From Naegleria gruberi (lineage: Eukaryota): a DNA stretch of 64,000 nucleotides. The notes under the pieces are model-generated. The model ran no database searches. It was not told the DNA's origin and saw only the letters and a program-made list of their open reading frames with translations. Below, one piece after another: positions 1-64,000 of the stretch (positions within the stretch are counted from its first letter, which is position 1; each line of letters starts with the position of its first letter). A program made the translations under genes and the position numbers. The stretch lies in the NCBI GenBank assembly GCA_000004985.1, contig GG738909.1; one strand, given 5' to 3'.

Positions 1-2447
1 AAATCCTTAGAAGAAACTGAAGGTGGAATCTTCTTTAAGGCAATCTTGAAATGTTCTCTCGTTACAATCATTTCACCAATTGCCTTATTTGGAGTATTAG
101 TATTAGATCTTCCTTTCAATAAATGTTCTTTCAAACATGATGTTGCAGCTTCTCTAACCAAAGCAGCCAAATCAGCGCCTGAAAAGTTTTCACACAATTT
201 GGCAATTTCTTCCAAGTTTACATCTGAAGCAAGAGGTGTCTTTCTAGCAATGGTTTTCAAGACACTGATACGTTCTTGTTCGTTTGGTAATTTAACGTAG
301 AGAAGTTTGTCCAAACGACCTGGACGTAACATGGCTGAATCGATCATGTCAGGTCTGTTGGTTGCTGCAATGACAAATACCATTCCTCTCGATTCTAAAC
401 CATCCATGGCAGTCAATAATTGATTTACAACACGTTCAGAACTTTGTGAGCTAGATTCATTATCTCTCTTTGGACACAAGGCATCCATTTCATCAAAGAA
501 AATTACACAAGGTGATGAAGCAGCAGCACGACTGAAAACTTGTCTGACAGCTCTTTCAGATTCACCAACATATTTGTTCAAAAGTTCAGGTCCCTTAATT
601 GAAATAAAGTTAGCACCACTGTCGTTTGAAATGGCCTTAGCCAACAATGTCTTACCACAACCAGGTGGACCATAAAGTAAAACACCAGCTGGAGCTGTAA
701 GTCCAAGTTTCTTATAATGATCTGGATTCTTAATTGGTTCCATAATGGCCATTCTCAATTCTTCACGAACTTCTTCCAAAGCACCAATATCATCCCAAGT
801 AACATTTGGAACTGTTGCAAAACCTTCACGTTTAGCACTTGGTTGAACCTTCTTAATGGCCTTTTCAAAATCGTTAAATGTTACATAAAGATTGGCTAAT
901 TGTTGTTCTGTTAATGGTTCCTTCATGGAACGAAGAGTTTCAGAAATGATATTTCTACGCTTAATATCCTCTGGTGAATCATGTGAAACAGTTGAAGTGA
1001 CAGGAGTAGTAGGTGAAGCAGCTGTATCAACTGCCATTGGATCATCCCCTTGTTGTTGCTCAGTTCCAAAGACAATATCACCAAATATTCTGTGAATTGC
1101 AGCAATAGCAGCTTCATTAACAAGAGCTTTCAAATCAGCACCAACATAACCAGGAGTATTGTGTGCAATGGTTTTAAAATCAAAAGTATCATGTCCACCA
1201 TCCAATTTTAATTTTCTAGTGAGAATGTTGAGAATTTTCATTCTGGCCTTCTCATCTGGAATACCAAGTGAAATTTCTCTATCAAATCTTCCAGCTCTTC
1301 TCAAAGCATCATCTAATGAATCAGGTCTATTTGTGGCACCAATTATAATTACTGTTTTACCTCCAGTTTTTTCCAATGTTAAATCATCCAAACAAGTAAT
1401 CAATTGAGCAACGATACGTTTTTCCATTTCCTTTGAAGCATTATCTCTCTTACTTAAAATTGCATCAATTTCGTCAATGAAAATAATACTTGGTGCATTG
1501 GAAATTGCATCACGGAAAATTTGACGAATCTTGGCCTCAGATTCACCACTCATACCACTAACAATTTCAGGAGCTGAAACTTTAAGGAATGGAATTTGTA
1601 ATTCACCAGCAATTGCATTAGCCAACATGGTTTTACCACAACCAGGTGGACCATGAAGTAAAATACCACGTGGTGGTTCAACACCCAATGTTGAGTAAAT
1701 TTCTGGATGCAAAATTGGATATTCAATCAATTCACGAATATCTTGTAAAATATTATCAATACCTCCAATATCACTAAATCTAATATTTGGTGTTTCAACA
1801 ATAATCTTTGGTTTTTTGGAGGAGCCACTACTTGGATCCGATTTGGTCTTTTTCTGAGGTGGAGCTTCTTTCACTTCCTTTGATGATGAACTGGATGAAG
1901 CAGTATTCGAATTGGATGAAGCAGAAGTATTATTAGAGGAAGAAGATTGAGAATTGGAAGGAGTAGTATTGGTAGTAGTTGAAGAAGAATTTGGTTGTTC
2001 TCTCTTTCTCTTCAAGTCATTTTCATTATTTTCAAGAGAAATGTTAGTTGATTGTTCCTTATAGACATTTTGTAATTGGTAATTCATTGAAGTCTTTTCA
2101 TTATTAATAACTTCCTTGAGTTTGGCAACTTTTTGCATTCTCTTTTCTAATTCTTCTTTTGAAATTTGTTCTTCTTCCGATGATGATGATTCATCTTCTC
2201 CGAGAAGTCTATCAATTGCTACTAGACAAATTTCTTTAAAATCCAATAAAGGAATTTGTTTATAATCCTTTTCATGTGATTTTCTCAAGTATGTACAGAG
2301 TGGTAATATTTCCTTTTCCCCAATTGATGTTTTATCATGTGATTCCATGTACTCTTCAATACGTTCAAGAAGAGCACTCTCATCAATTTTAGGTCCTTTA
2401 GAAGATGCTTTACGATTATTATTGTTATGTTTTTGTTGTTTACCCAT
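1..2447 (-). CDS. Type II AAA+ ATPase with two ATPase domains, nuclear VCP-like (NVL/Rix7 family). The CDS is partial: the C-terminus runs off the window at position 1.
   Basis: Hand translation of the minus strand from an ATG at ~2447 is open down to position 1 with no stop. Two Walker A motifs appear: [23 protein letters not shown] and [20 protein letters not shown]. Walker B DEID/DEMD, an SRH region, and a K/S-rich nucleolar-type N-terminus are present. It is absent from the ORF track because it has no in-window stop. Confidence 0.85.
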
Positions 2448-2592
2448 TTTTTTTGAGTTCAATTATTACATTGAAAGTTTAATCTTTAAATAGCTATTAT
2501 TGCGATAAGGCGATTGTTGAATATTATGTACAGTTTGATGAGAACAAATAGTAAATATTAATTATTATTAAATAATATATTTTTTTACTTGT

Positions 2593-3450
2593 TTACAACT
2601 CGTGTGAAGTGGTGGTCAATTGTTCGTTAATCTTCAAGTTTTGTTGCAAGAGGTGTGATAAATAGACAATCATTTGCAAGTCCTTGTTGTGTTGACCAAT
2701 AGTCTTATCAAAGTCATCAACTGGCTTCAAGAGTTGGAATGAAGACAACAAAAAGTGGTACAATTCAAAGTTCTTCTTGTTCGAAGATTGCAAATACTTG
2801 CCAATTTCTTCCAAATCCTTCTTCAATTGTTGGATAGTTTGTTGTAAAACAATATTGCTTTGCAAATACTTGTTGGTTTGGAGGTAGTTCATTGACAACT
2901 TTTCATTATCAGTCATAATGTATTCAACTCTAACTTGTTCAAACAATGTACCAACAACTTTGTCCTTGAATTTCAATTCTCTATTCATGTATCCTTTGAA
3001 ATCTATTAATCTTCCGGTGACTGTTTCGTTACCTTGTGGAACATTGATAGTACAATCAAGGACGAGTGGGCTCTTCATGATGTTATCACTGAAAGATTGA
3101 TAGATTTGTTTATCAACTGTTGTTTTCGATGTTGAAATGGTGTAGAAACCTATAAGTGTATCATTAGAGTAGACACGATGATGAAGGCTTTCCATCTTTT
3201 TGTAATAGGAAACATCAATATCGGTAGTATTTTCAGTAAATTTCAAAGGAATAGTATTCTTAATTTCAAAGTATCCTCCTTCTCTGAACTCTCCAAATAA
3301 ACATCCAATAATATCAGTCTTTGAATTAAAAGCAACTCTTTGATAATGATCCAAAATATTCAACATTACCAAAGGATGGAGTTTATAAGTAGAAGTGGTT
3401 GTACCATTGTTTTTCTCGTTGATGAGAAGACAGCTTGTGCTTCCTTGCAT
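2593..3450 (-). CDS. eif3F: Translation initiation factor eIF3 subunit f (MPN-minus, Mov34 family).
   Basis: 285-aa ORF. It carries an MPN core (KLHPLVMLNILDHYQR ... IGFYTIS) with no HxH JAMM motif. The C-terminus (DFDKTIGQHNKDLQMIVYLSHLLQQNLKINEQL) resembles the eIF3f C-terminus ([33 protein letters not shown]). Confidence 0.7.
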   Translation of the reverse strand: MQGSTSCLLINEKNNGTTTSTYKLHPLVMLNILDHYQRVAFNSKTDIIGCLFGEFREGGYFEIKNTIPLKFTENTTDIDVSYYKKMESLHHRVYSNDTLIGFYTISTSKTTVDKQIYQSFSDNIMKSPLVLDCTINVPQGNETVTGRLIDFKGYMNRELKFKDKVVGTLFEQVRVEYIMTDNEKLSMNYLQTNKYLQSNIVLQQTIQQLKKDLEEIGKYLQSSNKKNFELYHFLLSSFQLLKPVDDFDKTIGQHNKDLQMIVYLSHLLQQNLKINEQLTTTSHEL

Positions 3451-4161
3451 CTTTTGTATATGATGATGGTGTGATTAATATTCGGCAAATAGCAAGGCAA
3501 CAAAAAGCACCGTGATGATGAGAATATTTTTTCAAGTCAAAAAAAATTTACAAAATATTTTTTATTTTATTTTTAAAAATGTTTGCTTCAAGATTCTTCG
3601 CATCATAAACAAGGTGGTTGAGAAGAGAACAATGGAAGCAATCTGAGTTTTACATTTAATTTTGGCTCATGAAAGAAAGAATTAATAGAAGTAATTTTGG
3701 TGATTGAATTCAACAGAGAAGTTATTTTCTTCAATGAAGATTAGAAAGCCTAATGATGAATAATTAATATATATTCTTAATTTAGGCAATGAGGTTGTAT
3801 CTTGGTAATCAAGATTAATGAACCAATTCATTCTTAAAGAAATATTAAGGGATTAATAACAAAAGGTTGATGATAATGGATTTTAGAAAGCTACCATATG
3901 ATATTGTGAATTATTGAATGAAACACCAAGTCGAGATGAGCCTTTGTTCCACTTCATGAATTTCAGCATATTACCCATCAGAATAAATCGGAGCAATCTT
4001 ACCAACCATTTTACCATCATGCTGATTATAATAACAGCCCAAACTCGATTCTTGTTAATCTAATGATGAGAAGTATGATGGAAGATGATAATCAGAATCA
4101 CATAAACGAACACCTCACCGAGAATCAAGTAGAAAAAGGCTTTGAAAATTGTTTGTAAAAA

Positions 4162-6590
4162 ATGCAACAAAATACGCTGTTGCCAAATTCTTCTCATAAG
4201 AACAATACGACAAACAACAATACCACAACAATGGAAAATTGTTCAGCATTGGACTCATCGAGTAATGCAAGTAGTGTAGAAGGTAAATGTTCAGCTACGA
4301 CAAATTCTGCTGTACTTTCATCAGGAATTAATCATTCGGATAATTACAGTGCAAGTCTTCATCATCAACCAGAAGAAGAAGAAGAAATTTTACACTTTGA
4401 TTCCTCTGCTTGCTCTTCCTCAAAACAAAATAGTAGTGAAAATAATGCATTACTCTCTGCTGGGGAGAATGAAAAAAGTAGTCAAGCTAATTTTACAGCT
4501 TCATTATTGTCTTCTTCATTAAATAATTATTCTGAAATTAATTCTTCTGAATTGAATGAAGTTGTAAATAATAGTAGTAGTACTAGTTGTAGACTAAATA
4601 GTCATATAGGAACTTCCGAACCTATTGATGAATCAACAAGTTGTTTTCGGAGATGTAATTCTCTTATTCAACAATTGTTATATAGAATTCAACCTTCTTC
4701 CGAGTCTGAAAAACACAGAAAAGAAGTGTTTGATATTATTGCTGCAGTGCTAGAGTTAGCCAACCTGAAAGTAAATATCAAATTTATTTACATTTTAATT
4801 AATGAATTTTAAATTAGACATATTTATATGGATCAGTAGCTTTTAAAACTTATTTACCTGATGGAGATATAGATTTAAGTGTGTTTGTGAGTAATGAAGA
4901 ATACTTGGAGCTTTCATCACAGAATGTAAATAATTTGTTAAGTCATCAACCTCAAGTTAATGATTCAACAATTTCTTATGTTCATAATGTTTTATTAAAG
5001 AATATGCATATTGGATTAAAACAACAATTAGCAGACCCATCAATACCATGGTACAACAAGGCAAGAAGTTTATTTTCAGAAATTCAGAGAAATAATCTTG
5101 CTTATATTGAGGATATGACATTTATTAATGCTGAAGTTAAATTAATCAAATGTACGGTTAACAACATTCCTATTGATATGTCATCAGGTCAAATTGGAGG
5201 TTTATCCACTTTATGTTTTTTGCATGAAGTTGATGATAAGATTGCTGATAATCATCTATTTAAGAGGAGTATCATTTTAATGAAATCATGGTCTTACTAT
5301 GAAAGCAGAATTCTGGGATCTCATCATGGTTTAGTATCAACATATGGATTAACTGTCTTGTTAATGTATATGTTCCGTTTGTACAAAATTGAAACACCAC
5401 TTCAGGTGAGTAATTTATTATTTCATTTTTAAATATGAAATGTTAATTATAGGCACTTTATAGATTTTTAAATTATTATAGTACCTTTGATTGGACTAAT
5501 TTTGGTATTAGTATTTATGGTCCAATACCTTTAGGAGCTATTAACGATCACAAAAGTATTGAAGGTATGCATAATTACTTATATGGAATTATTAAAACAT
5601 TTTGAAGATTTTTATTACGAAAATTTACCACCTGAAAGACACGACTCTCTCACGAGTTCATTCCTTCAATCATGCAAATCCAAATATGGAACAGTTGACT
5701 CCTCCAAGACATTTACGATCAAAAATTTAAATATTGTAGATCCTTTGAGAGATTTTAACAATTTAGGAAGGAGTGTGAATTACAATAATTTTCTTAGAAT
5801 ACGGAGAGCAATTAAAAAAGGCTCAAAGACAATTACTGACATTTTGATTTCAAATGATTTAATGGAGTCAGAAAAAATTTTGAAATTATTCTTTAAGAAT
5901 GTAGTTGAAAAATATATTACAGATCTTCCATCATTTATTCAACAACATGATAAGGAAACAATTATAAAGGTAGAGGATAGTGCTAGTGTATTTGACTCTA
6001 AATTGGAAGATTGCAGAAATTGTTTGGAAACTGCACACAGTTTACTAGGTATCAATGCATCACCAAATGCCAACAATAGATCTGTAGAATCATCTGTATC
6101 CTCAACGAGTTCACAACCTATAGAAACAACACCAACAAAAAGCATTCCAGTCCCTACAACACCACCAAAGAGAAGTAATTCATTCAGTAATTTTATTGCT
6201 TCACCTTTAAGTCCATTGAACAGTTCTGCAATCTACACAAGAAACCTTTCATTGATGCACAGAAATAGTGGATCATCAATAGCTCAATTGGGAAGTAGTA
6301 TGTTAGCAGCTGCTCATTCTGGAAATATCAATCCAAATAATATCACACCAATAAGAAATTCTCAACACATGGAAATACCAGGTGATATTCCAGTTAAGAG
6401 TGATTCTGCAGATTTAACTGTTACATACAGTCCATCAAAACAAAAATCAAAAAAGAATCCAAAAGAGAATGAAAACATTGATCCAAATAAGTTTGAAAAA
6501 GTTCACAAGCAAAGAACCCCTCGCTCAAATTCCAAAGCCAACAGACAAACACCAGAACCAAAGAAAGAAACAAAAAAGCAAGTAAAGTGA
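4162..6590 (+). CDS. Non-canonical poly(A) polymerase-like nucleotidyltransferase (NTP_transf_2 plus PAP/OAS1 substrate-binding region). Four exons.
   Basis: Three track ORFs join in frame across short AT-rich introns. Exons are ~4162-4770, 4818-5405, 5453-5564 and 5608-6590, with GTAAAT/GTGAGT/GTATGC donors and AG acceptors. The spliced product reads ...ANLK|TYLYGSVAFKTYLPDGDIDLSV..., the hG[GS]...DxD nucleotidyltransferase signature. It continues ...LMKSWSYYESRILGSHHGLVSTYGLTVLLMYMF, which is PAP/OAS1-SBD-like. The tails are S/N-rich. Confidence 0.7.
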
Positions 6591-6620
6591 TTGTAGTGTA
6601 CTTTATTATAATACAGCTAT

Positions 6621-7759
6621 TTACATTTTGTTTGGTTCTTCACCGAACAAATCTTGTTCACTCAAAAATTGGTCATTGTTCAAAAAATCAGAATCGCCAA
6701 AAGGATTCATTGTACAAGCTTCGTTTTCATTAGAGTACCAATCCACAATATGGTGAGGGTATGTATTATTTGTGGATTCAGTTGCAATATCAGCTCCAAA
6801 AGCGAATGTGTTATACAAGTGTGTTGAAGGGGTTGAGTAATTGACTGTTTGGTGAGGTTGTTGGAAGTACAAGTTGAAAAATTGTGCTAAGGCATTAGCA
6901 TCAGAGTAAGTTAAAGGAGTGTTAAAAGTAGCAGGAGCTGAGGTTGTGTTAAAAGCAGAATTGGTTGAGTAGGAACTAATAATTGGACTACCAAAACCGC
7001 GGTATGTGCTATTATTTGCTTGTTTAGTCTTCTTTGATGGTTCACTAATGAGAGCATCTAAATCTTCACTGCAGATGCCAACTGGTGTATTTGTAATTAT
7101 GTTACAAGTATTGATTGGAGTAGAGGTAGAATACAAGTTTTCTAAAGTTGGTTGAGTGGAAATATTCTCTGGTGGACTCAAAAGACGTCTCTTTGCAGGT
7201 TGTGGTAAATATTGGTTGGATAAAGTATGTTGTGGTTGTGGTGGTACAGATGAGTTAATGGTTGGTTGTTGTTGTTGTTGTGAGAGGAAGGTTTATCAAC
7301 TAATGCAGAAAGGGTTGCAGGTAAACTTGAAACAGATGCATTAGTTGTAGTTCTCTTTCTCTTCTTCTTTTCTTCAACTTTTGGTGAAGGAAGAGGTGAA
7401 GGAAGAGAGGTTGGAAGTTCACAAGTTGATTGTTTTCTCTTTGGTTGTGTTGCAACAGTGGTGGTAGTAGTAGTTGTGGTTTGAGACTTCTTCTTTTTTG
7501 GAGAAGAAATAATTGATGGTGATGAATCACCACTTGAAATGCCATCTAATTCAAGAGGTCTTTGCTTCTTATTTCTCTTAAAGAAGAGACCACACTTATT
7601 ACACAAATATGTTGTTGAAGGGGTGGATGGAGTACAAGCTTCTGGTGTTTCAACAGTTGGGGAAAACTTTCTCCATAATGGAGATTGAGTTGTTTTGCAA
7701 TTCCAACAGACTTTATCGCCTGGTTGTGGTGAACAAGTAGAAGGTGAATGATGAGTCAT
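6621..7759 (-). CDS. GATA-type zinc-finger protein, interrupted. Two adjacent ORFs sit in different frames.
   Basis: The upstream ORF (7178-7759) has CWNCKTTQSPLWRK...YLCNKCGLFFKRNKKQRP, a C-x2-C ... C-x2-C GATA-like finger with a long loop. The downstream ORF (6621-7181) continues S/T/N-rich coding in the +1 frame. No AT-rich intron lies at the junction, so a frameshift, an indel or a pseudogene is likely. Confidence 0.5.
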
Positions 7760-9961
7760 GGTTAAATATATGATACAGGTAAGATATTGTAATAGAGGAG
7801 AGAGGGATGGTTGAATATTTTCTAAATTAGGTCAACAATAGCAATAGTGATATGACAAATTTGTACAAAAAGTAGTTTGATTAAACGACGAACGCAAGGA
7901 GGGTGTGAAATGTTGTTGCACTAAAGTTCAATAGTAGTGTGCGAGTAGTGGTAGTGGTGGAATATGAAGTAATGTATCGAGTCAATTTGACAGTGAGGAA
8001 TTGATGAATATTGATGTGAAGAATTGCAACAATATTAACTGTTATGTGATTGAAAGGTAGAGTAGTACAGGGAAGGTAGAATTTACAAGTTAATCCAAAG
8101 TAGTGATAAAGGCTTGTTTCAAAAACAGTTGAATAAATAGTCAGACAGAACAATATTATAACGAATGCTGATAGGGAGGTCTCGAGTGTGGATACAACAA
8201 CAGATATGAAGGTTGACAATGATTTAACGTAGTCTCGTAATATCAATTACCACAAAAACTGTTGTGTCTTGCAAGGAAGGTTGCAGCAACAAGGCTGTAT
8301 TATTGTTTTGTAAATTGTGTCGTGACAATGTGTTATTTTCAATATATATTATTAGGCCACACACCACAGAGAGTATTGGCTGATGTTGTTGGTTGGTTTT
8401 TTTTTAGTGGAAAATGAGGTATGAACCCTCTGAGAACAATTCCACCCACTGCCAGCTGCAACACGACCTCTCCTCACACACAAGAGGCTTGTTAGCGGCG
8501 TGTTGCTGCGAGTTTCTTGTTGGCTTCTTATTGTACAGCTGTGAAAAAAAGGCACGTTGTGAGTTGTGATGAATGATTTTTCATGTCTCTTGCTTGGCAC
8601 CAGTTGCGTTCAAATGAGCTCGATGCAAATACGGAAAACAAAAATTGCGAAGCGTCACAATAGATTTTCATTTGATGCAAATTGACAGATTTGAAAAGAT
8701 GAGATTTAAGAGCTTTGTTGAATATATCTCTCCCTAGTCAATAATTAATTGAATCAAATAATATTTTGCATTTTACTCTGTTTAATGTGAATATGAAGAA
8801 CTTGTGATTTCCTTAATCTGATGGTTGGTGTGGTGGTGAGGCACTGATAAATCACAGTAATATTAATTGACTACTGTTCTTAAAAATGGTTAAGGTTGCC
8901 GGGCTTTGAATTTTGTATAATTAAGGACTTTCACACAATGCAGTCCTTATTCAGTTTGAATGGATTGTATCTCCTCAAATCCTTGATTTTCACAAGTGAA
9001 GAACCCTCAAAAGAGCACTATTATGTTCTTCTCTCCAAACTGTTATTGTCAATATTGTAAACTAGGCAAGTGAATGGTTAAGAGTTTTGGTGAAGATTCC
9101 CATAATTTTGTAAATTACGTGTCATTGCAATTCGTTCTTTACATGTTGTGTGTTGAATAGGAACACGAATGAAATTCATGTGATCTTTTTTTAACTTCAT
9201 TAAGACCTTTTCAACATGGAAGAAAGCTGACAGGAGTATACAACGATGGCTTTGATTTTCGTTAAAAAGCTCTTTCAACTCCGAATCAAATAAAAGCTGC
9301 CAATTCTGTACCATTGTTTTTCACTTGTTAAAGTGGCAGTTACTACTGTTGGCGAGTGTACAATTAATCAGACAACAATCGGGAAAGGGGTTTTTAACTG
9401 TAGTTGCCTCAATAGTTGTAACAACATCTGCTGCTGTTGTTCATGCAAAACATTCCGATGCTCTCAATTGGATTGTAGGAAGATTTGAATGAATTACTGT
9501 TGTTGTTGTTTTTAATTCGTTGCATTATTGTTGTAATAGAAGGAATGGAGGTGGTACCTTGGCAAAACTCTAACGAACATTTTTCAAAGAACAATTATGA
9601 AGAAAATTAATTGAATGTAACATTCCGAGAAACTTGAGTCCGGTTAGTTGGAGTTCGATTCGAATCAATCTTGAAAATGTTGTTTTCAATATTTTGTTGA
9701 ACATGGTGGTTGGGATGGTATTAATGGAATTGGTAATAAGGTTGACTTCTTTTTGTTTGTCGTGCTTGCAGCTTCTCAATCTGTTTGGTCAGTTCCTCAA
9801 AGTATCAAAATGATTCGTTTGTTTTTAAGGAAAAAATAAGTTTAGCCTCAATAGTGTTATCGGATTCTGATTTTCTAACACTTTCTTGGAAGAAAATAAA
9901 GACACAATTATTGGAAACTCAATTTAGGAGTTGAACCTTTTCACCCAGTTAAATTTCCATC

Positions 9962-11699
9962 TTGATGCTAAACAAAGTTCATTACAAAAAAATAAGCAAA
10001 AATCAAAGGCTTTGCTTTTCATCACAACAACATACTCGAGTTTTCTACAACAATCAAAATAATTTATTAACAATGGTGACTAAAAGATCGCTCCGAAACA
10101 AGGAAAATGATGATGAAGAAAATACCAAAGTAAAGAATAATAATTCATCATCAATTACATCAAGTTCAAAGAAGGATAAAAAGAAACAATCAAAGAAGGA
10201 GGAAAAAAAGAACAAACAAATTGCTAAACAGCCAGTTGTGGAAGAAGATTCTGAAGATTCAAATTCTGAAGAGGAAGTTCAAAAACCAACAAAATCAAAG
10301 AATTCTAGACTAGTTACGGAATTGTCAAAGAATGTAAAATTGGATTCAAAGGAAAATGATGTTTCATCTCAATTGGCTACTGTTAGATTTTTGAGATCAA
10401 ATGGTGAGAAGGGATTGGAAAAATTAGTAACAAATTATCATTTGAAAGTTAAGAAACATTCACACTTCTCTAATTTATTTTCATTGAAATATGACATGCT
10501 GAAGAGTCCATTCTCTACTGATATTGTACAGGAATGCAGAGGATTAGTTTTAGATAAGGATAATAATTATAAGGTTGTTTGCTATCCTTTCAAAAAGTTC
10601 TTTAATTATGGAGAAAAGTACAATGCCTCAAAAGATATCAATTGGAAGGAAGCTAGAGTTTATGAAAAAATTGATGGAAGTTTATGTACACTTTATTATT
10701 ATGGGTGAGTAGCTTGCTATATTTGCAATTTCTAAATTTGTAAGTGATATGTGGTGGATTTCAACAACAGGAACTGCCAGTGGTAATGGCTATCTCCACA
10801 ATCAAAAAAGAACATTTGACAAACTCTTTTGGGATTTATGGAAAAAATTGGGTTATCAATTCCCAGATCCTAAGGAGAATAAGATTTACATGTTTGAACT
10901 CTTTTCGAATGAACATACAATCATTGTAAAGCCAGATAGAGATAGAATCGTGTTATTGGGAGTGAGGGATTTAACAACATTGAAAGAGGAAGATCCTGTA
11001 CCAATTGCAGAGCAAATGAAATGGGAATGTGTACAATCTTACCCACTCTATACTTCTGTAGGAATGGTTTTCGATGCAGCCAGAAATTTGGATCCATCCA
11101 AATATGAAGGATTTGTTGTTTGCGATTCCAATTTCAATAGAATCAAGATTAAGAGTCCACAATATGTTGCACTTGCCCATTTAGTGAATAAGGATGATGA
11201 AGATGATTCAGAAACTCAAGATTCTCCATCCCAAATTCAATCAAAGAAGAGAAAAATGTTGCAAATTGTTCGAAGTAATGAATCATCAGAGTTTTTGGCT
11301 TACTATCCAAACCTGGAAGAGATACATACAAGTGTTAAATCACAATATGACAAGTTGATTTCCATCACTAAGGAGATAGCATCTGACATCAAGGGAAAGT
11401 ATTATAGTAATAACGAGGAAGAGACATCGAATAAGGACGCTATTGTGAACTTTATTCAAAGAAAGTGTCAAACTGATTATTCAAAATTATTAATTTCAAT
11501 TTTGGATAAACAGAATCCAAACATCAAAGTTGATGAAGAGGAGATGAAGACAAGCAAAAAGTTTTCAAAAATCGTTAAGCAAACAATGACAATTGCTGTT
11601 TATCAAGAGATGTTTGGAAACAAGTCATGTGAGCAAGTTTATACAACGGTAGAAATCTCTGCTCTTTTTGATTTGTTAAATTTTGCTTTCTACTTGTAA
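9962..11699 (+). CDS. ATP-dependent RNA ligase, T4 Rnl1-like (covalent nucleotidyltransferase with a KxDG motif). Two exons.
   Basis: Exon 1 ends ...ARVYEKIDGSLCTLYYYG. Compare T4 Rnl1 motif I, KEDGSLVSTY. A 40-nt intron with a GTGAGT donor lies at ~10705-10744. Exon 2 reads DMWWISTTGTASGNGYLHNQ...YMFELFSNEHTIIV... The N-terminus is K-rich (SSKKDKKKQSKKEEKKNKQ), likely an NLS. Confidence 0.65.
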
Positions 11700-11772
11700 A
11701 TTAATTTGAAATATTAAAACAACAATTTCATATCAATAATTATTTATATGAAATTGGAAATAAAAAGTTAAT

Positions 11773-11874
11773 GAGATGAGGTTGGTTTCGATCCAACGTC
11801 CATGGGGCATCCGTGTAACCTGTAAGAGATTAACACGTTTGGAGGTCCATGCTCTCCCTCTGAGCTACTCACCC
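11773..11874 (-). tRNA. tRNA-like locus. It could be an intron-containing tRNA (the loop CTCCAAA would give anticodon CCA, Trp) or a tRNA pseudogene.
   Basis: On the minus strand: acceptor GGGTGAG, U8A9, D arm GCTC-AGAGGGA-GAGC, T arm GTTGG-ATCGAAA-CCAAC with A54/A60, and a 3' acceptor strand CTCATCT (two G-U pairs). A 40-nt segment lies between the anticodon-stem 5' half (TGGAC) and the T arm. It holds a hairpin (CGTGTTAA...TTACACG) but no GTCCA to complete the anticodon stem. Confidence 0.4.
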
Positions 11875-11937
11875 CAAAACCTGAAAGAAAAATTTCACCT
11901 CTATTACCTTTCCATCACTCAATTACAATAATTACCT

Positions 11938-13557
11938 TTATTTAAATCTATTGTATTGTCTTTTAAAGTCAAATCTGAAATTTCTCAACATTTCATATCT
12001 TGTTTGAAGTGGAATATCATGATGTGATTTAAAATTGTCATGTTTTCGAATAAGTTTTTCGGCAAGATACTTTTCCAATTCATCAAATATTGATGGTTGA
12101 ATTACCTTTCCAATAGATTCTTCTGATAATTTACAAAGTTGCGAATATTCCTTGTGAGAAGAAATCAATTTGGTAATTTCTATTACTATCTGATTCAGTT
12201 CTTGCTTTAAATTAATTTCTTCTTGTTCTATTGATTGTAAAGTATTATAAGTAATCATAGAACTTGTTGAAGTACTTGTATTCAAATCAACAATTGATGA
12301 TGACATACTTGAAGTGTCACTGTCATCAGTCAAACTATTAAGTGAACCATTTAGAGATGTATTTACACTACTATTATTGTTATTAGCAATCAACTTGGAA
12401 ACATATGCCAAAGTATTTGAAATTTCCTTAAATCTTTGAATCAATTCCAATAAATGATGGAATTTTGCACTTTTTGAATTGACCAAATAATTTTTAAATG
12501 ATTTTCTAGAAAGTGTATCATTCATAGTATTCAAAACTAGTACTATTTGTGTTTTTCTCAATTTTCTACTCATTGAAATATCCTTTTTAATCATTAAAGT
12601 AAATGTCAATACCACAATTGGAATTGCTATTAACAAACAAACTCCAATAATTGTTAAACTTGTAGTGGAAGCTTGTTGAGAAATATTTAAATTATTTTGA
12701 ATGTTTGCTTTGATTTTAGTTAACATGTAATTCCAACCATTTGCAAATTGACGTATGGCAGAATTCACATTTGCTGACAGGAGTAATGAAGAAGCAGCTG
12801 ATAAATTTCCCTCCAAAAATATATCTACTATTTCTTGATGTAAATTTAATAAGGAAATATTCTGAGCAGTTATATTATATTCATTTTGAATTGTATTGGA
12901 AATATCAGAATCTACCAAATTTAGTAATTTTCCAATACTTTGTTTAAATATATCCTTTCTAGTTACCCAATCATGAATACTTGCATTATGTGAACCAATT
13001 ACACCTAAATTAATATCATTAGTTGTTAATTGATATTGATAACTCATATCATTATACGAAACTAGAGTTTCCATAATTGGTTTATTCACAACTGTATATG
13101 AATAAATAGTCATACTTCCAATTACAATAAAAGAAATAATATTAATTATCATTCCTAATAATAATAATAATCTTACACAATCACATTCTAATACTGTACC
13201 AAAACATGTCCTTATTTGGATGGTACTAACAAATGACTTGCTATTTATGGATTTGGATATTTTAGTAGTATTAGATTTTGGTGACTTGATACTTGTAATT
13301 GTACTTTTAATATGTTGAGGAGGTTTTACTTCTTGTTGACAGGTGGCAGTTGACTTGTCAAGTGGTTGAGTAGATATCTTATCAAATGATGACATTTTTT
13401 CTTTGTTTTTTAATTTGTTTAATAGAATAATTTGCATCTGATATGACATTATTATTGAGAGATGACAGAATGATGTAAAGCATGGACGCAATCCAATTCT
13501 TAATCGGCAATTATAATAAGATTTTGGTAAAGAGCTACATGAAAGGTATTGATACAA
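11938..13557 (-). CDS. Uncharacterised membrane protein, paralog A. Topology is TM - ~180 aa ectodomain - TM - cytoplasmic coiled-coil.
   Basis: 539-aa track ORF. The likely true start is the internal MSSFDKISTQ (ATG near 13395). TM1 is VRLLLLLGMIINIISFIVIGSMTIYSYTVV and TM2 is LTIIGVCLLIAIPIVVLTFTLMIKK. The cytoplasmic tail carries a YSQLCK motif shared with the neighbouring gene. Confidence 0.6.
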   Translation of the reverse strand: MYQYLSCSSLPKSYYNCRLRIGLRPCFTSFCHLSIIMSYQMQIILLNKLKNKEKMSSFDKISTQPLDKSTATCQQEVKPPQHIKSTITSIKSPKSNTTKISKSINSKSFVSTIQIRTCFGTVLECDCVRLLLLLGMIINIISFIVIGSMTIYSYTVVNKPIMETLVSYNDMSYQYQLTTNDINLGVIGSHNASIHDWVTRKDIFKQSIGKLLNLVDSDISNTIQNEYNITAQNISLLNLHQEIVDIFLEGNLSAASSLLLSANVNSAIRQFANGWNYMLTKIKANIQNNLNISQQASTTSLTIIGVCLLIAIPIVVLTFTLMIKKDISMSRKLRKTQIVLVLNTMNDTLSRKSFKNYLVNSKSAKFHHLLELIQRFKEISNTLAYVSKLIANNNNSSVNTSLNGSLNSLTDDSDTSSMSSSIVDLNTSTSTSSMITYNTLQSIEQEEINLKQELNQIVIEITKLISSHKEYSQLCKLSEESIGKVIQPSIFDELEKYLAEKLIRKHDNFKSHHDIPLQTRYEMLRNFRFDFKRQYNRFK

Positions 13558-13724
13558 GATATTAAACTTGTTTTTTAAACAGAAGGTCTATAAACTGTTA
13601 GGCAAGTCTAACTTTATTAATTATTTGATTAGTGACGTTAAACTTTGTTAGATTTGATTGTTGCCGAATTTATTACAAATAGATAGTTGGTGGAGAGGAA
13701 TCAATAACTGCGTTAAGCGAAGTA
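13396..13724. promoter_or_regulatory. Putative shared bidirectional promoter between the two divergent paralogs.
   Basis: A ~330 bp AT-rich spacer separates the two divergently oriented start codons. The call rests on position only. Confidence 0.3.
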
Positions 13725-15422
13725 ATGGATAATGCCGGACAAATAAGTCCTCGTAGACTTGGAGTTCAACTGTTGTCACTACTCAAAAAAATGTCAGAAT
13801 CAAGTACAACTGCTAGTCCACAGCCAATAAGTCTTAATGTCATATCTCCATCTACAACAAACATTGAATTGATAGAAAAGAATGTAGATATTAGTGGAGT
13901 TCTGTCAGATGCCACCTCAAATCCTCATGAAGATGACAATGACAGTGTAATTGCAGATATTTTCGATGATATGGCATTCAATCAACCAATAGATAATCAA
14001 ATAGAAGAACCAATAAGCCATCCACAAATTTCCAAATCAAAAAACAAATTTCTAAAAAAGGTAATGTTTGGCTTGGATAGAAAAACAAGTACTTGTTGTT
14101 CAACTCAATTTAGTTGTATTTCTTGTTTATCCATGTTAGCCCTACTTCTTAATATTGCATCTCTATTAGCAATCATTGGTTTATCAATAGCTTCAAATGT
14201 CAGTTATCAATCAGTCAAAGTTGTTGACGTAATGTCACTTGTAACTGAGGCCACTAACATGCATACAACAATGGGTTCTAGAGTGAGAGAAGTATCCTAT
14301 AATATCTATGGATATGTACCTTCCTCAGTTGTCAGATCATTTTACACCTCTTCAAAATCAACTTTGTTAAATGATTTGAAAAATTTTACAAAGATTTTGC
14401 CACCAAATGAATTGAAAATGTTAAATTCGATTGTTGATTCGAATTTTACAACAGTACCTAATTCAAAGTTATGGGAAACTGTATTGAATTTGATTAGTTC
14501 TTCAAGTACAGGAGGTGGTGGTGGTCAACCTCCAACAGGTAATGGAACTAGTCCAGTAAATCCACAACCATCAAGAAATTCAACAAATTCTGGATCAATG
14601 ACAAATTCAGTGAATACTACTGAATTGTTAGCAGCTCAAAAATTATTAGAATCTGAAGCATTTATTATTAGTGAAAAAGAAAATACGAATAATTTTGATC
14701 ATTTTCTTGGTCAATTGATACAATTATGTTGGGATTCTCATAATTTAGCCAGAAGTACACTCATTGCATGTTTAGTTTTGATTTGTGCTTCGATAGCCCT
14801 TGTCATTCCATTTGCTGTTTTAATTTTCCTAATTGGGTTGATTAGTTCAAGCAAAGATGAAAAGAAACTTTTCAAAGCAAATACTATTTTACTATTCGAA
14901 ACAATGGAGAGTCAAAACCTAAGACCTTTGTTTGAAAAATTCTGTATGAGTGCAGGTAGAGAACGTCAATTCAATTTCATATCCAAAACCAGAGATTATT
15001 CACAGCTCTGTAAAAGATCCTTGGAATTACAAATGAGAACATTCGAAATTACTCAAGATATTCTAAAGGGAGGCGAATTAATAGAAAAGCCAAATGCTCT
15101 TACTTTGAAACAAGTCAATCAGAATGAAAAGTTTCTTAAGGAAGTTGAATATATGAAACAACAAGTTGCATTTGAATTATTAGAATGTATGGATATGAAT
15201 TATGATATGGGAATTAACATGAATCAAATTAATTATGATGATTTGATTCATCAAATAGATCAGTTTAATAATAAGGAAGATGATTATCAGATTCTTGATA
15301 TTTTACCAGTTGATTTATTTGAAAAGTGTGAACATGAAGTTGTTCAATCATTGATAGAAGTGCATAATTATTTTAAGCAAACTGATGACTTTGTCAATGC
15401 TGTCTCAATCATTTATAAATAA
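13725..15422 (+). CDS. Uncharacterised membrane protein, paralog B, with the same 2-TM sensor-like topology as paralog A.
   Basis: 565 aa. TM1 is MLALLLNIASLLAIIGLSIASNV and TM2 is LIACLVLICASIALVIPFAVLIFLIGLI. A post-TM2 segment aligns with paralog A: KKLFKANTILLFETMESQNL vs RKLRKTQIVLVLNTMNDTL. Both have a TRDYSQLCKRS/HKEYSQLCKLS motif. Confidence 0.6.
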   Translation: MDNAGQISPRRLGVQLLSLLKKMSESSTTASPQPISLNVISPSTTNIELIEKNVDISGVLSDATSNPHEDDNDSVIADIFDDMAFNQPIDNQIEEPISHPQISKSKNKFLKKVMFGLDRKTSTCCSTQFSCISCLSMLALLLNIASLLAIIGLSIASNVSYQSVKVVDVMSLVTEATNMHTTMGSRVREVSYNIYGYVPSSVVRSFYTSSKSTLLNDLKNFTKILPPNELKMLNSIVDSNFTTVPNSKLWETVLNLISSSSTGGGGGQPPTGNGTSPVNPQPSRNSTNSGSMTNSVNTTELLAAQKLLESEAFIISEKENTNNFDHFLGQLIQLCWDSHNLARSTLIACLVLICASIALVIPFAVLIFLIGLISSSKDEKKLFKANTILLFETMESQNLRPLFEKFCMSAGRERQFNFISKTRDYSQLCKRSLELQMRTFEITQDILKGGELIEKPNALTLKQVNQNEKFLKEVEYMKQQVAFELLECMDMNYDMGINMNQINYDDLIHQIDQFNNKEDDYQILDILPVDLFEKCEHEVVQSLIEVHNYFKQTDDFVNAVSIIYK

Positions 15423-15440
15423 AAGAACCTTAATTGGAGG

Positions 15441-15566
15441 AGGTAGGTAAATGTGAAATACTTTTATAATGAATGTGCTCGTCTCGTGGTGTAATGGTAG
15501 CATAGTGGACTTTGAATCCATTGACGGAGGTTCGATTCCTCCCGAGACGGTAAACGTGGCGAGCGT
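15441..15566 (+). repeat. Duplicated tRNA-Gln unit, copy 1 (gene plus conserved flanks).
   Basis: The 5' flank aggtag..aaatgtgaaatacttttataatgaatgtgctc and the 3' flank ggtaaacgtggcgagc match the second copy at 20481-20604 nearly exactly. Confidence 0.7.
15480..15550 (+). tRNA. tRNA-Gln (anticodon UUG).
   Basis: Manual cloverleaf: acceptor CGTCTCG/CGAGACG, D arm GTGT-AATGGTA-GCAT, anticodon arm GTGGA-CTTTGAA-TCCAT, 4-nt variable loop, T arm GGAGG-TTCGATT-CCTCC, discriminator G. 71 nt, with box A and box B present. Confidence 0.9.
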
Positions 15567-15680
15567 AATAATTTTTTTATTGGCAATGGGAAAACAAATT
15601 CTTAGATATATAAGGGATGATTTTTAAGACATCTCAAGAAGTTTCAGATAAATAATAATATAATTTTTATCTTAACTTGG

Positions 15681-18600
15681 CTATTTCTTATTTCTGGTTG
15701 ATGATCGTGTCTTTCGTGGTTTCTCTTCTTCATCACTACTAGTATCATCAAAACTTTCTTGTTTCTTTCTTCTTCGAGTGGTAGTTTCCTTTTTTGATGT
15801 TTCCTTCTTTTCAAAGAATTTTGCATACTGAATCTTGTTATCATCACTCATAAGATCTTGAACAGTTTCACCCTTATTATTTTTTAGAGATAGATCTATT
15901 ACTTCGAAAATAAAATCACAGCTGCGTGATTCTAAAGCATAAAAGGCTGCTGTTTTCAGTTCATTGTCTTGAGCATTTAGTGCATCTTGTCTGTTAACTG
16001 TTGAAAGATAATTAATCAAATCTTTCACTATGACATCTTTGTCGGGATAGTAATTAGGTTTTTGACATGCAAAGTGAATAAGAGTTTTTCCTGTATCGTC
16101 ACATTTGGTTGTAATCCAAGGAATCAAAATATCTTTGCTCAAATCTGAATTAATGAGAATATTCTTTTTCTTTCTTCCTGTTGTATCTTCAAGTACAATA
16201 TAAAACAATAGATACATTAATCCTTTCCAATAGCATATATCTAATAGACTGAAGTGGTGGTGCTTGTGGTTTTGTTTCCTTGGAGTGTTTTGTTTGGACC
16301 AAGCTAACTTGGCTTGAAACACAGTTTCCTCTAAAATGTTTAGCCAACCATTATTGTGGCAACAGTTTGGTGTGTCTTTAATTTTTTCTTCATTGTTTAT
16401 AGCAATCTTGAAACGTGTACTAAACATCTTAAACCTCTCCTCAAGAGTTAAATCAGAAAAAAGAGATGCAATTGTTTCTGCCATTTCAATTTGTCCATCC
16501 TTATTCCCAAATCTATGTTTTCTTTCAACAATTACACCAATTAGTATTTGCAAAATCTCTTCCTTTGTAAAGTCATGTGTATATGAATTATCAGAAATAA
16601 TAAAATAACAAATGTTAAAATGGTTTGATTCAAATGCTAACCGAAAATGTTTGATACTCCATTCTTGTTTTGTGGTAATATACATATTTCCTGCATCAAA
16701 AAGTCCTCTTTTTGCCAACTCATCCAAAATGGATGTACCATCTTTGAATGGCTCACTATAGAGATTATCTAAAATACTAAGAGAAGATTCATCGGAGAAG
16801 ATTTGATGAATTTGTTTAAGAATTTCAGTGGTTTCCATAATTACTGCTAGTTGGACAATATTAAGATTGCCATAAAATTCATCTTCATGTCTGAATGAAG
16901 CAATAATTGTGGCAATATCTGTAAAATTTGGTGGTTGGTACCGAAATGCTGTTAGGGAGTGATCAAGTTTAATACCAAGAATACCTTTTAAATATGAAAA
17001 ATCTAATGCCTCGGAGGATTTGCTTGAAATGACTGAGTAATAGAGTGCATCTGTTTTTTTGTTTGGAATATCAATAATATTTTCCAGTAGTTTTGCAGGG
17101 ATGAGAGGATTATCTGAGTAGAAGATTTCATGAATATCAGAATGGGAATTATGTCTATGATGGGAGCACAATGATAATAAATATAAGAGTGGTGAAATGG
17201 GAGTACCCTTAACAATACAAATCTTGGTCAGTGTATCTTCAAAATTATCAAAATATTTGAAGATTGTTCTTAAGTTTTCCAAGTTTGGATTGATAATAGA
17301 ATTAAATAGTTGCATTAACAATAAAGCTCTGTTGCGATCAAGATTACCCTTCTCATAATATGTATCAGACAATTCTGAAAGAGTCTCATTTAAATTACAT
17401 CCTCTAACAAGTAGATTTTCTAGTAAATCAAGTGTAGAAATCTTTTCATCACAGCCAAAATAGAAATGTGAATTTGGTTCATCTGAATCGAGTCTTTCTA
17501 TTACGTTGGTAAGGAAGCTTTTGTTGTTATAGCGTTTTGTCAATGTTTCTTCTGAAATTGAGTCAATAAGTGCTGTAACGTCAGTATCTGAGTTAAAGTG
17601 ACCTAAAAAGTAAAACAAAGGAAGATTTTCATCTTCATCAATAGCATTAGCATCAACTCCTAACTGGATTAATTTGCTAACTATTCCTCTTGCTTTAGAG
17701 CACAAATTGATTAATTTGTGCAGCAAGTTTTGATTCTTTTCAAATTTCAATTCATTAATTGATAAACCATATTTTGAATACGCTTTTCCAAATGCATCAA
17801 TTGTGGTTAATAATTCATTATTCTCAATATTTCTTTCAATTTCAATTCTTTTGATTAAACGTTCTAAAGGATTATAACCCTTATTATTTTTCATTTGAAA
17901 ATATTCTACTGGTACTGCATCAATAAGAGCTATCAGGAGTGTTAAATATTTAAAAAAAGAATAAACTACTTACATGGAGAACAAGGATGTATATGAATGA
18001 GATTATTTCCTGTTGTTGGACAAACAAACTTGACATCACAACCAGCCTTAATCAAGGATGAAATAATATTTTCATCAATAGTGTATTCATTATTGCTAGC
18101 ACCTGTCAAATATGAATGTAAAATGTTTAAATTCATTTCATCTCCATTCACAATACCTTTTACATCACCTAATGTAATAATAGATGGATTAAGAGTACAT
18201 AAAAATTCAATAATTTCTGGTTGATGAGTGGATTTACTTCTCTTAATGAACAATAATAATGGATTGATTTCTTCATCACATACAAGTGGAAAATTAGATT
18301 GTTCAAATAATATTTTAAACATTTTAGGACTGGAAGTACGAGATAATACTTGAGAAATAATATTCCAATCAATATCCATTGGAGATAGTAGATTTTTGAA
18401 AAATTGTTTTTCATACATGTAATCAATGATTTCATCATTTTCTATATAAAGAATTTGAGAGTAAGAAGCAAGTAGAGGTGTACCATAGCCTCTTTCCACA
18501 TGTTTTACATTCTCTTCTAAAATAAAGTCAATCAATGCTTTGCTATAAAGAGGTCCTGGTAATAATAGAATGTTCAATCTCTTAAGAGAGAAGTGTTGTT

Positions 18601-19612
18601 CCTTAACAAGGTATTTGAATAAATTAATTACATTTTCAGGAATAAGGCAATTTGTTACTGTTATAAGTGTTGAGTTATCTATATTCATTGCCTTGACAAT
18701 AGAGCTAAATTGAGTCAAATATTTCTTATTAGTAATGGATTGAATATTTGTAATATCTTGTCTGTAAGTGATATTCATTTCTAAAGGATAATTTCTACGA
18801 GTATCCACAGTGAGTGGGCCAACATAAAATATCTCCATAGTTTGTAATTTGTGAAAAAGAGTCAACATGTTATTTGGTACATTAACTCTGGTACCAAAAC
18901 CTGGTACAATTAACTTTTCAACATTTGGGAATAAAAGTGCCAATAATCTAATGCAATCATTATTTGTTCTAATATCACAATATGAATCATACCAAGGGAA
19001 ATTATATTTCACTAATTCATAATCGATATCATTTCTTTGAATCAAGTCAAGTTCCTTCACATTTTGACAAATGACTGTATCAAAATCATCTAACCACTGT
19101 TGTGAAATACATCTAATATTTAAAAAGTATGGAAATGGAGGAACATATTCAAGTATCATGTGGAGAATATGTCTAGGTAAATAACAATCAAATTTAGGTA
19201 AATAGAAAAATCCTTGTTCCTATCCAATAAAATCAATTAATATCAAGGCTTTAGAATAAAAACTTACCCAATCCATTCTTTTGACTTTTTTACTTCTAGC
19301 ATCCAATAAACGTTTAGTATTAAAAATACCAATAACAGATACTGATTGCTCACCATCCTCATCAACCATATTATCATCATTTCCCTCTTCTTCAACATTT
19401 TGTGAATCATCCCCAACTACTTCTTTAATTCTTTCTTCTGTACTCTTTTTTAATTTCTTTTTAGGAGCACGTAGTGGTTGTGGTGATTCATTTACTTTCT
19501 CTTCCGATGATGTTACAGAGTCATCAACATCACTCAACACTGAATCGACGGATTCATCTGATGAATAGTCAACATATTTAGTGGCTCGCTTTTTTCCAGT
19601 TCTTGGAGGCAT
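15681..19612 (-). CDS. F-box / ankyrin-repeat protein, ~1270 aa, three exons.
   Basis: Exon 1 (19268-19612) runs MPPRTGKKRATK...RMDW. A 48-nt intron follows, with a GTAAGT donor and an ATAG acceptor. Exon 2 (17966-19219) begins EQGFFYLPKFDCYLPRHILHMILEYV, an F-box-like motif. A ~70-nt GTAAGT intron at ~17895-17965 precedes exon 3 (15681-~17900). Exon 3 has ankyrin-like repeats (TGKTLIHFACQK..., LNAQDNELKTAAFYALESRS) and a basic KK/RR tail. Joining is frame-consistent. Confidence 0.65.
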
Positions 19613-19838
19613 TCTTTTTGTGTGTGATGAAAATTTTAGTATACTACCGAAACTAATAAAAAATCTTCAGATTAGGAAGAAAAAGCATTCTTCTAAATTC
19701 TTGAAAATGTAACAATTGGAACTTATTCGTACTCTAACCAATCAATTCACATCATGATATTTTTTAATAACAAGGCCGCAACAATAACTTTTCTTCTCCA
19801 CTTTGCACAATTTTTGGATGTTTAAGGCAACTCTCGTA

Positions 19839-19919
19839 GCAGACTTGGCCGAGTGGTTAAGGCGACAGACTTGAAATCTGTTGGGGAAACCTTCGTAGGT
19901 TCGAATCCTGCAGTCTGCG
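19839..19919 (+). tRNA. tRNA-Ser (anticodon UGA).
   Basis: Acceptor GCAGACT/AGTCTGC, D arm GCCG-AGTGGTTAA-GGCG, anticodon arm ACAGA-CTTGAAA-TCTGT, long variable arm TGGGGAAACCTTCG (class II), T arm GCAGG-TTCGAATC-CTGC. 81 nt. Confidence 0.9.
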
Positions 19920-19976
19920 TCTGAAATTTTGTTTGGATAGAAAGTATTCAATTTGGTTGGATATCCACTATAAAAA

Positions 19977-20321
19977 ATGTCTCGCGCCAAGTCTAGTGAT
20001 GTATTTCTTTTTGGTTTAATTTGTGGGTTTGTTTTATCAGCACCAACATTCCTATTAGCATGTAAATATTTCAAACAATCTCCATTACTAATTTGTCCAG
20101 TGACGAGTGCATCTTTGGGTTTTTTCTTTAGTGCTGCCTATCAATGGGAATGGGGAATCGGATGGCCAACTGGATTGGGATGTACATGTGCAATTACATT
20201 GAATAGTTTGGGTATGATGATGTTTACTTCGGATGATGAATTTGGAGAATGGATTTCTCTGATTGCATATACTGTTGCTAGTGGATTGATTGGAAGTTGG
20301 TGTGGAGCTCAATCACAATAA
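19977..20321 (+). CDS. Small hydrophobic protein (114 aa, ~4 predicted TM). Hypothetical.
   Basis: The ORF starts 58 bp downstream of tRNA-Ser and is strongly hydrophobic (FLFGLICGFVLSAPTFLLA..., LIAYTVASGLIGSWCG). It has more G/C in third codon positions than neighbouring genes and no recognisable domain. Confidence 0.3.
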   Translation: MSRAKSSDVFLFGLICGFVLSAPTFLLACKYFKQSPLLICPVTSASLGFFFSAAYQWEWGIGWPTGLGCTCAITLNSLGMMMFTSDDEFGEWISLIAYTVASGLIGSWCGAQSQ

Positions 20322-20480
20322 TATATTGAAATATTGTACCTAAAATGAAACGCCATTAATTTTTATTATTTTCCTAGTTTGAAATTATTTGAATCATAAC
20401 ATTGTTTATCATGTATTCCAAGAATTCATCATAATTTTAAGCAACAATAGATGACTTTTTGATACAAGCTTAAATGAAAG

Positions 20481-20604
20481 AGGTAGTGAAATGTGAAATA
20501 CTTTTATAATGAATGTGCTCGTCTCGTGGTGTAATGGTAGCATAGTGGACTTTGAATCCATTGACGGAGGTTCGATTCCTCCCGAGACGGTAACGTGGCG
20601 AGCC
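20481..20604 (+). repeat. Duplicated tRNA-Gln unit, copy 2.
   Basis: See copy 1. The gene body is identical. The 5' flank (33 nt or more) is identical. The 3' flank differs by a 1-nt indel (gtaacgtggcgagc). Confidence 0.7.
20520..20590 (+). tRNA. tRNA-Gln (anticodon UUG), second copy.
   Basis: Sequence identical to the 15480-15550 copy, with the same cloverleaf. Confidence 0.9.
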
Positions 20605-20711
20605 ATGAAATTTTTTTGCTGATTGAACAATTCCTTTTTGGATTTAAATGATTGGTTTTAAAATAACATTTTTAAGAAGATTTACATATAAAAAAAAGAA
20701 AATATTTTTCA

Positions 20712-21275
20712 TTAAACTAAATCCTTAATCATAATAATATCACATCTTGAACATAAATGTTTATCCTCACAATCAATAACTCTTGAAAATCCAAATTTTT
20801 CATACAATGCAAGTGCCTCCACTAAAACAGAAGCAGTTTCCAATTCCATTTGTTTATAATTCATTTCCTTAGCTTTTTCTATGGCTCTTTCCAATAATTT
20901 TCTACCTAATCCCTTTCCTCTATATTCCTCTCTCAAATACATTTTTCTCAATTCACATTTACTTTCGGATAATTTATAAATTCCACAACTGGCAATAATT
21001 TTTGATTCAATGGATGAAGAATTGGAATTTAATTCAACTATTTCTAAATAACCATTATTTGTAAAGTAATACTTTTCAATATTTAATAAATCATCATCAA
21101 TATTATCGGAAGGATCTTGAATTTGTTTAAGACCATATTTAGTAAGAATTTGAGTGACCATTTCTAGAATTTGTGGTCCATCTTGTTCCGTTGCTGCTCT
21201 GAATGTGATGAAATTATTATTATCACTACTTGGTTTACTCATTTTTTTTATTAAATTAATATAATTTTTATTCAA
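20712..21275 (-). CDS. GNAT-family N-acetyltransferase.
   Basis: Motif A (R/Q-x-x-G-x-G/A) appears as YRGKGLGRKLLERAIEKAKE, followed by LALYEKFGF. The likely real start is the internal MSKPSSDNNNF (~21242). Confidence 0.75.
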   Translation of the reverse strand: MNKNYINLIKKMSKPSSDNNNFITFRAATEQDGPQILEMVTQILTKYGLKQIQDPSDNIDDDLLNIEKYYFTNNGYLEIVELNSNSSSIESKIIASCGIYKLSESKCELRKMYLREEYRGKGLGRKLLERAIEKAKEMNYKQMELETASVLVEALALYEKFGFSRVIDCEDKHLCSRCDIIMIKDLV

Positions 21276-21296
21276 TTAAATATATTATTAGGTGGT

Positions 21297-22967
21297 GTGA
21301 AATCAATTTCAAAATATGAAATGGAAATGTTTTGGAAGATTGTAAGAATCTCTTTAAAAAAAATGTCAAACAATGAGGAAGGTGAATCACAACATTTACT
21401 TTCTAATAATGATCGGAATGAGAATAATCAAGACGAAATACAAACAAATCTTAATTCACCCAATAACGATCTAAATTTTTCACAAACTAATTCTCATAGT
21501 ACTGATAATCATGAAACTCCTGATTCAGAAGAAACTCTTTTTATTAATTTAGGAAATAATTCATTCATTGAAAAATATCCATCAAGAGTAAAAGATGAAT
21601 ATAAAAAGATTATTTGCTGTCAATTAATTACTTTAATTTCAAATGAGAGAAAATTAACTAATTTCGTATATTTATTAGCTTGTTTATGGATGTTTATTTG
21701 TGTATTAATTGGTGGTTCATTATTTTCTGCTGCTCTGTCAACTGTCGATGAAGCTGATTGTGGAGCTGCTTCAATTATTTATAATGAATGTGGAAAATCA
21801 TTGAATTGTACTGTTTATGATGGAAAATCATTGAATTTGAGAGGATCAATATTTCAATCTAATATGTTTCTAACAGTTTCGAATTTAAATAGAAGTATGA
21901 ATGATAATATGAAACATGTCATTGAATTGGCATGTCCTGAATTATGTTACAAAACAGGAATGTGGGATTTTGAAAATTGTGAAAAATTTAACATGAAACT
22001 TTCGAATATTTGTTTAAATTACGATTCAGAATATTGTCTAGTGAGTGAATTGATGGTTGAAGGATTGACTTCACTAATAGAATTGAAGAGATTTGATTTG
22101 GGTGTTGTTTATTCATATTTTATTCAACCATTTCTTCCACTCATTCTAATCAATATTTTACAAAATGTTGCAGATATTGCTTTAGATTTAATTAGAAATA
22201 CGAAATCACTTGGAAGAATGTTAACTATTTCAGTATTAACACTTTTATCACATTTACTTTATTTAATTCCAATTATTGTAAAGTATGAAAAGACATTTGG
22301 AAAGTGGAATATTTTCAATTTCTTTCAACCATTGATTTCTTCATTACTTTTACTTTCTTTATTGGAATTTATAATGCCATTCTATAGAGCTCTGTATTCG
22401 AATGTTCCTAAAATTACTCTTGGTGAAAAATTACTTTTATGGATTAAGGAAAAAAAGAATGGAAAGAAGAAATCGAATCAAGAGATGATTACTTTCAAAG
22501 AGACAATCTCTGTAAAACTGAGAAAGCACTTACACACCATCAAGCAAACTTTATTTAATTCTAAACTTGACATGAGTTATACTCCTCAAAACAATTCGAA
22601 TCAAGAACAGGTGAATAATGAAGAGACAGGTGACAACAATTTAGTTAATCAAGAACATGTTTATAGATTGAATGCCATATTTCTACTCATTGGTTATTTA
22701 ATATTACTTGCTATATTTGAAGGATTGTGTGGAATTGTCATGGCATTCAAAATAATTTCCATTTCAAGAGGTTATTTTATTTGCATTACAATTGCTTACT
22801 TGATCACTTCATTTGCATTCATTACAATTTTATGTATGATTAAGAAGGAAAAGAAATGGTTGGGATTCATTATTCAAATCATTATCATGTTTGTCTCGTT
22901 TTGTGTTATTGTTGGATCATTCACCTATGTTTGGATTGTATTCAATTTTCAACCTTATTCATACTAA
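21297..22967 (+). CDS. Polytopic membrane protein: ~7 TM with a Cys-rich extracellular domain after TM1. Uncharacterised.
   Basis: The likely start is MSNNEEGESQ. TM1 is LLACLWMFICVLIGGSLFSAALS. A ~140-aa segment follows with 10 or more Cys (CGAASIIYNECGKSLNCTVYDG ... ACPELCYKTGMWDFENCEKF ... CLNYDSEYC). Six further hydrophobic helices lie between LTISVLTLLSHLLYLIPIIV and LGFIIQIIIMFVSFCVIVGSFTYVWIVF. Confidence 0.55.
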   Translation: MKSISKYEMEMFWKIVRISLKKMSNNEEGESQHLLSNNDRNENNQDEIQTNLNSPNNDLNFSQTNSHSTDNHETPDSEETLFINLGNNSFIEKYPSRVKDEYKKIICCQLITLISNERKLTNFVYLLACLWMFICVLIGGSLFSAALSTVDEADCGAASIIYNECGKSLNCTVYDGKSLNLRGSIFQSNMFLTVSNLNRSMNDNMKHVIELACPELCYKTGMWDFENCEKFNMKLSNICLNYDSEYCLVSELMVEGLTSLIELKRFDLGVVYSYFIQPFLPLILINILQNVADIALDLIRNTKSLGRMLTISVLTLLSHLLYLIPIIVKYEKTFGKWNIFNFFQPLISSLLLLSLLEFIMPFYRALYSNVPKITLGEKLLLWIKEKKNGKKKSNQEMITFKETISVKLRKHLHTIKQTLFNSKLDMSYTPQNNSNQEQVNNEETGDNNLVNQEHVYRLNAIFLLIGYLILLAIFEGLCGIVMAFKIISISRGYFICITIAYLITSFAFITILCMIKKEKKWLGFIIQIIIMFVSFCVIVGSFTYVWIVFNFQPYSY

Positions 22968-23155
22968 ACTATTCATTTATTCAACAAAATACTTATGTTT
23001 TTTATTTACAAATTATTATTTTATATAATTTATAATTAAAGTTGAGAAAAAAGAGAAAAATGTTTCTCTCAAACTCATAGCACAATAGAGGCGCTGGAAA
23101 CTGAAATGTCCACTTTGTCTGTTCGCACTTTAAGAATTTGAAATAATTATTCGAA

Positions 23156-23503
23156 ATGTCAGGTAATAACAAGAAAGGAACTCTTCCTTGGTTTTTTAAA
23201 GACATTAATTCAACTCATTTAAACTTTGAAGGAGACTTTGACAGAGAGCAACAAGAGGATGTAATAGTTGATAAAAGCTTGGGAGAAACGAACAAAAAAA
23301 GACAAGTTGAGGAATTTGGAATTACATTAGTTGCTGAGGAAGATAAGAAATGTTCAAATGAAATTAGTGATGCCATCTCATTACAAACAATTGAATTGAA
23401 ACAACTCGAAGGACAAAACTTGCCTGAAGGTGAACGATTAACAGAAAAACAATTGCAAGCATATATATATCACTGCGTTCTAAATGGAAAACGGTTAAGA
23501 TAG
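23156..23503 (+). CDS. Hypothetical protein (115 aa).
   Basis: ORF with a Dictyostelium-like ATG context (aaaATGtcag). Acidic, with no recognisable domain. A downstream out-of-frame acidic stretch (23510-23585) hints at an unresolved splice. Confidence 0.3.
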   Translation: MSGNNKKGTLPWFFKDINSTHLNFEGDFDREQQEDVIVDKSLGETNKKRQVEEFGITLVAEEDKKCSNEISDAISLQTIELKQLEGQNLPEGERLTEKQLQAYIYHCVLNGKRLR

Positions 23504-23650
23504 ATTGTGCATTCGAGTACATGTTCGATAAGAATGAAGATGATGAAGACAATGAAGATGCAGCACGAGATAATCCTTGTACATAAATTTTGTATTTTTC
23601 ATTCTTCTGGCATGGAAGGATATTTTGTTAAATATTTATTTGAAATTGTA

Positions 23651-24181
23651 TTAATCAATAATCAATTTCCTTAACTTTTCTTCAATTTCTTCCTTTTCCT
23701 TTTTCACATTTTCACATTCTTGTTTCATTCTTTCCATTCCAATATTGAGCTGATCGCTGATGGTTCCTCCTAATAGCAAAACACTTTCATTTCGTGCTTG
23801 CATTTCTCTCTGATCCATTTCTAATTCTCTCAACATGTATTTTAATTTCAGAGATGTCATTTGGAATTCTTCAGTGTTTCTCTTTTTCATTTCTATCAAT
23901 TCAATGAATTTTTTCTTGATTTCTGCAATTTCTAATAATTCTTGTACTGATTTTTCAACTCTAGAATCACTTCCTAACAATTTCGAATAATTCTTGATCA
24001 AGGTTCTCCAAAAAGTTTCTGATTGAACCAATTGCTCATGAGTTGATTTGTTAATAGAAAGAATGTTTTTTAAATGTTTAACAGAGAGATTGGAAAATAT
24101 TTCAATTTGCAACTCGGATGGTAGATCAACAAAGTTTGACATTTTTTTTAATTTATGGAACTGAAGGGAAACAATTATCAC
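23651..24181 (-). CDS. F-box protein with a C-terminal coiled-coil.
   Basis: The likely start is MSNFVDLPSELQIEIFSNLSVKHLKNILSINKS, a canonical F-box. It is followed by heptad-rich, E/K-rich coiled-coil sequence (EIKKKFIELIEMKKRNTEEF...KKEKEEIEEKLRKL). Confidence 0.65.
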   Translation of the reverse strand: MIIVSLQFHKLKKMSNFVDLPSELQIEIFSNLSVKHLKNILSINKSTHEQLVQSETFWRTLIKNYSKLLGSDSRVEKSVQELLEIAEIKKKFIELIEMKKRNTEEFQMTSLKLKYMLRELEMDQREMQARNESVLLLGGTISDQLNIGMERMKQECENVKKEKEEIEEKLRKLIID

Positions 24182-24690
24182 GAGTTACAATGTGATGATG
24201 AGTGAGAATACACAATTTGAGATTCTCAATTATTATTCTCGAGATTTTGAAATAGCAGAAACCGTTCTATTAATTCAATTAAAAATTGTTAATAAATATT
24301 ATATTCATAGGGGAATAATTGATGAAATTTTCATCTGAATACCAACTTTGCAGATTGTGATAAAAACGTATTAGGAAATATATTTCAATCGAAAAATATG
24401 GAAATAAAATCTGCAGAAGGTGGGATTTGAAATAGCGAAGCTTGCCCTTTGACCACTCGGGAACCCCTATTCTTACCAGCCATGGGTTGTGAATGGAATA
24501 TTTGTGAATATGTAGATTGGCTCATTTAACAGAATTACATGGAAAAAAAAAAGTGTCTAAACTGAGATTATTCTTTCTATGGTTTTAAGAGATGAAATTT
24601 TGAAATTTGGTACCTGTGTATAGTACATATATTTCTTCATATGATTGAAAAATTAATACTCAAAACTAAAAGATAAAGCTAAAAATTAAT

Positions 24691-24761
24691 CTCGAGTGCC
24701 GGGAATTGAACCCGGGTCGCCAGAGTGACAGTCTGGAATGCTACCACTATACCACACCCGA
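24691..24761 (-). tRNA. tRNA-Asp (anticodon GUC).
   Basis: On the minus strand: TCGGGTG-TG-GTAT-AGTGGTA-GCAT-T-CCAGA-CTGTCAC-TCTGG-CGAC-CCGGG-TTCAATT-CCCGG-CACTCGA-G. This is a canonical 71-nt cloverleaf and resembles eukaryotic tRNA-Asp. Confidence 0.9.
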
Positions 24762-25202
24762 TTTCATGTTAGTAACTGAAAACTAGCTCTTTCTATATGT
24801 TGATACCTATTATTTTTCATACGTTTATCCAACCTTGCTGAAACTCTCATAACTAACTTCAACACAAATGGCTAATTGTTGTTCAATAATTAGATTCCCA
24901 ATGTTAATATTTAGTAGGTGTTATTTAATCTTTACCTCCTTTGGACAACATGTCACGAGAAATGAACATTTTAATAAAGTGTCCTAGTAATAATTTATTC
25001 ATCTTCAATAGATTATTATATAAGTTAAGTGATACAATACAAGGAAGTACAAGATGATGATGATGATTGTAGTAGGGTTTGTTGTTGAATAAAGAGCGTG
25101 GAACTTTTTGTAGAGGAAGGTTCATGATGAAATCAAATTTGGGAATTATTGGGTATGAAGGGTATGAAAAGGAAAATTATCAATGATAAAAGTGGATTAA
25201 TA

Positions 25203-25955
25203 CTACTCTTCTGTAGGGTATGGATTGCTACTGAATGCCATCTTTCCAATTAGACTATCTGTGATATCAACAAATCCGTGTGGTTTTGAACCTCCTCTAT
25301 TATTCTTGCTCTTTTCAACTTTGACCTTCTTTGAGTAGGCTCGTGTAAAGGAACTATCTGTGAATTGGAAACAAATTTCAGCTTGGGATAATTCATTTTG
25401 AGATTTACCACCCTTTCTACTTGTTTGTTCATAGAAAGTTTCAACAGAATTTCTGAAACGTTTGCATGATTGTAGTTTCCCATCGGATGATTCAATATGA
25501 GTGGTAATTTGTTGTACGGTTTCATCTCTGAATTTAATATCAATAATCATGTATATGGTCTTTTCTTCTCTCCAATCGATTTCAATATTGAGAATATTGG
25601 TCAGAAGGGTATTTTCTTCAAATCCCTTTCTATTGGTAATCTGAACCAGATAATTACCAGAATCTCCAGAATTAAATGGTTTGGTTTTTCGTTTTTTAGT
25701 ATTCTCATTCTTCACTCTCGATATATTATTATTATTATTATTATTGGTGCTACTACTTGTACTACTCCTATAATTATCATCATATGAAACTTCTTCTTCT
25801 CCATCTGAGTGTTCTCCCTCTGATGATTCATTAGATGAGTATTCTTCCGATGACTCATAGCTTTCCTCTAATTTCCTCTTTTTGGTGAGTGAAATCAATA
25901 AGTTTGCTGCATCCTCTATTGACTTGATATCCATTTCTTGAACTGATAACATCAT
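25203..25955 (-). CDS. Hypothetical acidic/basic protein (250 aa).
   Basis: ORF with an S/E-rich acidic N-terminus and an (N)7 tract. Composition suggests a nuclear protein. No recognisable domain. Confidence 0.4.
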   Translation of the reverse strand: MMLSVQEMDIKSIEDAANLLISLTKKRKLEESYESSEEYSSNESSEGEHSDGEEEVSYDDNYRSSTSSSTNNNNNNNISRVKNENTKKRKTKPFNSGDSGNYLVQITNRKGFEENTLLTNILNIEIDWREEKTIYMIIDIKFRDETVQQITTHIESSDGKLQSCKRFRNSVETFYEQTSRKGGKSQNELSQAEICFQFTDSSFTRAYSKKVKVEKSKNNRGGSKPHGFVDITDSLIGKMAFSSNPYPTEE

Positions 25956-26540
25956 TTCATTATACTACACGATTTAACGTGAAAAATCAAATACTTTCAA
26001 AAAGACTGAATAATCTCAAATATAAAAATTTCTACTATAGTGTCGACTCAAAATGATGATGACTCTATATAAATTACTGCTGTGTGATGACGAAAACCGG
26101 AGCGATGGTAATCTTTATCGTTTTTTTACTTTTGAAAAAATCAAAAAGCGCGGCAAACAACTTGTTCGCTAATATTTTTGTGATTCGTTTTTTTAACAAC
26201 AAAGTTTTCTTCTTTCACTTGGAAAAACCCGCTAAAAAACTTTGCAACAAGAGGAAGAAAACACAATTGTTCCCTACTGGCAATCTCATCACCATCAATC
26301 ATTTTGTTGTGAACATGCCTGATTGCGCAAATATTGTTGCTGAAATATTGGAATCAATGATGATTTACGGATAAAGGGTTCATTGTGGTATCATGATGGT
26401 AATTAATCTGCTTGTTGTACACCAACATCATCAACGTTGCTATGAGACAAACCAACAACAGTGATAATGAGAGTGATGGATGGCTTGTTTCAATTTTGAT
26501 TACATCACCACAATATTCATATGGTTCTTTAGTAGTATAA

Positions 26541-27107
26541 TTTACAAGCCTTTTAATTGTTCTGCAAATCCTTGATTGAGACAAACAATGGAACGTTTCT
26601 TCTTTACATTACCATAGTATGCTTCTTCAAATGTCATTCCCTTCTTCAACATCAAGTAGGCTGTTACTATGGAGGCACTTCTACTCACTCCTCTTGAACA
26701 CTTTTAATAATAATTTAATATAATTTAATATAATTACAATGATGATTATTTAGATATTGTTTGTAGTTAATATATTTCTATTTGAATTTTAATCAGAACA
26801 AACCTACATGAACAAGTACTCTATTATTTTCATCTCCATTCAGTGCATTGTCAATAAACTCTGCACATGATTTAACATCTTTTGTAATGTTATAAACTGG
26901 TAAATCGACAGCCTTGATATGATAATATTCAATTTGAGATGTTTTCTCATGTTTCTTAATGAGCCCGAAACCACATACACAAATATGAGTGAATTTATAG
27001 GGTTCTCCTTTTAATATATTGATATCTGCATAGGCAGCATCTTCACTTCCGAGAAATAATCGTGGAATAATTTCATTACAATCTAGTTCATCATTAACTT
27101 TTGACAT
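26541..27107 (-). CDS. Dual-specificity protein phosphatase, ~153 aa, two exons.
   Basis: Exon 1 (26808-27107) runs MSKVNDELDCNEIIPRLFLGSEDAA...NRVLVH. The intron has a GTAGGT donor and an AAAAG acceptor (~26701-26807). Exon 2 (26541-26700) begins CSRGVSRSASIVTAYLMLKKGMTFEEAYY, which reconstitutes the HCxxGxxRS catalytic loop across the splice site. Confidence 0.75.
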
Positions 27108-27163
27108 TTTTATTTGCCATACTTTTGAATACTAGAAATAATTAAACGAAAAGTATTTTCAAT

Positions 27164-30026
27164 TTACAACTTAATGCTGCTTTCTGATATTGAAATAGGT
27201 TTAGCTAATTTTTGCAAAATTTCTTGGTGGTGTTTTTTTGTTGATACAACATACATCCCACCAGCTTTCAGCTCGTCTTTTTCACTTAATAAATCCATGG
27301 ACAATTCATCATAAATACAATCTACATTACTAAATTTTTGGCAAAAAGTCAGTATGTCCCCTTTGTTTCTTAGAGGAACTTTAAAGCTTTGTTTAAATTG
27401 TTCGCAATCGAATTGTATGGAAATGAATGACAACTTGTTCTTGTTGCACGTTTCTTCTGAAAATCTGTCCAAAATGTAGGAATAAATAATTTCAAAATCT
27501 GAACCAAAGTGTTTCGCATCTATCTCCATTGCCATTGATGGACTAGATTGGAATGCTTCTAGCTTGTGCTTCCAGTGAAAATCAAAGATTTTGGACTGGC
27601 TTTTGCTGACACATACCAAACAATCATCAACTCCCTCTATTAAGAGAGCCAAACTGGCAGCCATTATGTTCCATTCCTCCTCATACATTCTATCTTCTTC
27701 TACAATCAAAATAATGAGGTCATAAAAGGACAGTTTTACTTTCCTTGATGTGTCTGATATAACATCCACTGAACAAAGATCGCCAAGAGGTGATAATTGA
27801 ATGAAATTTACGAGTACTTCAGCAATATCATTTTCTGCATGAATTGCAATAGTGACTTTTTGTTTGGTAAGTTCCTTTCGGATTTCATTAAAGCGGCTTA
27901 TCATGGTAACAGCATTAGTATTCTTTTCATTTGCTTTCAAATGTAATGAATTTTTTTCAATCGTTTCTTCTATCAATCGGTAATTCACAATTTGTTGTTG
28001 AAATGGTGACAAATTTTCTTTTGTTAAATAGAATAATCTCTTGCAAAGATCAAGATATGATTGGATGGTGTGTGAATGTTTTTGAGAGATGGCTAGATTG
28101 ATATAACTTGAAGAACCAATTCCAACACACATGGTGGTAAGAATACTCTTTATGCTCAAGCCTTTTCCAATACTTTCGCTTGCACCTCTTAGTGAATTAC
28201 CTGCCCTTGGTATTGAACTTATTGAGAGATACTTATACAAATGGAAAGAACCGTAAGCTGCCACTCCCAATCCAACTAGGCCAATAATTCCATACAGTGC
28301 ATAGGAAAGCAGTGAGCTGTCTTCCGAGGAGGATATCTTTTGAATGAAATTATCTATTTTCATCAAAAGTGTACCTTTGTCAATATCAAAATCTTCATCT
28401 TGAAGAGTTGTGAAATCAATATCAAGCATCTTTTTTAGGTAATCCGAACTTAAGGAACTTTTTGACAATCTGCCAGTGTGAAGATGCTTCACAACCATAA
28501 ACAATAGGTTAACTGGATCCATACTGGAAACTACCACTTCTTGTTTACTATTTGGGCTAGGTCTAGCAAAGTATACTGCGAACACAAATGATGTTTTTCC
28601 AAACCAATAATTCACCTCAAACTGAATGCTTATACTGTCCTCAAGTTTTTCGTCTGATTTGATTGTAAAACATATATTATCAGAGTTAATTACTGGCGTT
28701 GAAATGGAGATATTGGTTTTAGAGCTGGTCATATTTAAAATTGTTTTGAAAATACCATTTCTATCTGAAATGTGGATTTTAAATGAACGATCTTTCATAT
28801 CTGAAACAAAATAAGTAGATTTACCTAATTGTTTCTCAATCATCTTGCTGTTTTCATTGATAGAAGCAATTCTTGTAAGGCAAGGTTCGATCTCACAAAT
28901 ATCAAACATCATACTTTTAACTTTTCTATGGTTGGGTGTTGATATTACAAAGAGGGAATGAAACGCATTGATGTAACTAATCATTTTACTCCTTTCTAAA
29001 AAGGTAGTATCAGTAATCTCACCTGTTGATGCACTAATCGCATCTACATTGAAAGAGACAATTTCACTAGTACTGAATGTATAGAATACTCCAATCTTTG
29101 AGTATGTTAACCATTCAATTATTTTGGTTGCTATTGTCGGGAAGTTTGACTTTAGCTTGGGAGTAGCCATTGTAACTAATTTCCAAAATAATCCAGAGAA
29201 AGTGAACAAATCATCGTTTACGTAATCTGAAATCTGTTTAAACGAGTCAACTAGAGTATCAAAAGTGGAAACTCCATCCACCAACAACTTTACAAAATTA
29301 ACTTGATCTACCTTGATAGGAGATGAGTGTTTGGTAGGTTTTTCAGAATAGTTTGCTATTTGTTGAAGTGCTAGTAAACAAGGTTGTACCAAATCTTTTT
29401 CGTAGAGAAACCATAGAAATTGTTTTGAGTATTTGGAAATTTCTTCCTTGACCACACTAGATGCAAAAAGTGGAGCTCCAAATCCCACACAATAGACATG
29501 TTCTTTCTTTTTAGGCTTTGAGTGGAGCACTCTAATAGCAGCCAATCCAGCTAGAGAACCTCCTGAATTAGTTATGTCATAATTTACATTGGAGGAGACA
29601 ACACTTACCAATTGAATGTCCGCAAAATACTACCTTGTAGCCTTTATCTAAATAATCAATGAAAAAATTCATTTGCATAGCACTTATTTTTGCACTAAAG
29701 CCTCTATGGTAAGATCCATTGCTTTCCTCCAAAGAGGTCGGAAAGCAATTTAAATTTGCCAAAATGTCTGAAACAGTTTCACTACCCTTGAATGCTACGT
29801 ACAAAATTTTGGGATCTGATGATTCAGCCATTAGAAAGGGGTGAATATTCATGTCAGTTGATTTAACAAGTTGATCAACTATTACATTGCAACCAGAATA
29901 ATTGCCAATATGTTCAACAGGGTCTTGTGAGTAACAACAATCAGAAAGTATGGCACATGTACTGATTATTTCTTTGCTAATATGAATGTCTTTAAGATGC
30001 TCATCAATGGTTTGTTGTTTGGACAT
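27164..30026 (-). CDS. Lipase class 3 (fungal-lipase-like alpha/beta hydrolase) domain protein, ~950 aa, two exons.
   Basis: Two track ORFs (29577-30026 and 27164-29611) join through a 46-nt intron with a GTAAGT donor (~29563-29608). The spliced product reads ...YHRGF...YKVVFCGHSIG|GSLAGLAAIRV, restoring the GHSxG nucleophile elbow. A large C-terminal extension of unknown function follows. Confidence 0.75.
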
Positions 30027-30139
30027 TTTTTACAATAGAATTAATAACGTTTCTGAGAAACGTGATGACAAATTGAAAAGAAAAAATCCCATCTTGTAAA
30101 TAACTATTTAACCAGGAAATCCGATACTTTTAATAACGT

Positions 30140-33100
30140 TTGCAAAAAAGAAAACAATACCAATTCCTTATTCTTGTTGTCTTCATTCTCATTCATTCAT
30201 ATGTCAAAAAAATGAAACCAATCACTTTGTGGTTGATTTGTGCATTTCTCATTTCTATTGTTCATGGTTCTCTCAAGATTTATAATGGGGAACCAGTAAA
30301 TGAACACATTCCTTTCATTGTGAGTTTAAAGATACCAAATGATTTGTGTGGAGGAAGTATTTTGAATGAACGCTTTATTCTTACCGCTGCCCATTGTTTT
30401 TGGTTTGCCAAAGAATGTGAAGATATTATAGTGGGTGCTGGTTCTAATATTCTGGACGCTCCATTACAACAAAGAAAAACACCTTTTCATAGGGATCAGT
30501 ATGTGCCACCTACATTCGATGCGAAAGGAAAATGTTTATTCTCCGATCTAAGAATTGTTGATCTTGGAGCTGGTAATGAATTAATATTTGACGGTACAGT
30601 TTCACCAGCTTTATTAGACACTAATGGTCCCACTGTGGGTGCGAGCGTTACTTTTGCTGGATGGGGTATTAGAAATGAAAACTCTCCTCATTCACAAAAA
30701 CTGTTCAAAACAACAGAGATTATTCAAGATTATAAGACTTGCCCTATTACTGATGAAAATTTTTTGCATTGTACACCAAATGAAAGTAGTGGTCAATTTT
30801 GTGCATGGAACGAAAAAAGTATTTCTTGTCCAGGTGATTCTGGAAGTCCAGTATTTTATGTAGCTAATGACAAGTCCAAAATAGTTACTGGTGTGGTTAG
30901 TGCTACCACTGCTTATGAAAAGAAAACATGTTTGCAACCTGGCCAGAAGGATTTACACACATCAGTAGCAAAACACACTAATTGGATAATAGAATATACA
31001 AATCAAAATACGTTATGTAAGTTTTCCAAATGTTACTTTGACTATATATATTTAAAAGATGGGTGGGGAAGAATGGATGACCACTTTTTATTCTGGAGAG
31101 AAAACCCTTCACAAGACGATTCCTTAACCAATCCAAAGATTATTAAGATGAATCCCTCTGAAGGTGTGATGCCAATATTGAGAAAACTGAGACCAACAAA
31201 AGGAAAGTTTGCACTTGGTATCTCCGCTTCAAATAGACTATATTTATGGGGTAGAGGAAACCAATATCAATTAGGAAATGGGAAGAATTCTGACATTCTC
31301 CATCCAACTGTTCATAATTTTGTTCTAGAAAATATTTTAGATGCATGTGGGGGTTATTCACATTCACTAGCCCTTAGTACTGATGGTAAGGTTTATGAAT
31401 GGGGAACACTCGCCGACGCTATTAAGAAGACACCAACTGTAGTTGTTTTTCCCAATAATGACAAAATCAAAAGTATATCCTGTGGCCACAGTCACAATCT
31501 TGCAGTTTCACAAGATATGAAAAGATTGTATTTTTGGGGTAAAAATCAATATGGAGAGGGAGGGAATATTAAGGGTGCCTGTGCATCAAATCCTAAAGCA
31601 TTCATCGAGCGTCCAATCCTTATCTCAATCGATAATAATGATTTTACCATTATTAGTATTTGTGCAGGAGATTCAACCAGTTATGAAGTAACATCAAAGG
31701 GACATGTTTATTCTTGGGGTTATAATGAACAATCTCTTCTAGGAACAGGTATTTCTAGTATTTGTATTGGAATACCAACAAAAATATCTGTGGAAAATGC
31801 AGAAAGAATGTATTGTGGTGATCAAATGTGTTTTGTAAAAGCTGTTAACAATGTGTACGGATGGGGAATTAACAAGTTTAATGAGATAGATGAATCTGGA
31901 CTTCCAATTATAAGCCCCATCATTACAAACATTGAAAGCGCGTCTGATATTACGATTGGAAATGATTTTGTTTTATACAAAATATCTGATAGTTGGTATG
32001 GCAAAGGAAATAATTATATGGTATCGGGTCCTTCTAACTTTAACAAAGGAGTTGATATTGAATGCACAAACTATTATTGCTTTGTTTTTGGTCAATCAGT
32101 GAAACTGAGAATTGATGTAACAGTTTGTTATTTTGTTTCATTAGCATTGAATATCATATTTTTTTGTTTAGGCTTAATATGTATCAAGAAAAGGTCAACG
32201 AAAATGAGATTATATACACCTTGTGTTTTTCCATTTTTAATGTTATGTTTGAGAATTTATCAAATTTATTTCAAGTTCAAATATAATCAAAATTATGGAC
32301 TGTTTGAGTCTGGTTTAGGTGACTATGAAATTTTATTGATTTTATTCTCATTATACACTCCTGTAGTATTAAGAAACAGTATTTTAGTCAATTTAACTGA
32401 ATATCTTGAAAAAGTGGTAAACAGATTTACCATTAGGCTTTGGAAAATATTTACCTCAGAGTTGTTATTTATTGGGTTTATATTATTGGCCTTCTTTGGA
32501 ATGGCATGTCCGATTTTTCTCAACCTCAAAGATAGACGTATTGTTATTATTGCTATTATAATTTTTTTTTTTATTATGAATATTTTATTGCAATATGTAA
32601 TACCTTTTATTCAATTTTGTTTGCATATTAAGAGGAGAAAATCAATTATCAACTTTTTTGATTTTGATGATCCGCTCCACTTAAGAAAGGAGTATTTGAG
32701 TGCCTTTTTGACTGTTGTGGTTAACCTATCTTTTGGATTTATTCTGACACCCTTCAGCGTTATCTGGCAGGTTAATGTTATTGTTCTACAACCAATTTTT
32801 TTTATTTTCTCAATGGGAGGATTAGCTTGTGCGATAGAGTTTATTAATAATTTCAGGAAAATATCAAATGCTTCATTGAATGAAGTGCTCATCATTCCAC
32901 GTTTGTTTGAATTGTTGAAGCAATATGCAAAAAGAGAGCTGACTTTTGAAAATGTCGTTTTACATGAAAAGATACAGGAAATAAGAGAAATGGTGGACGA
33001 AAGAGAAGTTTTTGAAAAGCTAAAAGAGGTCAATCGAGATTTTTTCTCAACATTTTCAAAATATGAGGTTTCAATCTCGAAAAATTCTAAAACAAATTTG

Positions 33101-33319
33101 AAGAAATGGTTCGGGGAGATAGGCGTGATAGAGGATTCAAAGATAGTCCAATGGAGCAAAGAGAGTCTTTTAGAAACAGCAGCAACAAGACGAAATTCAA
33201 GAGTATTATTTTATTTTACCTCCACATTCACCTCTATCATTGAAAAGGACATACAAAGCAACTTGGGTGCTACGTTAGAACGATTAAAACACACACGAGA
33301 GTTTAAGATGAAAGTTTAA
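30140..33319 (+). CDS. Multidomain receptor-like protein: signal peptide, trypsin-like serine protease domain, RCC1-like repeats, 7-TM region, C-terminal RGS-like domain.
   Basis: The likely start is MKPITLWLICAFLISIVHG, a signal peptide. Protease hallmarks: CGGSILNERFILTAAHCF (His), DLRIVDL (candidate Asp), CPGDSGSPVF (Ser). RCC1-type repeats: LYLWGRGNQYQLGNG, VYEWGTL, LYFWGKNQYGEGG, VYSWGYNEQSLLGTG, VYGWGINKF. Seven hydrophobic helices lie between VCYFVSLALNIIFFCLGLICI and VIVLQPIFFIFSMGGLACAIEFI. The tail RLFELLKQYAKRELTFENVVLHEKIQE...EVNRDFFSTFSKYEVSI fits an RGS-box pattern. Confidence 0.7.
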   Translation: MQKRKQYQFLILVVFILIHSYVKKMKPITLWLICAFLISIVHGSLKIYNGEPVNEHIPFIVSLKIPNDLCGGSILNERFILTAAHCFWFAKECEDIIVGAGSNILDAPLQQRKTPFHRDQYVPPTFDAKGKCLFSDLRIVDLGAGNELIFDGTVSPALLDTNGPTVGASVTFAGWGIRNENSPHSQKLFKTTEIIQDYKTCPITDENFLHCTPNESSGQFCAWNEKSISCPGDSGSPVFYVANDKSKIVTGVVSATTAYEKKTCLQPGQKDLHTSVAKHTNWIIEYTNQNTLCKFSKCYFDYIYLKDGWGRMDDHFLFWRENPSQDDSLTNPKIIKMNPSEGVMPILRKLRPTKGKFALGISASNRLYLWGRGNQYQLGNGKNSDILHPTVHNFVLENILDACGGYSHSLALSTDGKVYEWGTLADAIKKTPTVVVFPNNDKIKSISCGHSHNLAVSQDMKRLYFWGKNQYGEGGNIKGACASNPKAFIERPILISIDNNDFTIISICAGDSTSYEVTSKGHVYSWGYNEQSLLGTGISSICIGIPTKISVENAERMYCGDQMCFVKAVNNVYGWGINKFNEIDESGLPIISPIITNIESASDITIGNDFVLYKISDSWYGKGNNYMVSGPSNFNKGVDIECTNYYCFVFGQSVKLRIDVTVCYFVSLALNIIFFCLGLICIKKRSTKMRLYTPCVFPFLMLCLRIYQIYFKFKYNQNYGLFESGLGDYEILLILFSLYTPVVLRNSILVNLTEYLEKVVNRFTIRLWKIFTSELLFIGFILLAFFGMACPIFLNLKDRRIVIIAIIIFFFIMNILLQYVIPFIQFCLHIKRRKSIINFFDFDDPLHLRKEYLSAFLTVVVNLSFGFILTPFSVIWQVNVIVLQPIFFIFSMGGLACAIEFINNFRKISNASLNEVLIIPRLFELLKQYAKRELTFENVVLHEKIQEIREMVDEREVFEKLKEVNRDFFSTFSKYEVSISKNSKTNLKKWFGEIGVIEDSKIVQWSKESLLETAATRRNSRVLFYFTSTFTSIIEKDIQSNLGATLERLKHTREFKMKV

Positions 33320-33337
33320 GCCTATCAGAATAAATAC

Positions 33338-34639
33338 TTATTTATTTGCCTTTCCTATAATTTCTGTAAACTTTTTAAACATTGTTACAACCTCAATGTC
33401 ATGATTATATTTCAAGAAGGCTGATGGATTCATAGCAATTTCATTAATTGCATTTACAAGTCTTGGATTTTGAAATCCTCTCATTAAATATTCATCTCCA
33501 GAAACAAGTTTCATTACATGTGGATTGACAAAGTTTGGGACATGTCCAGATGTGGAAGCACTACCATTATTAGAACTGTTACTATTGGTTGGTTTAGAAG
33601 AACTATTTGAACTAGTGGAAGATGATGTTGTAGAAGATTTTTGAGTTGTTTGTGAATAGGTTGTGCTTGATTGTTGTTGTTGGGGTGGAGTACTTTGTTT
33701 AGTAGTAGCTGTATTAGAAGTAGTAGTAGTTGGGTTTTCCTCCTTCTTTTCCACACTTCTGATATCATTAATTTGATCAATTAATTTATCAACCTTATCC
33801 ATATTAGAAATATCACTATTTAACTGTTTAAACATTTCCAAATCCTTCTTTGCCAAATCAACCTTCCCAAGAGCTAATAAAGCTTTTCCTCTCAAATTGT
33901 AAGCTTTTCCAGCATCTGGATTGAGTTTAATTGCTTGATCACAATCTCTCCTCACACTCAATGGTTTGTTCATCATTGCTAAACATTCAGCTCTCTTAAT
34001 AAATGTCATTGCAGATTCTCCATTTGAACATTCAATTGCTTTTCCATAATAAATTGCAGCTAATTGATATTCATTCTTTTTGAAAAGGTCATTTCCTTTC
34101 TTTGTACATTCATTGGCCACTTTCATATCCTTTTCCTTTACATTTGATGTTGAATCTGACATGTTCATTATACTCATATATTTTGAATCACTGTTTGTGA
34201 GTACAGTCTCCTTTTCAGGTTCAATTATTTTCTCCTTAGTTGCTGTTGGTTCAGAAATGAGAGGAATCTTTGGTGAGTTAGAAGTTTCCTCTACATAACC
34301 ATTATTAATTGCCGTAGACTCTCTAACATTGGTCATTTCCTTCATTACATTCTTTTCCTCAACTGGAGGTTTGTTCTCCTTTTTATCATTAGTGACTTGT
34401 TGATCATCAATTTCCAAAATCAGTGATTTAGTTTTTACTTCCTTAATTAAAAATCCTTCAGGTTCCTCTTCTTCTTGTAGTTCCTCTTTGAATTGTTCTT
34501 GTTCCGATGATGAATTAATTATTGTTGATGATGAAGGTGATGATACATTATTTACAAAAGGAGTTGAAACGAATTTGGTTGCTCCACAATCATTAATCAG
34601 AAAATCCTTAAAGAAAGCTAACTCTTCACTATCATCCAA
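33338..34639 (-). CDS. Hsc70-interacting protein (Hip/ST13-like) with TPR repeats and a C-terminal STI1/DP domain.
   Basis: TPR repeats: GNDLFKKNEYQLAAIYYGKAIE...RAECLAMMNKPLSVRRDCDQAIKLNPDAGKAYNLRGKALLALGK. A central charged/T,S,Q-rich region follows. The C-terminus GFQNPRLVNAINEIAMNPSAFLKYNHDIEVVTMFKKF matches the Hip STI1 (DP) module. Confidence 0.7.
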   Translation of the reverse strand: MDDSEELAFFKDFLINDCGATKFVSTPFVNNVSSPSSSTIINSSSEQEQFKEELQEEEEPEGFLIKEVKTKSLILEIDDQQVTNDKKENKPPVEEKNVMKEMTNVRESTAINNGYVEETSNSPKIPLISEPTATKEKIIEPEKETVLTNSDSKYMSIMNMSDSTSNVKEKDMKVANECTKKGNDLFKKNEYQLAAIYYGKAIECSNGESAMTFIKRAECLAMMNKPLSVRRDCDQAIKLNPDAGKAYNLRGKALLALGKVDLAKKDLEMFKQLNSDISNMDKVDKLIDQINDIRSVEKKEENPTTTTSNTATTKQSTPPQQQQSSTTYSQTTQKSSTTSSSTSSNSSSKPTNSNSSNNGSASTSGHVPNFVNPHVMKLVSGDEYLMRGFQNPRLVNAINEIAMNPSAFLKYNHDIEVVTMFKKFTEIIGKANK

Positions 34640-35011
34640 AACTCTAGGATTGTATTTAATATACTATTATTATATTAGTTACGCTTATAATGAAATGAAA
34701 TATATAAATACAACAAACCTTTACAAATTGCTTCAAGGAATCTAGTTGTGAGACTGAAAACTTGATACCCTCCATTATGTTACTTCTTTTTTTAGGCTTT
34801 GAAAATCATTCTCTTCATACAACAAACAACTGATGTTCTTATAAATAATACAAAATGACTCTAAGATAACAACTAGATTAAAGTACATCAAACTACTCCC
34901 TACACTAGAATAATTCGGCTCCTAACTTGTAATCTCGATATCTCAGGAGAGTCTATTAGATTCAAAATATTCAAAAAAAAGCCGTTACACTAAAAGAACT
35001 ATTTCATCATC

Positions 35012-36526
35012 ATGAGTGATAGTAATAATAGTCATCATCATCGTAGTAGTAGTGAAAAGAGATCATACCATCATGATGGTGGTTATAATAATTATGGAAA
35101 TTCAAGAAGTGGATCATCATCATATAGGAGACGAAATTACAAGAAACAAAAATATCAAAACTACTCCGATTCTTCTTCTTACACAAATAATAGTACAAAT
35201 TCATCATCTAATGATGATAATAATGGATCATCTAATAACAATACTAATACATCATCATCATCATATTCAACAGGAGGAGGAAACTATTATAATAATGAAA
35301 ATTATATTTCAAAATATCCATTTGCCATACGGAATGTAACAGATTATATTAATCAACTATCATCTTCAAATACATCATCATCATCAGATAATTTAAATAC
35401 CACCAATGATAATAATAATAATAATACTACCACCTCCTCTTCCACCAATAATAATAATTTAGATAATAATTTAAATAATAATTTAAATAATAATAATTTA
35501 GATAATAATAATTTAGATAATAATTTAAATAATTCAAGTCAAAATGTAATTAGAAATTATTTTTCCAATTCTAAGAAGTATCGTAAAATTCCCAAAGGTT
35601 GGCCACAAGTAACACCCTTATTTGGAGAATTAATACCCAATACTAAATTTATTCCACTTAAATGTCCATTAAGTCCACAATATTTTAAATATCCAAATAA
35701 TTCATCCATTTCATTAATACAAGAACATTTTAATACCAAATATGAACAAGATATTGGATTAATAATTGATTTATGTTGTGTTGAATTTTATAAAAAGAAT
35801 GATTTACCTTTAAATATGAAATATTTATCATATTATATGAATATTCATGATTTAAATAAGAATTTAAATGTAAAATTATTTACAGAACAAATGGATACAA
35901 TTGTAAATGATATTGATTTATATATTTCTAATAATCCTACTAAATATATTTTAATTCATTGTACACATGGTTTAAATAGAACTGGTTTTGTAATTTGTTA
36001 TTATTTATTAAAAAAGAAAATTATTGAAAATGTTGAACAAGCAATTGAAATATTTAAAATTCATAGAATGACACGTACTGGTTTATATAATCCTTTTTTT
36101 ATTGATTTACTTTTTGAAATGTTTGATCAAACTAATTCTGAAATGTATCAATTAATGAAATATCCAGATCCAATTCAACATTCACGTAAATCTATTAGAA
36201 AGGAATTTTATAAACCATGGTTAAAAAGAAATAATCATTTAGAATGTTTTAAACATTATCATATTTTAAAATCAATTAATTTATTAAATAAGAATGATAA
36301 TAAGGATGATAAGGATGATAAGGATAGGAATGATAATAGAGATGATAATAGAGATGATAATAATGATAATAATGATAATGAAGAAGGAACGAAGAAGAAT
36401 ATTTCAAAAACAGATAATGATGATTCAAGTACAAGATTATCAGATGATTTAGATTCACTTAACAGTGATAAGGAAGAAGAAGAAGATTTGGAAGAAATTG
36501 ATGATGAGGAAATGACAAGAAAATAG
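35012..36526 (+). CDS. RNA/RNP 5'-phosphatase of the capping-enzyme triphosphatase / DUSP11 (PIR1)-like Cys-phosphatase family.
   Basis: The catalytic P-loop ILIHCTHGLNRTGFVICYYLL matches Mce1/DUSP11 HCTHG(F/L)NRTG. The N-terminus is S/N/H-rich. The C-terminus has acidic (DKDD/NRDD)n repeats. No guanylyltransferase domain is present. Confidence 0.7.
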   Translation: MSDSNNSHHHRSSSEKRSYHHDGGYNNYGNSRSGSSSYRRRNYKKQKYQNYSDSSSYTNNSTNSSSNDDNNGSSNNNTNTSSSSYSTGGGNYYNNENYISKYPFAIRNVTDYINQLSSSNTSSSSDNLNTTNDNNNNNTTTSSSTNNNNLDNNLNNNLNNNNLDNNNLDNNLNNSSQNVIRNYFSNSKKYRKIPKGWPQVTPLFGELIPNTKFIPLKCPLSPQYFKYPNNSSISLIQEHFNTKYEQDIGLIIDLCCVEFYKKNDLPLNMKYLSYYMNIHDLNKNLNVKLFTEQMDTIVNDIDLYISNNPTKYILIHCTHGLNRTGFVICYYLLKKKIIENVEQAIEIFKIHRMTRTGLYNPFFIDLLFEMFDQTNSEMYQLMKYPDPIQHSRKSIRKEFYKPWLKRNNHLECFKHYHILKSINLLNKNDNKDDKDDKDRNDNRDDNRDDNNDNNDNEEGTKKNISKTDNDDSSTRLSDDLDSLNSDKEEEEDLEEIDDEEMTRK

Positions 36527-36667
36527 AAATTTAAAGAGGAATAATCTCTATTGCAATTTCAAAAAAAAAGAAACTCGAAAATTTTATAGAATTTCAACAA
36601 CAGTTTTATCACAAACATTTAAAATGTTTTCTAATCCTCTTATTGTCAATATATTTAAATTAAATGG

Positions 36668-37699
36668 TTAAATATTTAAATTTGTTGGAAGTATATAATC
36701 TCCACTGTATCCTTCTTCACCTGTTCCTGCTGTTATTGTAATTATTTCATTATTTAAATCTATCATTTTAATTTGATGATTATCAGTATCAGCAATATAT
36801 AATATATTATTAATTGTTACAAAACAACCAAGTGGTGAATTTAATTCTTTGACCACTGCTGTATTAATTAATCCTGTTTTTAAATCAATTTTTCTAATTG
36901 AATTATTATCTCTATCTGCAATATATAAATTATTATTATTATCAAAACAAATATAAGCAGGGTAATTGAGTAAATTGTTAAAAGCATGATGATCATATTC
37001 ATTATTACCATTCTTACCATCAATACCTGCAACTTTCCATAATTTACCATTTTTATCAATCTTTCTTATGGTATGATTAGAAAATTCTGAAAAGTATAAT
37101 TCATCATCTTTTGATATTGCAATTCCATATGGACAGTTAATTTGTGAATTTAAGGCTAATGAACCATTTTCACTTTCTCCACTTGAACCATTTCCTACAA
37201 TAGTTTCTATTAAACCATTATCATCATCATCATTTAATGAAACTTTTCTAATTGCATGATTATCTCTATCAGCAATATATAAATAATTTCCATCATTTGA
37301 TAAACATATTCCACGTGGTGAATTTAAAAAAGAATTAATTGCTAAATTACCATCACCTACAAGTCCATAATCTCCACATCCAACAATGGTTGATATTATT
37401 CCATTATTATCAATTTTTCTAATTCTATTATTTCCCAAATCTGAGAAATATACATTTCCATTCCTATGATTAACAATAACACATACAGGTTTATTAATTG
37501 TAGCTTGTGTTGCCTTAATATTATCACCATTAAATCCTGCTTCACCTGTACCTGCAATAGTAATAATATTACCATTAATTATTTTTCTAATACAATGATT
37601 TTCTGTATCAGCAATATATACCTCATCACACTGATTCATATCTTGCTCACTATGAACAAAAACACTGAAAGGACGATTTAACTTTGCCTTAGTAGCCAT
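36668..37699 (-). CDS. NHL-repeat beta-propeller protein.
   Basis: Six repeats of the form Y(I/F)AD.DN..IRKI: YIADTENHCIRKI, YFSDLGNNRIRKI, YIADRDNHAIRKV, YFSEFSNHTIRKI, YIADRDNNSIRKI, YIADTDNHQIKMI. Confidence 0.75.
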   Translation of the reverse strand: MATKAKLNRPFSVFVHSEQDMNQCDEVYIADTENHCIRKIINGNIITIAGTGEAGFNGDNIKATQATINKPVCVIVNHRNGNVYFSDLGNNRIRKIDNNGIISTIVGCGDYGLVGDGNLAINSFLNSPRGICLSNDGNYLYIADRDNHAIRKVSLNDDDDNGLIETIVGNGSSGESENGSLALNSQINCPYGIAISKDDELYFSEFSNHTIRKIDKNGKLWKVAGIDGKNGNNEYDHHAFNNLLNYPAYICFDNNNNLYIADRDNNSIRKIDLKTGLINTAVVKELNSPLGCFVTINNILYIADTDNHQIKMIDLNNEIITITAGTGEEGYSGDYILPTNLNI

Positions 37700-37947
37700 T
37701 TTTTTTTTATTTTCTTAATTCATCATCATTTAGAGTGATTTGTATAAATAAAGTATTGATGATTAATAATAATTTTGTAAAAGAATATTTTATTGTTAAT
37801 TTGAACACATTTTAATTTTCAATCATTTGAAGAGAATCAATCTTAAAATCAAAACAATTTTTTCTAAACTGGAGAAAAACACCAATAAAACATGATTACA
37901 ATCAATTTCAAATTAGCACTTCCAAAGTTCATATCATTTAAAAAAAA

Positions 37948-38802
37948 ATGCAATTAGATGAATTGTGTATTTATAAAATTTATTCCTATCTAACACCAAG
38001 TGATTTATCTACAAGTGTTAGTAGTGTATGTAAAAGATGGTATGAAATGTCAATAGATAATGAATTATGGAGATATCATTGTTATTTAACTTTTTCAAAA
38101 CAATCAAAACAATTAAATAGAAAAAAATTAAAATCATCAAATAATAATTCAAAAAATATTAACAATACAACCAATAATAATAATAATAATATTAATACAA
38201 ATAATAATAGTAAAAAACAATTATCATTGGAAGAATTTACTGAATCAATTAAATCATCAAATGAATTATCTAATAATTCTAATAATAATATAAATGGTAA
38301 TAATAATGAAATATTAAATTTAAATTATTATAAAACAATATATTATCAAAAAAAACATGTTAAAGAATTAATTTGTATTAAAAAAGGAAGTTTAGGTAAA
38401 CCTAGTGATATTGTAATTGATGATGATATTTATATTTTAGAATTTAATAAATTAAATAATACTAAAAAAGGAAAATTAGAATTTACAATTAAAGAAAATG
38501 TTAATGAAGATTATTTAAATGAAATTTGTTTTTATAGAGATTTAATTTGTGTAACTGAATATAATAATACATTTATAGTAATTAATTGTTGTCAACCTCT
38601 TCATAAACAAACAAGAAAAAATCGTTCAAGTTATAAAATTATTACTAAATATGTATTTAAAAAAAATACAATTGAAAATTTTAAAAATAATTTAGAAAAT
38701 ACATGGGAATTTAAATTATTTAAAAATTCAAATATTAATATTTTTAAATGTTATAAAAATATTGAAATGTCAGGTCAATCTATTTTAATTAAAAATAAAT
38801 AA
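37948..38802 (+). CDS. F-box-like protein, N-rich.
   Basis: N-terminus LDELCIYKIYSYLTPSDLSTSVSSVCKRWYEMSIDNELWRYHC is F-box-like (LP..., CK.W). Long poly-N tracts follow. Confidence 0.5.
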   Translation: MQLDELCIYKIYSYLTPSDLSTSVSSVCKRWYEMSIDNELWRYHCYLTFSKQSKQLNRKKLKSSNNNSKNINNTTNNNNNNINTNNNSKKQLSLEEFTESIKSSNELSNNSNNNINGNNNEILNLNYYKTIYYQKKHVKELICIKKGSLGKPSDIVIDDDIYILEFNKLNNTKKGKLEFTIKENVNEDYLNEICFYRDLICVTEYNNTFIVINCCQPLHKQTRKNRSSYKIITKYVFKKNTIENFKNNLENTWEFKLFKNSNINIFKCYKNIEMSGQSILIKNK

Positions 38803-38839
38803 ATTATTAAAAATAAAATTAATAAAATAAAAAATAATT

Positions 38840-39355
38840 TTATAATAAAGTATAAGTTGGCACTTGTGGTTCAAAATCTTGATTTGTAATTTCTTCTTTA
38901 ACACTTGTATCAATATATTGAATATGTAAAACAATTCTTTGATTTTCTTGTGTAATATGATATGGATTTGTTTGTGAAATTAAATCAGACTGATTAGACA
39001 TTAAAATTTTAACAATTTTAGCCTTGCACAATGAATTATTCTTTAAATTTTTATAAATACTTGCTAAGAATACACCAACTCTATCACCAATAACACCATT
39101 ATGATTTACATTATATACTTTATATTCAAATAATGGTTGATTAATTTCTATTATATCATTCTCTTTAACAAATAATTGTAATATTGAACATCCTAATGGT
39201 ACTTGTTGTTTTTTAATCCATGTTCTATATATTTGTTTATTATTATCAGTTGTTGTTGATGTAGTTGTTGATAAAGATGAAGACGAGGATGATTCAATCT
39301 CCGAAGTTGTTGTTGATGATTCACTACTACTGTTGTTATCAGATGATGAAGACAT
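38840..39355 (-). CDS. Hypothetical protein (171 aa) with an S/T-rich N-terminus.
   Basis: ORF with Dictyostelium-like composition. A small beta-rich C-terminal region (GCSILQLFVKENDIIEINQPLFEYKV) is weakly like a lipoyl/biotinyl-type hybrid motif. The domain call is not secure. Confidence 0.35.
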   Translation of the reverse strand: MSSSSDNNSSSESSTTTSEIESSSSSSLSTTTSTTTDNNKQIYRTWIKKQQVPLGCSILQLFVKENDIIEINQPLFEYKVYNVNHNGVIGDRVGVFLASIYKNLKNNSLCKAKIVKILMSNQSDLISQTNPYHITQENQRIVLHIQYIDTSVKEEITNQDFEPQVPTYTLL

Positions 39356-39910
39356 TTTTTAATAATAGTCTATTTTCATAACATATTTGATACTTTCTAA
39401 TAATAATGTAATTATAATGATAAATAAAATTATTAGCTATTGATAAGCCATTAAAAAGTGTTTGTGAACAACAAGTTCGTTTCAGAATAATTCCTATGAG
39501 AAGAAGTAAATAGTCATAATGCAAGTTCATCCATCATCATAACAGTGAAATAAATAATGGTCCGATGGTGTGCAATCTTCAACCTGGCCGCTTAATTTCT
39601 TCACATCAAAAGTTTCATTGTAATCTTTGCAATATCTCCACCTTCTCCTTGAAGCTCACCTCATGCGGCCATTTAGCTCTTGCAACCTTGCTGAGACTTT
39701 TCACTGGAAAATTCATTAACGCTTTTAATAAAGTGGCGCCAAACTTCAAAATCTAATCAAAAAAAAACAAAATCTAATTTATTATCGCATCAATCACATT
39801 GTTGCAAATTGTATCACACAACAGTTGTTTTTTTGATCAAACACACCACTTGCAGCTGTAACAATAACAAATATATAATTTGTGTATAATATTAAAATAC
39901 AGAGAGGAGT

Positions 39911-42900
39911 GTGAAAAAGATGACTAGAGGTAGACCTAAAAAAGTTAAACAAGTTGTCATTGAACCTGAAGAACATTCAGATGAAGAAATGACTGATCAA
40001 CAACAACAACAACAAACATCAACAATTCCATCATCATCTTCAGTTGCTACTAGTAGTACACCACCTACTGAAGAAGTTAATGTTTCTAATGATGATCAAA
40101 AAAAGGAAAATGACAACAAGAAGGAAAATACTAGTGTTAAATCAGAGAGACCTACTAGAAAATCTAAAGAAACTGCTAAGCGTATTATCCATAAAGCAAT
40201 TAAACCTAAGGACAAATCTGCTACTACTACCACCACTTCTACTAGTGATGCTGAGGAAGAAGAACATGATGAAAAGGAGGAGGAAAAGGAAGAAAAGGAT
40301 GATGAAGAAGAAGAAGAACCAAAATATGCTCCTCGTGTTTCTATTGCAACACAAAAGAGAAAGGCCAAATTAGAAAAACTTTCAAAGAAGAGAGGTAAAA
40401 AAGTTGAACTTTCAGCTGAAGAGGAAGAATCTGAAGAATCTGAAAGTGAAAGTGATAATGATGATAAAAAGAAAAAGAAGAAGAAAGCTGCCACTAAAAA
40501 GAAGGAAAAAAAGCCAAAGAAGGAAACTAAAAAATCCACCACTTCCAAAAAGAAGAAGAAGAAAAAGGATGATGATGATGAAGATCTTCATACTTCTGAA
40601 GGTGATAGTGAACAAGAAAAGAAGAAGAAGAAGAGAAAGACTTCCAAATCATCATCATCAACTAAAACTAAAAAGCCTAAAAAGATTAAACCTGGCATGT
40701 GTCAATTAGATGATGATATATTGAAAGCTATTAAGAAATGTAATGATGATCCATTTATTGATACATCAAATGAATTGAATACATTTGTTTCACCTGTTAG
40801 AACTAGTAAGGAAGGTTTTCGTGCATTACAAACAAATAATTATGAATTGTTAAAGAAGGTATTACAAGATGAAAAACATGTTAATAATCCATTCATTCAA
40901 AGATCAATTGATAATGATTGGAATATAATTGATTATGCTATACGTTCAAATGATATTAAGGCATTAGATTTAATATTTGATGAAATTAATAGTACTACAG
41001 GTATTTCTCGTTCACGTGTTTCACAATCACATTCAATTCAAACAATTGAAACTGGATTTGCATCAAAGAGAACTTATGGACGTGCAGTTAGAAATGTTAA
41101 TGTTTCACGTGGTGGACGTGAAGGTATTGATGTTGCATTTGCTAAAGATTCAGAAGATTATTCAACTTTTAATTCATATAATAGTTACGCATTAATACAA
41201 GATGCTATTAAGAGAAGTGTTACATGTAGAGATGTTAAAATTGAAACTATTGATTATTTAATTGTAAAGAAGGGATTATCTACATTTGGTGAAGATGTTT
41301 TTTATGCTGCTATTGAATCTGGTAATGTTCCAATTGCATTACATTTAGCAAAGAAATTGAATGAACAAGATGGATTTGGTTTAAATCATTTACATGTTGA
41401 AAGTTTAGAAAAAGATGGTTCATCTGATTTTACTTCCTATAAGAGTGTTTCAATTACAAAGAAGGCAATTGCTAATGATGTTACACCTGTTCATTGTTCT
41501 GCTTTAAATCCAAATACAAAATATTTAAAGGAATTAGTTGAAGGTAATTCAGATGGATGTGCTGTTCTTGATAGATATCAGAGAAGACCAATTCATTTTG
41601 CTGCCTGTTCTTCTACAAGTGATAATATCAAATATTTATTAGAGAAGGGTTCAAATATTATTGAAAAGGATTCTCAAAAAAGAACACCACTTCATTATGC
41701 TGCTAAATATGGTCATTCACAAAATATTGAAATTCTATGTCCAAAAGATTCCAAGAATGGTAGTATTAAGGATAAATTTGGATATTCACCATTACATTTA
41801 GCAGCATGGTATAATCAAATTGATGTTTGTAAAAAATTAATTGAATGTGGTACAAATGTTGATTTAGCAGCTAAATTAAAAGAAACACCACTCATGTCAG
41901 CTTGTAAAAGAGGTAATTTAGAATTAATGAAAGTATTAATTGAAAAGGGTGCTAAAATTGAAAAATTATGTACCAGAAAGAAATCATTATTAATGTATGC
42001 AGCTATGAATGGATATTATGATATTGTAAAATATTTATTAGAAAAGGGAATGGATCCAAATCATAAGGATTCAGCTGGTAATTCTGTTATTCATTATGCA
42101 GTTGCTTATGGTTGGTTTGAAATTGTTAAATTACTTTTAGTTGCAGGTGCTGATTTACATGCATTAAATTCATGGAAATATTCACCATTGAATATTGCAA
42201 TGTTAAAATCACATTATGGTATAACTGAATTTATTTTAAATGATAAATTAGTTGATTTAAATTTAAAAGATTCAGAAGGTTATACATTAATTCATAAATT
42301 AATGTCAAAATTAGATGAACAAAATTTTAATCAAATTAAATATTTGATAAAAGAAAAGAAGGATAGAATTGATTTAACTATTAAGGGACCAAATGATACT
42401 TCTCTATTCCATTATATTACAGGTTATCAATCTAAATATGATATTGAATTAGCTAAATTATTTATTGAATCTAAATTACATTATGATGATATTGATGCAA
42501 ATGGTATTACACCACTCATGAAGGCATTTAATCATTCAAATATTAAAATGATTAAATTCCTATTAGAACAAGGTTCAAAAGTTAGATGTCAAAAACATGA
42601 AGAAAATATTTTACATTTGGTTTTAAAACAAGTTCATCAAAGAGATTTAAATAGATTATTTATGGTTATTTATGATAATATGGTTACTAATAAGAAGATT
42701 TATTCTAATAATATTAATAATATTAATAATACAAATAATACAACTAGTAGTAGTAGTATTGGTAGTAGTGGTGGTGGTAGTATGATAGATGAAGATGAAG
42801 ATCATCTCAATACATCTACCATTTCCAATGTACAATCTATCAATGATAATAATGATAATATTACAGATTCTGAACAATTATTCTATAAAATGGCTAATAC

Positions 42901-45900
42901 TATTGATGGATCAGGTAAAACACCATTAATGGCCATGATTCATGCATTCACTCCTTCAAATTATTCACAACAACATGAACTTGCTGAAGATTCAGATGGT
43001 GAAGCAACACCATTCCCTGTCTCTGCTAAAACAATTCAAGAATCTGTTTTTGATAACATTTTTGATGTGAGTGAACCAGAAAAGAAGAAGAAATTTACAA
43101 AGAAGAAGAAGGATATTTTAATGAGAAAATCAAATAATGATTCAGATGAAGAAATGGAAGATCATGAAGATGAAGATGATGATGAAGAAGATATTTCAGA
43201 TGAAGAACATTCTGAAACAAGTAAACTTGATGATTCAACAATGGTTGATAAATCAATGATGGAAGATGATGAAAGTATTCATTCACATTCATCAGCATCT
43301 TCAGATGATGAAGAAGAAGCAGCAGAACATGAATCAGCAATGATTAATGATTCATTCATTGATGATTCTGAAGCTACTCCTTCTAAATCTAAGAAGGCTT
43401 TATTTAAATCTATTCTTACAACTACAATGGAAGAAGATGAAGAAGAAGTAACAACAAGTACTCCACTTCTACTCCTGGTATATTTGGTGCAACATTCCCA
43501 ACTAGTAGAGCATCAGCAGTAGCATCATCATCTTCTTCAACAACAACAGAAGCAACAGCATCAGCAACAGTTGAAGATTTAGATTCAGATGGTGAACCAT
43601 ATGAAATTGATTATTATGGTAATAAGAGAAAGAAGAGAGAAATTCCAACATCACAATCTGTTGATAGATTTTTAGAATTCCTCGACAAGTATCTTTCATT
43701 AACTAAAACATCACTTAAAAATGCAGTAATTGAACATATTCCATACAAATCAAAAGTTAAAGTTAAAGATGTTCATACAGGTAAAATGAGAGTTAAATCA
43801 TATCCAAATAATGAATGTATTGGATATACACCAATGCACTATGCAATTGCAAGACAATCAGATCAATTAATCAAAGCATTTGTTTCAAAATATAGATTAA
43901 ATGTTAATGCTAAAGATTTCAAAGGTATTACACCACTTCATTTAGCTGTTTCTGCAACAAGTCAAAATGAAGGAATGATTCATGCAGTTAAATATTTATT
44001 GAAATATGGTGCTGAATTGAATGTTAAAGATTCAATTGGTAGAAGTCCATTCTTTTATTCATTTACAAATATTCAATATAATCCTATTTCAAGTGGTGGT
44101 AATTCTTATAATTACAATTATAATAGTAGATATAATAATACAAGTAGTAATGATCCAATTGAATTAGTATCAGATATGTGTAATTTTGAAGGTATTGAAA
44201 CTGATATTACAGATAAATATGGACGTTCACCATTACATTATGCTGCTATTAGTGGTGCAACTATAAGTAGTATTTTCCTAATTCAAAGAGGTGCAGAATT
44301 GAATCGTAAAGATGAAGATGGTAATACTCCAACTAATTTAGCATTATTATCTTCACGTGTTGATTTTGTTGTTACTTTAATTAATAAGGGAGGTGATGTT
44401 CATGCTCCAATTTATGATCAATTATCAATTAATATTAAATCTATTAGACAACAATTGAGAGAACAATTACAAGCTGAAAAGGTTCAATCAATCAAAAAAT
44501 CTAAACATGTTATTGGTGCATCAACAGTTAAAGATTCAGATGATGAAGATGATGAAGATGAAGAATCTGAAGTTGAAGAATCTGATGAAGATTCATATGA
44601 TTCAGATGATTCAAATTATAATTCTAAACCAATGAAATCATCCACATCTGAATCAATTGAAGAAGAACCAATTGAAATTTCACAAGAAGAACAAGTTTCA
44701 ATTTATGAACAAGTTAAAAATAAGCAATTAGATTCATGTACAATGTTTAAATATGCACTTTCTAGATCTTATATGGGATTAGCTTATTTAATTATGCAAG
44801 AACCTAATATTAAACCAACACAAGTAATTTCAGATGCTTTAGAAACACATCAATATAGTCTAGTACAAAAATTAATTAGAAAGACACGTAATGATTTATT
44901 ATTGAATGATTTAAATTCAGATGGTCAAAATGTTATGCATTTAGTTGCAAAGAATTCAGATTCATCACGTGAATGGAAAGATACATGGGCTATTACTATT
45001 ACTAAAATGTTATTACGTCGTTCTTTAAATTTGAATTTAACTGATAAAGTTAAAGGAAGAACACCACTCCATTATGCTTCAATTAATTCAAATGCAGAAT
45101 TAGTTTCATTATTATTGAAACATGGTGCCTCTCCAAATACATTAGATTCAAAATATAAGAGATCTGCACTACATTATGCATGTAAAAATGGTACTGATAC
45201 AACTCATATGAAATATAGATCATCCTATTCATCTTCAACATCTTCAACAGATGCAATTTATTCAATTATTGAATCATTAATTGGATCTAATGCTAATATT
45301 GATATTCAAGAAGGTAAATATGGTAGAACAGCACTTCATTTCTCTGTTTTAAATAGAGATAAATTAGCAGTTAAAGTATTAATAACACATGGTGTTAATA
45401 CTAATGTTAAAGATAGACATTTAAATAGAACACCATTACATTATGCTACTATTGAAAATATAACAGAAATTGTTAAAGTTTTATTAACATCACCTACTAT
45501 TAATGTTAATATTGAAGATAATGATAAGAGAATTGCATTACATTATGCTATTGGTATTAATTTATTTGGTTATATTCAAAATATTGAAATTGTAAAGGAA
45601 TTAGTTAAATCTAAATCTGATATTTTACATCAAGATTTAAATGGTAAATCACCACTTTATTATTCTTTAAGACAAACTAATGGTACCTATACTAAAATAT
45701 TACAACCTAATGAAAGTAAAATTGATGAAAAATTAAGAGAATCTTCACAATCTGAAATTAAATCATTAATTGAATATATGAATACATTTACAATTCCACA
45801 TATAAATGTAAATGTTGAAAAGGATGCTTCACAAGCACTTGAAGATTTTGAAAAGGAAGAATTAACTAGACCTGAAACTGAAGAAGAAAAGAAGGAAAGA

Positions 45901-47541
45901 ATTCCTAAAATGGATAAACATTGTAAATTGAAGAATTGTAAAGTTTTAATTGATGATTCTACTACTACTTCTACTACTTCTAATAAGGATGATAACAATG
46001 ATAATAATACTGATAATACTGATAATAACAATGATAATAACAATGATAACAATGATATTAAATATTATCATACTATATTAAACAAGACAGATGTTAAATA
46101 TGGTACAAGTGGATATAATAATTTTTATATATTACAAATTGGATATAATCAAGATCAAAATTTATATGTACTATTAAATAGATATGGTAGAGTAGGTGAA
46201 GAAGGACAATATCAAACAACACCATTCCAATCTAAAGATGAATGTATATCTGAATTTAAAAAGATATTTAAATCTAAAACAGGTAATGAATGGGGTAAAG
46301 AATTTGAAGAAAAGACTAAAAAGTATAAAGTTGTTGATATTAGTAAGAGAAAAGTTAGAGATCCACTTCAACCTATTGATTTATCTAAATCTGTACAATC
46401 TAAATTACCAACACCTATTTATAATTTAATGAAATTAGTTTGTGATATTACTTTATTAAGAAAAGATTTAATTAGATTAGGTATTTCAGATGAATATTTT
46501 AGTTTAGGTAAATTATCTAAAGATAGATTAAAGAAAGGATATCAAATATTAGGTGATATATTAAAATTAATTAAGGAAACTAATGATCATACAGTACAAT
46601 TACCTGCATCTGAAATTCTAGTTAAATTAAATCAAATTGCAGATTTATCAAATGAATTTTATTCATTAATTCCACATAGAAATTTTGTTAATTGTGCTAT
46701 AAAATCAATTGATAGAGAGAATGATGTTTTAGAAAAGATGAAATCACTTGAAGATTTAATTGAATTAAGAACAGCTGCACGTATTTTATTAGCTGCTACT
46801 TTTAATTTACCTAAAATGAATCCATTAGATTATACTTATCATGGTTTAGATACACAATTAGCATCATTACAATCAACAGATGAAGAATTTTCAATTATTA
46901 ATAGATATATTCAACATACAAATAGACATGCTTGTTCTGTTGATACTGTTAATATATTTAGAGTTAATAGAAAGGGTGAATCTCAAAGATATGAATCATT
47001 CCTATCAAAACAAGAAGAATCCAATAAGAATTGTCATAGAATGTTATTATGGCATGGTAGTCCAATTTCTAATTTCCTTTCAATTCTTTCAAAAGGTTTA
47101 TTAATTGCACCAAAAGAAGCACCTGCAAGTGGATACATGTTTGGTAAGGGTATTTATTGTGCAGATATGTTTTCAAAATCATTTGGATATTGTAGAGCTG
47201 AGAGAGATTCTTCAACCAATGAAACACATGCACTATTATTATTATGTGAAGTTTGTATTGGTAATCCATACAAGACCTATTCTGCTGAATATATGGATCA
47301 AGCAAAGGATGGATTCGATTCTACAATGGGTGTCGGTGAAGTTGGTCCCTCTCCAGATGAACCATTCGTACAATATGATGGTGTACATATTCCATTAGGT
47401 TCAATCACTAGTAATCCAAAACCACCTATTGCTCTAACTCAAAGATATTGGTCATTCCCATTAAGTTACAATGAATACATTGTTTATAACATAGATCAAG
47501 TTAAAATTAGATATATGGTACATGTTAAATCAAAGAATTAA
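39911..47541 (+). CDS. Giant ankyrin-repeat WGR-PARP (poly(ADP-ribose) polymerase). Two ORFs are separated by an apparent frameshift near 43441-43522.
   Basis: ORF1 (39911-43522) has an AT-hook-like RGRPKK, acidic/K-rich tracts and many ANK repeats (TPLHYAAKYGHSQNIEIL, SPLHLAAWYNQIDVCKKLIE ...). ORF2 (43786-47541) has more ANK repeats. It has a WGR domain (YHTILNKTDVKYGTSGYNNFYILQIGYN...LLNRYGRVGEEGQYQ). Its PARP catalytic signature reads LLWHGSPISNFLSILSKGL...GYMFGKGIYCADMFSKSFGYC...LLLLCEVCIGNPY. ORF2's frame is open upstream to 43441 and overlaps the ORF1 tail. The 264-bp spacer is coding-like, not AT-rich intergenic. Confidence 0.6.
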
Positions 47542-47895
47542 TTATATTTATTATATGAAGGAAACCATAAAATAAAATTATTGGAGATTCAATAAATTCC
47601 AATAGATCTTTTACATGGAGGTAAATGATTACAGTAAAACTATTAGAATTACATCAACAATGTGTTGAATTGACAAAACTCCATTTCATTTCGATGGCTT
47701 CCTCAGTTTTTGTTTCAGATACTATTATTATTATTCGATGGAGAATTGAGCTCGTTAAACCTTTCTCTTGTTGTAGCCTCTCCTACATGTGTAGATCTCG
47801 CAACTTCTGATAATTTCATATCAATCGAGCATGATTGTAATGCAAGTAAAAGAGCAGGTCTCCCTGAATCTACTAAACATTCTTTCATAGCAACC

Positions 47896-48333
47896 CTAAT
47901 AATTCTCATCCTCAAATTGATATCTGTTTTTAGTCTTGATATTTTTGAGAATGCTGTGCCTCACGACAAGAGTGTTACTAGCCTTGCAAGAGATGATGAT
48001 AAAGTCTCTATCAATGGTAATGTTCAGCCATATTTTAGAGTTTACCTCCTCCTCAACTGTGAATATCTTGCCTAATTCATCATCCCGAATGCACAATACT
48101 GTGTTGCAGGTTGTGATGAAACATTCACCAACATCATTGAAAGCTAGGGACAGAGGATCTATCAATTTAACAATACCTATTGATGAGAATGTAGAAACAA
48201 GTGTGCCGTCGATTGGATTTAGTTTGACAACTCTATTGTTGCCCGTATCACAAACAAATAATGTAGATTTGTTGTTATTATCATAGTCACCATCATCAAA
48301 TGGAATGCCAAACCCTTCATTGCCAGCAAACAT
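47896..48333 (-). pseudogene. NHL-repeat ORF fragment with atypical codon usage, inside a compositionally odd island. It may be a pseudogene or a mobile-element relic.
   Basis: 145-aa ORF with an NHL motif (LFVCDTGNNRVVKLN). Its codons (GGC, ACG, CGG, CTG, GAC) are rare in the rest of the window. Surrounding DNA (47560-49300) is less AT-rich, holds short direct repeats and has no long ORF. Confidence 0.3.
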
Positions 48334-49307
48334 TTTCAGATGAATATTTCAGAAAATTCATTAGTCATTATCACATAAAGTTTCCAAATCTTTATCAATT
48401 TCCTTGTATTTTCTTCCCAGCTCAAAAATACTGTATCTTGTTACTTCTGAAAGATCCAAAAGTGTTATGGGTAGTTTTTTCATGTCTACACACTACATAG
48501 AGAGCTCTAGCTATACACCCATCACTTTTCTTTTGTATATTTGAGTTTGTTAATATCGCTTTATTCTGATTCTTCCTCCTTTTCGTTGTCTTTTCTAATG
48601 CATATGAACAAATATCACTTCAGGTAAGATCTTATAAGATTTAACTCAATCACATTTGGATGTAAAATATTAGTACACGGGTCTTTGATAATGATGTATT
48701 TGGTTGGTAAGCTATTAATAAATAATTCGCGAATTCAACAGTAAGTAAGAATATCGCTTGGATTGGCACTAAAATATCAATAACTTAGAGTTTGTAAACT
48801 AATTGGTACTGCAAGTTACAGTGTGTTTGAAAATACTCGTATTTACTAACTCTAAGTGTGGTTACTAACTATTTGTGAATATAACTAATGACCGCTTTAG
48901 AAGCTTATACTGCACAAATCATCAGTGGGAAGTTCAACACTCTAAGTGAGAGTTAGTTATTTTGTCATAAGATATGATCTGTGTATACACTCCGCTTTTT
49001 AATGGGATACCAACTTTGTTATTGTACCAACTTTGACCCATAACGACAATAAAAATTTCGTTGTTATAAAATATCCATAACCATTACAAACCATCTTGTT
49101 ATTGGATGTAAGTTGGCATTAAAATCAACACAGTTTTTGAGTTCAGATATTCAATGTTACAATTTATGTGTTTGATAAAGATATTGTTCAATTAAAATTG
49201 GAGAGAAATCATGTCATATGCACATTGAGCAAGTAAGCACCACATAAATTACCAGAATATTGAATAAAGGCAAATAAATCAAATTAAGTTTAATATTTTA
49301 TTTACAT

Positions 49308-52300
49308 TTATAGAATATCAGGAAGAATATCATCAAGTATAAAGTCAGAGTCATCAATATCTAAAGAGTTGTTTTCTGTTTTTGGTGTAATAGAATCAAG
49401 CTTTAACTTTTTAGGTTCAGGTTCAATTGAAGGTTTCTTTGGAGGTAGAAATGTTGGAGGTGATTTATGTTGAGTAAATGATGATACTGCTGCTGAGCTA
49501 TGAGAACTATTTGAAGATGATGGTCTATTAATTGTAGTTATTGGTGATTTGAAAGTTGGTGGAATAAATTTGGGTGTTGATAAAGAAGTAGTACTATTAA
49601 CATTTGAAGAACTACTACCAATATTATTAATATTATTATTATTAGAAATGGAAAGAGGTGTATTGTTGATGGTATTGTTAATTGTTGTAGTAGTAGTAGT
49701 CTTTGATTTGGTTGGAGGAGTTCTCTTAGCAAATGGAGAAATAGAAGCACTTCCTTGAAATGAAAATTTAGCTAATAATTGTTCAAGTTCTGAAGGTTTG
49801 TTTTCTGGTGTAATATTAGTTAATCTATTATTATTATTATTATGATTGGGTGGTGTTGATGGTGGTGGTGATGTTTTTGATAAATTAAAGTTTGGTGGTG
49901 GTGAAGTATTATTAGTAATATTAGTAGTAGTATTATTAGTATTAGTATTTCCTACTGGACTTGGTATTGATGGAATTTGAGATGAAGTTGATAATAATTT
50001 AGGTGGTAATGTCTTATTGTTGGGTAATATAAATTTAGATGGTGTAACAAATTTAGTTGATTGAATTGAATCTGATTGAGTTCTTTTAAATGCATTAGAT
50101 AGATTGAGAAATGATGATGAATTAACTTTCTCTTCTTGTTCATCTTGCATAAAATCATCATTTAATCCACTATTACTTTCATTACTAATGGTAGTGATAT
50201 TGTTGCTACTACTACTACTACTACTGCTATTATTATTTGGAAGTTTTTGTTTGAGATTACTAGTATTTGGTAGTAGTGAAGATGATTTTAACTTTGAAAA
50301 GAAAGGACTTGTCTTTTGAGTAATTGAAGAATTATTCTTCTTTGGAGTTCCAAAAGTAATATCATCATCATCATCATCTGAATTAACTTTCATATCATCC
50401 TCTTCCTCTTCATCATCTAAATGTCTTTTTTTAGTATTATTATTTTTAGTATTATTATTAGTATCTCTAAATGATTTGTTATAAGTATATTCCTTCTTTT
50501 GAGTGCTACTACTAGTATTAAATATTTTAGTATTACTATTATTATTATCATCTCTCATTAATATTATATTTGGTGGTAATTTACCATTCTTTGTACATAA
50601 AAATCCTTTTAAAAAGTCTGTTGCAGTACTATTTGGTGGAGGAACTACTTTTCTAATATCTTCTTCATTGGCATGATGACTTTGAGTACTACTACTACTT
50701 CCAACACTACGACTATTACTACCACGATTAGTAGTATTACTATTACTTCGATTAGATTGAGATAGCTTGGGTGATTCTCTTTCCTTAACTGATGGTGATG
50801 ATTTGAGTTTTTGTTTCTTCTTTTCCAATTCTTCATAATATTCCTCTTCTTCATCTTCATCAAGATAGTCTCTTTCTTTCATATCTTGATAATATGCTGA
50901 TGATGCTCCACCAGCATAACTTCCATCCTCCTCATTATATTCATCCTCATCATTATCATTATCATCATAGGTATTAGTTCTATCAAATATAACTTGATCA
51001 ACATTTCTATCAACATGTGATTCACCATCTACAGATTTACCAACAACTTCTAATTTTTTTTGTAAGAGAGGCCATAAATATTCATCAAAAGTATCCTTTC
51101 CTAATAAATATTTAATAGAGACAGCATTAGTTTGACCCATACGATGTACTCTATCTTCAGCTTGTCTTAAATCACTTGGAGTCCAATATAATTCAGCAAA
51201 TAAAACAGTACTACATGGTGTCATTGTATATCCAACACCTGCAGCTTTAATTGATAGAATGGCAACTCTACAATGACCATTAGTTCTAAATGTATTAACT
51301 AAATTTTGTCTTCTATTTGAATCAGTTGATCCATCAATTCTAATATAATAATCACCTCTCATTTTTTTTTGTAAATCTTTAGATTTCTTTTTCTGACCTT
51401 TTAAATTATAAAATTTAGCCAATTCCAATGCAACACATTCTTCAATTCCATCCATTACTTCTTTATGATAGGCAAATACTAAAAATTTTAAATCACCTGT
51501 ATTTTCAATCATATCTTGAATATATTCTTTAACAGCAGGTAATTTAGCTTTACCTGTCATTGTATACATTCTAAATATTTCACTATTCTTATCAAAATTA
51601 GATTGATTATGTTCTTCTGATGTGATGGCTGTTTTCATCTTTTCAATTGCTCTTTTCATTCTCTCAGCTGAAAATTCTAATTGTTTTAAATCACTTGGTT
51701 TTACACTTAATAAAACACGTTGTCTTTGTTTTTCAGGTAATTCTGATAAAACTGTTTCCTTCCTTCTTCTAATCATTACAGTTCTTGAGAGTAGATAATT
51801 TAATTCTAATACATTTGAACTACCTTTATCATCAAGACCAAATTGTGTTTCTTTAGCATCACAATATCTATAGGTGAATGCACTTCTTGTAAATGTAAAT
51901 TTATCATCCAATAATAAATTTAATTGTGGATAAACTTCAACTGGACGTGATAGAGCAGGTGTACCTGTTATCATTACTAATCTTTTAGCTTGTTTTAGAA
52001 ATGGTACAATGTGTGAACTTCTCTTTGTTGATGAATTTTTAAGATAATGCGACTCATCACAAATGATACAATTAAATTTAATACCATTTAAAATTGCACC
52101 ACCACCACCACCATCATTATTACATGGTTGACTTTCTAACATATTAGCTGCCATTGTATATGAAACTATATTAATATAATTATCAGGTATTTGTTTACCA
52201 TGTGAAATTATTTTAATCTTTTCCATTGTAATATCTGTATGTCCTCTTTCACTTGTTATAAACCATTCTTCAATTTCCTTTCCCCAATTATGTTTAAGTG

Positions 52301-53600
52301 AACTTGGACATATTATTAATAATGGCCAATCTTGTTTAAAATAATACATGGTTGATAATCCTTGAAGTGTTTTACCAACTCCCTATTACATATTATTATT
52401 AAAAATAAATAATATTAAATATTAAATATTAAAATAAATTATATTTAAATATAGTATTAAAATTATTAAAAATAAATATATTAAATATTAAAAAAATAAA
52501 TAAATAAAAAAACCTACCATTTCATCACCTAAAAGAACTCTTCCTTCTCTTTTAACAGCAAATGAAATACCTTGTTTTTGAAATGGTCTTAATTTAGTCC
52601 AAACTTGTTTTGGAAATTTATGTGCCAAATCCAATTCATTACATAATTGATCAGTTTTAGAAATATCAATTTGTGGATAATTATTAATTATTAATTTAAC
52701 AATTTCTGGAAAATCTTGAACTTGAATAGAAGCACCATCAATTTTAACATCAAGTAAAAATGTTCTTAAAGTTTCATGTTGATCTAATGGAAATAAATAT
52801 TCCAAATCATTTAATTTTGTAATCTTGTTATCAAATAATTCTTTAAGTGATCTTAATAATTTATCCATAATAAATCCTAATTTTGGAAATGTTACTAAAA
52901 CACAATCATAATTTGCATTATTAAATACTAAAGTTTCATGTCTATCTTTTTGTTGTTTCATTGCTTGTTGAAGAATATTACTTCCTACTAATTGTAAACT
53001 AATTGGATAATGAACTCCAAGTGTATTCTTAGATGAATAGGTTGAACTATAGAGTGGTCTATTTTGAATCTCTGGATTTAATAAATAATCTGCTACTTTG
53101 GTTCCTTCTTTACACCATTCAAAATAACAACCATGTTCTATATTACAACACCAAAATAATTTACCCTTGTTATTACCTTCTTTAACAACTCTTTTCTGTA
53201 CACACGTAATTTGATGTTTGGGACACAATGGTGCTCCAATATCATCATCATTGTTAGTATTATTATTATTGTTAGTATTATTGGATCCGATAGTTGATGA
53301 TGAAGCCTGTACAAAAGTGGAAGACGATGATGATGATGCACTATTATTTACAAATGATGAAGGTGGTGGTATAAATCTATTCGGAGTATTATTATTATTA
53401 TTATTAAAATTATTATTCGAAGGCTTTGGTTTGACACCATTATCACTCCACTTGAAAAAATTACATCTTTCTCGATCACCAAAATTTCTTGCACATGCCC
53501 AATATTCTCTTCCCATATTATCACCCTTTTTAGTTACACGAAGTTGAGCCAATGCTCCACATTTGCATTGAATTAAATCCGGTGCATGGGAGTCTGACAT
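49308..53600 (-). CDS. SNF2-family DNA-dependent ATPase with two N-terminal GRF-type zinc fingers. Two exons.
   Basis: Exon 1 (52518-53600) has two GRF fingers, CKCGALAQLRVTKKGDNMGREYWACARNFGDRERCNFFKW and CPKHQITCVQKRVVKEGNNKGKLFWCCNIEHGCYFEWC. It ends ...LRPFQKQGISFAVKREGRVLLGDEM. A 135-nt AT-rich intron with a GTAGGT donor follows. Exon 2 (49308-52382) begins GVGKTLQGLSTMYYFKQDWPLLIICPSSL, giving motifs I and Ia. It also carries the DESH-like CDESHYLKN, helicase-C motifs (LSIKAAGVGYTMTPCSTVLFAELYWTPSDLRQAEDRVHRMGQ) and a ~450-aa S/N/T/P-rich tail. Confidence 0.8.
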
Positions 53601-53776
53601 TTTTTTGATGCTTTATTTATTGATTTAATTTTCAACTTTAAAATGGAAAATGTAAAACAAGCCTTTGTTTCAATCCAACAATAAAATCGTACCCAATCAA
53701 AAATTTAATAACTTTTATTAAAAATACAACAATTTCAAACATTTCTGATACAATAATAATAATAATAATAATAAAT

Positions 53777-56700
53777 TTAACCAACAAAGAAATTAGCAGA
53801 TGCACCTGGTGGTGGTTCAGCCTTATAACTATGAATCATTAAATTATGATTTGTTGATGCTTTGAATGGCATTGTTCTAATTAATTCTTGAATTTGAAAA
53901 ACTTTAACAAATTTGTAACCAATTGGATTTTGGAAATGTTTAATTTCCTTAATAACTTCAAATAAAGATTCTCTCTTAATCCAATTAATTAATTCAACAC
54001 CATTTCTATTTGTATTTTTAACATAATCATTATGATTTTCTTCAATATATTGTAAATCTTGTAAATGTACACCTAAATATGGTATAGCTGGAAATGATGA
54101 AGTTTTTAAAACTTCTTTATATTTCTTATAATTATTTTCTTCACTCATTAATTGTTTTAATAAATTTTCAGTATCTTTAGATTTTTGACCAAGTTCACTT
54201 CTTGTATCCTTTAATCTTTTAACTGCACCATTTTCAAATCCACTTAAAATTGCTCTCAATGTATTAAAATTATTCATCTTTCTCAATTGATCACATACTA
54301 TAATTAACATTTTATAAGTATGTTTTCTAGCATAGGTTGTTTGTCCTCTACATATTAATGATGCAACCCACATACTAATATTATCAAAGAAATTCATCAT
54401 ATTTAATACATTAGGTGATCGATGTTTTAATTTGGGTTTTCTCCATGCTTGATTTAATAATTCCTCTGATTTTATAGAATAATACATATCAAATTCATAT
54501 AAACATAATTGTCTTGCCATCTCTTCACCATCTATATCTTCAATACATAAATCACTGGCAAAGATTTTATTCCATGGTATGATTGGTTCAGGTATTTTAT
54601 CAGAACTATTCACATTTCTACTAATTCCACCTCCACCTCCCATTCCAATTCCACTATTATTCATATTCATATTATTATTCATATTATTATTCATATTATT
54701 ATTATTATTATTATTAAATGAAAAAGTATTAATATTTGATAATTTAGACATTTGAGTTATAATTTCATTAATTTTCTTTCTACTCTTATTTAATTTAGCA
54801 TGAATTAAAACTTGTTCATCTAAAAATGATTGTAATTTTTGTAACATGTTATTAGTGAAATGATGAAAATGATTTTCAATCCAAATTAATAAAACTCTAA
54901 TAACAGCAGATTGAATACCATTTTTAACGTCAGGTGTAAATGTAGAAGGTACTTTGAAACGTTGAAATAATTTACCTAAAACTAATTCAGGTGAAGCAAT
55001 TGCCATATAAGTATGTAAAAATACATCAATAAAAGATTGATCTTGTGTTGGTATTGTTAATCTTTCAATTATTCTATTTAATGAACCTGCTTGAAATTGT
55101 TCAAATTTACTAACAGGATCAAATTCAACAATTTCATTTTGTCTTTCAGGTTCTTTCCAAATATTAACATCTTCATCTCTTTTACCAAATTCATCATTTG
55201 TTATACCTAATTCACTCAATTGTTCATCTAATTCTTTCATTATTTGATTCTTATTCTTTTGTAGATAGGCACTTGAATATTTATCTGAAATTATTGTATC
55301 CATTAACTTTTCAGATTTTTTAATAGCCTCCTTACACAATGCATACAATAAACTTTGATCAATATCGATACCAATATATTTCTTACCACTCTCTTCTTCC
55401 AAGGATTTTTTAGTTTCCTTCAATCCTTCAAAATGTAAATGTTGTAATATTATATTAGTAATGTGATCATCATTCAATTTCTTACGAACATCCTTTCTAC
55501 CTGCATTAAATAATTCACCAAAACTTAATGTTCTCCACAGTGGATATAATCTCTCTGATAATTCTTGTGTTACTGGATATTTGTTTAATACACGTGTTCT
55601 CCATTTACTTCTATCTATTATATTATTTGTAGTATTAGTATTACTATTAGTATTATTGGTATTATTAGTATTATTAACAAGATCAGGAGATATTAAAGTG
55701 GATTGAATGAGTGGTCTTGAATTTTCAACTTTCCAATGATCTTCATATACATAATTCATTGAATTTGTAGATAATTGAACTGAATTGTATGGTGGGAATG
55801 GAATATCTGGTAATTTGTTCAACTCTGGAGGTAATTTGAATAATTCTTCTTCTATTTCTTTCTTATTATCACCATTATTATTGTTATTAGTATTGTTATT
55901 GTTATTATTATTTAATAGTTTAGATAAACCAATTCTAATTGGAACACCTTTACCAGCAATATCTTCTGGAAATGGATCTTTAACAGGATGTACGTGTCTA
56001 ATAGCACCATATGGTATTGATGATGATGATGATGAATTATTATTAATTGAAGATGATTTGATTGATTGTTTTCTTGATCTTGTACCACCACTTGGATTTG
56101 ACATGACAGAATGTTTTCTATTTTTAGTATTTGATGATTTTCGATATATGTGTGGATGTAATTGATTCATTTGTGAATTTAAATTATTTAATTCTTCTAA
56201 TTGTCCTTTAAATCTCAATGCTTGTTTAAATAAATTACAATTAGGTGGTAATGGTAATTGACCAACAAATGGTTCAATATTAGATTCCATTAAATTTTCA
56301 CTTCTTTCTTCATAGCTTTTTAATTCATCATCATATGATACTTCATCATTATTTAACATTCTAACTTGTGTTTCAATAGTATAGACAAGACGATGTGGTG
56401 GTACATGTGTATATCTAAATTGTCCATCATCTATTACTTTAGGTTCACTTGGTACTGATGGTTTAGGTGGTTTCTTTTGTGTTGGACTTGAAGAGGATGA
56501 TTTGTTTGTTTTTGTTTTACCATCATGAGAAGTAGTAGAAGCAACACCATTAGTACCAGTACCAGTAGCGGAAGTAATTGCACCACCTAATGATGATGAT
56601 GGAGAAGTAGTTGTACTATTTAAAGTAGTAGTAGATGGTTTAGTAGAGATTCGTCTAGGTTTTTGAGGAATTGGAGGAGGTGTTGATGTTCCATTATTAT

Positions 56701-57105
56701 TATTATTACTATTATCATCAGAAACTTGTTTAAGAGGTGAATCAGTACTAGTTTGACTCACACTCATATTAACACCTGTAGTACTAGTATCATCTTCATC
56801 TTCTTCTTCATCATCATAATATTCATTATTTGATGTAGTTTGATCATCAGTATTTGTTGTAGTATTATCATCAATAGAATTTTGATTTTTATGAAGTGAT
56901 GATGATGATGATCAGGTGGTTTGCTAGTAGATGGAATTGGTGGTGGTTTATGAGTAGGTGGTAAATCTAATCCCATAGAAGCACTCAATTCTTCAAAAGT
57001 AGCATCCATATCATCACCCGATGAATCTGACATTTCTGAAAGATCATCATATTCTTCATCTCCTCCATCAGATGATAATGAAATTGAATCATCAGATTCT
57101 GCCAT
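53777..57105 (-). CDS. Ras guanine-nucleotide exchange factor (LisH-like motif, RasGEF-N, CDC25-homology RasGEF). Apparent frameshift in a (CAT)n tract near 56890.
   Basis: LisH-like: DHITNIILQHLHFEGLKETKKSL. RasGEF-N: LNRIIERLTIPTQDQSFIDVFLHTYMAIASPELVLGKLFQRF. Catalytic: WVASLICRGQTTYARKHTYKMLIIVCDQLRKMNNFNTLRAILSGFENGAVKRL...FPAIPYLGVHLQDL. The upstream ORF (56764-57105, MAESDDSISL...KPPDHHHHH) is coding-like and joins the main frame only after a 1-nt shift inside catcatcatcatcac. Confidence 0.75.
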
Positions 57106-57458
57106 TATTATTATAGTATTATATTGTTACAAGTAGTGAATAGTGTTGATAAAGTACAAAGTAAAATTAAAAACACAGCCTCTCTCTCAATAGAAATGAT
57201 GTAAATTTTTTTAAAGGCTTTGAAACTTGTTGTCTGTCTTGTTTGATAACTGACACTTGATAGAGGTATGGGTTTATTGTGGAAAACAAATGAAGAGATC
57301 TATTGATTGGATTATATTTAAATTGTATTTGTTTACAATATTAAATCATTGATAAACAGTCTCTTTAAAATTGAAAAGATCAATTAGCGAATTGACAAAC
57401 ATAAAAAGATGTTTAAAAATGCCGCCAAAAATTATTGTTAAAAAATAAGAATAAAAAA

Positions 57459-57818
57459 ATGTCATTCACTCCTCTTCATCAAAAGAAACCAAATAATAAT
57501 AATATGACTCAAATGATGATGGAAGAACATCCATCTGTTATTCTCTCTGCTAATTATCAATACAATGAAGATGATAAATCCATGACTGTTGCTGATTTTC
57601 TTCGTAAACAAGTTGAATTAAAAGTATGTATTTTACAATTCTAAATAATAATTAAATATGATGATTGAATATAATAAATATTAAATAATAATATTATAAA
57701 TAAATAGAATAATGAAATGAAATTATTATCGGAACGTATGGTAGAACAAATAATAATGCATGGAGTTAAACAACGTGAAGAAATTAAACAAGCCTTTAGA
57801 AATCAACAAAAACAATAA
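57459..57818 (+). CDS. Small two-exon hypothetical protein (~95 aa).
   Basis: Exon 1 (ATG ~57459 to ~57622) runs MSFTPLHQKKPNNNNMTQMMMEEHPSVILSANYQYNEDDKSMTVADFLRKQVELK. An ~84-nt AT-rich intron follows (GTATGT ... AAATAG). Exon 2 (~57707-57818) reads NNEMKLLSERMVEQIIMHGVKQREEIKQAFRNQQKQ*. The splice is in frame. No known domain. Confidence 0.4.
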
Positions 57819-58156
57819 TATATGAAGAGAAGATCATCATATAAACTTTGTTATTATTATTTAAATAGTATTAATATATTACATTCATCATCAAGTGAAT
57901 ACATTAACAATCAAGTGAATCATTTTTTAAAAGCCTTAGTTAATCAAATATGTTATCACACTCCTCTCTCATAGGAAACAATAATATTATTATTCCATTA
58001 GCAATCATATATCTTTGAAACCATATCATCATAACATATAAATATATTGTACGAATGGTGATGATACGTTGTAAATTAAATCAGTGAAAGTTCATTATGA
58101 AATCAGTGTGTGACAGATTCAATTTCATTTCCTTTCAAATTTCATTTAATAAAAAA

Positions 58157-59946
58157 ATGTCAAATAAACAACAACAACAACATGAAATATTTACTCTCAT
58201 GCCAGGAGATATACTAGTAATTAAAATTATTAGAGGAGAGGATTTAATAATAGCAGATGCTAATGGTAAAAGGTAATTATAATACCTCTATTTACTAATA
58301 TCATTATTTACTTTACAATATAATTATTATAACTATTATACAACTATCTATACAACACAATATATAATAATACAATATATCTATTACAATAAAATAACGT
58401 AATAAAGTGATCCCTATACAATAATAGATTTTAAACAAAGATTAAAAGATTTTAAATTGAGTTCATTTAGACATTTAGTTGAAGTTTCAAATGAAAAAGT
58501 TTTACCTGGTGGTTTAGTTGGTGGTTTTTTAAGAACTACAACTCAAATGAAAACTGTATGTTTTATTTGTATTCAATTATTTATATTTAATTATTTATTT
58601 TATATTTATATTTATATTTAAATAGTTAAATCCAATATGGAATGATGAATTTCAATTTGAAATATTAAATGAAATGGATAATTTATTAATACATTTTTAT
58701 GTTTATGATTGGGATAGATTAACTAAAGATGATCGTATGTATATATTATTTTATTTAAAAATTTTATTAAAATTATATTATTAAATATATATTATTTAAA
58801 TATATTATATTAAATATATTATTTAAATATTTAAATATAAATATGATAATAGCAATGGGTGATGTAATATTTACATTAACAAAAGAAGATTTATATTTTC
58901 TAGTAAATAAACCAAGAGAATATAAATTAAATTTACAAAATGTAGAAACAGGTAATATTATATTTGAAATTACAATTTTAGAAGGTCCATTAAGATTAAA
59001 ATCACTTTCACTTCAAAGTTATAATTCATTTCTTAAACATGCTCCAAGAGGTACATTATCAAATACTAAATTATCAGGTTTAAATATTTCTAATAATAGT
59101 AATGATACTAAAAATAGTGATGGATGGAAAGAATTAAGTGAATTAAATAATTATCCAATTGAAATGGAAGTACCATTTGAATGGGATGTTTCTAAATATG
59201 AAATTGGTACTAATGAATTTGATAATTTAATTATACATTTAAAATTACAACCATCTTATGAAAATAATTCTAAAAATACAAAACCTACTATTTATATTAA
59301 TATTGAACAATTTCATCATATTTCTATTAATAATGAAAATGATAATAATTTAACAATTAATACTACTACTAGTAATGATTCTAATAATAATGATACTAAT
59401 AATACTACTAATAATAATGATACTAATAATAGTAATAATAATTCTAATTCTAATAGTAATAATACATTTAAAAAAGAAGAAGAAGAATTTATTCAAAAAT
59501 ATATTCTGAATGAAATTGATGATAAAATGAAAAAGAGTTTAAATTTTGAAATGTATAATAATGGTATGATATTATCAATACATGATAAAAAACAAATTAA
59601 AAGTTGGAGATATCAATATGAAAAAATTAAATTAAATTTTACAAATAATTCCAATTTAACTATTAAAAAAGAAAATATTGAAGATTTATTATTAAATCAA
59701 ATAGGTGAAAATAATTCAAACAAATTATTAAATGTAATTTATTATTTTATATTTGGTAATTACATGTTTTGTTTTAGATTGGAAAATTCAAATGAATATT
59801 CAACTTTTAAAATTGATACTTTAATTGATTTAGTTAAAAGTATTATTAGAAGAATTAAAATTATTCAAAATGATAATGATAACAAAGAAAATGAACAAGA
59901 TAATGATCAAGATGAACAAGATGAGAAGCAAATTAAACAAATTTAA
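58157..59946 (+). CDS. C2-domain protein, copy 1. Four exons.
   Basis: Exon 1 runs MSNKQQQQHEIFTLMPGDILVIKIIRGEDLIIADAN... Exon 2 reads DFKQRLKDFKLSSFRHLVEVSNEKVLPGGLVGGFLRTTTQMKT. Exon 3 reads LNPIWNDEFQFEILNEMDNLLIHFYVYDWDRLTKDD, a C2 core with a DWD pattern. Exon 4 (58853-59946) is an N-rich tail. Introns are AT-rich with GTAAAA/GTATGT donors. Confidence 0.6.
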
Positions 59947-59998
59947 ATAAAAATGTTATTAGACTTTATGTTTTGAAATATTTTTAATTTTTTGAATC

Positions 59999-62900
59999 NN
60001 NNNNNNNNNNNNNNNNNNNNNNNNNNNNNNNNNNNNNNNNNNNNNNNNNNNNNNNNNNNNNNNNNNNNNNNNNNNNNNNNNNNNNNNNNNNNNNNNNNNN
60101 NNNNNNNNNNNNNNNNNNNNNNNNNNNNNNNNNNNNNNNNNNNNNNNNNNNNNNNNNNNNNNNNNNNNNNNNNNNNNNNNNNNNNNNNNNNNNNNNNNNN
60201 NNNNNNNNNNNNNNNNNNNNNNNNNNNNNNNNNNNNNNNNNNNNNNNNNNNNNNNNNNNNNNNNNNNNNNNNNNNNNNNNNNNNNNNNNNNNNNNNNNNN
60301 NNNNNNNNNNNNNNNNNNNNNNNNNNNNNNNNNNNNNNNNNNNNNNNNNNNNNNNNNNNNNNNNNNNNNNNNNNNNNNNNNNNNNNNNNNNNNNNNNNNN
60401 NNNNNNNNNNNNNNNNNNNNNNNNNNNNNNNNNNNNNNNNNNNNNNNNNNNNNNNNNNNNNNNNNNNNNNNNNNNNNNNNNNNNNNNNNNNNNNNNNNNN
60501 NNNNNNNNNNNNNNNNNNNNNNNNNNNNNNNNNNNNNNNNNNNNNNNNNNNNNNNNNNNNNNNNNNNNNNNNNNNNNNNNNNNNNNNNNNNNNNNNNNNN
60601 NNNNNNNNNNNNNNNNNNNNNNNNNNNNNNNNNNNNNNNNNNNNNNNNNNNNNNNNNNNNNNNNNNNNNNNNNNNNNNNNNNNNNNNNNNNNNNNNNNNN
60701 NNNNNNNNNNNNNNNNNNNNNNNNNNNNNNNNNNNNNNNNNNNNNNNNNNNNNNNNNNNNNNNNNNNNNNNNNNNNNNNNNNNNNNNNNNNNNNNNNNNN
60801 NNNNNNNNNNNNNNNNNNNNNNNNNNNNNNNNNNNNNNNNNNNNNNNNNNNNNNNNNNNNNNNNNNNNNNNNNNNNNNNNNNNNNNNNNNNNNNNNNNNN
60901 NNNNNNNNNNNNNNNNNNNNNNNNNNNNNNNNNNNNNNNNNNNNNNNNNNNNNNNNNNNNNNNNNNNNNNNNNNNNNNNNNNNNNNNNNNNNNNNNNNNN
61001 NNNNNNNNNNNNNNNNNNNNNNNNNNNNNNNNNNNNNNNNNNNNNNNNNNNNNNNNNNNNNNNNNNNNNNNNNNNNNNNNNNNNNNNNNNNNNNNNNNNN
61101 NNNNNNNNNNNNNNNNNNNNNNNNNNNNNNNNNNNNNNNNNNNNNNNNNNNNNNNNNNNNNNNNNNNNNNNNNNNNNNNNNNNNNNNNNNNNNNNNNNNN
61201 NNNNNNNNNNNNNNNNNNNNNNNNNNNNNNNNNNNNNNNNNNNNNNNNNNNNNNNNNNNNNNNNNNNNNNNNNNNNNNNNNNNNNNNNNNNNNNNNNNNN
61301 NNNNNNNNNNNNNNNNNNNNNNNNNNNNNNNNNNNNNNNNNNNNNNNNNNNNNNNNNNNNNNNNNNNNNNNNNNNNNNNNNNNNNNNNNNNNNNNNNNNN
61401 NNNNNNNNNNNNNNNNNNNNNNNNNNNNNNNNNNNNNNNNNNNNNNNNNNNNNNNNNNNNNNNNNNNNNNNNNNNNNNNNNNNNNNNNNNNNNNNNNNNN
61501 NNNNNNNNNNNNNNNNNNNNNNNNNNNNNNNNNNNNNNNNNNNNNNNNNNNNNNNNNNNNNNNNNNNNNNNNNNNNNNNNNNNNNNNNNNNNNNNNNNNN
61601 NNNNNNNNNNNNNNNNNNNNNNNNNNNNNNNNNNNNNNNNNNNNNNNNNNNNNNNNNNNNNNNNNNNNNNNNNNNNNNNNNNNNNNNNNNNNNNNNNNNN
61701 NNNNNNNNNNNNNNNNNNNNNNNNNNNNNNNNNNNNNNNNNNNNNNNNNNNNNNNNNNNNNNNNNNNNNNNNNNNNNNNNNNNNNNNNNNNNNNNNNNNN
61801 NNNNNNNNNNNNNNNNNNNNNNNNNNNNNNNNNNNNNNNNNNNNNNNNNNNNNNNNNNNNNNNNNNNNNNNNNNNNNNNNNNNNNNNNNNNNNNNNNNNN
61901 NNNNNNNNNNNNNNNNNNNNNNNNNNNNNNNNNNNNNNNNNNNNNNNNNNNNNNNNNNNNNNNNNNNNNNNNNNNNNNNNNNNNNNNNNNNNNNNNNNNN
62001 NNNNNNNNNNNNNNNNNNNNNNNNNNNNNNNNNNNNNNNNNNNNNNNNNNNNNNNNNNNNNNNNNNNNNNNNNNNNNNNNNNNNNNNNNNNNNNNNNNNN
62101 NNNNNNNNNNNNNNNNNNNNNNNNNNNNNNNNNNNNNNNNNNNNNNNNNNNNNNNNNNNNNNNNNNNNNNNNNNNNNNNNNNNNNNNNNNNNNNNNNNNN
62201 NNNNNNNNNNNNNNNNNNNNNNNNNNNNNNNNNNNNNNNNNNNNNNNNNNNNNNNNNNNNNNNNNNNNNNNNNNNNNNNNNNNNNNNNNNNNNNNNNNNN
62301 NNNNNNNNNNNNNNNNNNNNNNNNNNNNNNNNNNNNNNNNNNNNNNNNNNNNNNNNNNNNNNNNNNNNNNNNNNNNNNNNNNNNNNNNNNNNNNNNNNNN
62401 NNNNNNNNNNNNNNNNNNNNNNNNNNNNNNNNNNNNNNNNNNNNNNNNNNNNNNNNNNNNNNNNNNNNNNNNNNNNNNNNNNNNNNNNNNNNNNNNNNNN
62501 NNNNNNNNNNNNNNNNNNNNNNNNNNNNNNNNNNNNNNNNNNNNNNNNNNNNNNNNNNNNNNNNNNNNNNNNNNNNNNNNNNNNNNNNNNNNNNNNNNNN
62601 NNNNNNNNNNNNNNNNNNNNNNNNNNNNNNNNNNNNNNNNNNNNNNNNNNNNNNNNNNNNNNNNNNNNNNNNNNNNNNNNNNNNNNNNNNNNNNNNNNNN
62701 NNNNNNNNNNNNNNNNNNNNNNNNNNNNNNNNNNNNNNNNNNNNNNNNNNNNNNNNNNNNNNNNNNNNNNNNNNNNNNNNNNNNNNNNNNNNNNNNNNNN
62801 NNNNNNNNNNNNNNNNNNNNNNNNNNNNNNNNNNNNNNNNNNNNNNNNNNNNNNNNNNNNNNNNNNNNNNNNNNNNNNNNNNNNNNNNNNNNNNNNNNNN

Positions 62901-63072
62901 NNNNNNNNNNNNNNNNNNNNNNNNNNNNNNNNNNNNNNNNNNNNNNNNNNNNNNNNNNNNNNNNNNNNNNNNNNNNNNNNNNNNNNNNNNNNNNNNNNNN
63001 NNNNNNNNNNNNNNNNNNNNNNNNNNNNNNNNNNNNNNNNNNNNNNNNNNNNNNNNNNNNNNNNNNNNNNNN
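59999..63072. other. Assembly gap: 3074 N.
   Basis: Uninterrupted run of n characters. The X-only ORF 59992-63078 in the track is an artefact of this gap. Confidence 0.99.
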
Positions 63073-64000
63073 CTCTAATGCCAGGTGATATACTAGTAAT
63101 TAAAATTATTAGAGGAGAGGATTTAATAATAGCAGATGCTAATGGTAAAAGGTAATTATAATACCTATATTTACTAATATCATTATTTACTTTACAATAT
63201 TATTATAACTATTATTATTACAACTATCTATACAACACAATATATAATAATACAATATAACTATCACACAATTTTATAAAATAACGTAATAAAGTGATCC
63301 CTATACAATAATAGATTTTAAACAAAGATTAAAAGATTTTAAATTGAGTTCATTTAGACATTTAGTTGAAGTTTCAAATGAAAAAGTTTTACCTGGTGGT
63401 TTAGTTGGTGGTTTTTTAAGAACTACAACTCAAATGAAAACTGTATGTTTTTTTTTAGTATTATTTATTTATTTTATATTTATTTGTATTCAATTATTTA
63501 TATTTATTTATTTTATATTTATATTTAAATAGTTAAATCCAATATGGAATGATGAATTTCAATTTGAAATATTAAATGAAATGGATAATTTATTAATACA
63601 TTTTTATGTTTATGATTGGGATAGATTAACTAAAGATGATCGTATGTATATATATTATTTAAATATTTTATTAAAATTATATTATTAAATATTATATTAT
63701 TAAATATTATATTAAACATTATTAAATAATTAAATATATATGATAATAGCAATGGGTGATGTAATATTTACATTAACAAAAGAAGATTTATATTTTCTAG
63801 TAAATAAACCAAGAGAATATAAATTAAATTTACAAAATGTAGAAACAGGTAATATTATATTTGAAATTACAATTTTAGAAGGTCCATTAAGATTAAAATC
63901 ACTTTCACTTCAAAGTTATAATTCATTTCTTAAACATGCTCCAAGAGGTACATTATCAAATACTAAATTATCAGGTTTAAATATTTCTAATAATAGTAAT
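63073..64000 (+). CDS. C2-domain protein, copy 2 (partial at both ends). Near-identical tandem paralog of 58157-59946.
   Basis: After the gap the sequence resumes inside exon 1 (MPGDILVIKIIRGEDLIIADANGK). It repeats exons 2-4 of copy 1 with the same intron positions. Introns differ only by small AT indels, and there is a 2-nt difference at the exon 1 start (ctctaatgccaggtgat vs ctcatgccaggagat). Confidence 0.55.

Follow-up and report, generated by a model that had tools for sequence, protein, structure and literature searches.

An Rnl1-type RNA ligase gene and an aberrant tRNA-like gene in Naegleria gruberi are probably unrelated neighbours

The domains appended to RNA ligases define their families (PMC6379707), and T4 RNA ligase 1 (gp63, Rnl1; PDB 2C5U, 5TT6, 9DO4) repairs tRNA anticodon loops (PMC4408790). 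Other described relatives are Trl1/RNL of fungi and plants (ligase domain; PDB 6N0T, 9QW7, 9R3W) and the 'T4 RnlA family', ligases of ~360 aa from bacteria, phages and the amoebae Acanthamoeba and Balamuthia. Naegleria gruberi encodes unusually many RNA ligases (13 ATP-dependent and 2 RtcB, 15 in all), and the ligase considered here, EFC38271.1, is one of its seven Rnl1-family paralogs catalogued by Unciuleac & Shuman 2015 (PMC4408790). The ligase gene itself is already catalogued and is not new, and a literature search on EFC38271.1 found nothing beyond a listing. Within the 64,000 nucleotides of N. gruberi DNA analysed here (the window), its neighbour on the opposite strand is a tRNA-like gene, which shares with eukaryotic intron-containing pre-tRNA-Trp(CCA) genes and tRNA pseudogenes an insert one nucleotide 3′ of the anticodon, a CUCCAAA loop, internal box A and box B, and a T-run terminator. 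We read the two as unrelated neighbours, an Rnl1-type ligase and most likely a non-decoding copy derived from tRNA-Trp(CCA), with no functional link between them, and assign this reading a probability of roughly 0.7.

The ligase gene has two exons (Table 1). Position 9962 merely opens the stop-to-stop reading frame, and the true start is ATG 10073, as joining the exons across 10705-10744 yields a 528-aa protein that matches GenBank EFC38271.1 / XP_002671015.1 exactly; a model starting at ATG 9965 is absent from the protein collection. The segment upstream of this ATG probably belongs to the 5′ leader or the promoter of the gene. The same exact match identifies the host as the heterolobosean N. 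gruberi and not, as the first-pass annotation had supposed, a dictyostelid. In the ortholog ORFs of N. lovaniensis and of L002, the frame shifts at the same place as the 40-nt intron. The lysine-rich N-terminus noted earlier is real, and its first 75 residues have pLDDT below 50 and are predicted to be disordered in the AlphaFold model of the N. gruberi protein, in which the core exceeds 90. This tail, NLS-like, probably targets the ligase to the nucleus or nucleolus. The N. lovaniensis ortholog has such a tail as well; the ~360-aa homologs from bacteria and phages that were inspected at the sequence level lack it.

Table 1. Features of the ligase gene and the neighbouring tRNA-like gene, in window coordinates
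Feature	Position	Strand	Basis or remark
Stop-to-stop ORFs of the ligase	9962-10708 and 10749-11699	+	ORF list
5′ part of the stop-to-stop ORF, non-coding	9962..10072	+	Match to EFC38271.1 begins at ATG 10073
Ligase exon 1, aa 1-210 and two bases of codon 211	10073..10704	+	K-rich N-terminal extension and motif I
K/E/S-rich N-terminal extension, NLS-like, aa 1-95	10073..10357	+	e.g. KKDKKKQSKKEEKKNK
Lys199 codon, motif I (KxDG) nucleophile, predicted lysyl-AMP site	10667..10669	+	Aligns with T4 Rnl1 Lys99
Spliceosomal intron, 40 nt, GTGAGT...AG, splits codon 211	10705..10744	+	Frame analysis; splicing yields the exact GenBank protein
Ligase exon 2, aa 211-528 and stop codon	10745..11699	+	Motifs III, IV and V, helical C-domain
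Glu262, motif III	exon 2	+	Aligns with T4 Rnl1 Glu159
Glu332-Gly333, motif IV	11106-11111	+	Aligns with T4 E227-G228
Lys345 and Lys347, motif V	11145-11153	+	Align with T4 K240 and K242
C-terminal helical domain, aa ~352-528	11166-11696	+	Superimposes on the T4 Rnl1 C-domain
T5 run, RNA polymerase III terminator-like, 6 nt past the 3′ end of the tRNA-like gene	11762..11766	-	Sequence
tRNA-like gene: 7-bp acceptor stem, D arm, T arm (loop AUCGAAA), discriminator C, interrupted anticodon arm	11773..11874	-	Rfam RF00005
~30-nt insert directly 3′ of position 37, the canonical eukaryotic tRNA-intron site; boundaries uncertain	11809..11838	-	ARAGORN deletion scan
Anticodon-like triplet CCA (Trp) in loop CUCCAAA	11840..11842	-	CCU in strain L004

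The proposal of an Rnl1-like ligase with a covalent motif I is borne out by the catalytic motifs. Motif I, EKIDGSLCTLYYY, lies in exon 1, where K199-I-D201-G202 aligns to T4 K99-E-D-G102, and K199, D201 and G202 are invariant across 62 homologs. The Rnl1-specific upstream residues R156 (T4 Arg54), K175 (Lys75) and F177 (Phe77) are also kept. All of the residues reportedly essential in T4 Rnl1 according to the list from Shuman-lab mutagenesis (Arg54, Lys75, Phe77, Lys99, Gly102, Glu159, Glu227, Gly228, Lys240 and Lys242) have equivalents, most of them family-invariant. Pfam PF09511 (RNA_lig_T4_1) matches aa 154-351 over its full profile (1-227 of 227) at 61.6 bits (cut-off 28.3; E = 1.3e-16), PHROG 562, the T4 gp63 family, matches at E = 6e-33, and the family profile run against the PDB finds T4 Rnl1 (2C5U) at E = 7e-19 over residues 51-302. 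Foldseek, run with the model of the N. lovaniensis ortholog, likewise ranks T4 Rnl1 at the top, followed by Rnl3 and Rnl5. DNA ligases and capping enzymes, the competing identities considered in the first-pass annotation, match far more weakly than the Rnl1 family does. With an NTase core, an Rnl1-type all-helical C-terminal domain and motifs I, III, IV and V, EFC38271.1 is, at the level of sequence, a genuine Rnl1-family (T4 Rnl1-like) enzyme. By alignment it belongs to the clade of ~360-aa 'T4 RnlA family' ligases, to which it is 35-45% identical across the entire catalytic and C-terminal region.

A comparison with the described enzymes also brings out several differences. Sequence identity to T4 Rnl1 is only ~17%. 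Unlike the phage gene, the Naegleria gene is interrupted by an intron, and its product has a longer C-domain, an acidic/K-rich insert at aa ~365-385 and, at the N-terminus, a K-rich tail of 95 aa. T4 Lys119 is not matched: Thr219 occupies this position in N. gruberi, and the family consensus there is 'SSG'. The tail-fibre-attachment context of T4 Rnl1 has no counterpart for the Naegleria gene. Assignment to the Trl1-type tRNA splicing ligases (fungi, plants, kinetoplastids) was rejected: the sequence resembles Trl1 only marginally (E = 0.003 over 30 aa), the N. gruberi protein lacks the fused healing domains (polynucleotide kinase and CPD), and its last 175 aa form helices that align with the C-domain of T4 Rnl1.

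By homology, EFC38271.1 would act as a stand-alone ATP-dependent RNA ligase through the classic three-step pathway, in which Lys199 would attack ATP to form ligase-AMP, AMP would be transferred onto the RNA 5′-phosphate, and attack of the 3′-OH would seal the break. Kinase, phosphatase and CPD domains are absent from the 528-aa protein, in which PF09511 is the sole Pfam family found, so the enzyme would need ends that already carry a 3′-OH and a 5′-PO4. Because the modelled helical C-domain superimposes on that of T4 Rnl1, the most likely substrates would be nicks within loops of structured RNAs, the anticodon loop of tRNAs among them.

The tRNA-like gene lies 73 nt beyond the end of the ligase stop codon at 11699, on the opposite strand as first described. 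It scores 36.1 bits against the Rfam tRNA model (gathering score 29; E = 4e-5 in a 4-kb search; model positions 1-71), about half of the 57-69 bits reached by the other four tRNAs of the window. Its anticodon arm spans 41 nt where the Rfam model expects 11, and the earlier wording 'disrupted anticodon arm' is therefore accurate. The nucleotides of the tertiary contacts are intact (U8, A14, G15:C48, G18G19, U55C56 and A58), the unconstrained minimum-energy fold is a cloverleaf, and the loop CUCCAAA, with C32, U33 and A37, is a perfect anticodon loop. The ~30-nt insert folds as a ~10-bp hairpin (ViennaRNA), and T runs similar to the one past the 3′ end follow the other four tRNA genes of the window. 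ARAGORN makes no call on the native sequence, intron mode included. When all 3105 single deletions of 5-49 nt were run through the same program, a normal-length tRNA (Trp CCA) emerged only after removal of 29-30 nt around position 37, and its anticodon stem still had two mismatches. Three of the five stem positions pair (U27:A43, G28:C42 and G29:C41), and A30.C40 and C31.C39 are unpaired in every splice register tried. The suggestion of a possibly intron-containing or unusual tRNA stands insofar as the gene is aberrant and carries an insert at the eukaryotic intron site; the position and the ~30-nt length suit an intron between 37 and 38, but taking the insert out leaves the stem defective.

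A second strain of the same species, ~99% identical to the window (L004), also carries the tRNA-like gene and allows its parts to be compared. Three substitutions separate the two copies, all in the anticodon/insert part (3/41), and one of them changes the third anticodon base, turning CCA (Trp) into CCU (Arg). The acceptor, D and T arms differ at 0/61 nt, against 10/139 (7%) in the flanking intergenic sequence, which hints at selection on the tRNA body; the Poisson probability of an invariant 61-nt body is roughly 0.01-0.04, an estimate from two sequences only. Judged by this pair of sequences, the anticodon does not appear to be maintained between strains. Conserved exons with a variable intron are also the pattern of a working intron-containing tRNA gene.

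We take the minus-strand element to be a pol-III-type tRNA gene with an intron-containing tRNA-Trp(CCA) as its source or relative. In yeast and other eukaryotes, tRNA-Trp(CCA) contains an intron. If the gene worked as such a tRNA, its pol III transcript would be cut by the tRNA splicing endonuclease at 37/38 to release the ~30-nt insert and an RNA ligase would join the halves, with the adjacency to the Rnl1 gene still coincidental. The insert follows a perfect CUCCAAA loop, at precisely the site where introns canonically lie, the body lies above the Rfam gathering threshold with its tertiary-interaction nucleotides complete and a T5 terminator behind it, and between strains the exonic body stays constant whereas the insert changes. 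Several features set the element apart from intron-containing pre-tRNA-Trp(CCA), however, and make this reading unlikely: removal of the insert leaves a stem of three pairs with the same two mismatches in all registers tried, the triplet reads Trp in one strain and Arg in another that is ~99% identical, and ARAGORN rejects the gene in intron mode. The discriminator is C, whereas A73 is expected of eukaryotic tRNA-Trp. The T loop carries A54 and A60, a pattern found otherwise mostly in initiator tRNA-Met; in a pattern scan of metagenomes, 99 stretches matched, 83 of which were called by ARAGORN, and 65 of these 83 as initiator tRNA-Met. Among the ~924 tDNAs of N. gruberi, this gene is most likely a copy that is decaying or does not decode.

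A non-decoding tDNA might also be retained for another purpose, either as a TFIIIC/pol III site that marks a chromatin boundary at the edge of an inserted block or as the source of a tRNA-like small RNA. The invariance of the body, A-box and B-box regions included (0/61), next to changes at the intergenic rate in the anticodon and insert, would fit such a role, as would the location of the element exactly on a synteny breakpoint. The statistics are weak, however, with two sequences compared, and neither the window nor the JGI metagenome collection holds a further copy, so that retention of this kind seems improbable.

Several other identities were considered and rejected. ARAGORN draws an 8-bp acceptor stem, as in a selenocysteine tRNA, yet the arm contains no UCA triplet and a 6-bp D stem is lacking. 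Initiator-like features are the T loop AUCGAAA and the CCC strand, but CAU cannot be placed in the loop of an intron-bearing initiator tRNA. A class II tRNA with a long variable arm, a tRNA-His with G-1:C73 and non-canonical intron positions were ruled out by the scan of 3105 deletions. Vault RNA, Y RNA and other Rfam families are not supported, as only tRNA matches at E <= 1 within 9000-13000, and a YrlA-like Y RNA is at odds with an acceptor stem that ends at the pol III terminator and has no continuation into a Ro-binding helix. A repeat or SINE-like element was dismissed because no second copy occurs in the window (<= 3 mismatches) or in the JGI metagenomes; a looser metagenome pattern returned mainly initiator tRNA-Met genes and nothing related to the element. 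The UGA-reading tRNA-Trp with a '4-bp anticodon stem' resembles the element in its CCA anticodon and weakened anticodon stem, but the wrong pairs are broken: there, the top pair 27:43 is unpinned, whereas in N. gruberi the loop-proximal 30:40 and 31:39 fail. In addition, the ORFs of the N. gruberi window read normally by the standard code, and the related strain has CCU.

The adjacency of the two genes was compared over four other Naegleria-clade versions of the locus: L001 (N. lovaniensis), L002/L003, L005 and L006. These versions retain the ligase and the synteny upstream of it, and no tRNA lies beside the ligase ortholog in any of the four (no Rfam tRNA hit), where the next gene call follows within at most 119 nt. 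Only the same-species strain L004 shares the tRNA-like gene next to the ligase. In N. gruberi the element sits at the boundary of a ~22-kb species-specific block that holds all five tDNAs of the window, and synteny with N. lovaniensis is not regained before ~33.7 kb. No homolog of the downstream neighbour EFC38314.1 was found anywhere, and this gene offers no route to an orthologous tRNA. With 924 tDNAs (PMC2888827) among about 15,727 genes (PMC4408790), about 12% of N. gruberi genes flank a tDNA by our own arithmetic, and the chance that at least one of the 15 RNA ligase genes does so is about 0.85; one such pair is therefore expected by chance. The adjacency would have arisen through lineage-specific rearrangement or insertion and would carry no functional meaning. 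As such, the caution in the first-pass annotation that it might be coincidental agrees with the absence of synteny, and the functional link it raised finds no conservation in N. lovaniensis or the three other contigs.

A functional pair would require that the ligase repairs or splices the tRNA-like RNA, or that this RNA serves as its dedicated partner, by analogy with phage tRNA-repair modules and bacterial Ro60 / Y-RNA / RtcB operons. Mending of tRNA anticodon loops by T4 Rnl1 (PMC4408790), the RNA-repair neighbourhoods of related bacterial and phage ligases (L007, L008), and a tRNA body that is conserved while its anticodon is free to change are all in keeping with such a pair. It is nevertheless very improbable, given that the adjacency is missing from all four other versions despite conserved ligase and upstream synteny, that the tRNA-like gene is part of the lineage-specific 22-kb block, that the genes are convergent and use different polymerases, pol II for one and pol III for the other, and that chance alone would readily produce the arrangement. 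The narrower possibility, that a non-decoder with a selected body was recruited in N. gruberi as dedicated substrate, decoy or partner of a nuclear Rnl1-type ligase, is just as remote. The link would have been the interesting part of this locus, but the pairing is species-specific and expected by chance; since it fails, little is added beyond the existing annotation.

Two members of the 'T4 RnlA family' lie in RNA-repair or phage contexts, which are absent in Naegleria. The L007 neighbourhood comprises a CCA-adding enzyme, an Rnl2-like gene, a metallophosphatase and a cluster of 8 tRNA genes, and the L008 neighbourhood has Ro60/TROVE nearby. A recruited tRNA-like element, were it real, would give eukaryotes a counterpart to the Ro60 / Y-RNA / RtcB modules of bacteria or the tRNA-repair modules of phages. 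By modelling, full-length T4 Rnl1 has, among solved structures, its closest eukaryotic look-alike in EFC38271.1 itself, and this likeness, together with a likely nuclear-targeting tail, makes it a reasonable candidate for biochemical work.

The two ligase reading frames are joined across a short intron into a single gene (start codon ATG 10073) whose 528-aa product exactly matches EFC38271.1/XP_002671015.1 (NAEGRDRAFT_81679) of Naegleria gruberi. Further ORFs of the window are likewise identical to N. gruberi proteins and therefore the DNA comes from this heterolobosean amoeboflagellate, not from a dictyostelid as the first-pass annotation had assumed. That annotation had rightly placed here a ligase gene with a tRNA-like gene beside it on the opposite strand; the locus it described is real, but position 9962 is merely the start of a stop-to-stop ORF. 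The gene is already known, catalogued and uncharacterised: Unciuleac and Shuman (RNA 2015, PMC4408790) count EFC38271.1 among seven Rnl1-family members of N. gruberi, which also has five Rnl2 members, one Rnl5 and two RtcB, and our literature search found no mention of the gene outside that paper.

Several lines of evidence bear out the proposed assignment to the T4 Rnl1-like RNA ligases. The sole Pfam domain is PF09511 (RNA_lig_T4_1; full profile covered, E = 1.3e-16), PHROGs assigns the ligase to the T4 gp63 family (E = 6e-33), and a 62-homolog profile matches T4 Rnl1 (2C5U) over T4 residues 51–302 (E = 7e-19). In the alignment, K199 corresponds to the nucleophile Lys99 and G202 to Gly102 of motif I, E262 to Glu159 of motif III, E332-G333 to Glu227-Gly228 of motif IV, and K345 and K347 to Lys240 and Lys242 of motif V, while R156, K175 and F177 match the upstream, Rnl1-specific Arg54, Lys75 and Phe77. 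R156, K199, D201, G202, E262, E332, G333, K345 and K347 are invariant family-wide.

Closest to the ligase are its orthologs in N. lovaniensis (71% identity) and in other Naegleria-like assemblies; Acanthamoeba and Balamuthia proteins are farther away, and identity is 35–45% to many ~360-aa bacterial and phage 'T4 RnlA family' proteins. Because N. lovaniensis shares with N. gruberi both the place of the intron and the order of the genes upstream (JAB, PAP-OAS1, a 342-aa gene), the ligase is a resident eukaryotic gene; the 342-aa gene also lies upstream at another Naegleria-clade locus, L002. Two prokaryotic-type relatives were found in RNA-repair settings. On a 216-kb phage-like contig (ENA k141_870542, 3180–12202), genes for a CCA-adding enzyme, an Rnl2-like ligase, the homolog P0017 (Rnl1-like) and a metallophosphatase run in one direction, and behind them come eight clustered tRNA genes, one a weak tRNA-Sec-like match; the set resembles a module for maintaining and repairing tRNAs. 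On the other (GCA_040384425.1, 1052–12000), a Ro60/TROVE gene has the homolog P0055 1.1 kb downstream, with a PARP-like protein and an ATP-dependent DNA ligase after it; a partial tRNA match at 1052–1115 (model positions 4–67) may represent either an ordinary tRNA or part of a Y-RNA-like module.

The pairing of ligase and tRNA-like gene is coincidental and not meaningful, a possibility that the first-pass annotation had allowed. In N. lovaniensis a zf-CCCH/DSPc gene follows the ortholog within ~50 nt, other protein genes follow it at L002/L003, L005 and L006, and an Rfam tRNA search of all these loci gave no match. Homologs of the downstream neighbour EFC38314.1 were detectable nowhere. Synteny with N. 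lovaniensis returns only at ~33.7–43 kb, partly inverted, and the ~22-kb block before it contains all five window tDNAs together with ORFs most of which have neither Pfam domains nor homologs, so that the tRNA-like gene lies on the border of a lineage-specific block. Chance suffices for the adjacency: given 924 tDNAs (PMC2888827) and about 15,727 genes (PMC4408790), by our own arithmetic a tDNA is expected next to ~12% of genes, and with 15 RNA ligase genes the probability of at least one such case is ~0.85. Elsewhere in the window, a 128-nt sequence is directly repeated 5040 nt away with 95% identity; the tRNA-Gln(UUG) genes in its two copies are identical and share their flanks, which looks like a local segmental duplication. 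One 1059-aa ORF brings together RCC1 repeats, a domain of the trypsin-like protease type and a weak match to RGS.

Coordinates of features in the window and on metagenome contig L057
Feature	Position	Strand	Remark
Ligase ORFs	9962-10708 and 10749-11699	+	ORF scan
Ligase intron, 40 nt, GT..AG	10705-10744	+	joins both ORFs
tRNA-like gene	11773-11874	-	starts 73 nt past ligase stop codon
Lineage-specific block, ~22 kb	11700-33300		absent from syntenic N. lovaniensis locus
128-nt direct repeat	15426-15553 and 20466-20593		
1059-aa ORF	30140-33316	+	
zf-CCCH/DSPc + HOP flanking block	33.3-36.5 kb		inverted vs N. lovaniensis
L057 tRNA-like genes	4-77, 495-567, 1014-1086		

The tRNA-like gene matches the Rfam tRNA model end to end at 36.1 bits (gathering score 29); the window's other four tRNAs score 57–69 bits. 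It has a 7-bp acceptor stem (GGGUGAG/CUCAUCU, two pairs being G.U), U8, a D arm GCUC-AGAGGGA-GAGC, a G15:C48 pair, a T arm GUUGG-AUCGAAA-CCAAC and a T5 run 6 nt downstream. Its T loop carries A54 and A60, a pattern that in a metagenome scan came mainly from initiator tRNA-Met genes (65 of 83 ARAGORN calls; 99 matched stretches). The anticodon arm is disrupted, as first noted, with 41 nt against 11 expected: the 5′ part UGGAC-CUCCAAA is a perfect Trp(CCA) stem strand and loop, the ~30 nt after it fold into a ~10-bp hairpin, and the 3′ strand is (G)CCCCA. ARAGORN left the gene uncalled with introns allowed or not. When every 5–49-nt segment was removed in turn (3105 variants), loss of 29–30 nt adjoining position 37 gave tRNA-Trp(CCA), and a functional tRNA-Trp with an intron is a serious if unlikely rival, against which stand the A30.C40 and C31.C39 stem mismatches (or an equivalent pair in the other register) that persist after removal of the insert. 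Three tandem tRNA-like genes, spaced by ~500 nt, lie on an AT-rich metagenome contig (L057; PJUD01029338.1). The anticodon is CCA (Trp) in the second and in the third, both of which contain a mismatch in the anticodon stem; the third has, in addition, a T-run terminator and a T arm, GGAUCGAAACC, that resembles an initiator's.

The same locus in a second strain (L004, an ENA metagenome contig, ~99% identical) allowed two sequences to be compared. Differences number 4/1151 in the ligase coding sequence (0.35%), 18/1083 in the orphan neighbour (1.7%), 10/139 in intergenic DNA (7%) and 3/102 in the tRNA-like gene, where all three sit in the 41-nt anticodon/insert part. One changes the anticodon from CCA to CCU, which also speaks against a working tRNA-Trp. 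This pattern cuts both ways. The unchanged 61-nt body hints at constraint (Poisson estimate, P ~0.01–0.04) and favours a non-decoding function of that body, a minor rival that we consider quite improbable; the altered identity-determining base and the broken stem argue against a decoding role. Most likely, the tRNA-like gene is a decaying or non-decoding tDNA copy, and the odd gene is most simply a degenerate tDNA, mildly curious.

By homology, the ligase would be adenylylated by ATP at K199, AMP would then pass to an RNA 5′-phosphate, and the 3′-OH would finally seal the break. A Trl1-type healing-and-sealing enzyme is ruled out, as Pfam finds neither kinase nor CPD domain; since healing domains are lacking, 3′-OH/5′-PO4 ends would have to come from other enzymes. 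The T4-like C-domain suggests that the ligase may act on structured RNAs broken within a loop, for example the anticodon loop of a tRNA, and the K-rich tail suggests a predicted nuclear or nucleolar location. Among known systems, T4 Rnl1 compares best (24.8; 332/367 residues aligned, hence with the helical C-domain), ahead of the Trl1 ligase domains (18–19), Rnl3 (16.1), Rnl5 (NgrRnl, 14.0) and Rnl2 (13.4), and a Foldseek search with a model of the ortholog from N. lovaniensis is in agreement; DNA ligases (10.8 or less) and capping enzymes (8 or less) are clearly not the best match. Lys119 is essential in T4 Rnl1; in the N. gruberi ligase, Thr219 (codon 10727–10729) stands in its place. Throughout the bacterial/amoebal Rnl1-like clade the equivalent lysine is missing, and the family consensus reads 'SSG'.

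Follow-up and report, generated by a model that had tools for sequence, protein, structure and literature searches.

Reports exist on membrane proteins in which seven transmembrane (TM) helices are followed by an RGS box. AtRGS1 of Arabidopsis has seven TM helices and then, in the cytosol, an RGS box through which a self-activating G-alpha is switched off (PMC3386157, PMC9283941). In Naegleria fowleri, 28 7TM-RGS proteins with complex ectodomains have been reported, of which Nf 7TM RGS1-4 have been studied (Bosch et al. 2022, PMC9283941). GAP activity on Nf G-alpha subunits has been demonstrated for the RGS domains of Nf 7TM RGS2-4 in isolation (PMC9283941), and 229 RGS proteins have been reported from Naegleria gruberi (PMC3971589). 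The sequence-only reading of the locus described here regarded the 7TM-RGS class as one established in plants and a member with a protease-plus-propeller ectodomain as unfamiliar. The class was already known in Naegleria (PMC9283941), and what stands from that reading is the novelty of the ectodomain, a protease plus a propeller. Here, a single N. gruberi gene, NAEGRDRAFT_74003, located in a window of 64,000 nucleotides (the whole stretch of DNA analysed), is considered likely to encode a type-I-oriented 7TM-RGS receptor with a protease-propeller ectodomain.

Reading frame and gene model

The features of the locus are collected in Table 1. No stop codon lies between the modules and the frame is continuous across all four, every domain having been reproduced with tools in the order first proposed. 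When the window was shuffled 20 times, the longest open frames spanned 93-143 codons, compared with the 1059 observed. The G+C content of the DNA is roughly 31-35%. The ORF takes up the space between the two adjacent genes, with the start of the upstream gene at 30026 and the stop of the downstream gene 19 nt past the ORF stop. Because N. gruberi is a eukaryote, translation most likely starts at ATG 30212 rather than at TTG 30140 and gives a product of 1035 aa; the public N. gruberi model uses this Met too, and the 24 codons between 30140 and 30212 are 5' leader. Thus, of the uninterrupted 1059-codon ORF originally described, the openness has held throughout, the start has been moved and a short in-frame intron has become probable. 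An antisense ORF at 32611-33159 has been taken, by its position alone, as a shadow frame and not a separate gene because it lies wholly within the conserved coding region of the + strand. Look-ups of the exact products (1035 aa, 1059 aa and the public model) in contig collections matched no contigs and yielded no independent assembly and no transcript or protein record.

Table 1. Features of the locus, with positions counted from the first nucleotide of the window
Feature	Position	Strand	Basis or remark
Open frame, TTG to TAA stop	30140..33319	+	1059 codons, Naegleria gruberi
ATG start and signal peptide MKPITLWLICAFLISIVHG	30212..30268	+	typical signal peptide, MKPITLW...; probable
Three-residue propeptide SLK before IYNG N-terminus (IVGG equivalent)	30269..30277	+	possible; alignment to trypsin-family chains
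S1 (chymotrypsin-fold) serine protease domain	30278..31015	+	Pfam Trypsin, PDB match, AF2/Foldseek
Catalytic His61	30392-30394	+	aligned to VesB triad
Catalytic Asp112	30545-30547	+	aligned to VesB triad
Catalytic Ser210, GDSGSP	30839-30841	+	aligned to VesB triad
In-frame intron, 42 nt, GTAAGT...AAAAG	31017..31058	+	probable; product then 1021 aa
Predicted seven-blade RCC1-like beta-propeller	31059..32089	+	Pfam, blade motifs, AF2/Foldseek; extracellular by topology
Seven-helix membrane core	32123..32836	+	hydropathy, positive-inside count, AF2, homology
TM1	32123-32185	+	
TM2	32210-32272	+	
TM3	32327-32389	+	
TM4	32447-32509	+	
TM5	32540-32602	+	
FDDP motif, third cytosolic loop	32663..32674	+	invariant in NAEGRDRAFT_58957-type subfamily
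TM6	32702-32764	+	
TM7	32774-32836	+	
RGS box, cytosolic by predicted topology, long insert before last helices	32867..33316	+	aa 886-1035

The intron call is probable on sequence grounds. GTAAGT occurs only once in the ORF, at this site, which is also the first intron of NAEGRDRAFT_74003, and three other GTAAGT introns of 44-48 nt each occur in the window. Once the 42 nt are removed, a blade motif, 'TLYGWG', is formed and WD40_RLD scores 142.6 bits instead of 134.7. The public product of NAEGRDRAFT_74003 has 669 aa (XP_002671020.1, D2VXY5) and is annotated as 'predicted protein'. Judged from the reading frame, this public gene model is wrong. It removes the receptor half by splicing and ends out of frame, and for this reason the fusion has gone unseen in protein databases.

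Protease and propeller

The chymotrypsin-fold domain, which had been proposed from its His (TAAHCF) and Ser (GDSGSP) motifs, behind a signal peptide, is borne out by Pfam Trypsin (PF00089; 79.5 bits, 4e-22), with the triad in order. The domain matches 286 PDB sequences at E<=1e-5, the best solved sequence match being the secreted Vibrio protease VesB (2e-16), and its His, Asp and Ser line up with the catalytic positions of both VesB and granzyme M. The AF2 model of the domain (pLDDT 75-92) resembles trypsin-like proteases in Foldseek with TM scores of 0.8-0.84. In addition, the domain retains Asp209 (the Asp194 equivalent), the GDSG oxyanion motif and cysteines at the conserved disulfide positions of the family. 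It has Ile204 at the position equivalent to chymotrypsin 189, at the base of the S1 pocket, which would favour hydrophobic P1 residues, and long loop insertions compared with trypsins. Zymogen activation would probably follow Lys22 (SLK/IYNG), the cleavage site expected for a member of the S1 family. Overall, these residues describe a protease with an intact catalytic triad that is apparently catalytically competent.

The five or more RCC1-type WG repeats noticed at first have become seven blade motifs, six of them with 'WG' and one with 'YGKG'. Pfam RCC1 (PF00415) matches four stretches (3.6e-25), RCC1_2 matches at 4e-18, and WD40_RLD (PF25390) matches at 8e-44 with 150.8 bits (cut-off 150). 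In the AF2 model the central blades reach pLDDT 80-94, and the first and last blades are poor (pLDDT <50). Foldseek matches the propeller to the RLDs of UVR8, RPGR and HERC2, at about 1e-19.

Membrane core, RGS box and relatives

The first helix begins within about 15 residues of the propeller end. The proposed count of seven hydrophobic helices agrees with hydropathy, with seven long helices in the AF2 model, which are of low confidence (pLDDT 50-60), and with the positive-inside rule, the K+R count being 17 inside and 7 outside. Of the seven segments, TM2 has the lowest hydrophobicity (mean KD 1.33) and is only weakly hydrophobic. The predicted topology is N-out/C-in, with the ectodomain outside and the RGS box in the cytosol. 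This predicted arrangement of a signal peptide, an ectodomain outside, seven TM helices and an RGS box inside fits a 7TM-RGS receptor.

The C-terminal segment scores 20.6 bits with Pfam RGS (PF00615; cut-off 23.9) in the whole protein and 24.9 bits as the tail alone. The RGS boxes of relatives score 21.1 to 43.7 bits, with five of seven above the cut-off. The RGS pattern first read in this tail thus falls short of the cut-off in the whole protein and is upheld by the tail score, by homologs and by structure, and it is homologs and structure that secure its identity beyond the marginal Pfam score. The 'FEN' motif of the alpha3-alpha4 loop (E913, N914) is retained, as is Arg1024, the Arg167 equivalent. 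Ser953 stands where the subfamily has Asn and Ala1020 where it has Asp, and all aligned relatives keep both Asn and Asp. These residues are at the positions equivalent to RGS4 Asn128 and Asp163, respectively, which contact G-alpha in the RGS4-Gi-alpha1 structure.

The 7TM-plus-RGS module aligns with NAEGRDRAFT_58957 (XP_002673658.1, D2VQQ5), a paralog, from the first helix to the seventh and on into the RGS box (28% identity, query residues 17-343, phmmer E 7e-10). It also aligns with N. lovaniensis C9374_009793 and with metagenomic relatives. The subfamily invariants, Y..R...L.N at the end of TM3, FDDP..R and the GG of TM7, are kept, and the protein is a member of the NAEGRDRAFT_58957-type Naegleria 7TM-RGS subfamily. 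NAEGRDRAFT_58957 and C9374_009793 share with it the 7TM-RGS module, including Y..R...L.N, FDDP and GG, but their ectodomains of ~300-400 aa are Cys-rich, have no Pfam match and are unrelated to trypsin or RCC1.

Several searches for further relatives have been made. The Naegleria matches in the exhaustive search were only the NAEGRDRAFT_74003 model, NAEGRDRAFT_58957 and one N. lovaniensis protein. The receptor half was absent from 1.84 billion protein representatives, apart from the partial NAEGRDRAFT_74003 model. Scans of metagenome contigs with the C-terminal half and a closer sub-alignment as queries gave zero relatives. Profiles of the module and of the RGS box only, run against an index of 5.8 billion proteins, gave two or three metagenomic fragments and did not recover the members of their own alignment, and they are therefore uninformative on family size. 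As for orthologs that share the fusion, relatives of the separate modules exist, and no ortholog with the protease-propeller-7TM-RGS architecture was found among protein representatives and metagenome contigs.

Alternative explanations

If the public 669-aa model were right, removal of three introns would leave a protease-propeller that ends in a short hydrophobic stretch and lacks the RGS domain. The model stands in GenBank and UniProt and its first intron appears genuine, but in-frame coding sequence for TM1, a KKRSTKMR loop and TM2 lies within the second 'intron' (153 nt, GTTTGT...CAAG). The third (~600 nt) is open in frame for ~200 codons, in DNA of low G+C content, and it encodes TM4-7 and the first half of the RGS box, homologous to other proteins. 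Past this point the model reads 12 out-of-frame codons within the RGS box. Neither segment resembles the clear introns of the window, which are short and begin with GTAAGT, and that the model is correct is very improbable. Somewhat less improbable, but still unlikely, is a locus with two products, one a protease-propeller that is either secreted or anchored and the other a 7TM-RGS protein transcribed separately, with its own promoter or start inside the ORF. Internal transcription starts could produce them, and the closest paralogs have wholly different ectodomains, which shows that other N-termini are compatible with a working module. However, the halves are separated by no stop codon or intergenic spacer, any full-length mRNA would be translated through, and TM1 follows closely on the propeller. 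The full-length relatives (P0035, P0038) bear large ectodomains, and a bare 7TM-RGS protein without a signal peptide would have no counterpart among them.

A fusion that is real but degenerate at one or both catalytic ends, acting as a binding module or pseudo-protease and/or as an RGS scaffold without GAP activity, is the alternative to be taken most seriously, though we give it a minor share of the probability. The two replaced RGS contact residues, conserved in all relatives, point towards it, as do a Pfam RGS score under those of relatives and, in the protease, the Ile of the S1 pocket and the loop insertions; in addition, there is no ortholog through which purifying selection could be seen. 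On the other side, the protease keeps its triad, GDSG, Asp209, disulfide-position cysteines and an Ile N-terminus after Lys, and in the RGS box the alpha3-alpha4 loop still has its Glu-Asn and the Arg167 equivalent is unchanged. Mammalian RGS proteins of the GAIP/RGSZ group, which are active, naturally carry Ser at the RGS4-Asn128 position. The protein could also be mainly a surface-anchored protease for digestion or prey processing, in which the 7TM-RGS part would be a membrane anchor or trafficking signal. Naegleria is a bacterivore, the best solved match of the protease, VesB, is secreted, and Trypsin followed by RCC1 is also the domain order of a secreted protein from bacteria. One helix would nevertheless be enough for anchoring, and the subfamily invariants kept in the seven-helix core and RGS box argue that both are functional; this reading is improbable, to about the same degree as two separate products.

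Proposed mechanism and significance

Under the preferred reading, a single receptor combining all four modules, we infer one transcript for the whole. The early view of a self-contained G-protein-regulating receptor draws support from domain order and predicted topology, and its functional side, namely protease activity, GAP activity and coupling between ectodomain and RGS box, is inferred. After the signal peptide is cut off, the S1 protease would be displayed outside the cell at the N-terminus and its zymogen activated after Lys22. The propeller would follow, then seven membrane crossings and, last, the cytosolic RGS box. If the protein works as AtRGS1 and the N. fowleri proteins do, this box would speed GTP hydrolysis on one or more of the many G-alpha subunits of Naegleria. 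Events at the ectodomain would alter the GAP activity that reaches the G protein; candidate events are a ligand on the propeller, a substrate or inhibitor in the protease, and proteolytic shedding. A bolder and doubtful extension is a true enzyme-receptor, with an active serine protease outside the cell linked mechanically to a G-alpha GAP inside it. The rate of G-protein deactivation would then be set directly by substrate or inhibitor occupancy or by self-shedding of the protease-propeller.

The correction of the public model restores the receptor half of NAEGRDRAFT_74003. Because that half is lacking in the public model, the fusion has been missed by RGS and GPCR architecture surveys based on predicted proteomes. 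To the adhesion-type modules known from the ectodomains of Naegleria 7TM-RGS proteins, it adds a propeller and a complete enzyme that is apparently catalytically competent. This supports the view of the 7TM-RGS module as a portable output cassette with exchangeable sensor domains. Should the protease be active and its state coupled to the GAP, a simple testable system would be at hand for extracellular control of a 7TM-RGS, a question that also concerns AtRGS1 and the N. fowleri proteins. If the wired enzyme-receptor is true, it would be the first 7TM signalling protein bearing its own complete protease, and it would give a bacterivorous amoeba a means of detecting protease inhibitors or proteins that come from its prey.

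Comparison with known systems

Arabidopsis AtRGS1 has the same order of seven TM helices and then an RGS box, and it serves as the functional model for the class. It is essentially without a folded ectodomain. No sequence similarity of the membrane core to AtRGS1 was detected, and AtRGS1 was absent from the hits of the search of 1.84 billion representatives. The N. fowleri 7TM RGS proteins follow the same plan, beginning with a big extracellular part and ending, after seven TM helices, in an RGS box, but their ectodomains are described with EGF-like repeats, lectin-type domains and GPS motifs, and a protease or RCC1 propeller is not mentioned (PMC9283941).

As predicted for the N. gruberi protein, the type II TM serine proteases TMPRSS11D and matriptase and the Vibrio protease VesB have a trypsin-fold domain at or beyond the cell surface. 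They are, however, single-pass or secreted and have no intracellular signalling domain, and the protease is C-terminal in the type II proteins whereas it is N-terminal here. A bacterial secreted Trypsin-RCC1 protein (P0018, Logan contig SRR31616101_535530) has the same two domains in the same order with a signal peptide, but it is 23% identical, has no membrane core or RGS box and lies in a bacterial gene neighbourhood. A bacterial origin of the ectodomain by gene transfer has been rejected as a supportable claim, this best bacterial Trypsin-RCC1 protein being too distant. Adhesion GPCRs and protease-activated receptors are a parallel in concept, with extracellular proteolysis coupled to seven-helix receptor signalling. 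In those systems the receptor itself is cut, by GAIN autoproteolysis or by an external protease, and a G protein is activated as the output, whereas the N. gruberi protein has a complete protease within the receptor and its output domain is, by prediction, a GAP. Overall, the receptor class is established, and the protease-plus-propeller ectodomain, located nowhere else in the searches, is the new part.

Reading frame and gene structure

The architecture described in the sequence-only reading, a predicted S1 protease followed by an RCC1-like propeller, a seven-transmembrane (7TM) core and an RGS box, is real and was correctly read, and it is unusual. The single 1059-codon ORF claimed there is open on the plus strand from 30140 until the TAA at 33317-33319, at a G+C content of ~31–35%. 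A frame of this length cannot be due to chance, because the longest open frame in shuffled versions of the window (n = 20) spanned 93–143 codons. The ORF listing used bacterial start codons, hence the TTG at 30140, which is implausible as a start in a eukaryote. The first ATG, at 30212, opens a typical signal peptide (MKPITLWLICAFLISIVHG), and the public model of the same gene, NAEGRDRAFT_74003, begins at the identical Met. Translation from this ATG gives 1035 aa before any splicing, and residues are numbered accordingly below.

The 42-nt candidate intron 1 is probably genuine, since its GTAAGT is the only one in the ORF (8 occur on the plus strand across the whole window), GTAAGT elsewhere in the window opens three clear introns, of 44, 46 and 48 nt, whose excision restores long frames, and removal of the 42 nt converts 'TLCKFSKCYFDYIYLKDGWG' to TLYGWG, a standard RCC1 blade motif, and lifts the WD40_RLD match from 134.7 to 142.6 bits. 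The mature protein would then probably have 1021 aa; the architecture is the same with or without this intron. GTAAGT-type introns as short as 42–48 nt seem typical of this genome region. In the lipase-like gene, splicing of a 46-nt GTAAGT...TTCAG intron (~29558-29603) restores the lipase motif GHSIGGSLAG, and at GTAAGT sites ~17973 and ~19267 on the minus strand the flanking long frames join after excision of 44 nt and 48 nt.

The locus is compact. The upstream lipase-like gene is divergent, with start codons 185 nt apart, and the TPR-repeat gene is convergent, its stop lying 19 nt from that of the finding. Most probably the antisense frame inside the RGS-coding region only shadows the conserved frame on the plus strand. 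Elsewhere in the window, the four tRNA genes form a loose group (15479-24761). The second ankyrin gene recalls tankyrases in pairing ankyrin repeats with PARP, and its WGR and regulatory domains are of the PARP1-3 type. The phosphatase, NHL, SNF2, GRF and RasGEF genes are unrelated to the finding.

Features of the window around the protease-propeller-7TM-RGS gene
Feature	Position	Strand	Remarks
Finding (ORF)	30140-33319	+	
Candidate intron 1	31017-31058	+	42 nt, in frame, GTAAGT...AAAAG, in public model
Lipase-like gene	27164-30026	-	class-3; overlapping ORFs 27164..29611 and 29577..30026 are one gene
Antisense open frame	32611-33159	-	182 codons
TPR-repeat protein gene	33338-34639	-	long Ser/Thr/Gln/Asn-rich tracts
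tRNA-Gln(TTG)	15479-15551		
tRNA-Gln(TTG), second copy	20519-20591		
tRNA-Ser(TGA)	19839-19919		
tRNA-Asp(GTC)	24691-24761		
Dual-specificity phosphatase	35012-36526		
NHL-repeat protein	36668-37699		
Two adjacent large ankyrin-repeat genes	39911-47541	+	
Second ankyrin gene	43786-47541	+	ankyrin repeats, WGR, PARP regulatory and PARP catalytic domains
SNF2-family helicase	49308-52349		
GRF zinc-finger protein	52488-53600		
RasGEF	53777-56767		
Assembly gap	59999-63072		3074 N, whose translation yields the spurious ORF 59992..63078

The top database match is this public model, a Naegleria gruberi 'predicted protein' of 669 aa (NAEGRDRAFT_74003 = XP_002671020.1 = UniProt D2VXY5). All aligned blocks are identical to the ORF product, which places the window in this species; the model lacks 14 aa, then 51 aa, and ends after ORF residue 722; the DNA at these breaks corresponds to three modelled introns. 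If the model were correct, the second (153 nt, GTTTGT...CAAG) would delete TM1, the KKRSTKMR loop and TM2, and the third (~600 nt) would extend from just past TM3 halfway into the RGS box. There the model adds 12 codons in another frame (RNKRNGGRKRSF) before its stop. It shares the start Met and intron 1 with our reading, but introns 2 and 3 cannot be right because they are open in frame over 51 and ~200 codons of AT-rich DNA and encode helices and an RGS segment conserved in other proteins. The protease-plus-propeller sensor is hidden by this truncated model, and the finding corrects the public annotation. Separate transcripts would also divide the modules, and the 7TM core and RGS box do occur behind other N-terminal regions in relatives; here one frame spans all four modules, and we hold it highly probable that they form one polypeptide.

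Ectodomain: protease and propeller

The claimed chymotrypsin-fold domain was borne out by a Pfam Trypsin match of 4e-22 to the ORF product. Among solved structures the nearest relative is VesB, a secreted protease of Vibrio cholerae (2e-16); granzymes, factor D, factor IX and trypsins come next. PDB alignments place the catalytic positions at His61 (TAAHC), Asp112 and Ser210 (GDSGSP); Asp209 is the Asp194 equivalent, and cysteines are present at the conserved disulfide positions of the family. In the S1 family, an IVGG N-terminus inserts into the activation pocket. Three residues (SLK) follow the signal peptide and precede IYNG, the IVGG counterpart, which would plausibly be freed by cleavage of a short propeptide after Lys. 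At the bottom of the S1 pocket, VesB has Asp and the finding Ile204. Trypsin-like specificity is not expected. In an AF2 model built from 17 aligned sequences, the protease domain had pLDDT 75-92 and TM-scores of 0.8-0.84 to trypsin-like proteases.

The propeller matched Pfam RCC1 (3.6e-25), RCC1_2 (4e-18) and WD40_RLD (8e-44). Where at least five WG repeats had been claimed, seven blade motifs were counted: YGWG (spliced), LYLWG, VYEWG, LYFWG, VYSWG, VYGWG and WYGKG. The central AF2 blades (pLDDT 80-94) match the RCC1-like domains of UVR8, RPGR and HERC2 at ~1e-19. Model quality is poor in the first and the last blade, which makes a closed ring tentative.

Membrane core and RGS box

Seven hydrophobic segments lie at residues 638-875, and AF2 of the C-terminal 409 aa gave seven long helices and, after them, a helical bundle, in agreement with the seven helices proposed, at low confidence in the membrane part (pLDDT 50-60). 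With the N-terminus outside, Lys and Arg number 17 in the cytosolic loops and tail vs 7 in the outer loops, which agrees with the signal peptide and fits an N-out topology with a cytosolic RGS box.

The decisive evidence for the identity of the predicted RGS box is indirect and comes from relatives, profile and modelled structure. The claimed C-terminal RGS domain is borderline in Pfam, scoring 20.6 bits in the whole protein, just under the 23.9-bit cut-off, and 24.9 bits in the isolated tail, just over it (model positions 2-81); the top PDB sequence match is RGS10 (3.5e-4). The cut-off was passed by five of seven relatives, the truncated model of the same gene left out (best 43.7 bits, model positions 3-116). 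The profile built from the RGS alignment, in which the finding is itself present, matched 35 PDB sequences, all RGS proteins (best 9.5e-11), and all 50 Foldseek matches listed for the AF2 model (RGS region pLDDT 75-84) were RGS or RGS-homology domains. A long insert ahead of the last helices is poorly modelled.

Relatives of the C-terminal cassette

Across 1.84 billion representatives, searched exhaustively by phmmer, the C-terminal 409 aa, the cassette of 7TM core and RGS box, matched just eight proteins, one of them the truncated model. NAEGRDRAFT_58957 of N. gruberi (710 aa, 'RGS domain-containing protein') is 28% identical from TM1 into the RGS box, and the other closest full-length relative is C9374_009793 of N. 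lovaniensis (801 aa). Each begins with a signal peptide; their Cys-rich ectodomains, 300–400 aa long, match nothing in Pfam and bear no relation to trypsin or RCC1. The finding keeps the subfamily invariants Y..R...L.N (cytosolic end of TM3), FDDP..R (third cytosolic loop) and GG (TM7). In addition, two metagenomic contigs (L002 1-1895, L003 1-1588) encode uncultured Naegleria-like relatives with the cassette behind other N-terminal regions, interrupted by an intron that lies at the conserved FDDP motif or beside it. The two ectodomains resemble neither one another nor that of the finding, and a prokaryote-style gene caller annotated the split relatives as two separate proteins. The picture suggested is of a conserved output part with exchangeable sensor domains.

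No other protein joining the cassette to a protease or RCC1 domain was found in the protein databases covered by phmmer. As for orthologs sharing the fusion, about which the sequence-only reading had asked, none was found for the whole protein in the N. fowleri or N. lovaniensis proteomes, which may be mis-modelled likewise. A bacterial secreted protein with the Trypsin-then-RCC1 order exists, and at 23% identity is too distant to argue for gene transfer.

Proposed mode of action

Most probably, the inserted protein exposes the protease and the propeller outside the cell and keeps the RGS box in the cytosol, where the box would deactivate at least one Naegleria G-alpha subunit. The ectodomain would modulate this deactivation through binding of a ligand or prey protein by the propeller; alternatively, a substrate or inhibitor could engage the protease, or the ectodomain could be cleaved and shed.

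The catalytic ends could be degenerate. The protease retains its aligned triad and has Ile204 in its pocket, and we judge the chances of its being active to be even. Of the G-alpha contact residues of the RGS box, in the numbering of RGS4 (RGS4-Gi-alpha1 complex), the finding retains Glu87-Asn88 (FEN) and Arg167, and Asn128 and Asp163, Asn and Asp in every aligned relative, are Ser953 and Ala1020. Some mammalian RGS proteins that are active have Ser at the Asn128 position; the replacement of Asp by Ala is a serious reservation about GAP strength. We hold an active GAP to be about as likely as not, or slightly favoured. A less likely reading is that of a mere anchored digestive protease. Direct coupling of protease activity to GAP output seems unlikely.

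Comparison with known systems

To our knowledge, no other 7TM signalling protein carries a complete protease. In plants the 7TM-RGS class is established (AtRGS1), and it has been reported from many protists (PMC3386157, PMC3971589); N. gruberi is reported to have 229 RGS-domain proteins and ~44 G-alpha subunits (PMC3971589, PMC8584482). For N. fowleri, Bosch et al. (2022, PMC9283941) describe 28 7TM-RGS proteins. EGF-like repeats, lectin-type domains and GPS motifs occur in the 'complex extracellular N termini' of many of them, and the RGS domains of Nf 7TM RGS2-4 were shown to speed the hydrolysis of GTP by several of the Nf G-alpha subunits, self-activating ones included. Trypsin, peptidase or RCC1 ectodomains go unmentioned in the main text of PMC9283941 and in the supplements covered. 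By that study, the 7TM-RGS class is already known, as are its presence in Naegleria and the way it acts biochemically. The unfamiliarity claimed for the architecture therefore holds for the sensor; 7TM-RGS proteins with complex ectodomains had been described in the genus. Overall, the finding, with no ortholog detected in the proteomes, belongs to a lineage-specific expansion already known for ectodomain shuffling; it shares class and genus with the N. fowleri proteins but, where those carry EGF-like, lectin or GPS ectodomains, its protease-plus-propeller sensor is new.

Follow-up and report, generated by a model that had tools for sequence, protein, structure and literature searches.

The compositionally distinct island at positions 47560-49300 of the 64-kb window (the whole stretch of DNA analysed here) is probably a non-functional, evolutionarily young mosaic pseudogene, in which the relic of a TFIIB/Brf-like gene is combined with a fragment of an NHL-repeat gene, both on the minus strand. 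The anatomy of the island, the homologies and lesions of its parts and its compositional class are shown by the analysis, and its features, together with the genes on either side, are as follows:

43786..47541, plus strand: left flanking host gene, with ankyrin repeats and a PARP catalytic domain (GC3 0.08)
47718..47953, minus strand: relic of cyclin repeat 2 of the TFIIB/Brf family (AFSKISRLKTDINLRMRIIRVAMKECLVDSGRPALLLALQSCSIDMKLSEVARSTHVGEATTRERFNELNSPSNNNNSI), with a stop at 47717-47715
47896-48333, minus strand: 145-aa ORF, the longest of the island, containing LFVCDTGNNRVVKLN
47954..48345, minus strand: internal fragment of an NHL gene, sense to the relic, corresponding to residues 202-326 of the intact protein P0001
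48364..48619, minus strand: relic of cyclin repeat 1 of the TFIIB/Brf family (SDICSYALEKTTKRRKNQNKAILTNSNIQKKSDGCIARALYVVCRHEK / LPITLLDLSEVTRYSIFELGRKYKEIDKDLETLCDND), a Pfam TFIIB match
48475..48480, minus strand: A6 homopolymer read directly from the sequence, the likely site of the frameshift inside a conserved helix
48620..49200, no strand: 5'-side island DNA without an ORF (GC ~0.30), with two short direct repeats and a hairpin-forming inverted repeat
49308..52349, minus strand: right flanking host gene, SNF2-type helicase-like by sequence reading (GC3 0.11)

The island lies within a 1.77 kb spacer between the two convergent host genes. Its GC content is 0.321 (0.327 in the core, 47620-49200), compared with 0.17-0.23 in the other ORF-free spacers of the same half of the window, which bears out its initial annotation as less AT-rich than its surroundings and lacking a long ORF. 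The homologues of the left flanking gene carry PARP, WGR and ankyrin Pfam domains, and those found by the word-indexed protein search are distant (Willaertia 46%, Basidiobolus 40%), with no dictyostelid among them. The right flanking gene has a 135-nt intron (52383-52517, 4% GC).

The interrupted TFIIB/Brf-like relic

The two cyclin repeats are found on one strand and in the correct order. When one A is removed from the homopolymer and the NHL piece is excised, the joined repeats match the Pfam TFIIB profile with 42.1 bits (E 9.2e-11) in two stretches. Taken separately, repeat 1 scores 23.8 bits with a crude joining of its frames and 28.3 bits with one A deleted, and repeat 2 scores 16 bits, while the 40-aa ORF of repeat 1 alone has no Pfam match. 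Repeat 1 aligns without gaps to residues 137-207 of human TFIIB. Among PDB entries, the joined relic matches TFIIB (4e-6), TFB (1e-5) and Brf1 (1.2e-5), and the alignments with yeast Brf1 and archaeal TFB cover both repeats. The tandem cyclin-fold repeats (PF00382) are colinear with the cores of human TFIIB, yeast Brf1 and Pyrococcus TFB, and repeat 2 ends with ...HVGEATTRERFNEL, where Brf1 has ...HVAEETLQQRLNEF. Unlike these proteins, the relic is frameshifted and split, and it lacks the zinc ribbon, the B-reader and the Brf C-terminal region. With ~28% identity and 28-30 bits it is about equally far from TFIIB, Brf1 and archaeal TFB (in part a provisional comparison), and it is not assignable to a subfamily. 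Repeat 2 may also be short by about 6-7 residues after GRP, a lead that comes from comparison with TFIIB and Brf1 sequences. The relic accounts for more of the structure than the NHL fragment does, and it had been missed in the initial annotation.

The TFIIB-like coding sequence is interrupted by a frameshift, by stop codons and by an insertion of 380-390 nt. The reading frame of repeat 1 changes at or just past the A6 run (48480-48475), and this change is most simply explained by a one-base insertion in the run, although the shift may also lie downstream of it, by no more than about 10 nt. Removing one A generates CRHEKLPITLLDLSEV, which is colinear with the TFIIB sequence CRQEGVPRTFKEICAV. 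As the frameshift is located in a homopolymer, it may also be a sequencing error. The stops TAA TGA (48363-48358) follow directly after repeat 1. The small number of lesions in the 164 alignable codons suggests that this copy would descend from an intact TFIIB-like parent gene. Such a parent was not found by the word-indexed protein search or in scans of JGI metagenome, viral and GTDB sequences, and no papers on dictyostelid TFIIB pseudogenes were found in a literature search.

No open frame is present upstream of repeat 1. A zinc ribbon or N-terminal region is also not detected there: ten minus-strand segments tested there, in 48620..49200, have no Pfam match, tblastn with TFIIB and Brf1 sequences gives only chance-level matches (a lead only), and assuming a second frameshift upstream does not improve the score of the relic. 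The codon-model scan of the 700 nt upstream of the relic shows weak signals only, and the word-indexed protein search with a six-frame concatenate of the remainder of the island finds no homologues. The GC content of 48620..49200 (0.30) matches that of the spacers at 1-34.6 kb (0.29-0.35) and not that of the local spacers (0.17-0.23), and this DNA may be the degraded 5' part of the TFIIB-like copy or the DNA upstream of it. It contains a 16-nt inverted repeat (48783-48798 / 48842-48857) and the direct repeats TTACTAACT (at 48843 and 48862) and ACCAACTTTG (at 49009 and 49026). The short direct repeats noted in the initial annotation exist, but a pair of local repeats of this kind exceeds the chance expectation only slightly in Markov simulations (P about 0.06). 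RNA folding of the repeat-rich region 48760-48975 gives z values of -1.3 and -2.1. No Rfam family is matched in the island, a permissive scan giving sub-threshold noise only, and the scan for bacterial promoters and terminators, which is irrelevant for a eukaryote, is at the level of shuffled sequence.

The NHL fragment and the 145-aa reading frame

The NHL fragment, about 378-392 nt in size, is located in the linker between the cyclin repeats, on the same strand as the relic. Its intact relative, P0001, is an uninterrupted ORF of 367 aa on L001, a 1.6 kb environmental metagenome contig whose genes lack introns and are separated by short spacers; a literature search gave no papers on its metagenome accession. 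In the blastn comparison, positions 740-1117 of L001 and 48331-47954 of the window are 97.9% identical over 378 nt, and gapped alignment extends the match to 48345 (96.7% over 393). At the protein level, 121 of the 125 residues are identical by tblastn. When the alignment is re-read, the differences are four substitutions (two synonymous, two not) and two in-frame indels of 3 nt within a D/Y/N codon repeat. The remainder of the P0001 gene is absent from the window. The 3' breakpoint of the fragment is sharp, at 47954, and at the 5' junction a shared stretch of 7 nt (ATTCATC) is followed by 7-8 unmatched bases. A candidate 29-nt duplication flanking the insertion was rejected, being AT-rich and 59% identical, compared with 98-99% for the insert.

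P0001 passes the Pfam NHL profile (PF01436) with 33 bits, and its PDB matches are the PknD, Thin and Pizza propellers. Six DxxNxR-type blade motifs are seen in it by eye; the single-sequence AlphaFold2 model, with a pLDDT of 33, is too poor for counting blades. Of 1.84 billion cluster representatives, none is closely related to P0001 except the protein itself. The fragment in the window spans blades 3, 4 and 5, with three of the six motifs. It carries the DTGNNRVVKL motif, and it differs from the six-bladed NHL beta-propellers (such as the PknD sensor domain, 1RWI, and Thin/TRIM) in having three of the six blades, a start that arose by chance and a tail of unrelated sequence.

These properties account for the 145-aa ORF, which is not a gene but an accidental reading frame, a by-product of the mosaic. 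It begins with an ATG created where the two relics meet, continues through 125 NHL codons and closes with 19 codons (SILKNIKTKNRYQFEDENY) in which TFIIB repeat 2 is read out of frame. The start codon is specific to the window, as the intact gene has GAG at this position, and with three of six blades the product cannot form a closed propeller. The NHL identity given to this ORF in the initial annotation is borne out by homology: on its own it scores 13 bits against the Pfam NHL profile (cut-off 20), but the exhaustive HMMER search (phmmer) returns 1577 matches at E<=1e-3, and all four of the matches that were checked (P0002, P0007, P0020 and P0023) are strong Pfam NHL proteins. Exact-protein look-ups of four window ORFs, the 145-aa ORF among them, give nothing on record. 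The word-indexed protein search finds no match for the 145-aa ORF either, though a 95%-identical protein is present in that collection, so that negative results of this search are weak. For annotation, no gene should be predicted from the 145-aa NHL ORF, and the label proposed for the region is TFIIB/Brf-like pseudogene with NHL gene fragment. This agrees with one of the origins suggested initially, a pseudogenised fragment, now defined as an internal NHL piece within a frameshifted TFIIB/Brf-like relic.

Codon usage and the source of the DNA

The GC contents at the three codon positions of the 145-aa ORF are 0.39, 0.32 and 0.39, its GC3 being well outside the range of the flanking genes (0.08-0.11). 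In the NHL part, GGC is used at 40 per 1000 codons, compared with 0.2 in the genes at 35-60 kb, and there is a similar excess of ACG, CGG, CTG, GAC, TGC and ATC. The codons were initially described as foreign-looking, which holds in comparison with the neighbouring half of the window but not in comparison with the 12 long ORFs at 1-34.6 kb. These have a GC3 of 0.17-0.38 and use GGC at 3.0 per 1000, and all 12 use the codons that seem rare at intermediate rates, sharing a milder form of the same bias. In terms of the log2 likelihood ratio per codon, with positive values favouring the 1-34.6 kb class, the pieces of the island score +0.31 to +0.70 and the two L001 genes +0.40 and +0.57, whereas all nine long neighbouring ORFs are negative (-0.09 to -0.25). 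The NHL fragment has the highest value, +0.70, compared with at most +0.46 for the 12 long ORFs. The composition of the island is thus unlike that of the 35-60 kb genes, and it resembles and exceeds that of the genes at 1-34.6 kb.

Composition, intron size and codon preference shift abruptly at about 34.7-35.0 kb. The first 35 kb have introns of 40-48 nt and a GGA and TTG-rich codon preference, and the half of the window that contains the island has introns of 70-135 nt with 3-10% GC and a GGT/TTA preference. Five tRNA genes and spliceosomal introns are present at 1-34.6 kb, and the 12 ORFs look cellular; the four that were sampled are MPN-domain, GATA factor, lipase-like and RCC1-type. The scaffold also has a gap of 3,074 Ns, flanked by a 94% duplicate. 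Such a sharply two-compartment scaffold would indicate either a chimeric assembly or a real, uncommon genome organisation.

It is proposed that a copy of a divergent TFIIB/Brf-family gene came to lie in the spacer of the two convergent host genes, and that the short linker between its cyclin repeats received a same-strand copy of ~380-390 nt from the interior of an unrelated NHL gene. An extra base in or beside the A-run would have broken the frame of repeat 1. The source DNA would be richer in GC at third positions, resembling the genes of the first 35 kb and those of L001, and the raised GC content and unusual codons would be due to this source, there having been no time for decay to the local AT-rich state. 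As the ORFs of the first 35 kb share the milder codon bias, the fragments may have originated in a different compartment of this genome, and the parent genes would be located elsewhere in that genome.

An unlikely alternative is that the island is foreign DNA, captured from a co-occurring or prey amoeba or from a large DNA virus encoding a TFIIB-like factor of its own, and then decayed. Its composition fits neither of the flanking genes, the codon usage of the NHL fragment is more extreme than that of every ORF in the window, the intact NHL gene is located on an intron-free environmental contig with short spacers, and the about equal distance of the relic from TFIIB, Brf1 and TFB would fit a non-canonical or viral-type factor. 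However, neither part has relatives in IMG/VR viral contigs, JGI metagenome contigs or GTDB genomes, and no viral hallmark genes (capsid, polymerase B, packaging ATPase and others) are found nearby. The neighbouring genes look cellular by translation, the PARP gene alone having been checked against protein families. The search for a viral, bacterial, archaeal or JGI metagenome donor found none, the sole relative being on the environmental contig, and a literature search on giant-virus insertions in dictyostelids gave nothing relevant. The compositional class is shared by the 12 cellular-looking ORFs of 1-34.6 kb, and since these occur in it together with tRNA genes and spliceosomal introns, an internal source is simpler.

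It is quite unlikely, too, that the island and the first 35 kb are both DNA of a second, GC3-richer eukaryote inside an AT-rich genome of Dictyostelium-like sequence style. If so, the mosaic would be the decaying trace of a recent eukaryote-to-eukaryote or virus-mediated transfer and not of an internal duplication.

An assembly artefact, in which reads of a contaminant or of another locus closed or bridged an AT-rich, hard-to-assemble spacer and so produced a chimeric mosaic, is very unlikely. The mosaic junctions are abrupt, the switch at about 34.7-35.0 kb could reflect chimerism and the N gap is flanked by the 94% duplicate, but there are no Ns inside or next to the island, and its flanks pass smoothly into the AT-rich 3' regions of intact genes. 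The junction repeats, of 7 nt at most, are too short to mislead an assembler, and the TFIIB pieces resume near-exactly at the interruption, which a biological insertion would produce and random misjoining would not. No interruption occurs in the flanking ORFs of 1013 and 1251 aa or in 19 further ORFs that reach at least 250 aa, so that the rates of homopolymer error appear to be low.

Transposons, splicing and templated insertion

That the island is the relic of a mobile element, as had also been suggested initially, with carried or captured gene fragments, is highly improbable. Mosaics of gene fragments are typical of some capturing transposons, and the island extends roughly between the arms of a weak 16-nt inverted repeat (47656-47671 / 49122-49137, 81% complementary), but the inverted pairs seen, this one included, are no more than expected by chance, and no duplication flanks it. 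Terminal repeats in either orientation, a target-site duplication, a poly(A) tail and a second copy within the window are not found, nor is a tRNA gene within 20 kb. The Pfam scans, made on the main ORFs of the two strands and on the segments upstream of the relic on the minus strand, show no transposase, reverse transcriptase, integrase or tyrosine recombinase domains. The transposons of dictyostelids (DIRS-1, Skipper, DGLT-A, TRE5/TRE3, Tdd, DDT and thug) likewise have a raised GC content relative to dictyostelid spacers and frequently occur as fragments; the island differs from them in having no element-type domain, terminal repeats, tRNA-gene association or extra copy in the window.

Equally improbable is a live, spliced host gene making a TFIIB-like or NHL-containing protein, its stops and frame changes being spliced out or being sequencing errors: the alignable TFIIB core has one lesion only, a single base in a homopolymer, and excision from GT (48374) to AG (47960) would remove 415 nt and join the cyclin repeats in frame (...KDLETL-C-TAFSKIS...), but this putative intron has a GC content of 0.38 and the donor GTGATA, compared with lengths of 40-135 nt and the donors GTAAGT, GTGAGT, GTATGT and GTAGGT for the about 12 inferred introns of the window, the frameshift inside the conserved helix is not removable by splicing, the upstream DNA has no open N-terminal region or zinc ribbon, and three of six propeller blades cannot make a domain.

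The island resembles mosaic or chimeric pseudogenes that arise by templated insertion or filler-DNA capture at repaired breaks, and also NUMT-like insertions and chimeric retrocopies, with which it shares a short sense piece inside another gene, abrupt junctions, near-identity to the source and the absence of transposon ends; it differs in that its junction microhomology is weak. It also has no poly(A) or intron loss that would point to an RNA intermediate. The NHL piece would have entered by a templated insertion or an ectopic repair event and not by way of a transposon. With about 1-2% divergence from the gene of the environmental contig, the fragment is a dated marker of a recent movement of DNA into this spacer.

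The 145-aa ORF and the NHL gene behind it

In style the window resembles the AT-rich genome of a eukaryote of social-amoeba type, with compact genes, short AT-rich introns and poly-N and poly-T tracts, and the stretch 47560-49300 (the island) is the entire spacer separating two convergent genes.

Genes flanking the island
ORF end 47541, plus strand: ankyrin-PARP gene, left neighbour
ORF end 49308, minus strand: putative SNF2-type helicase-like gene (by reading of the sequence), right neighbour

The GC content of the island is 0.32, rising to 0.36-0.38 in its middle, as compared with 0.17-0.23 for the ORF-free spacers elsewhere in the same half of the window, in agreement with the initial annotation, which had described it as less AT-rich than nearby spacers. 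The short direct repeats reported there are both present but are given no weight, because two such local repeats are found in about 6% of Markov-simulated islands.

The longest ORF of the island (47896-48333, minus strand, 145 aa), which includes LFVCDTGNNRVVKLN, has a GC3 of 0.39, as compared with 0.08 and 0.11 for the flanking genes. In its NHL part (the NHL piece), GGC is used 40 times per 1000 codons, as compared with 0.2 in the 35-60 kb genes, and the other codons listed as foreign-looking are also strongly enriched. The Pfam NHL score of the ORF (13 bits, cut-off 20) is unconvincing on its own. An exhaustive HMMER search against 1.84 billion cluster representatives gives 1577 matches, and the four that were checked are all strong Pfam NHL-repeat proteins, in keeping with the proposed NHL motif. 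Far above all other matches is P0001, an intact 367-aa protein that is 95-97% identical to ORF residues 2-128. A word-indexed protein search overlooked this 95%-identical protein in its own collection, and its negatives are therefore weak. Judged from its sequence, P0001 is a genuine NHL protein, scoring 33 bits against Pfam NHL and matching PknD, Thin and the designed Pizza propellers in the PDB. Six DxxNxR-type blade motifs are counted by eye in P0001; the window has blades 3-5 only, and the remainder of the protein is not found in the window.

P0001 is encoded by L001, a metagenome contig of 1,604 bp (ENA ERZ929261, k127_434186) with three same-strand genes separated by spacers of 75-150 nt. 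Both visible start codons of L001 lie within AATAAAATGTCC; the start called at the TTG at 138 is probably an error, with the ATG at 213 as the likelier one. Nucleotides 740-1117 of L001 are 97.9% identical to window 48331-47954 (378 nt); the match is extended to 48345 by gapped alignment and ends abruptly at 47954. By inspection, five of the eight mismatches belong to two in-frame 3-nt indels in a repeat of D/Y/N codons, and the true divergence is therefore four substitutions, or about 1%. The ATG of the 145-aa ORF is specific to the window (the intact gene has GAG at the same place) and P0001 has no counterpart to the final 19 codons; the ORF is therefore a fortuitous frame around a gene fragment, its tail being an out-of-frame reading of the second cyclin repeat described below. 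Elsewhere in the window, the NHL-like motif NLYIADRDNNSIRKID is seen in an apparently intact gene with the AT-rich local codon usage (36668-37699, minus strand, GC3 0.08), which has no relationship to the parent of the NHL piece (tblastn E 0.4).

A TFIIB-like relic around the NHL piece

When all frames of the minus strand are read, TFIIB-type cyclin-repeat sequence is found on either side of the NHL piece, so that the island holds two gene relics on the same strand.

Parts of the TFIIB-like relic
Upstream of the NHL piece, minus strand: ...GCIARALYVVCRHEK, then LPITLLDLSEVTRYSIFELGRKYKEIDKDLE
Downstream of the NHL piece, minus strand: AFSKISRLKTDINLRMRIIRVAMKECLVDSGRPALLLALQSCSIDMKLSEVARSTHVGEATTRERFNEL

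Crudely joined, the two upstream frames score 23.8 bits against Pfam TFIIB; after excision of the NHL piece and deletion of one A from the A6 run at 48480-48475, the score becomes 42.1 bits (E 9.2e-11, two stretches). The TFIIB-like sequence picks up again almost exactly at the point of interruption, and the NHL piece therefore sits, in sense orientation, in the linker between both cyclin folds. PDB matches of the relic are human TFIIB (4e-6), Pyrococcus TFB (1e-5) and yeast Brf1 (1.2e-5); in the last two, the alignment covers both repeats. All three lie at about the same distance from the relic; in a comparison with reference sequences, and as a lead only, the end of repeat 2 is Brf-like and 6-7 residues after GRP seem to be missing with respect to TFIIB and Brf1. 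In the 700 nt upstream of the relic, neither a zinc ribbon nor a linker nor an open frame can be detected.

Two compositional classes and the origin of the island

The window consists of two sharply distinct halves, A and B, the switch falling inside the 370-nt divergent spacer 34640-35011.

Comparison of the two halves of the window
Extent: A, 1-34640; B, 35012-59998
Long ORFs: A, 12; B, 9
GC3 of long ORFs: A, 0.17-0.38; B, 0.04-0.13
Spacer GC: A, 0.29-0.35; B, 0.17-0.23, plus one 0.30 spacer holding a GC-rich islet
Inferred introns: A, 40-48 nt; B, 70-135 nt, 3-10% GC
Codon preference: A, GGA at least equal to GGT, TTA/TTG mixed; B, GGT and TTA preferred

The halves differ in intron length (Mann-Whitney p = 0.005) and in the use of GGA/GGT (p = 5e-6) and TTA/TTG (p = 9e-27), and B has more Asn and homopolymer runs. 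The A block has five tRNA genes, spliceosomal introns and ordinary-looking cellular genes. The fifth tRNA match (Rfam, 11773-11874, minus strand, 102 nt, 36 bits), not reported by ARAGORN, may represent a tRNA gene with an intron. At 15681-19159 (minus strand), ORFs of 397 aa and 737 aa can be joined in frame via a 44-nt GTAAGT...ATAG intron (17930-17973) and probably form a single ankyrin-repeat gene of about 1,140 aa.

The log2 likelihood ratio per codon is +0.31 to +0.70 for the island pieces, +0.05 to +0.46 for A genes and -0.09 to -0.25 for B genes, and both L001 genes score A-like (+0.57 and +0.40). The island is thus A-like in composition though embedded in B, and its codons, proposed to be foreign-looking, are foreign to the neighbourhood and not to the scaffold, since the A genes share this class. 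Most simply, the fragments would derive from a part of the same genome that is richer in GC3, and would not be old enough to have decayed. A young age is also suggested by the small divergence of the NHL piece from L001 and by the 164 alignable TFIIB codons, which hold one frameshift and no stop; the parent was therefore under selection until recently.

The horizontal acquisition suggested initially, with a foreign origin of the A-type DNA or of the island alone, is a less likely possibility. Chimerism of the scaffold is likewise less likely; the window does include a run of 3,074 N (59999-63072), on either side of which stands a tandem duplicate (58194-59103 and 63073-64000, 94% identical). 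Several AT-rich introns are found in a gene within the duplicate, and the region probably represents a tandem gene array that was collapsed or left unresolved. The abrupt A/B change itself could reflect a genome truly made up of two compartments, the transfer of a large block or a scaffold that is chimeric; this structure is more intriguing than the island, and its interpretation needs the whole genome.

Proposed formation of the mosaic pseudogene

The spacer would have received an incomplete copy of a TFIIB/Brf-like gene and, afterwards or beforehand, 380-390 nt of the NHL gene would have been copied into that copy, possibly by a templated-insertion or ectopic-repair event. At the 5' junction of the NHL piece only ATTCATC is shared, followed by 7-8 unmatched bases, so this mechanism stays a proposal. 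Excision from the GT at 48374 to the AG at 47960 would keep the reading frame, by which the NHL piece could be spliced around; however, the intron needed for this (415 nt, 38% GC, donor GTGATA) resembles none of the approximately 12 introns inferred in the window, and the frameshift within a conserved helix is left uncured. A mobile-element relic, also proposed initially, finds no support, as the island has no terminal repeats or target-site duplication, no transposon-type Pfam domain in the frames scanned and no second copy in the window (blastn, tblastx). No tRNA or Rfam family is found in the island, and scans of IMG/VR viral contigs, of JGI metagenome contigs and of the bacterial and archaeal genomes of GTDB gave no relatives of either part.

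The suggestion of a pseudogenised fragment is upheld, with a piece of an NHL gene inside a frameshifted, interrupted TFIIB-like relic: the island is a mosaic pseudogene of an ordinary kind, for which a detailed description is now given. From the sequence, function would not be expected, because a propeller cannot be closed with three of its six blades, and the TFIIB core, besides being interrupted, has none of its N-terminal modules.

A second GC-rich islet (approximately 0.40-0.44) lies at about 39480-39760 in an AT-rich spacer; it has no long ORF and no Rfam match. It precedes the start of a gene (39920) by 160-440 nt, and its 64-aa plus-strand ORF (MVCNLQPGRLISSHQKFHCNLCN...) gives a sub-threshold zinc-finger hint only.
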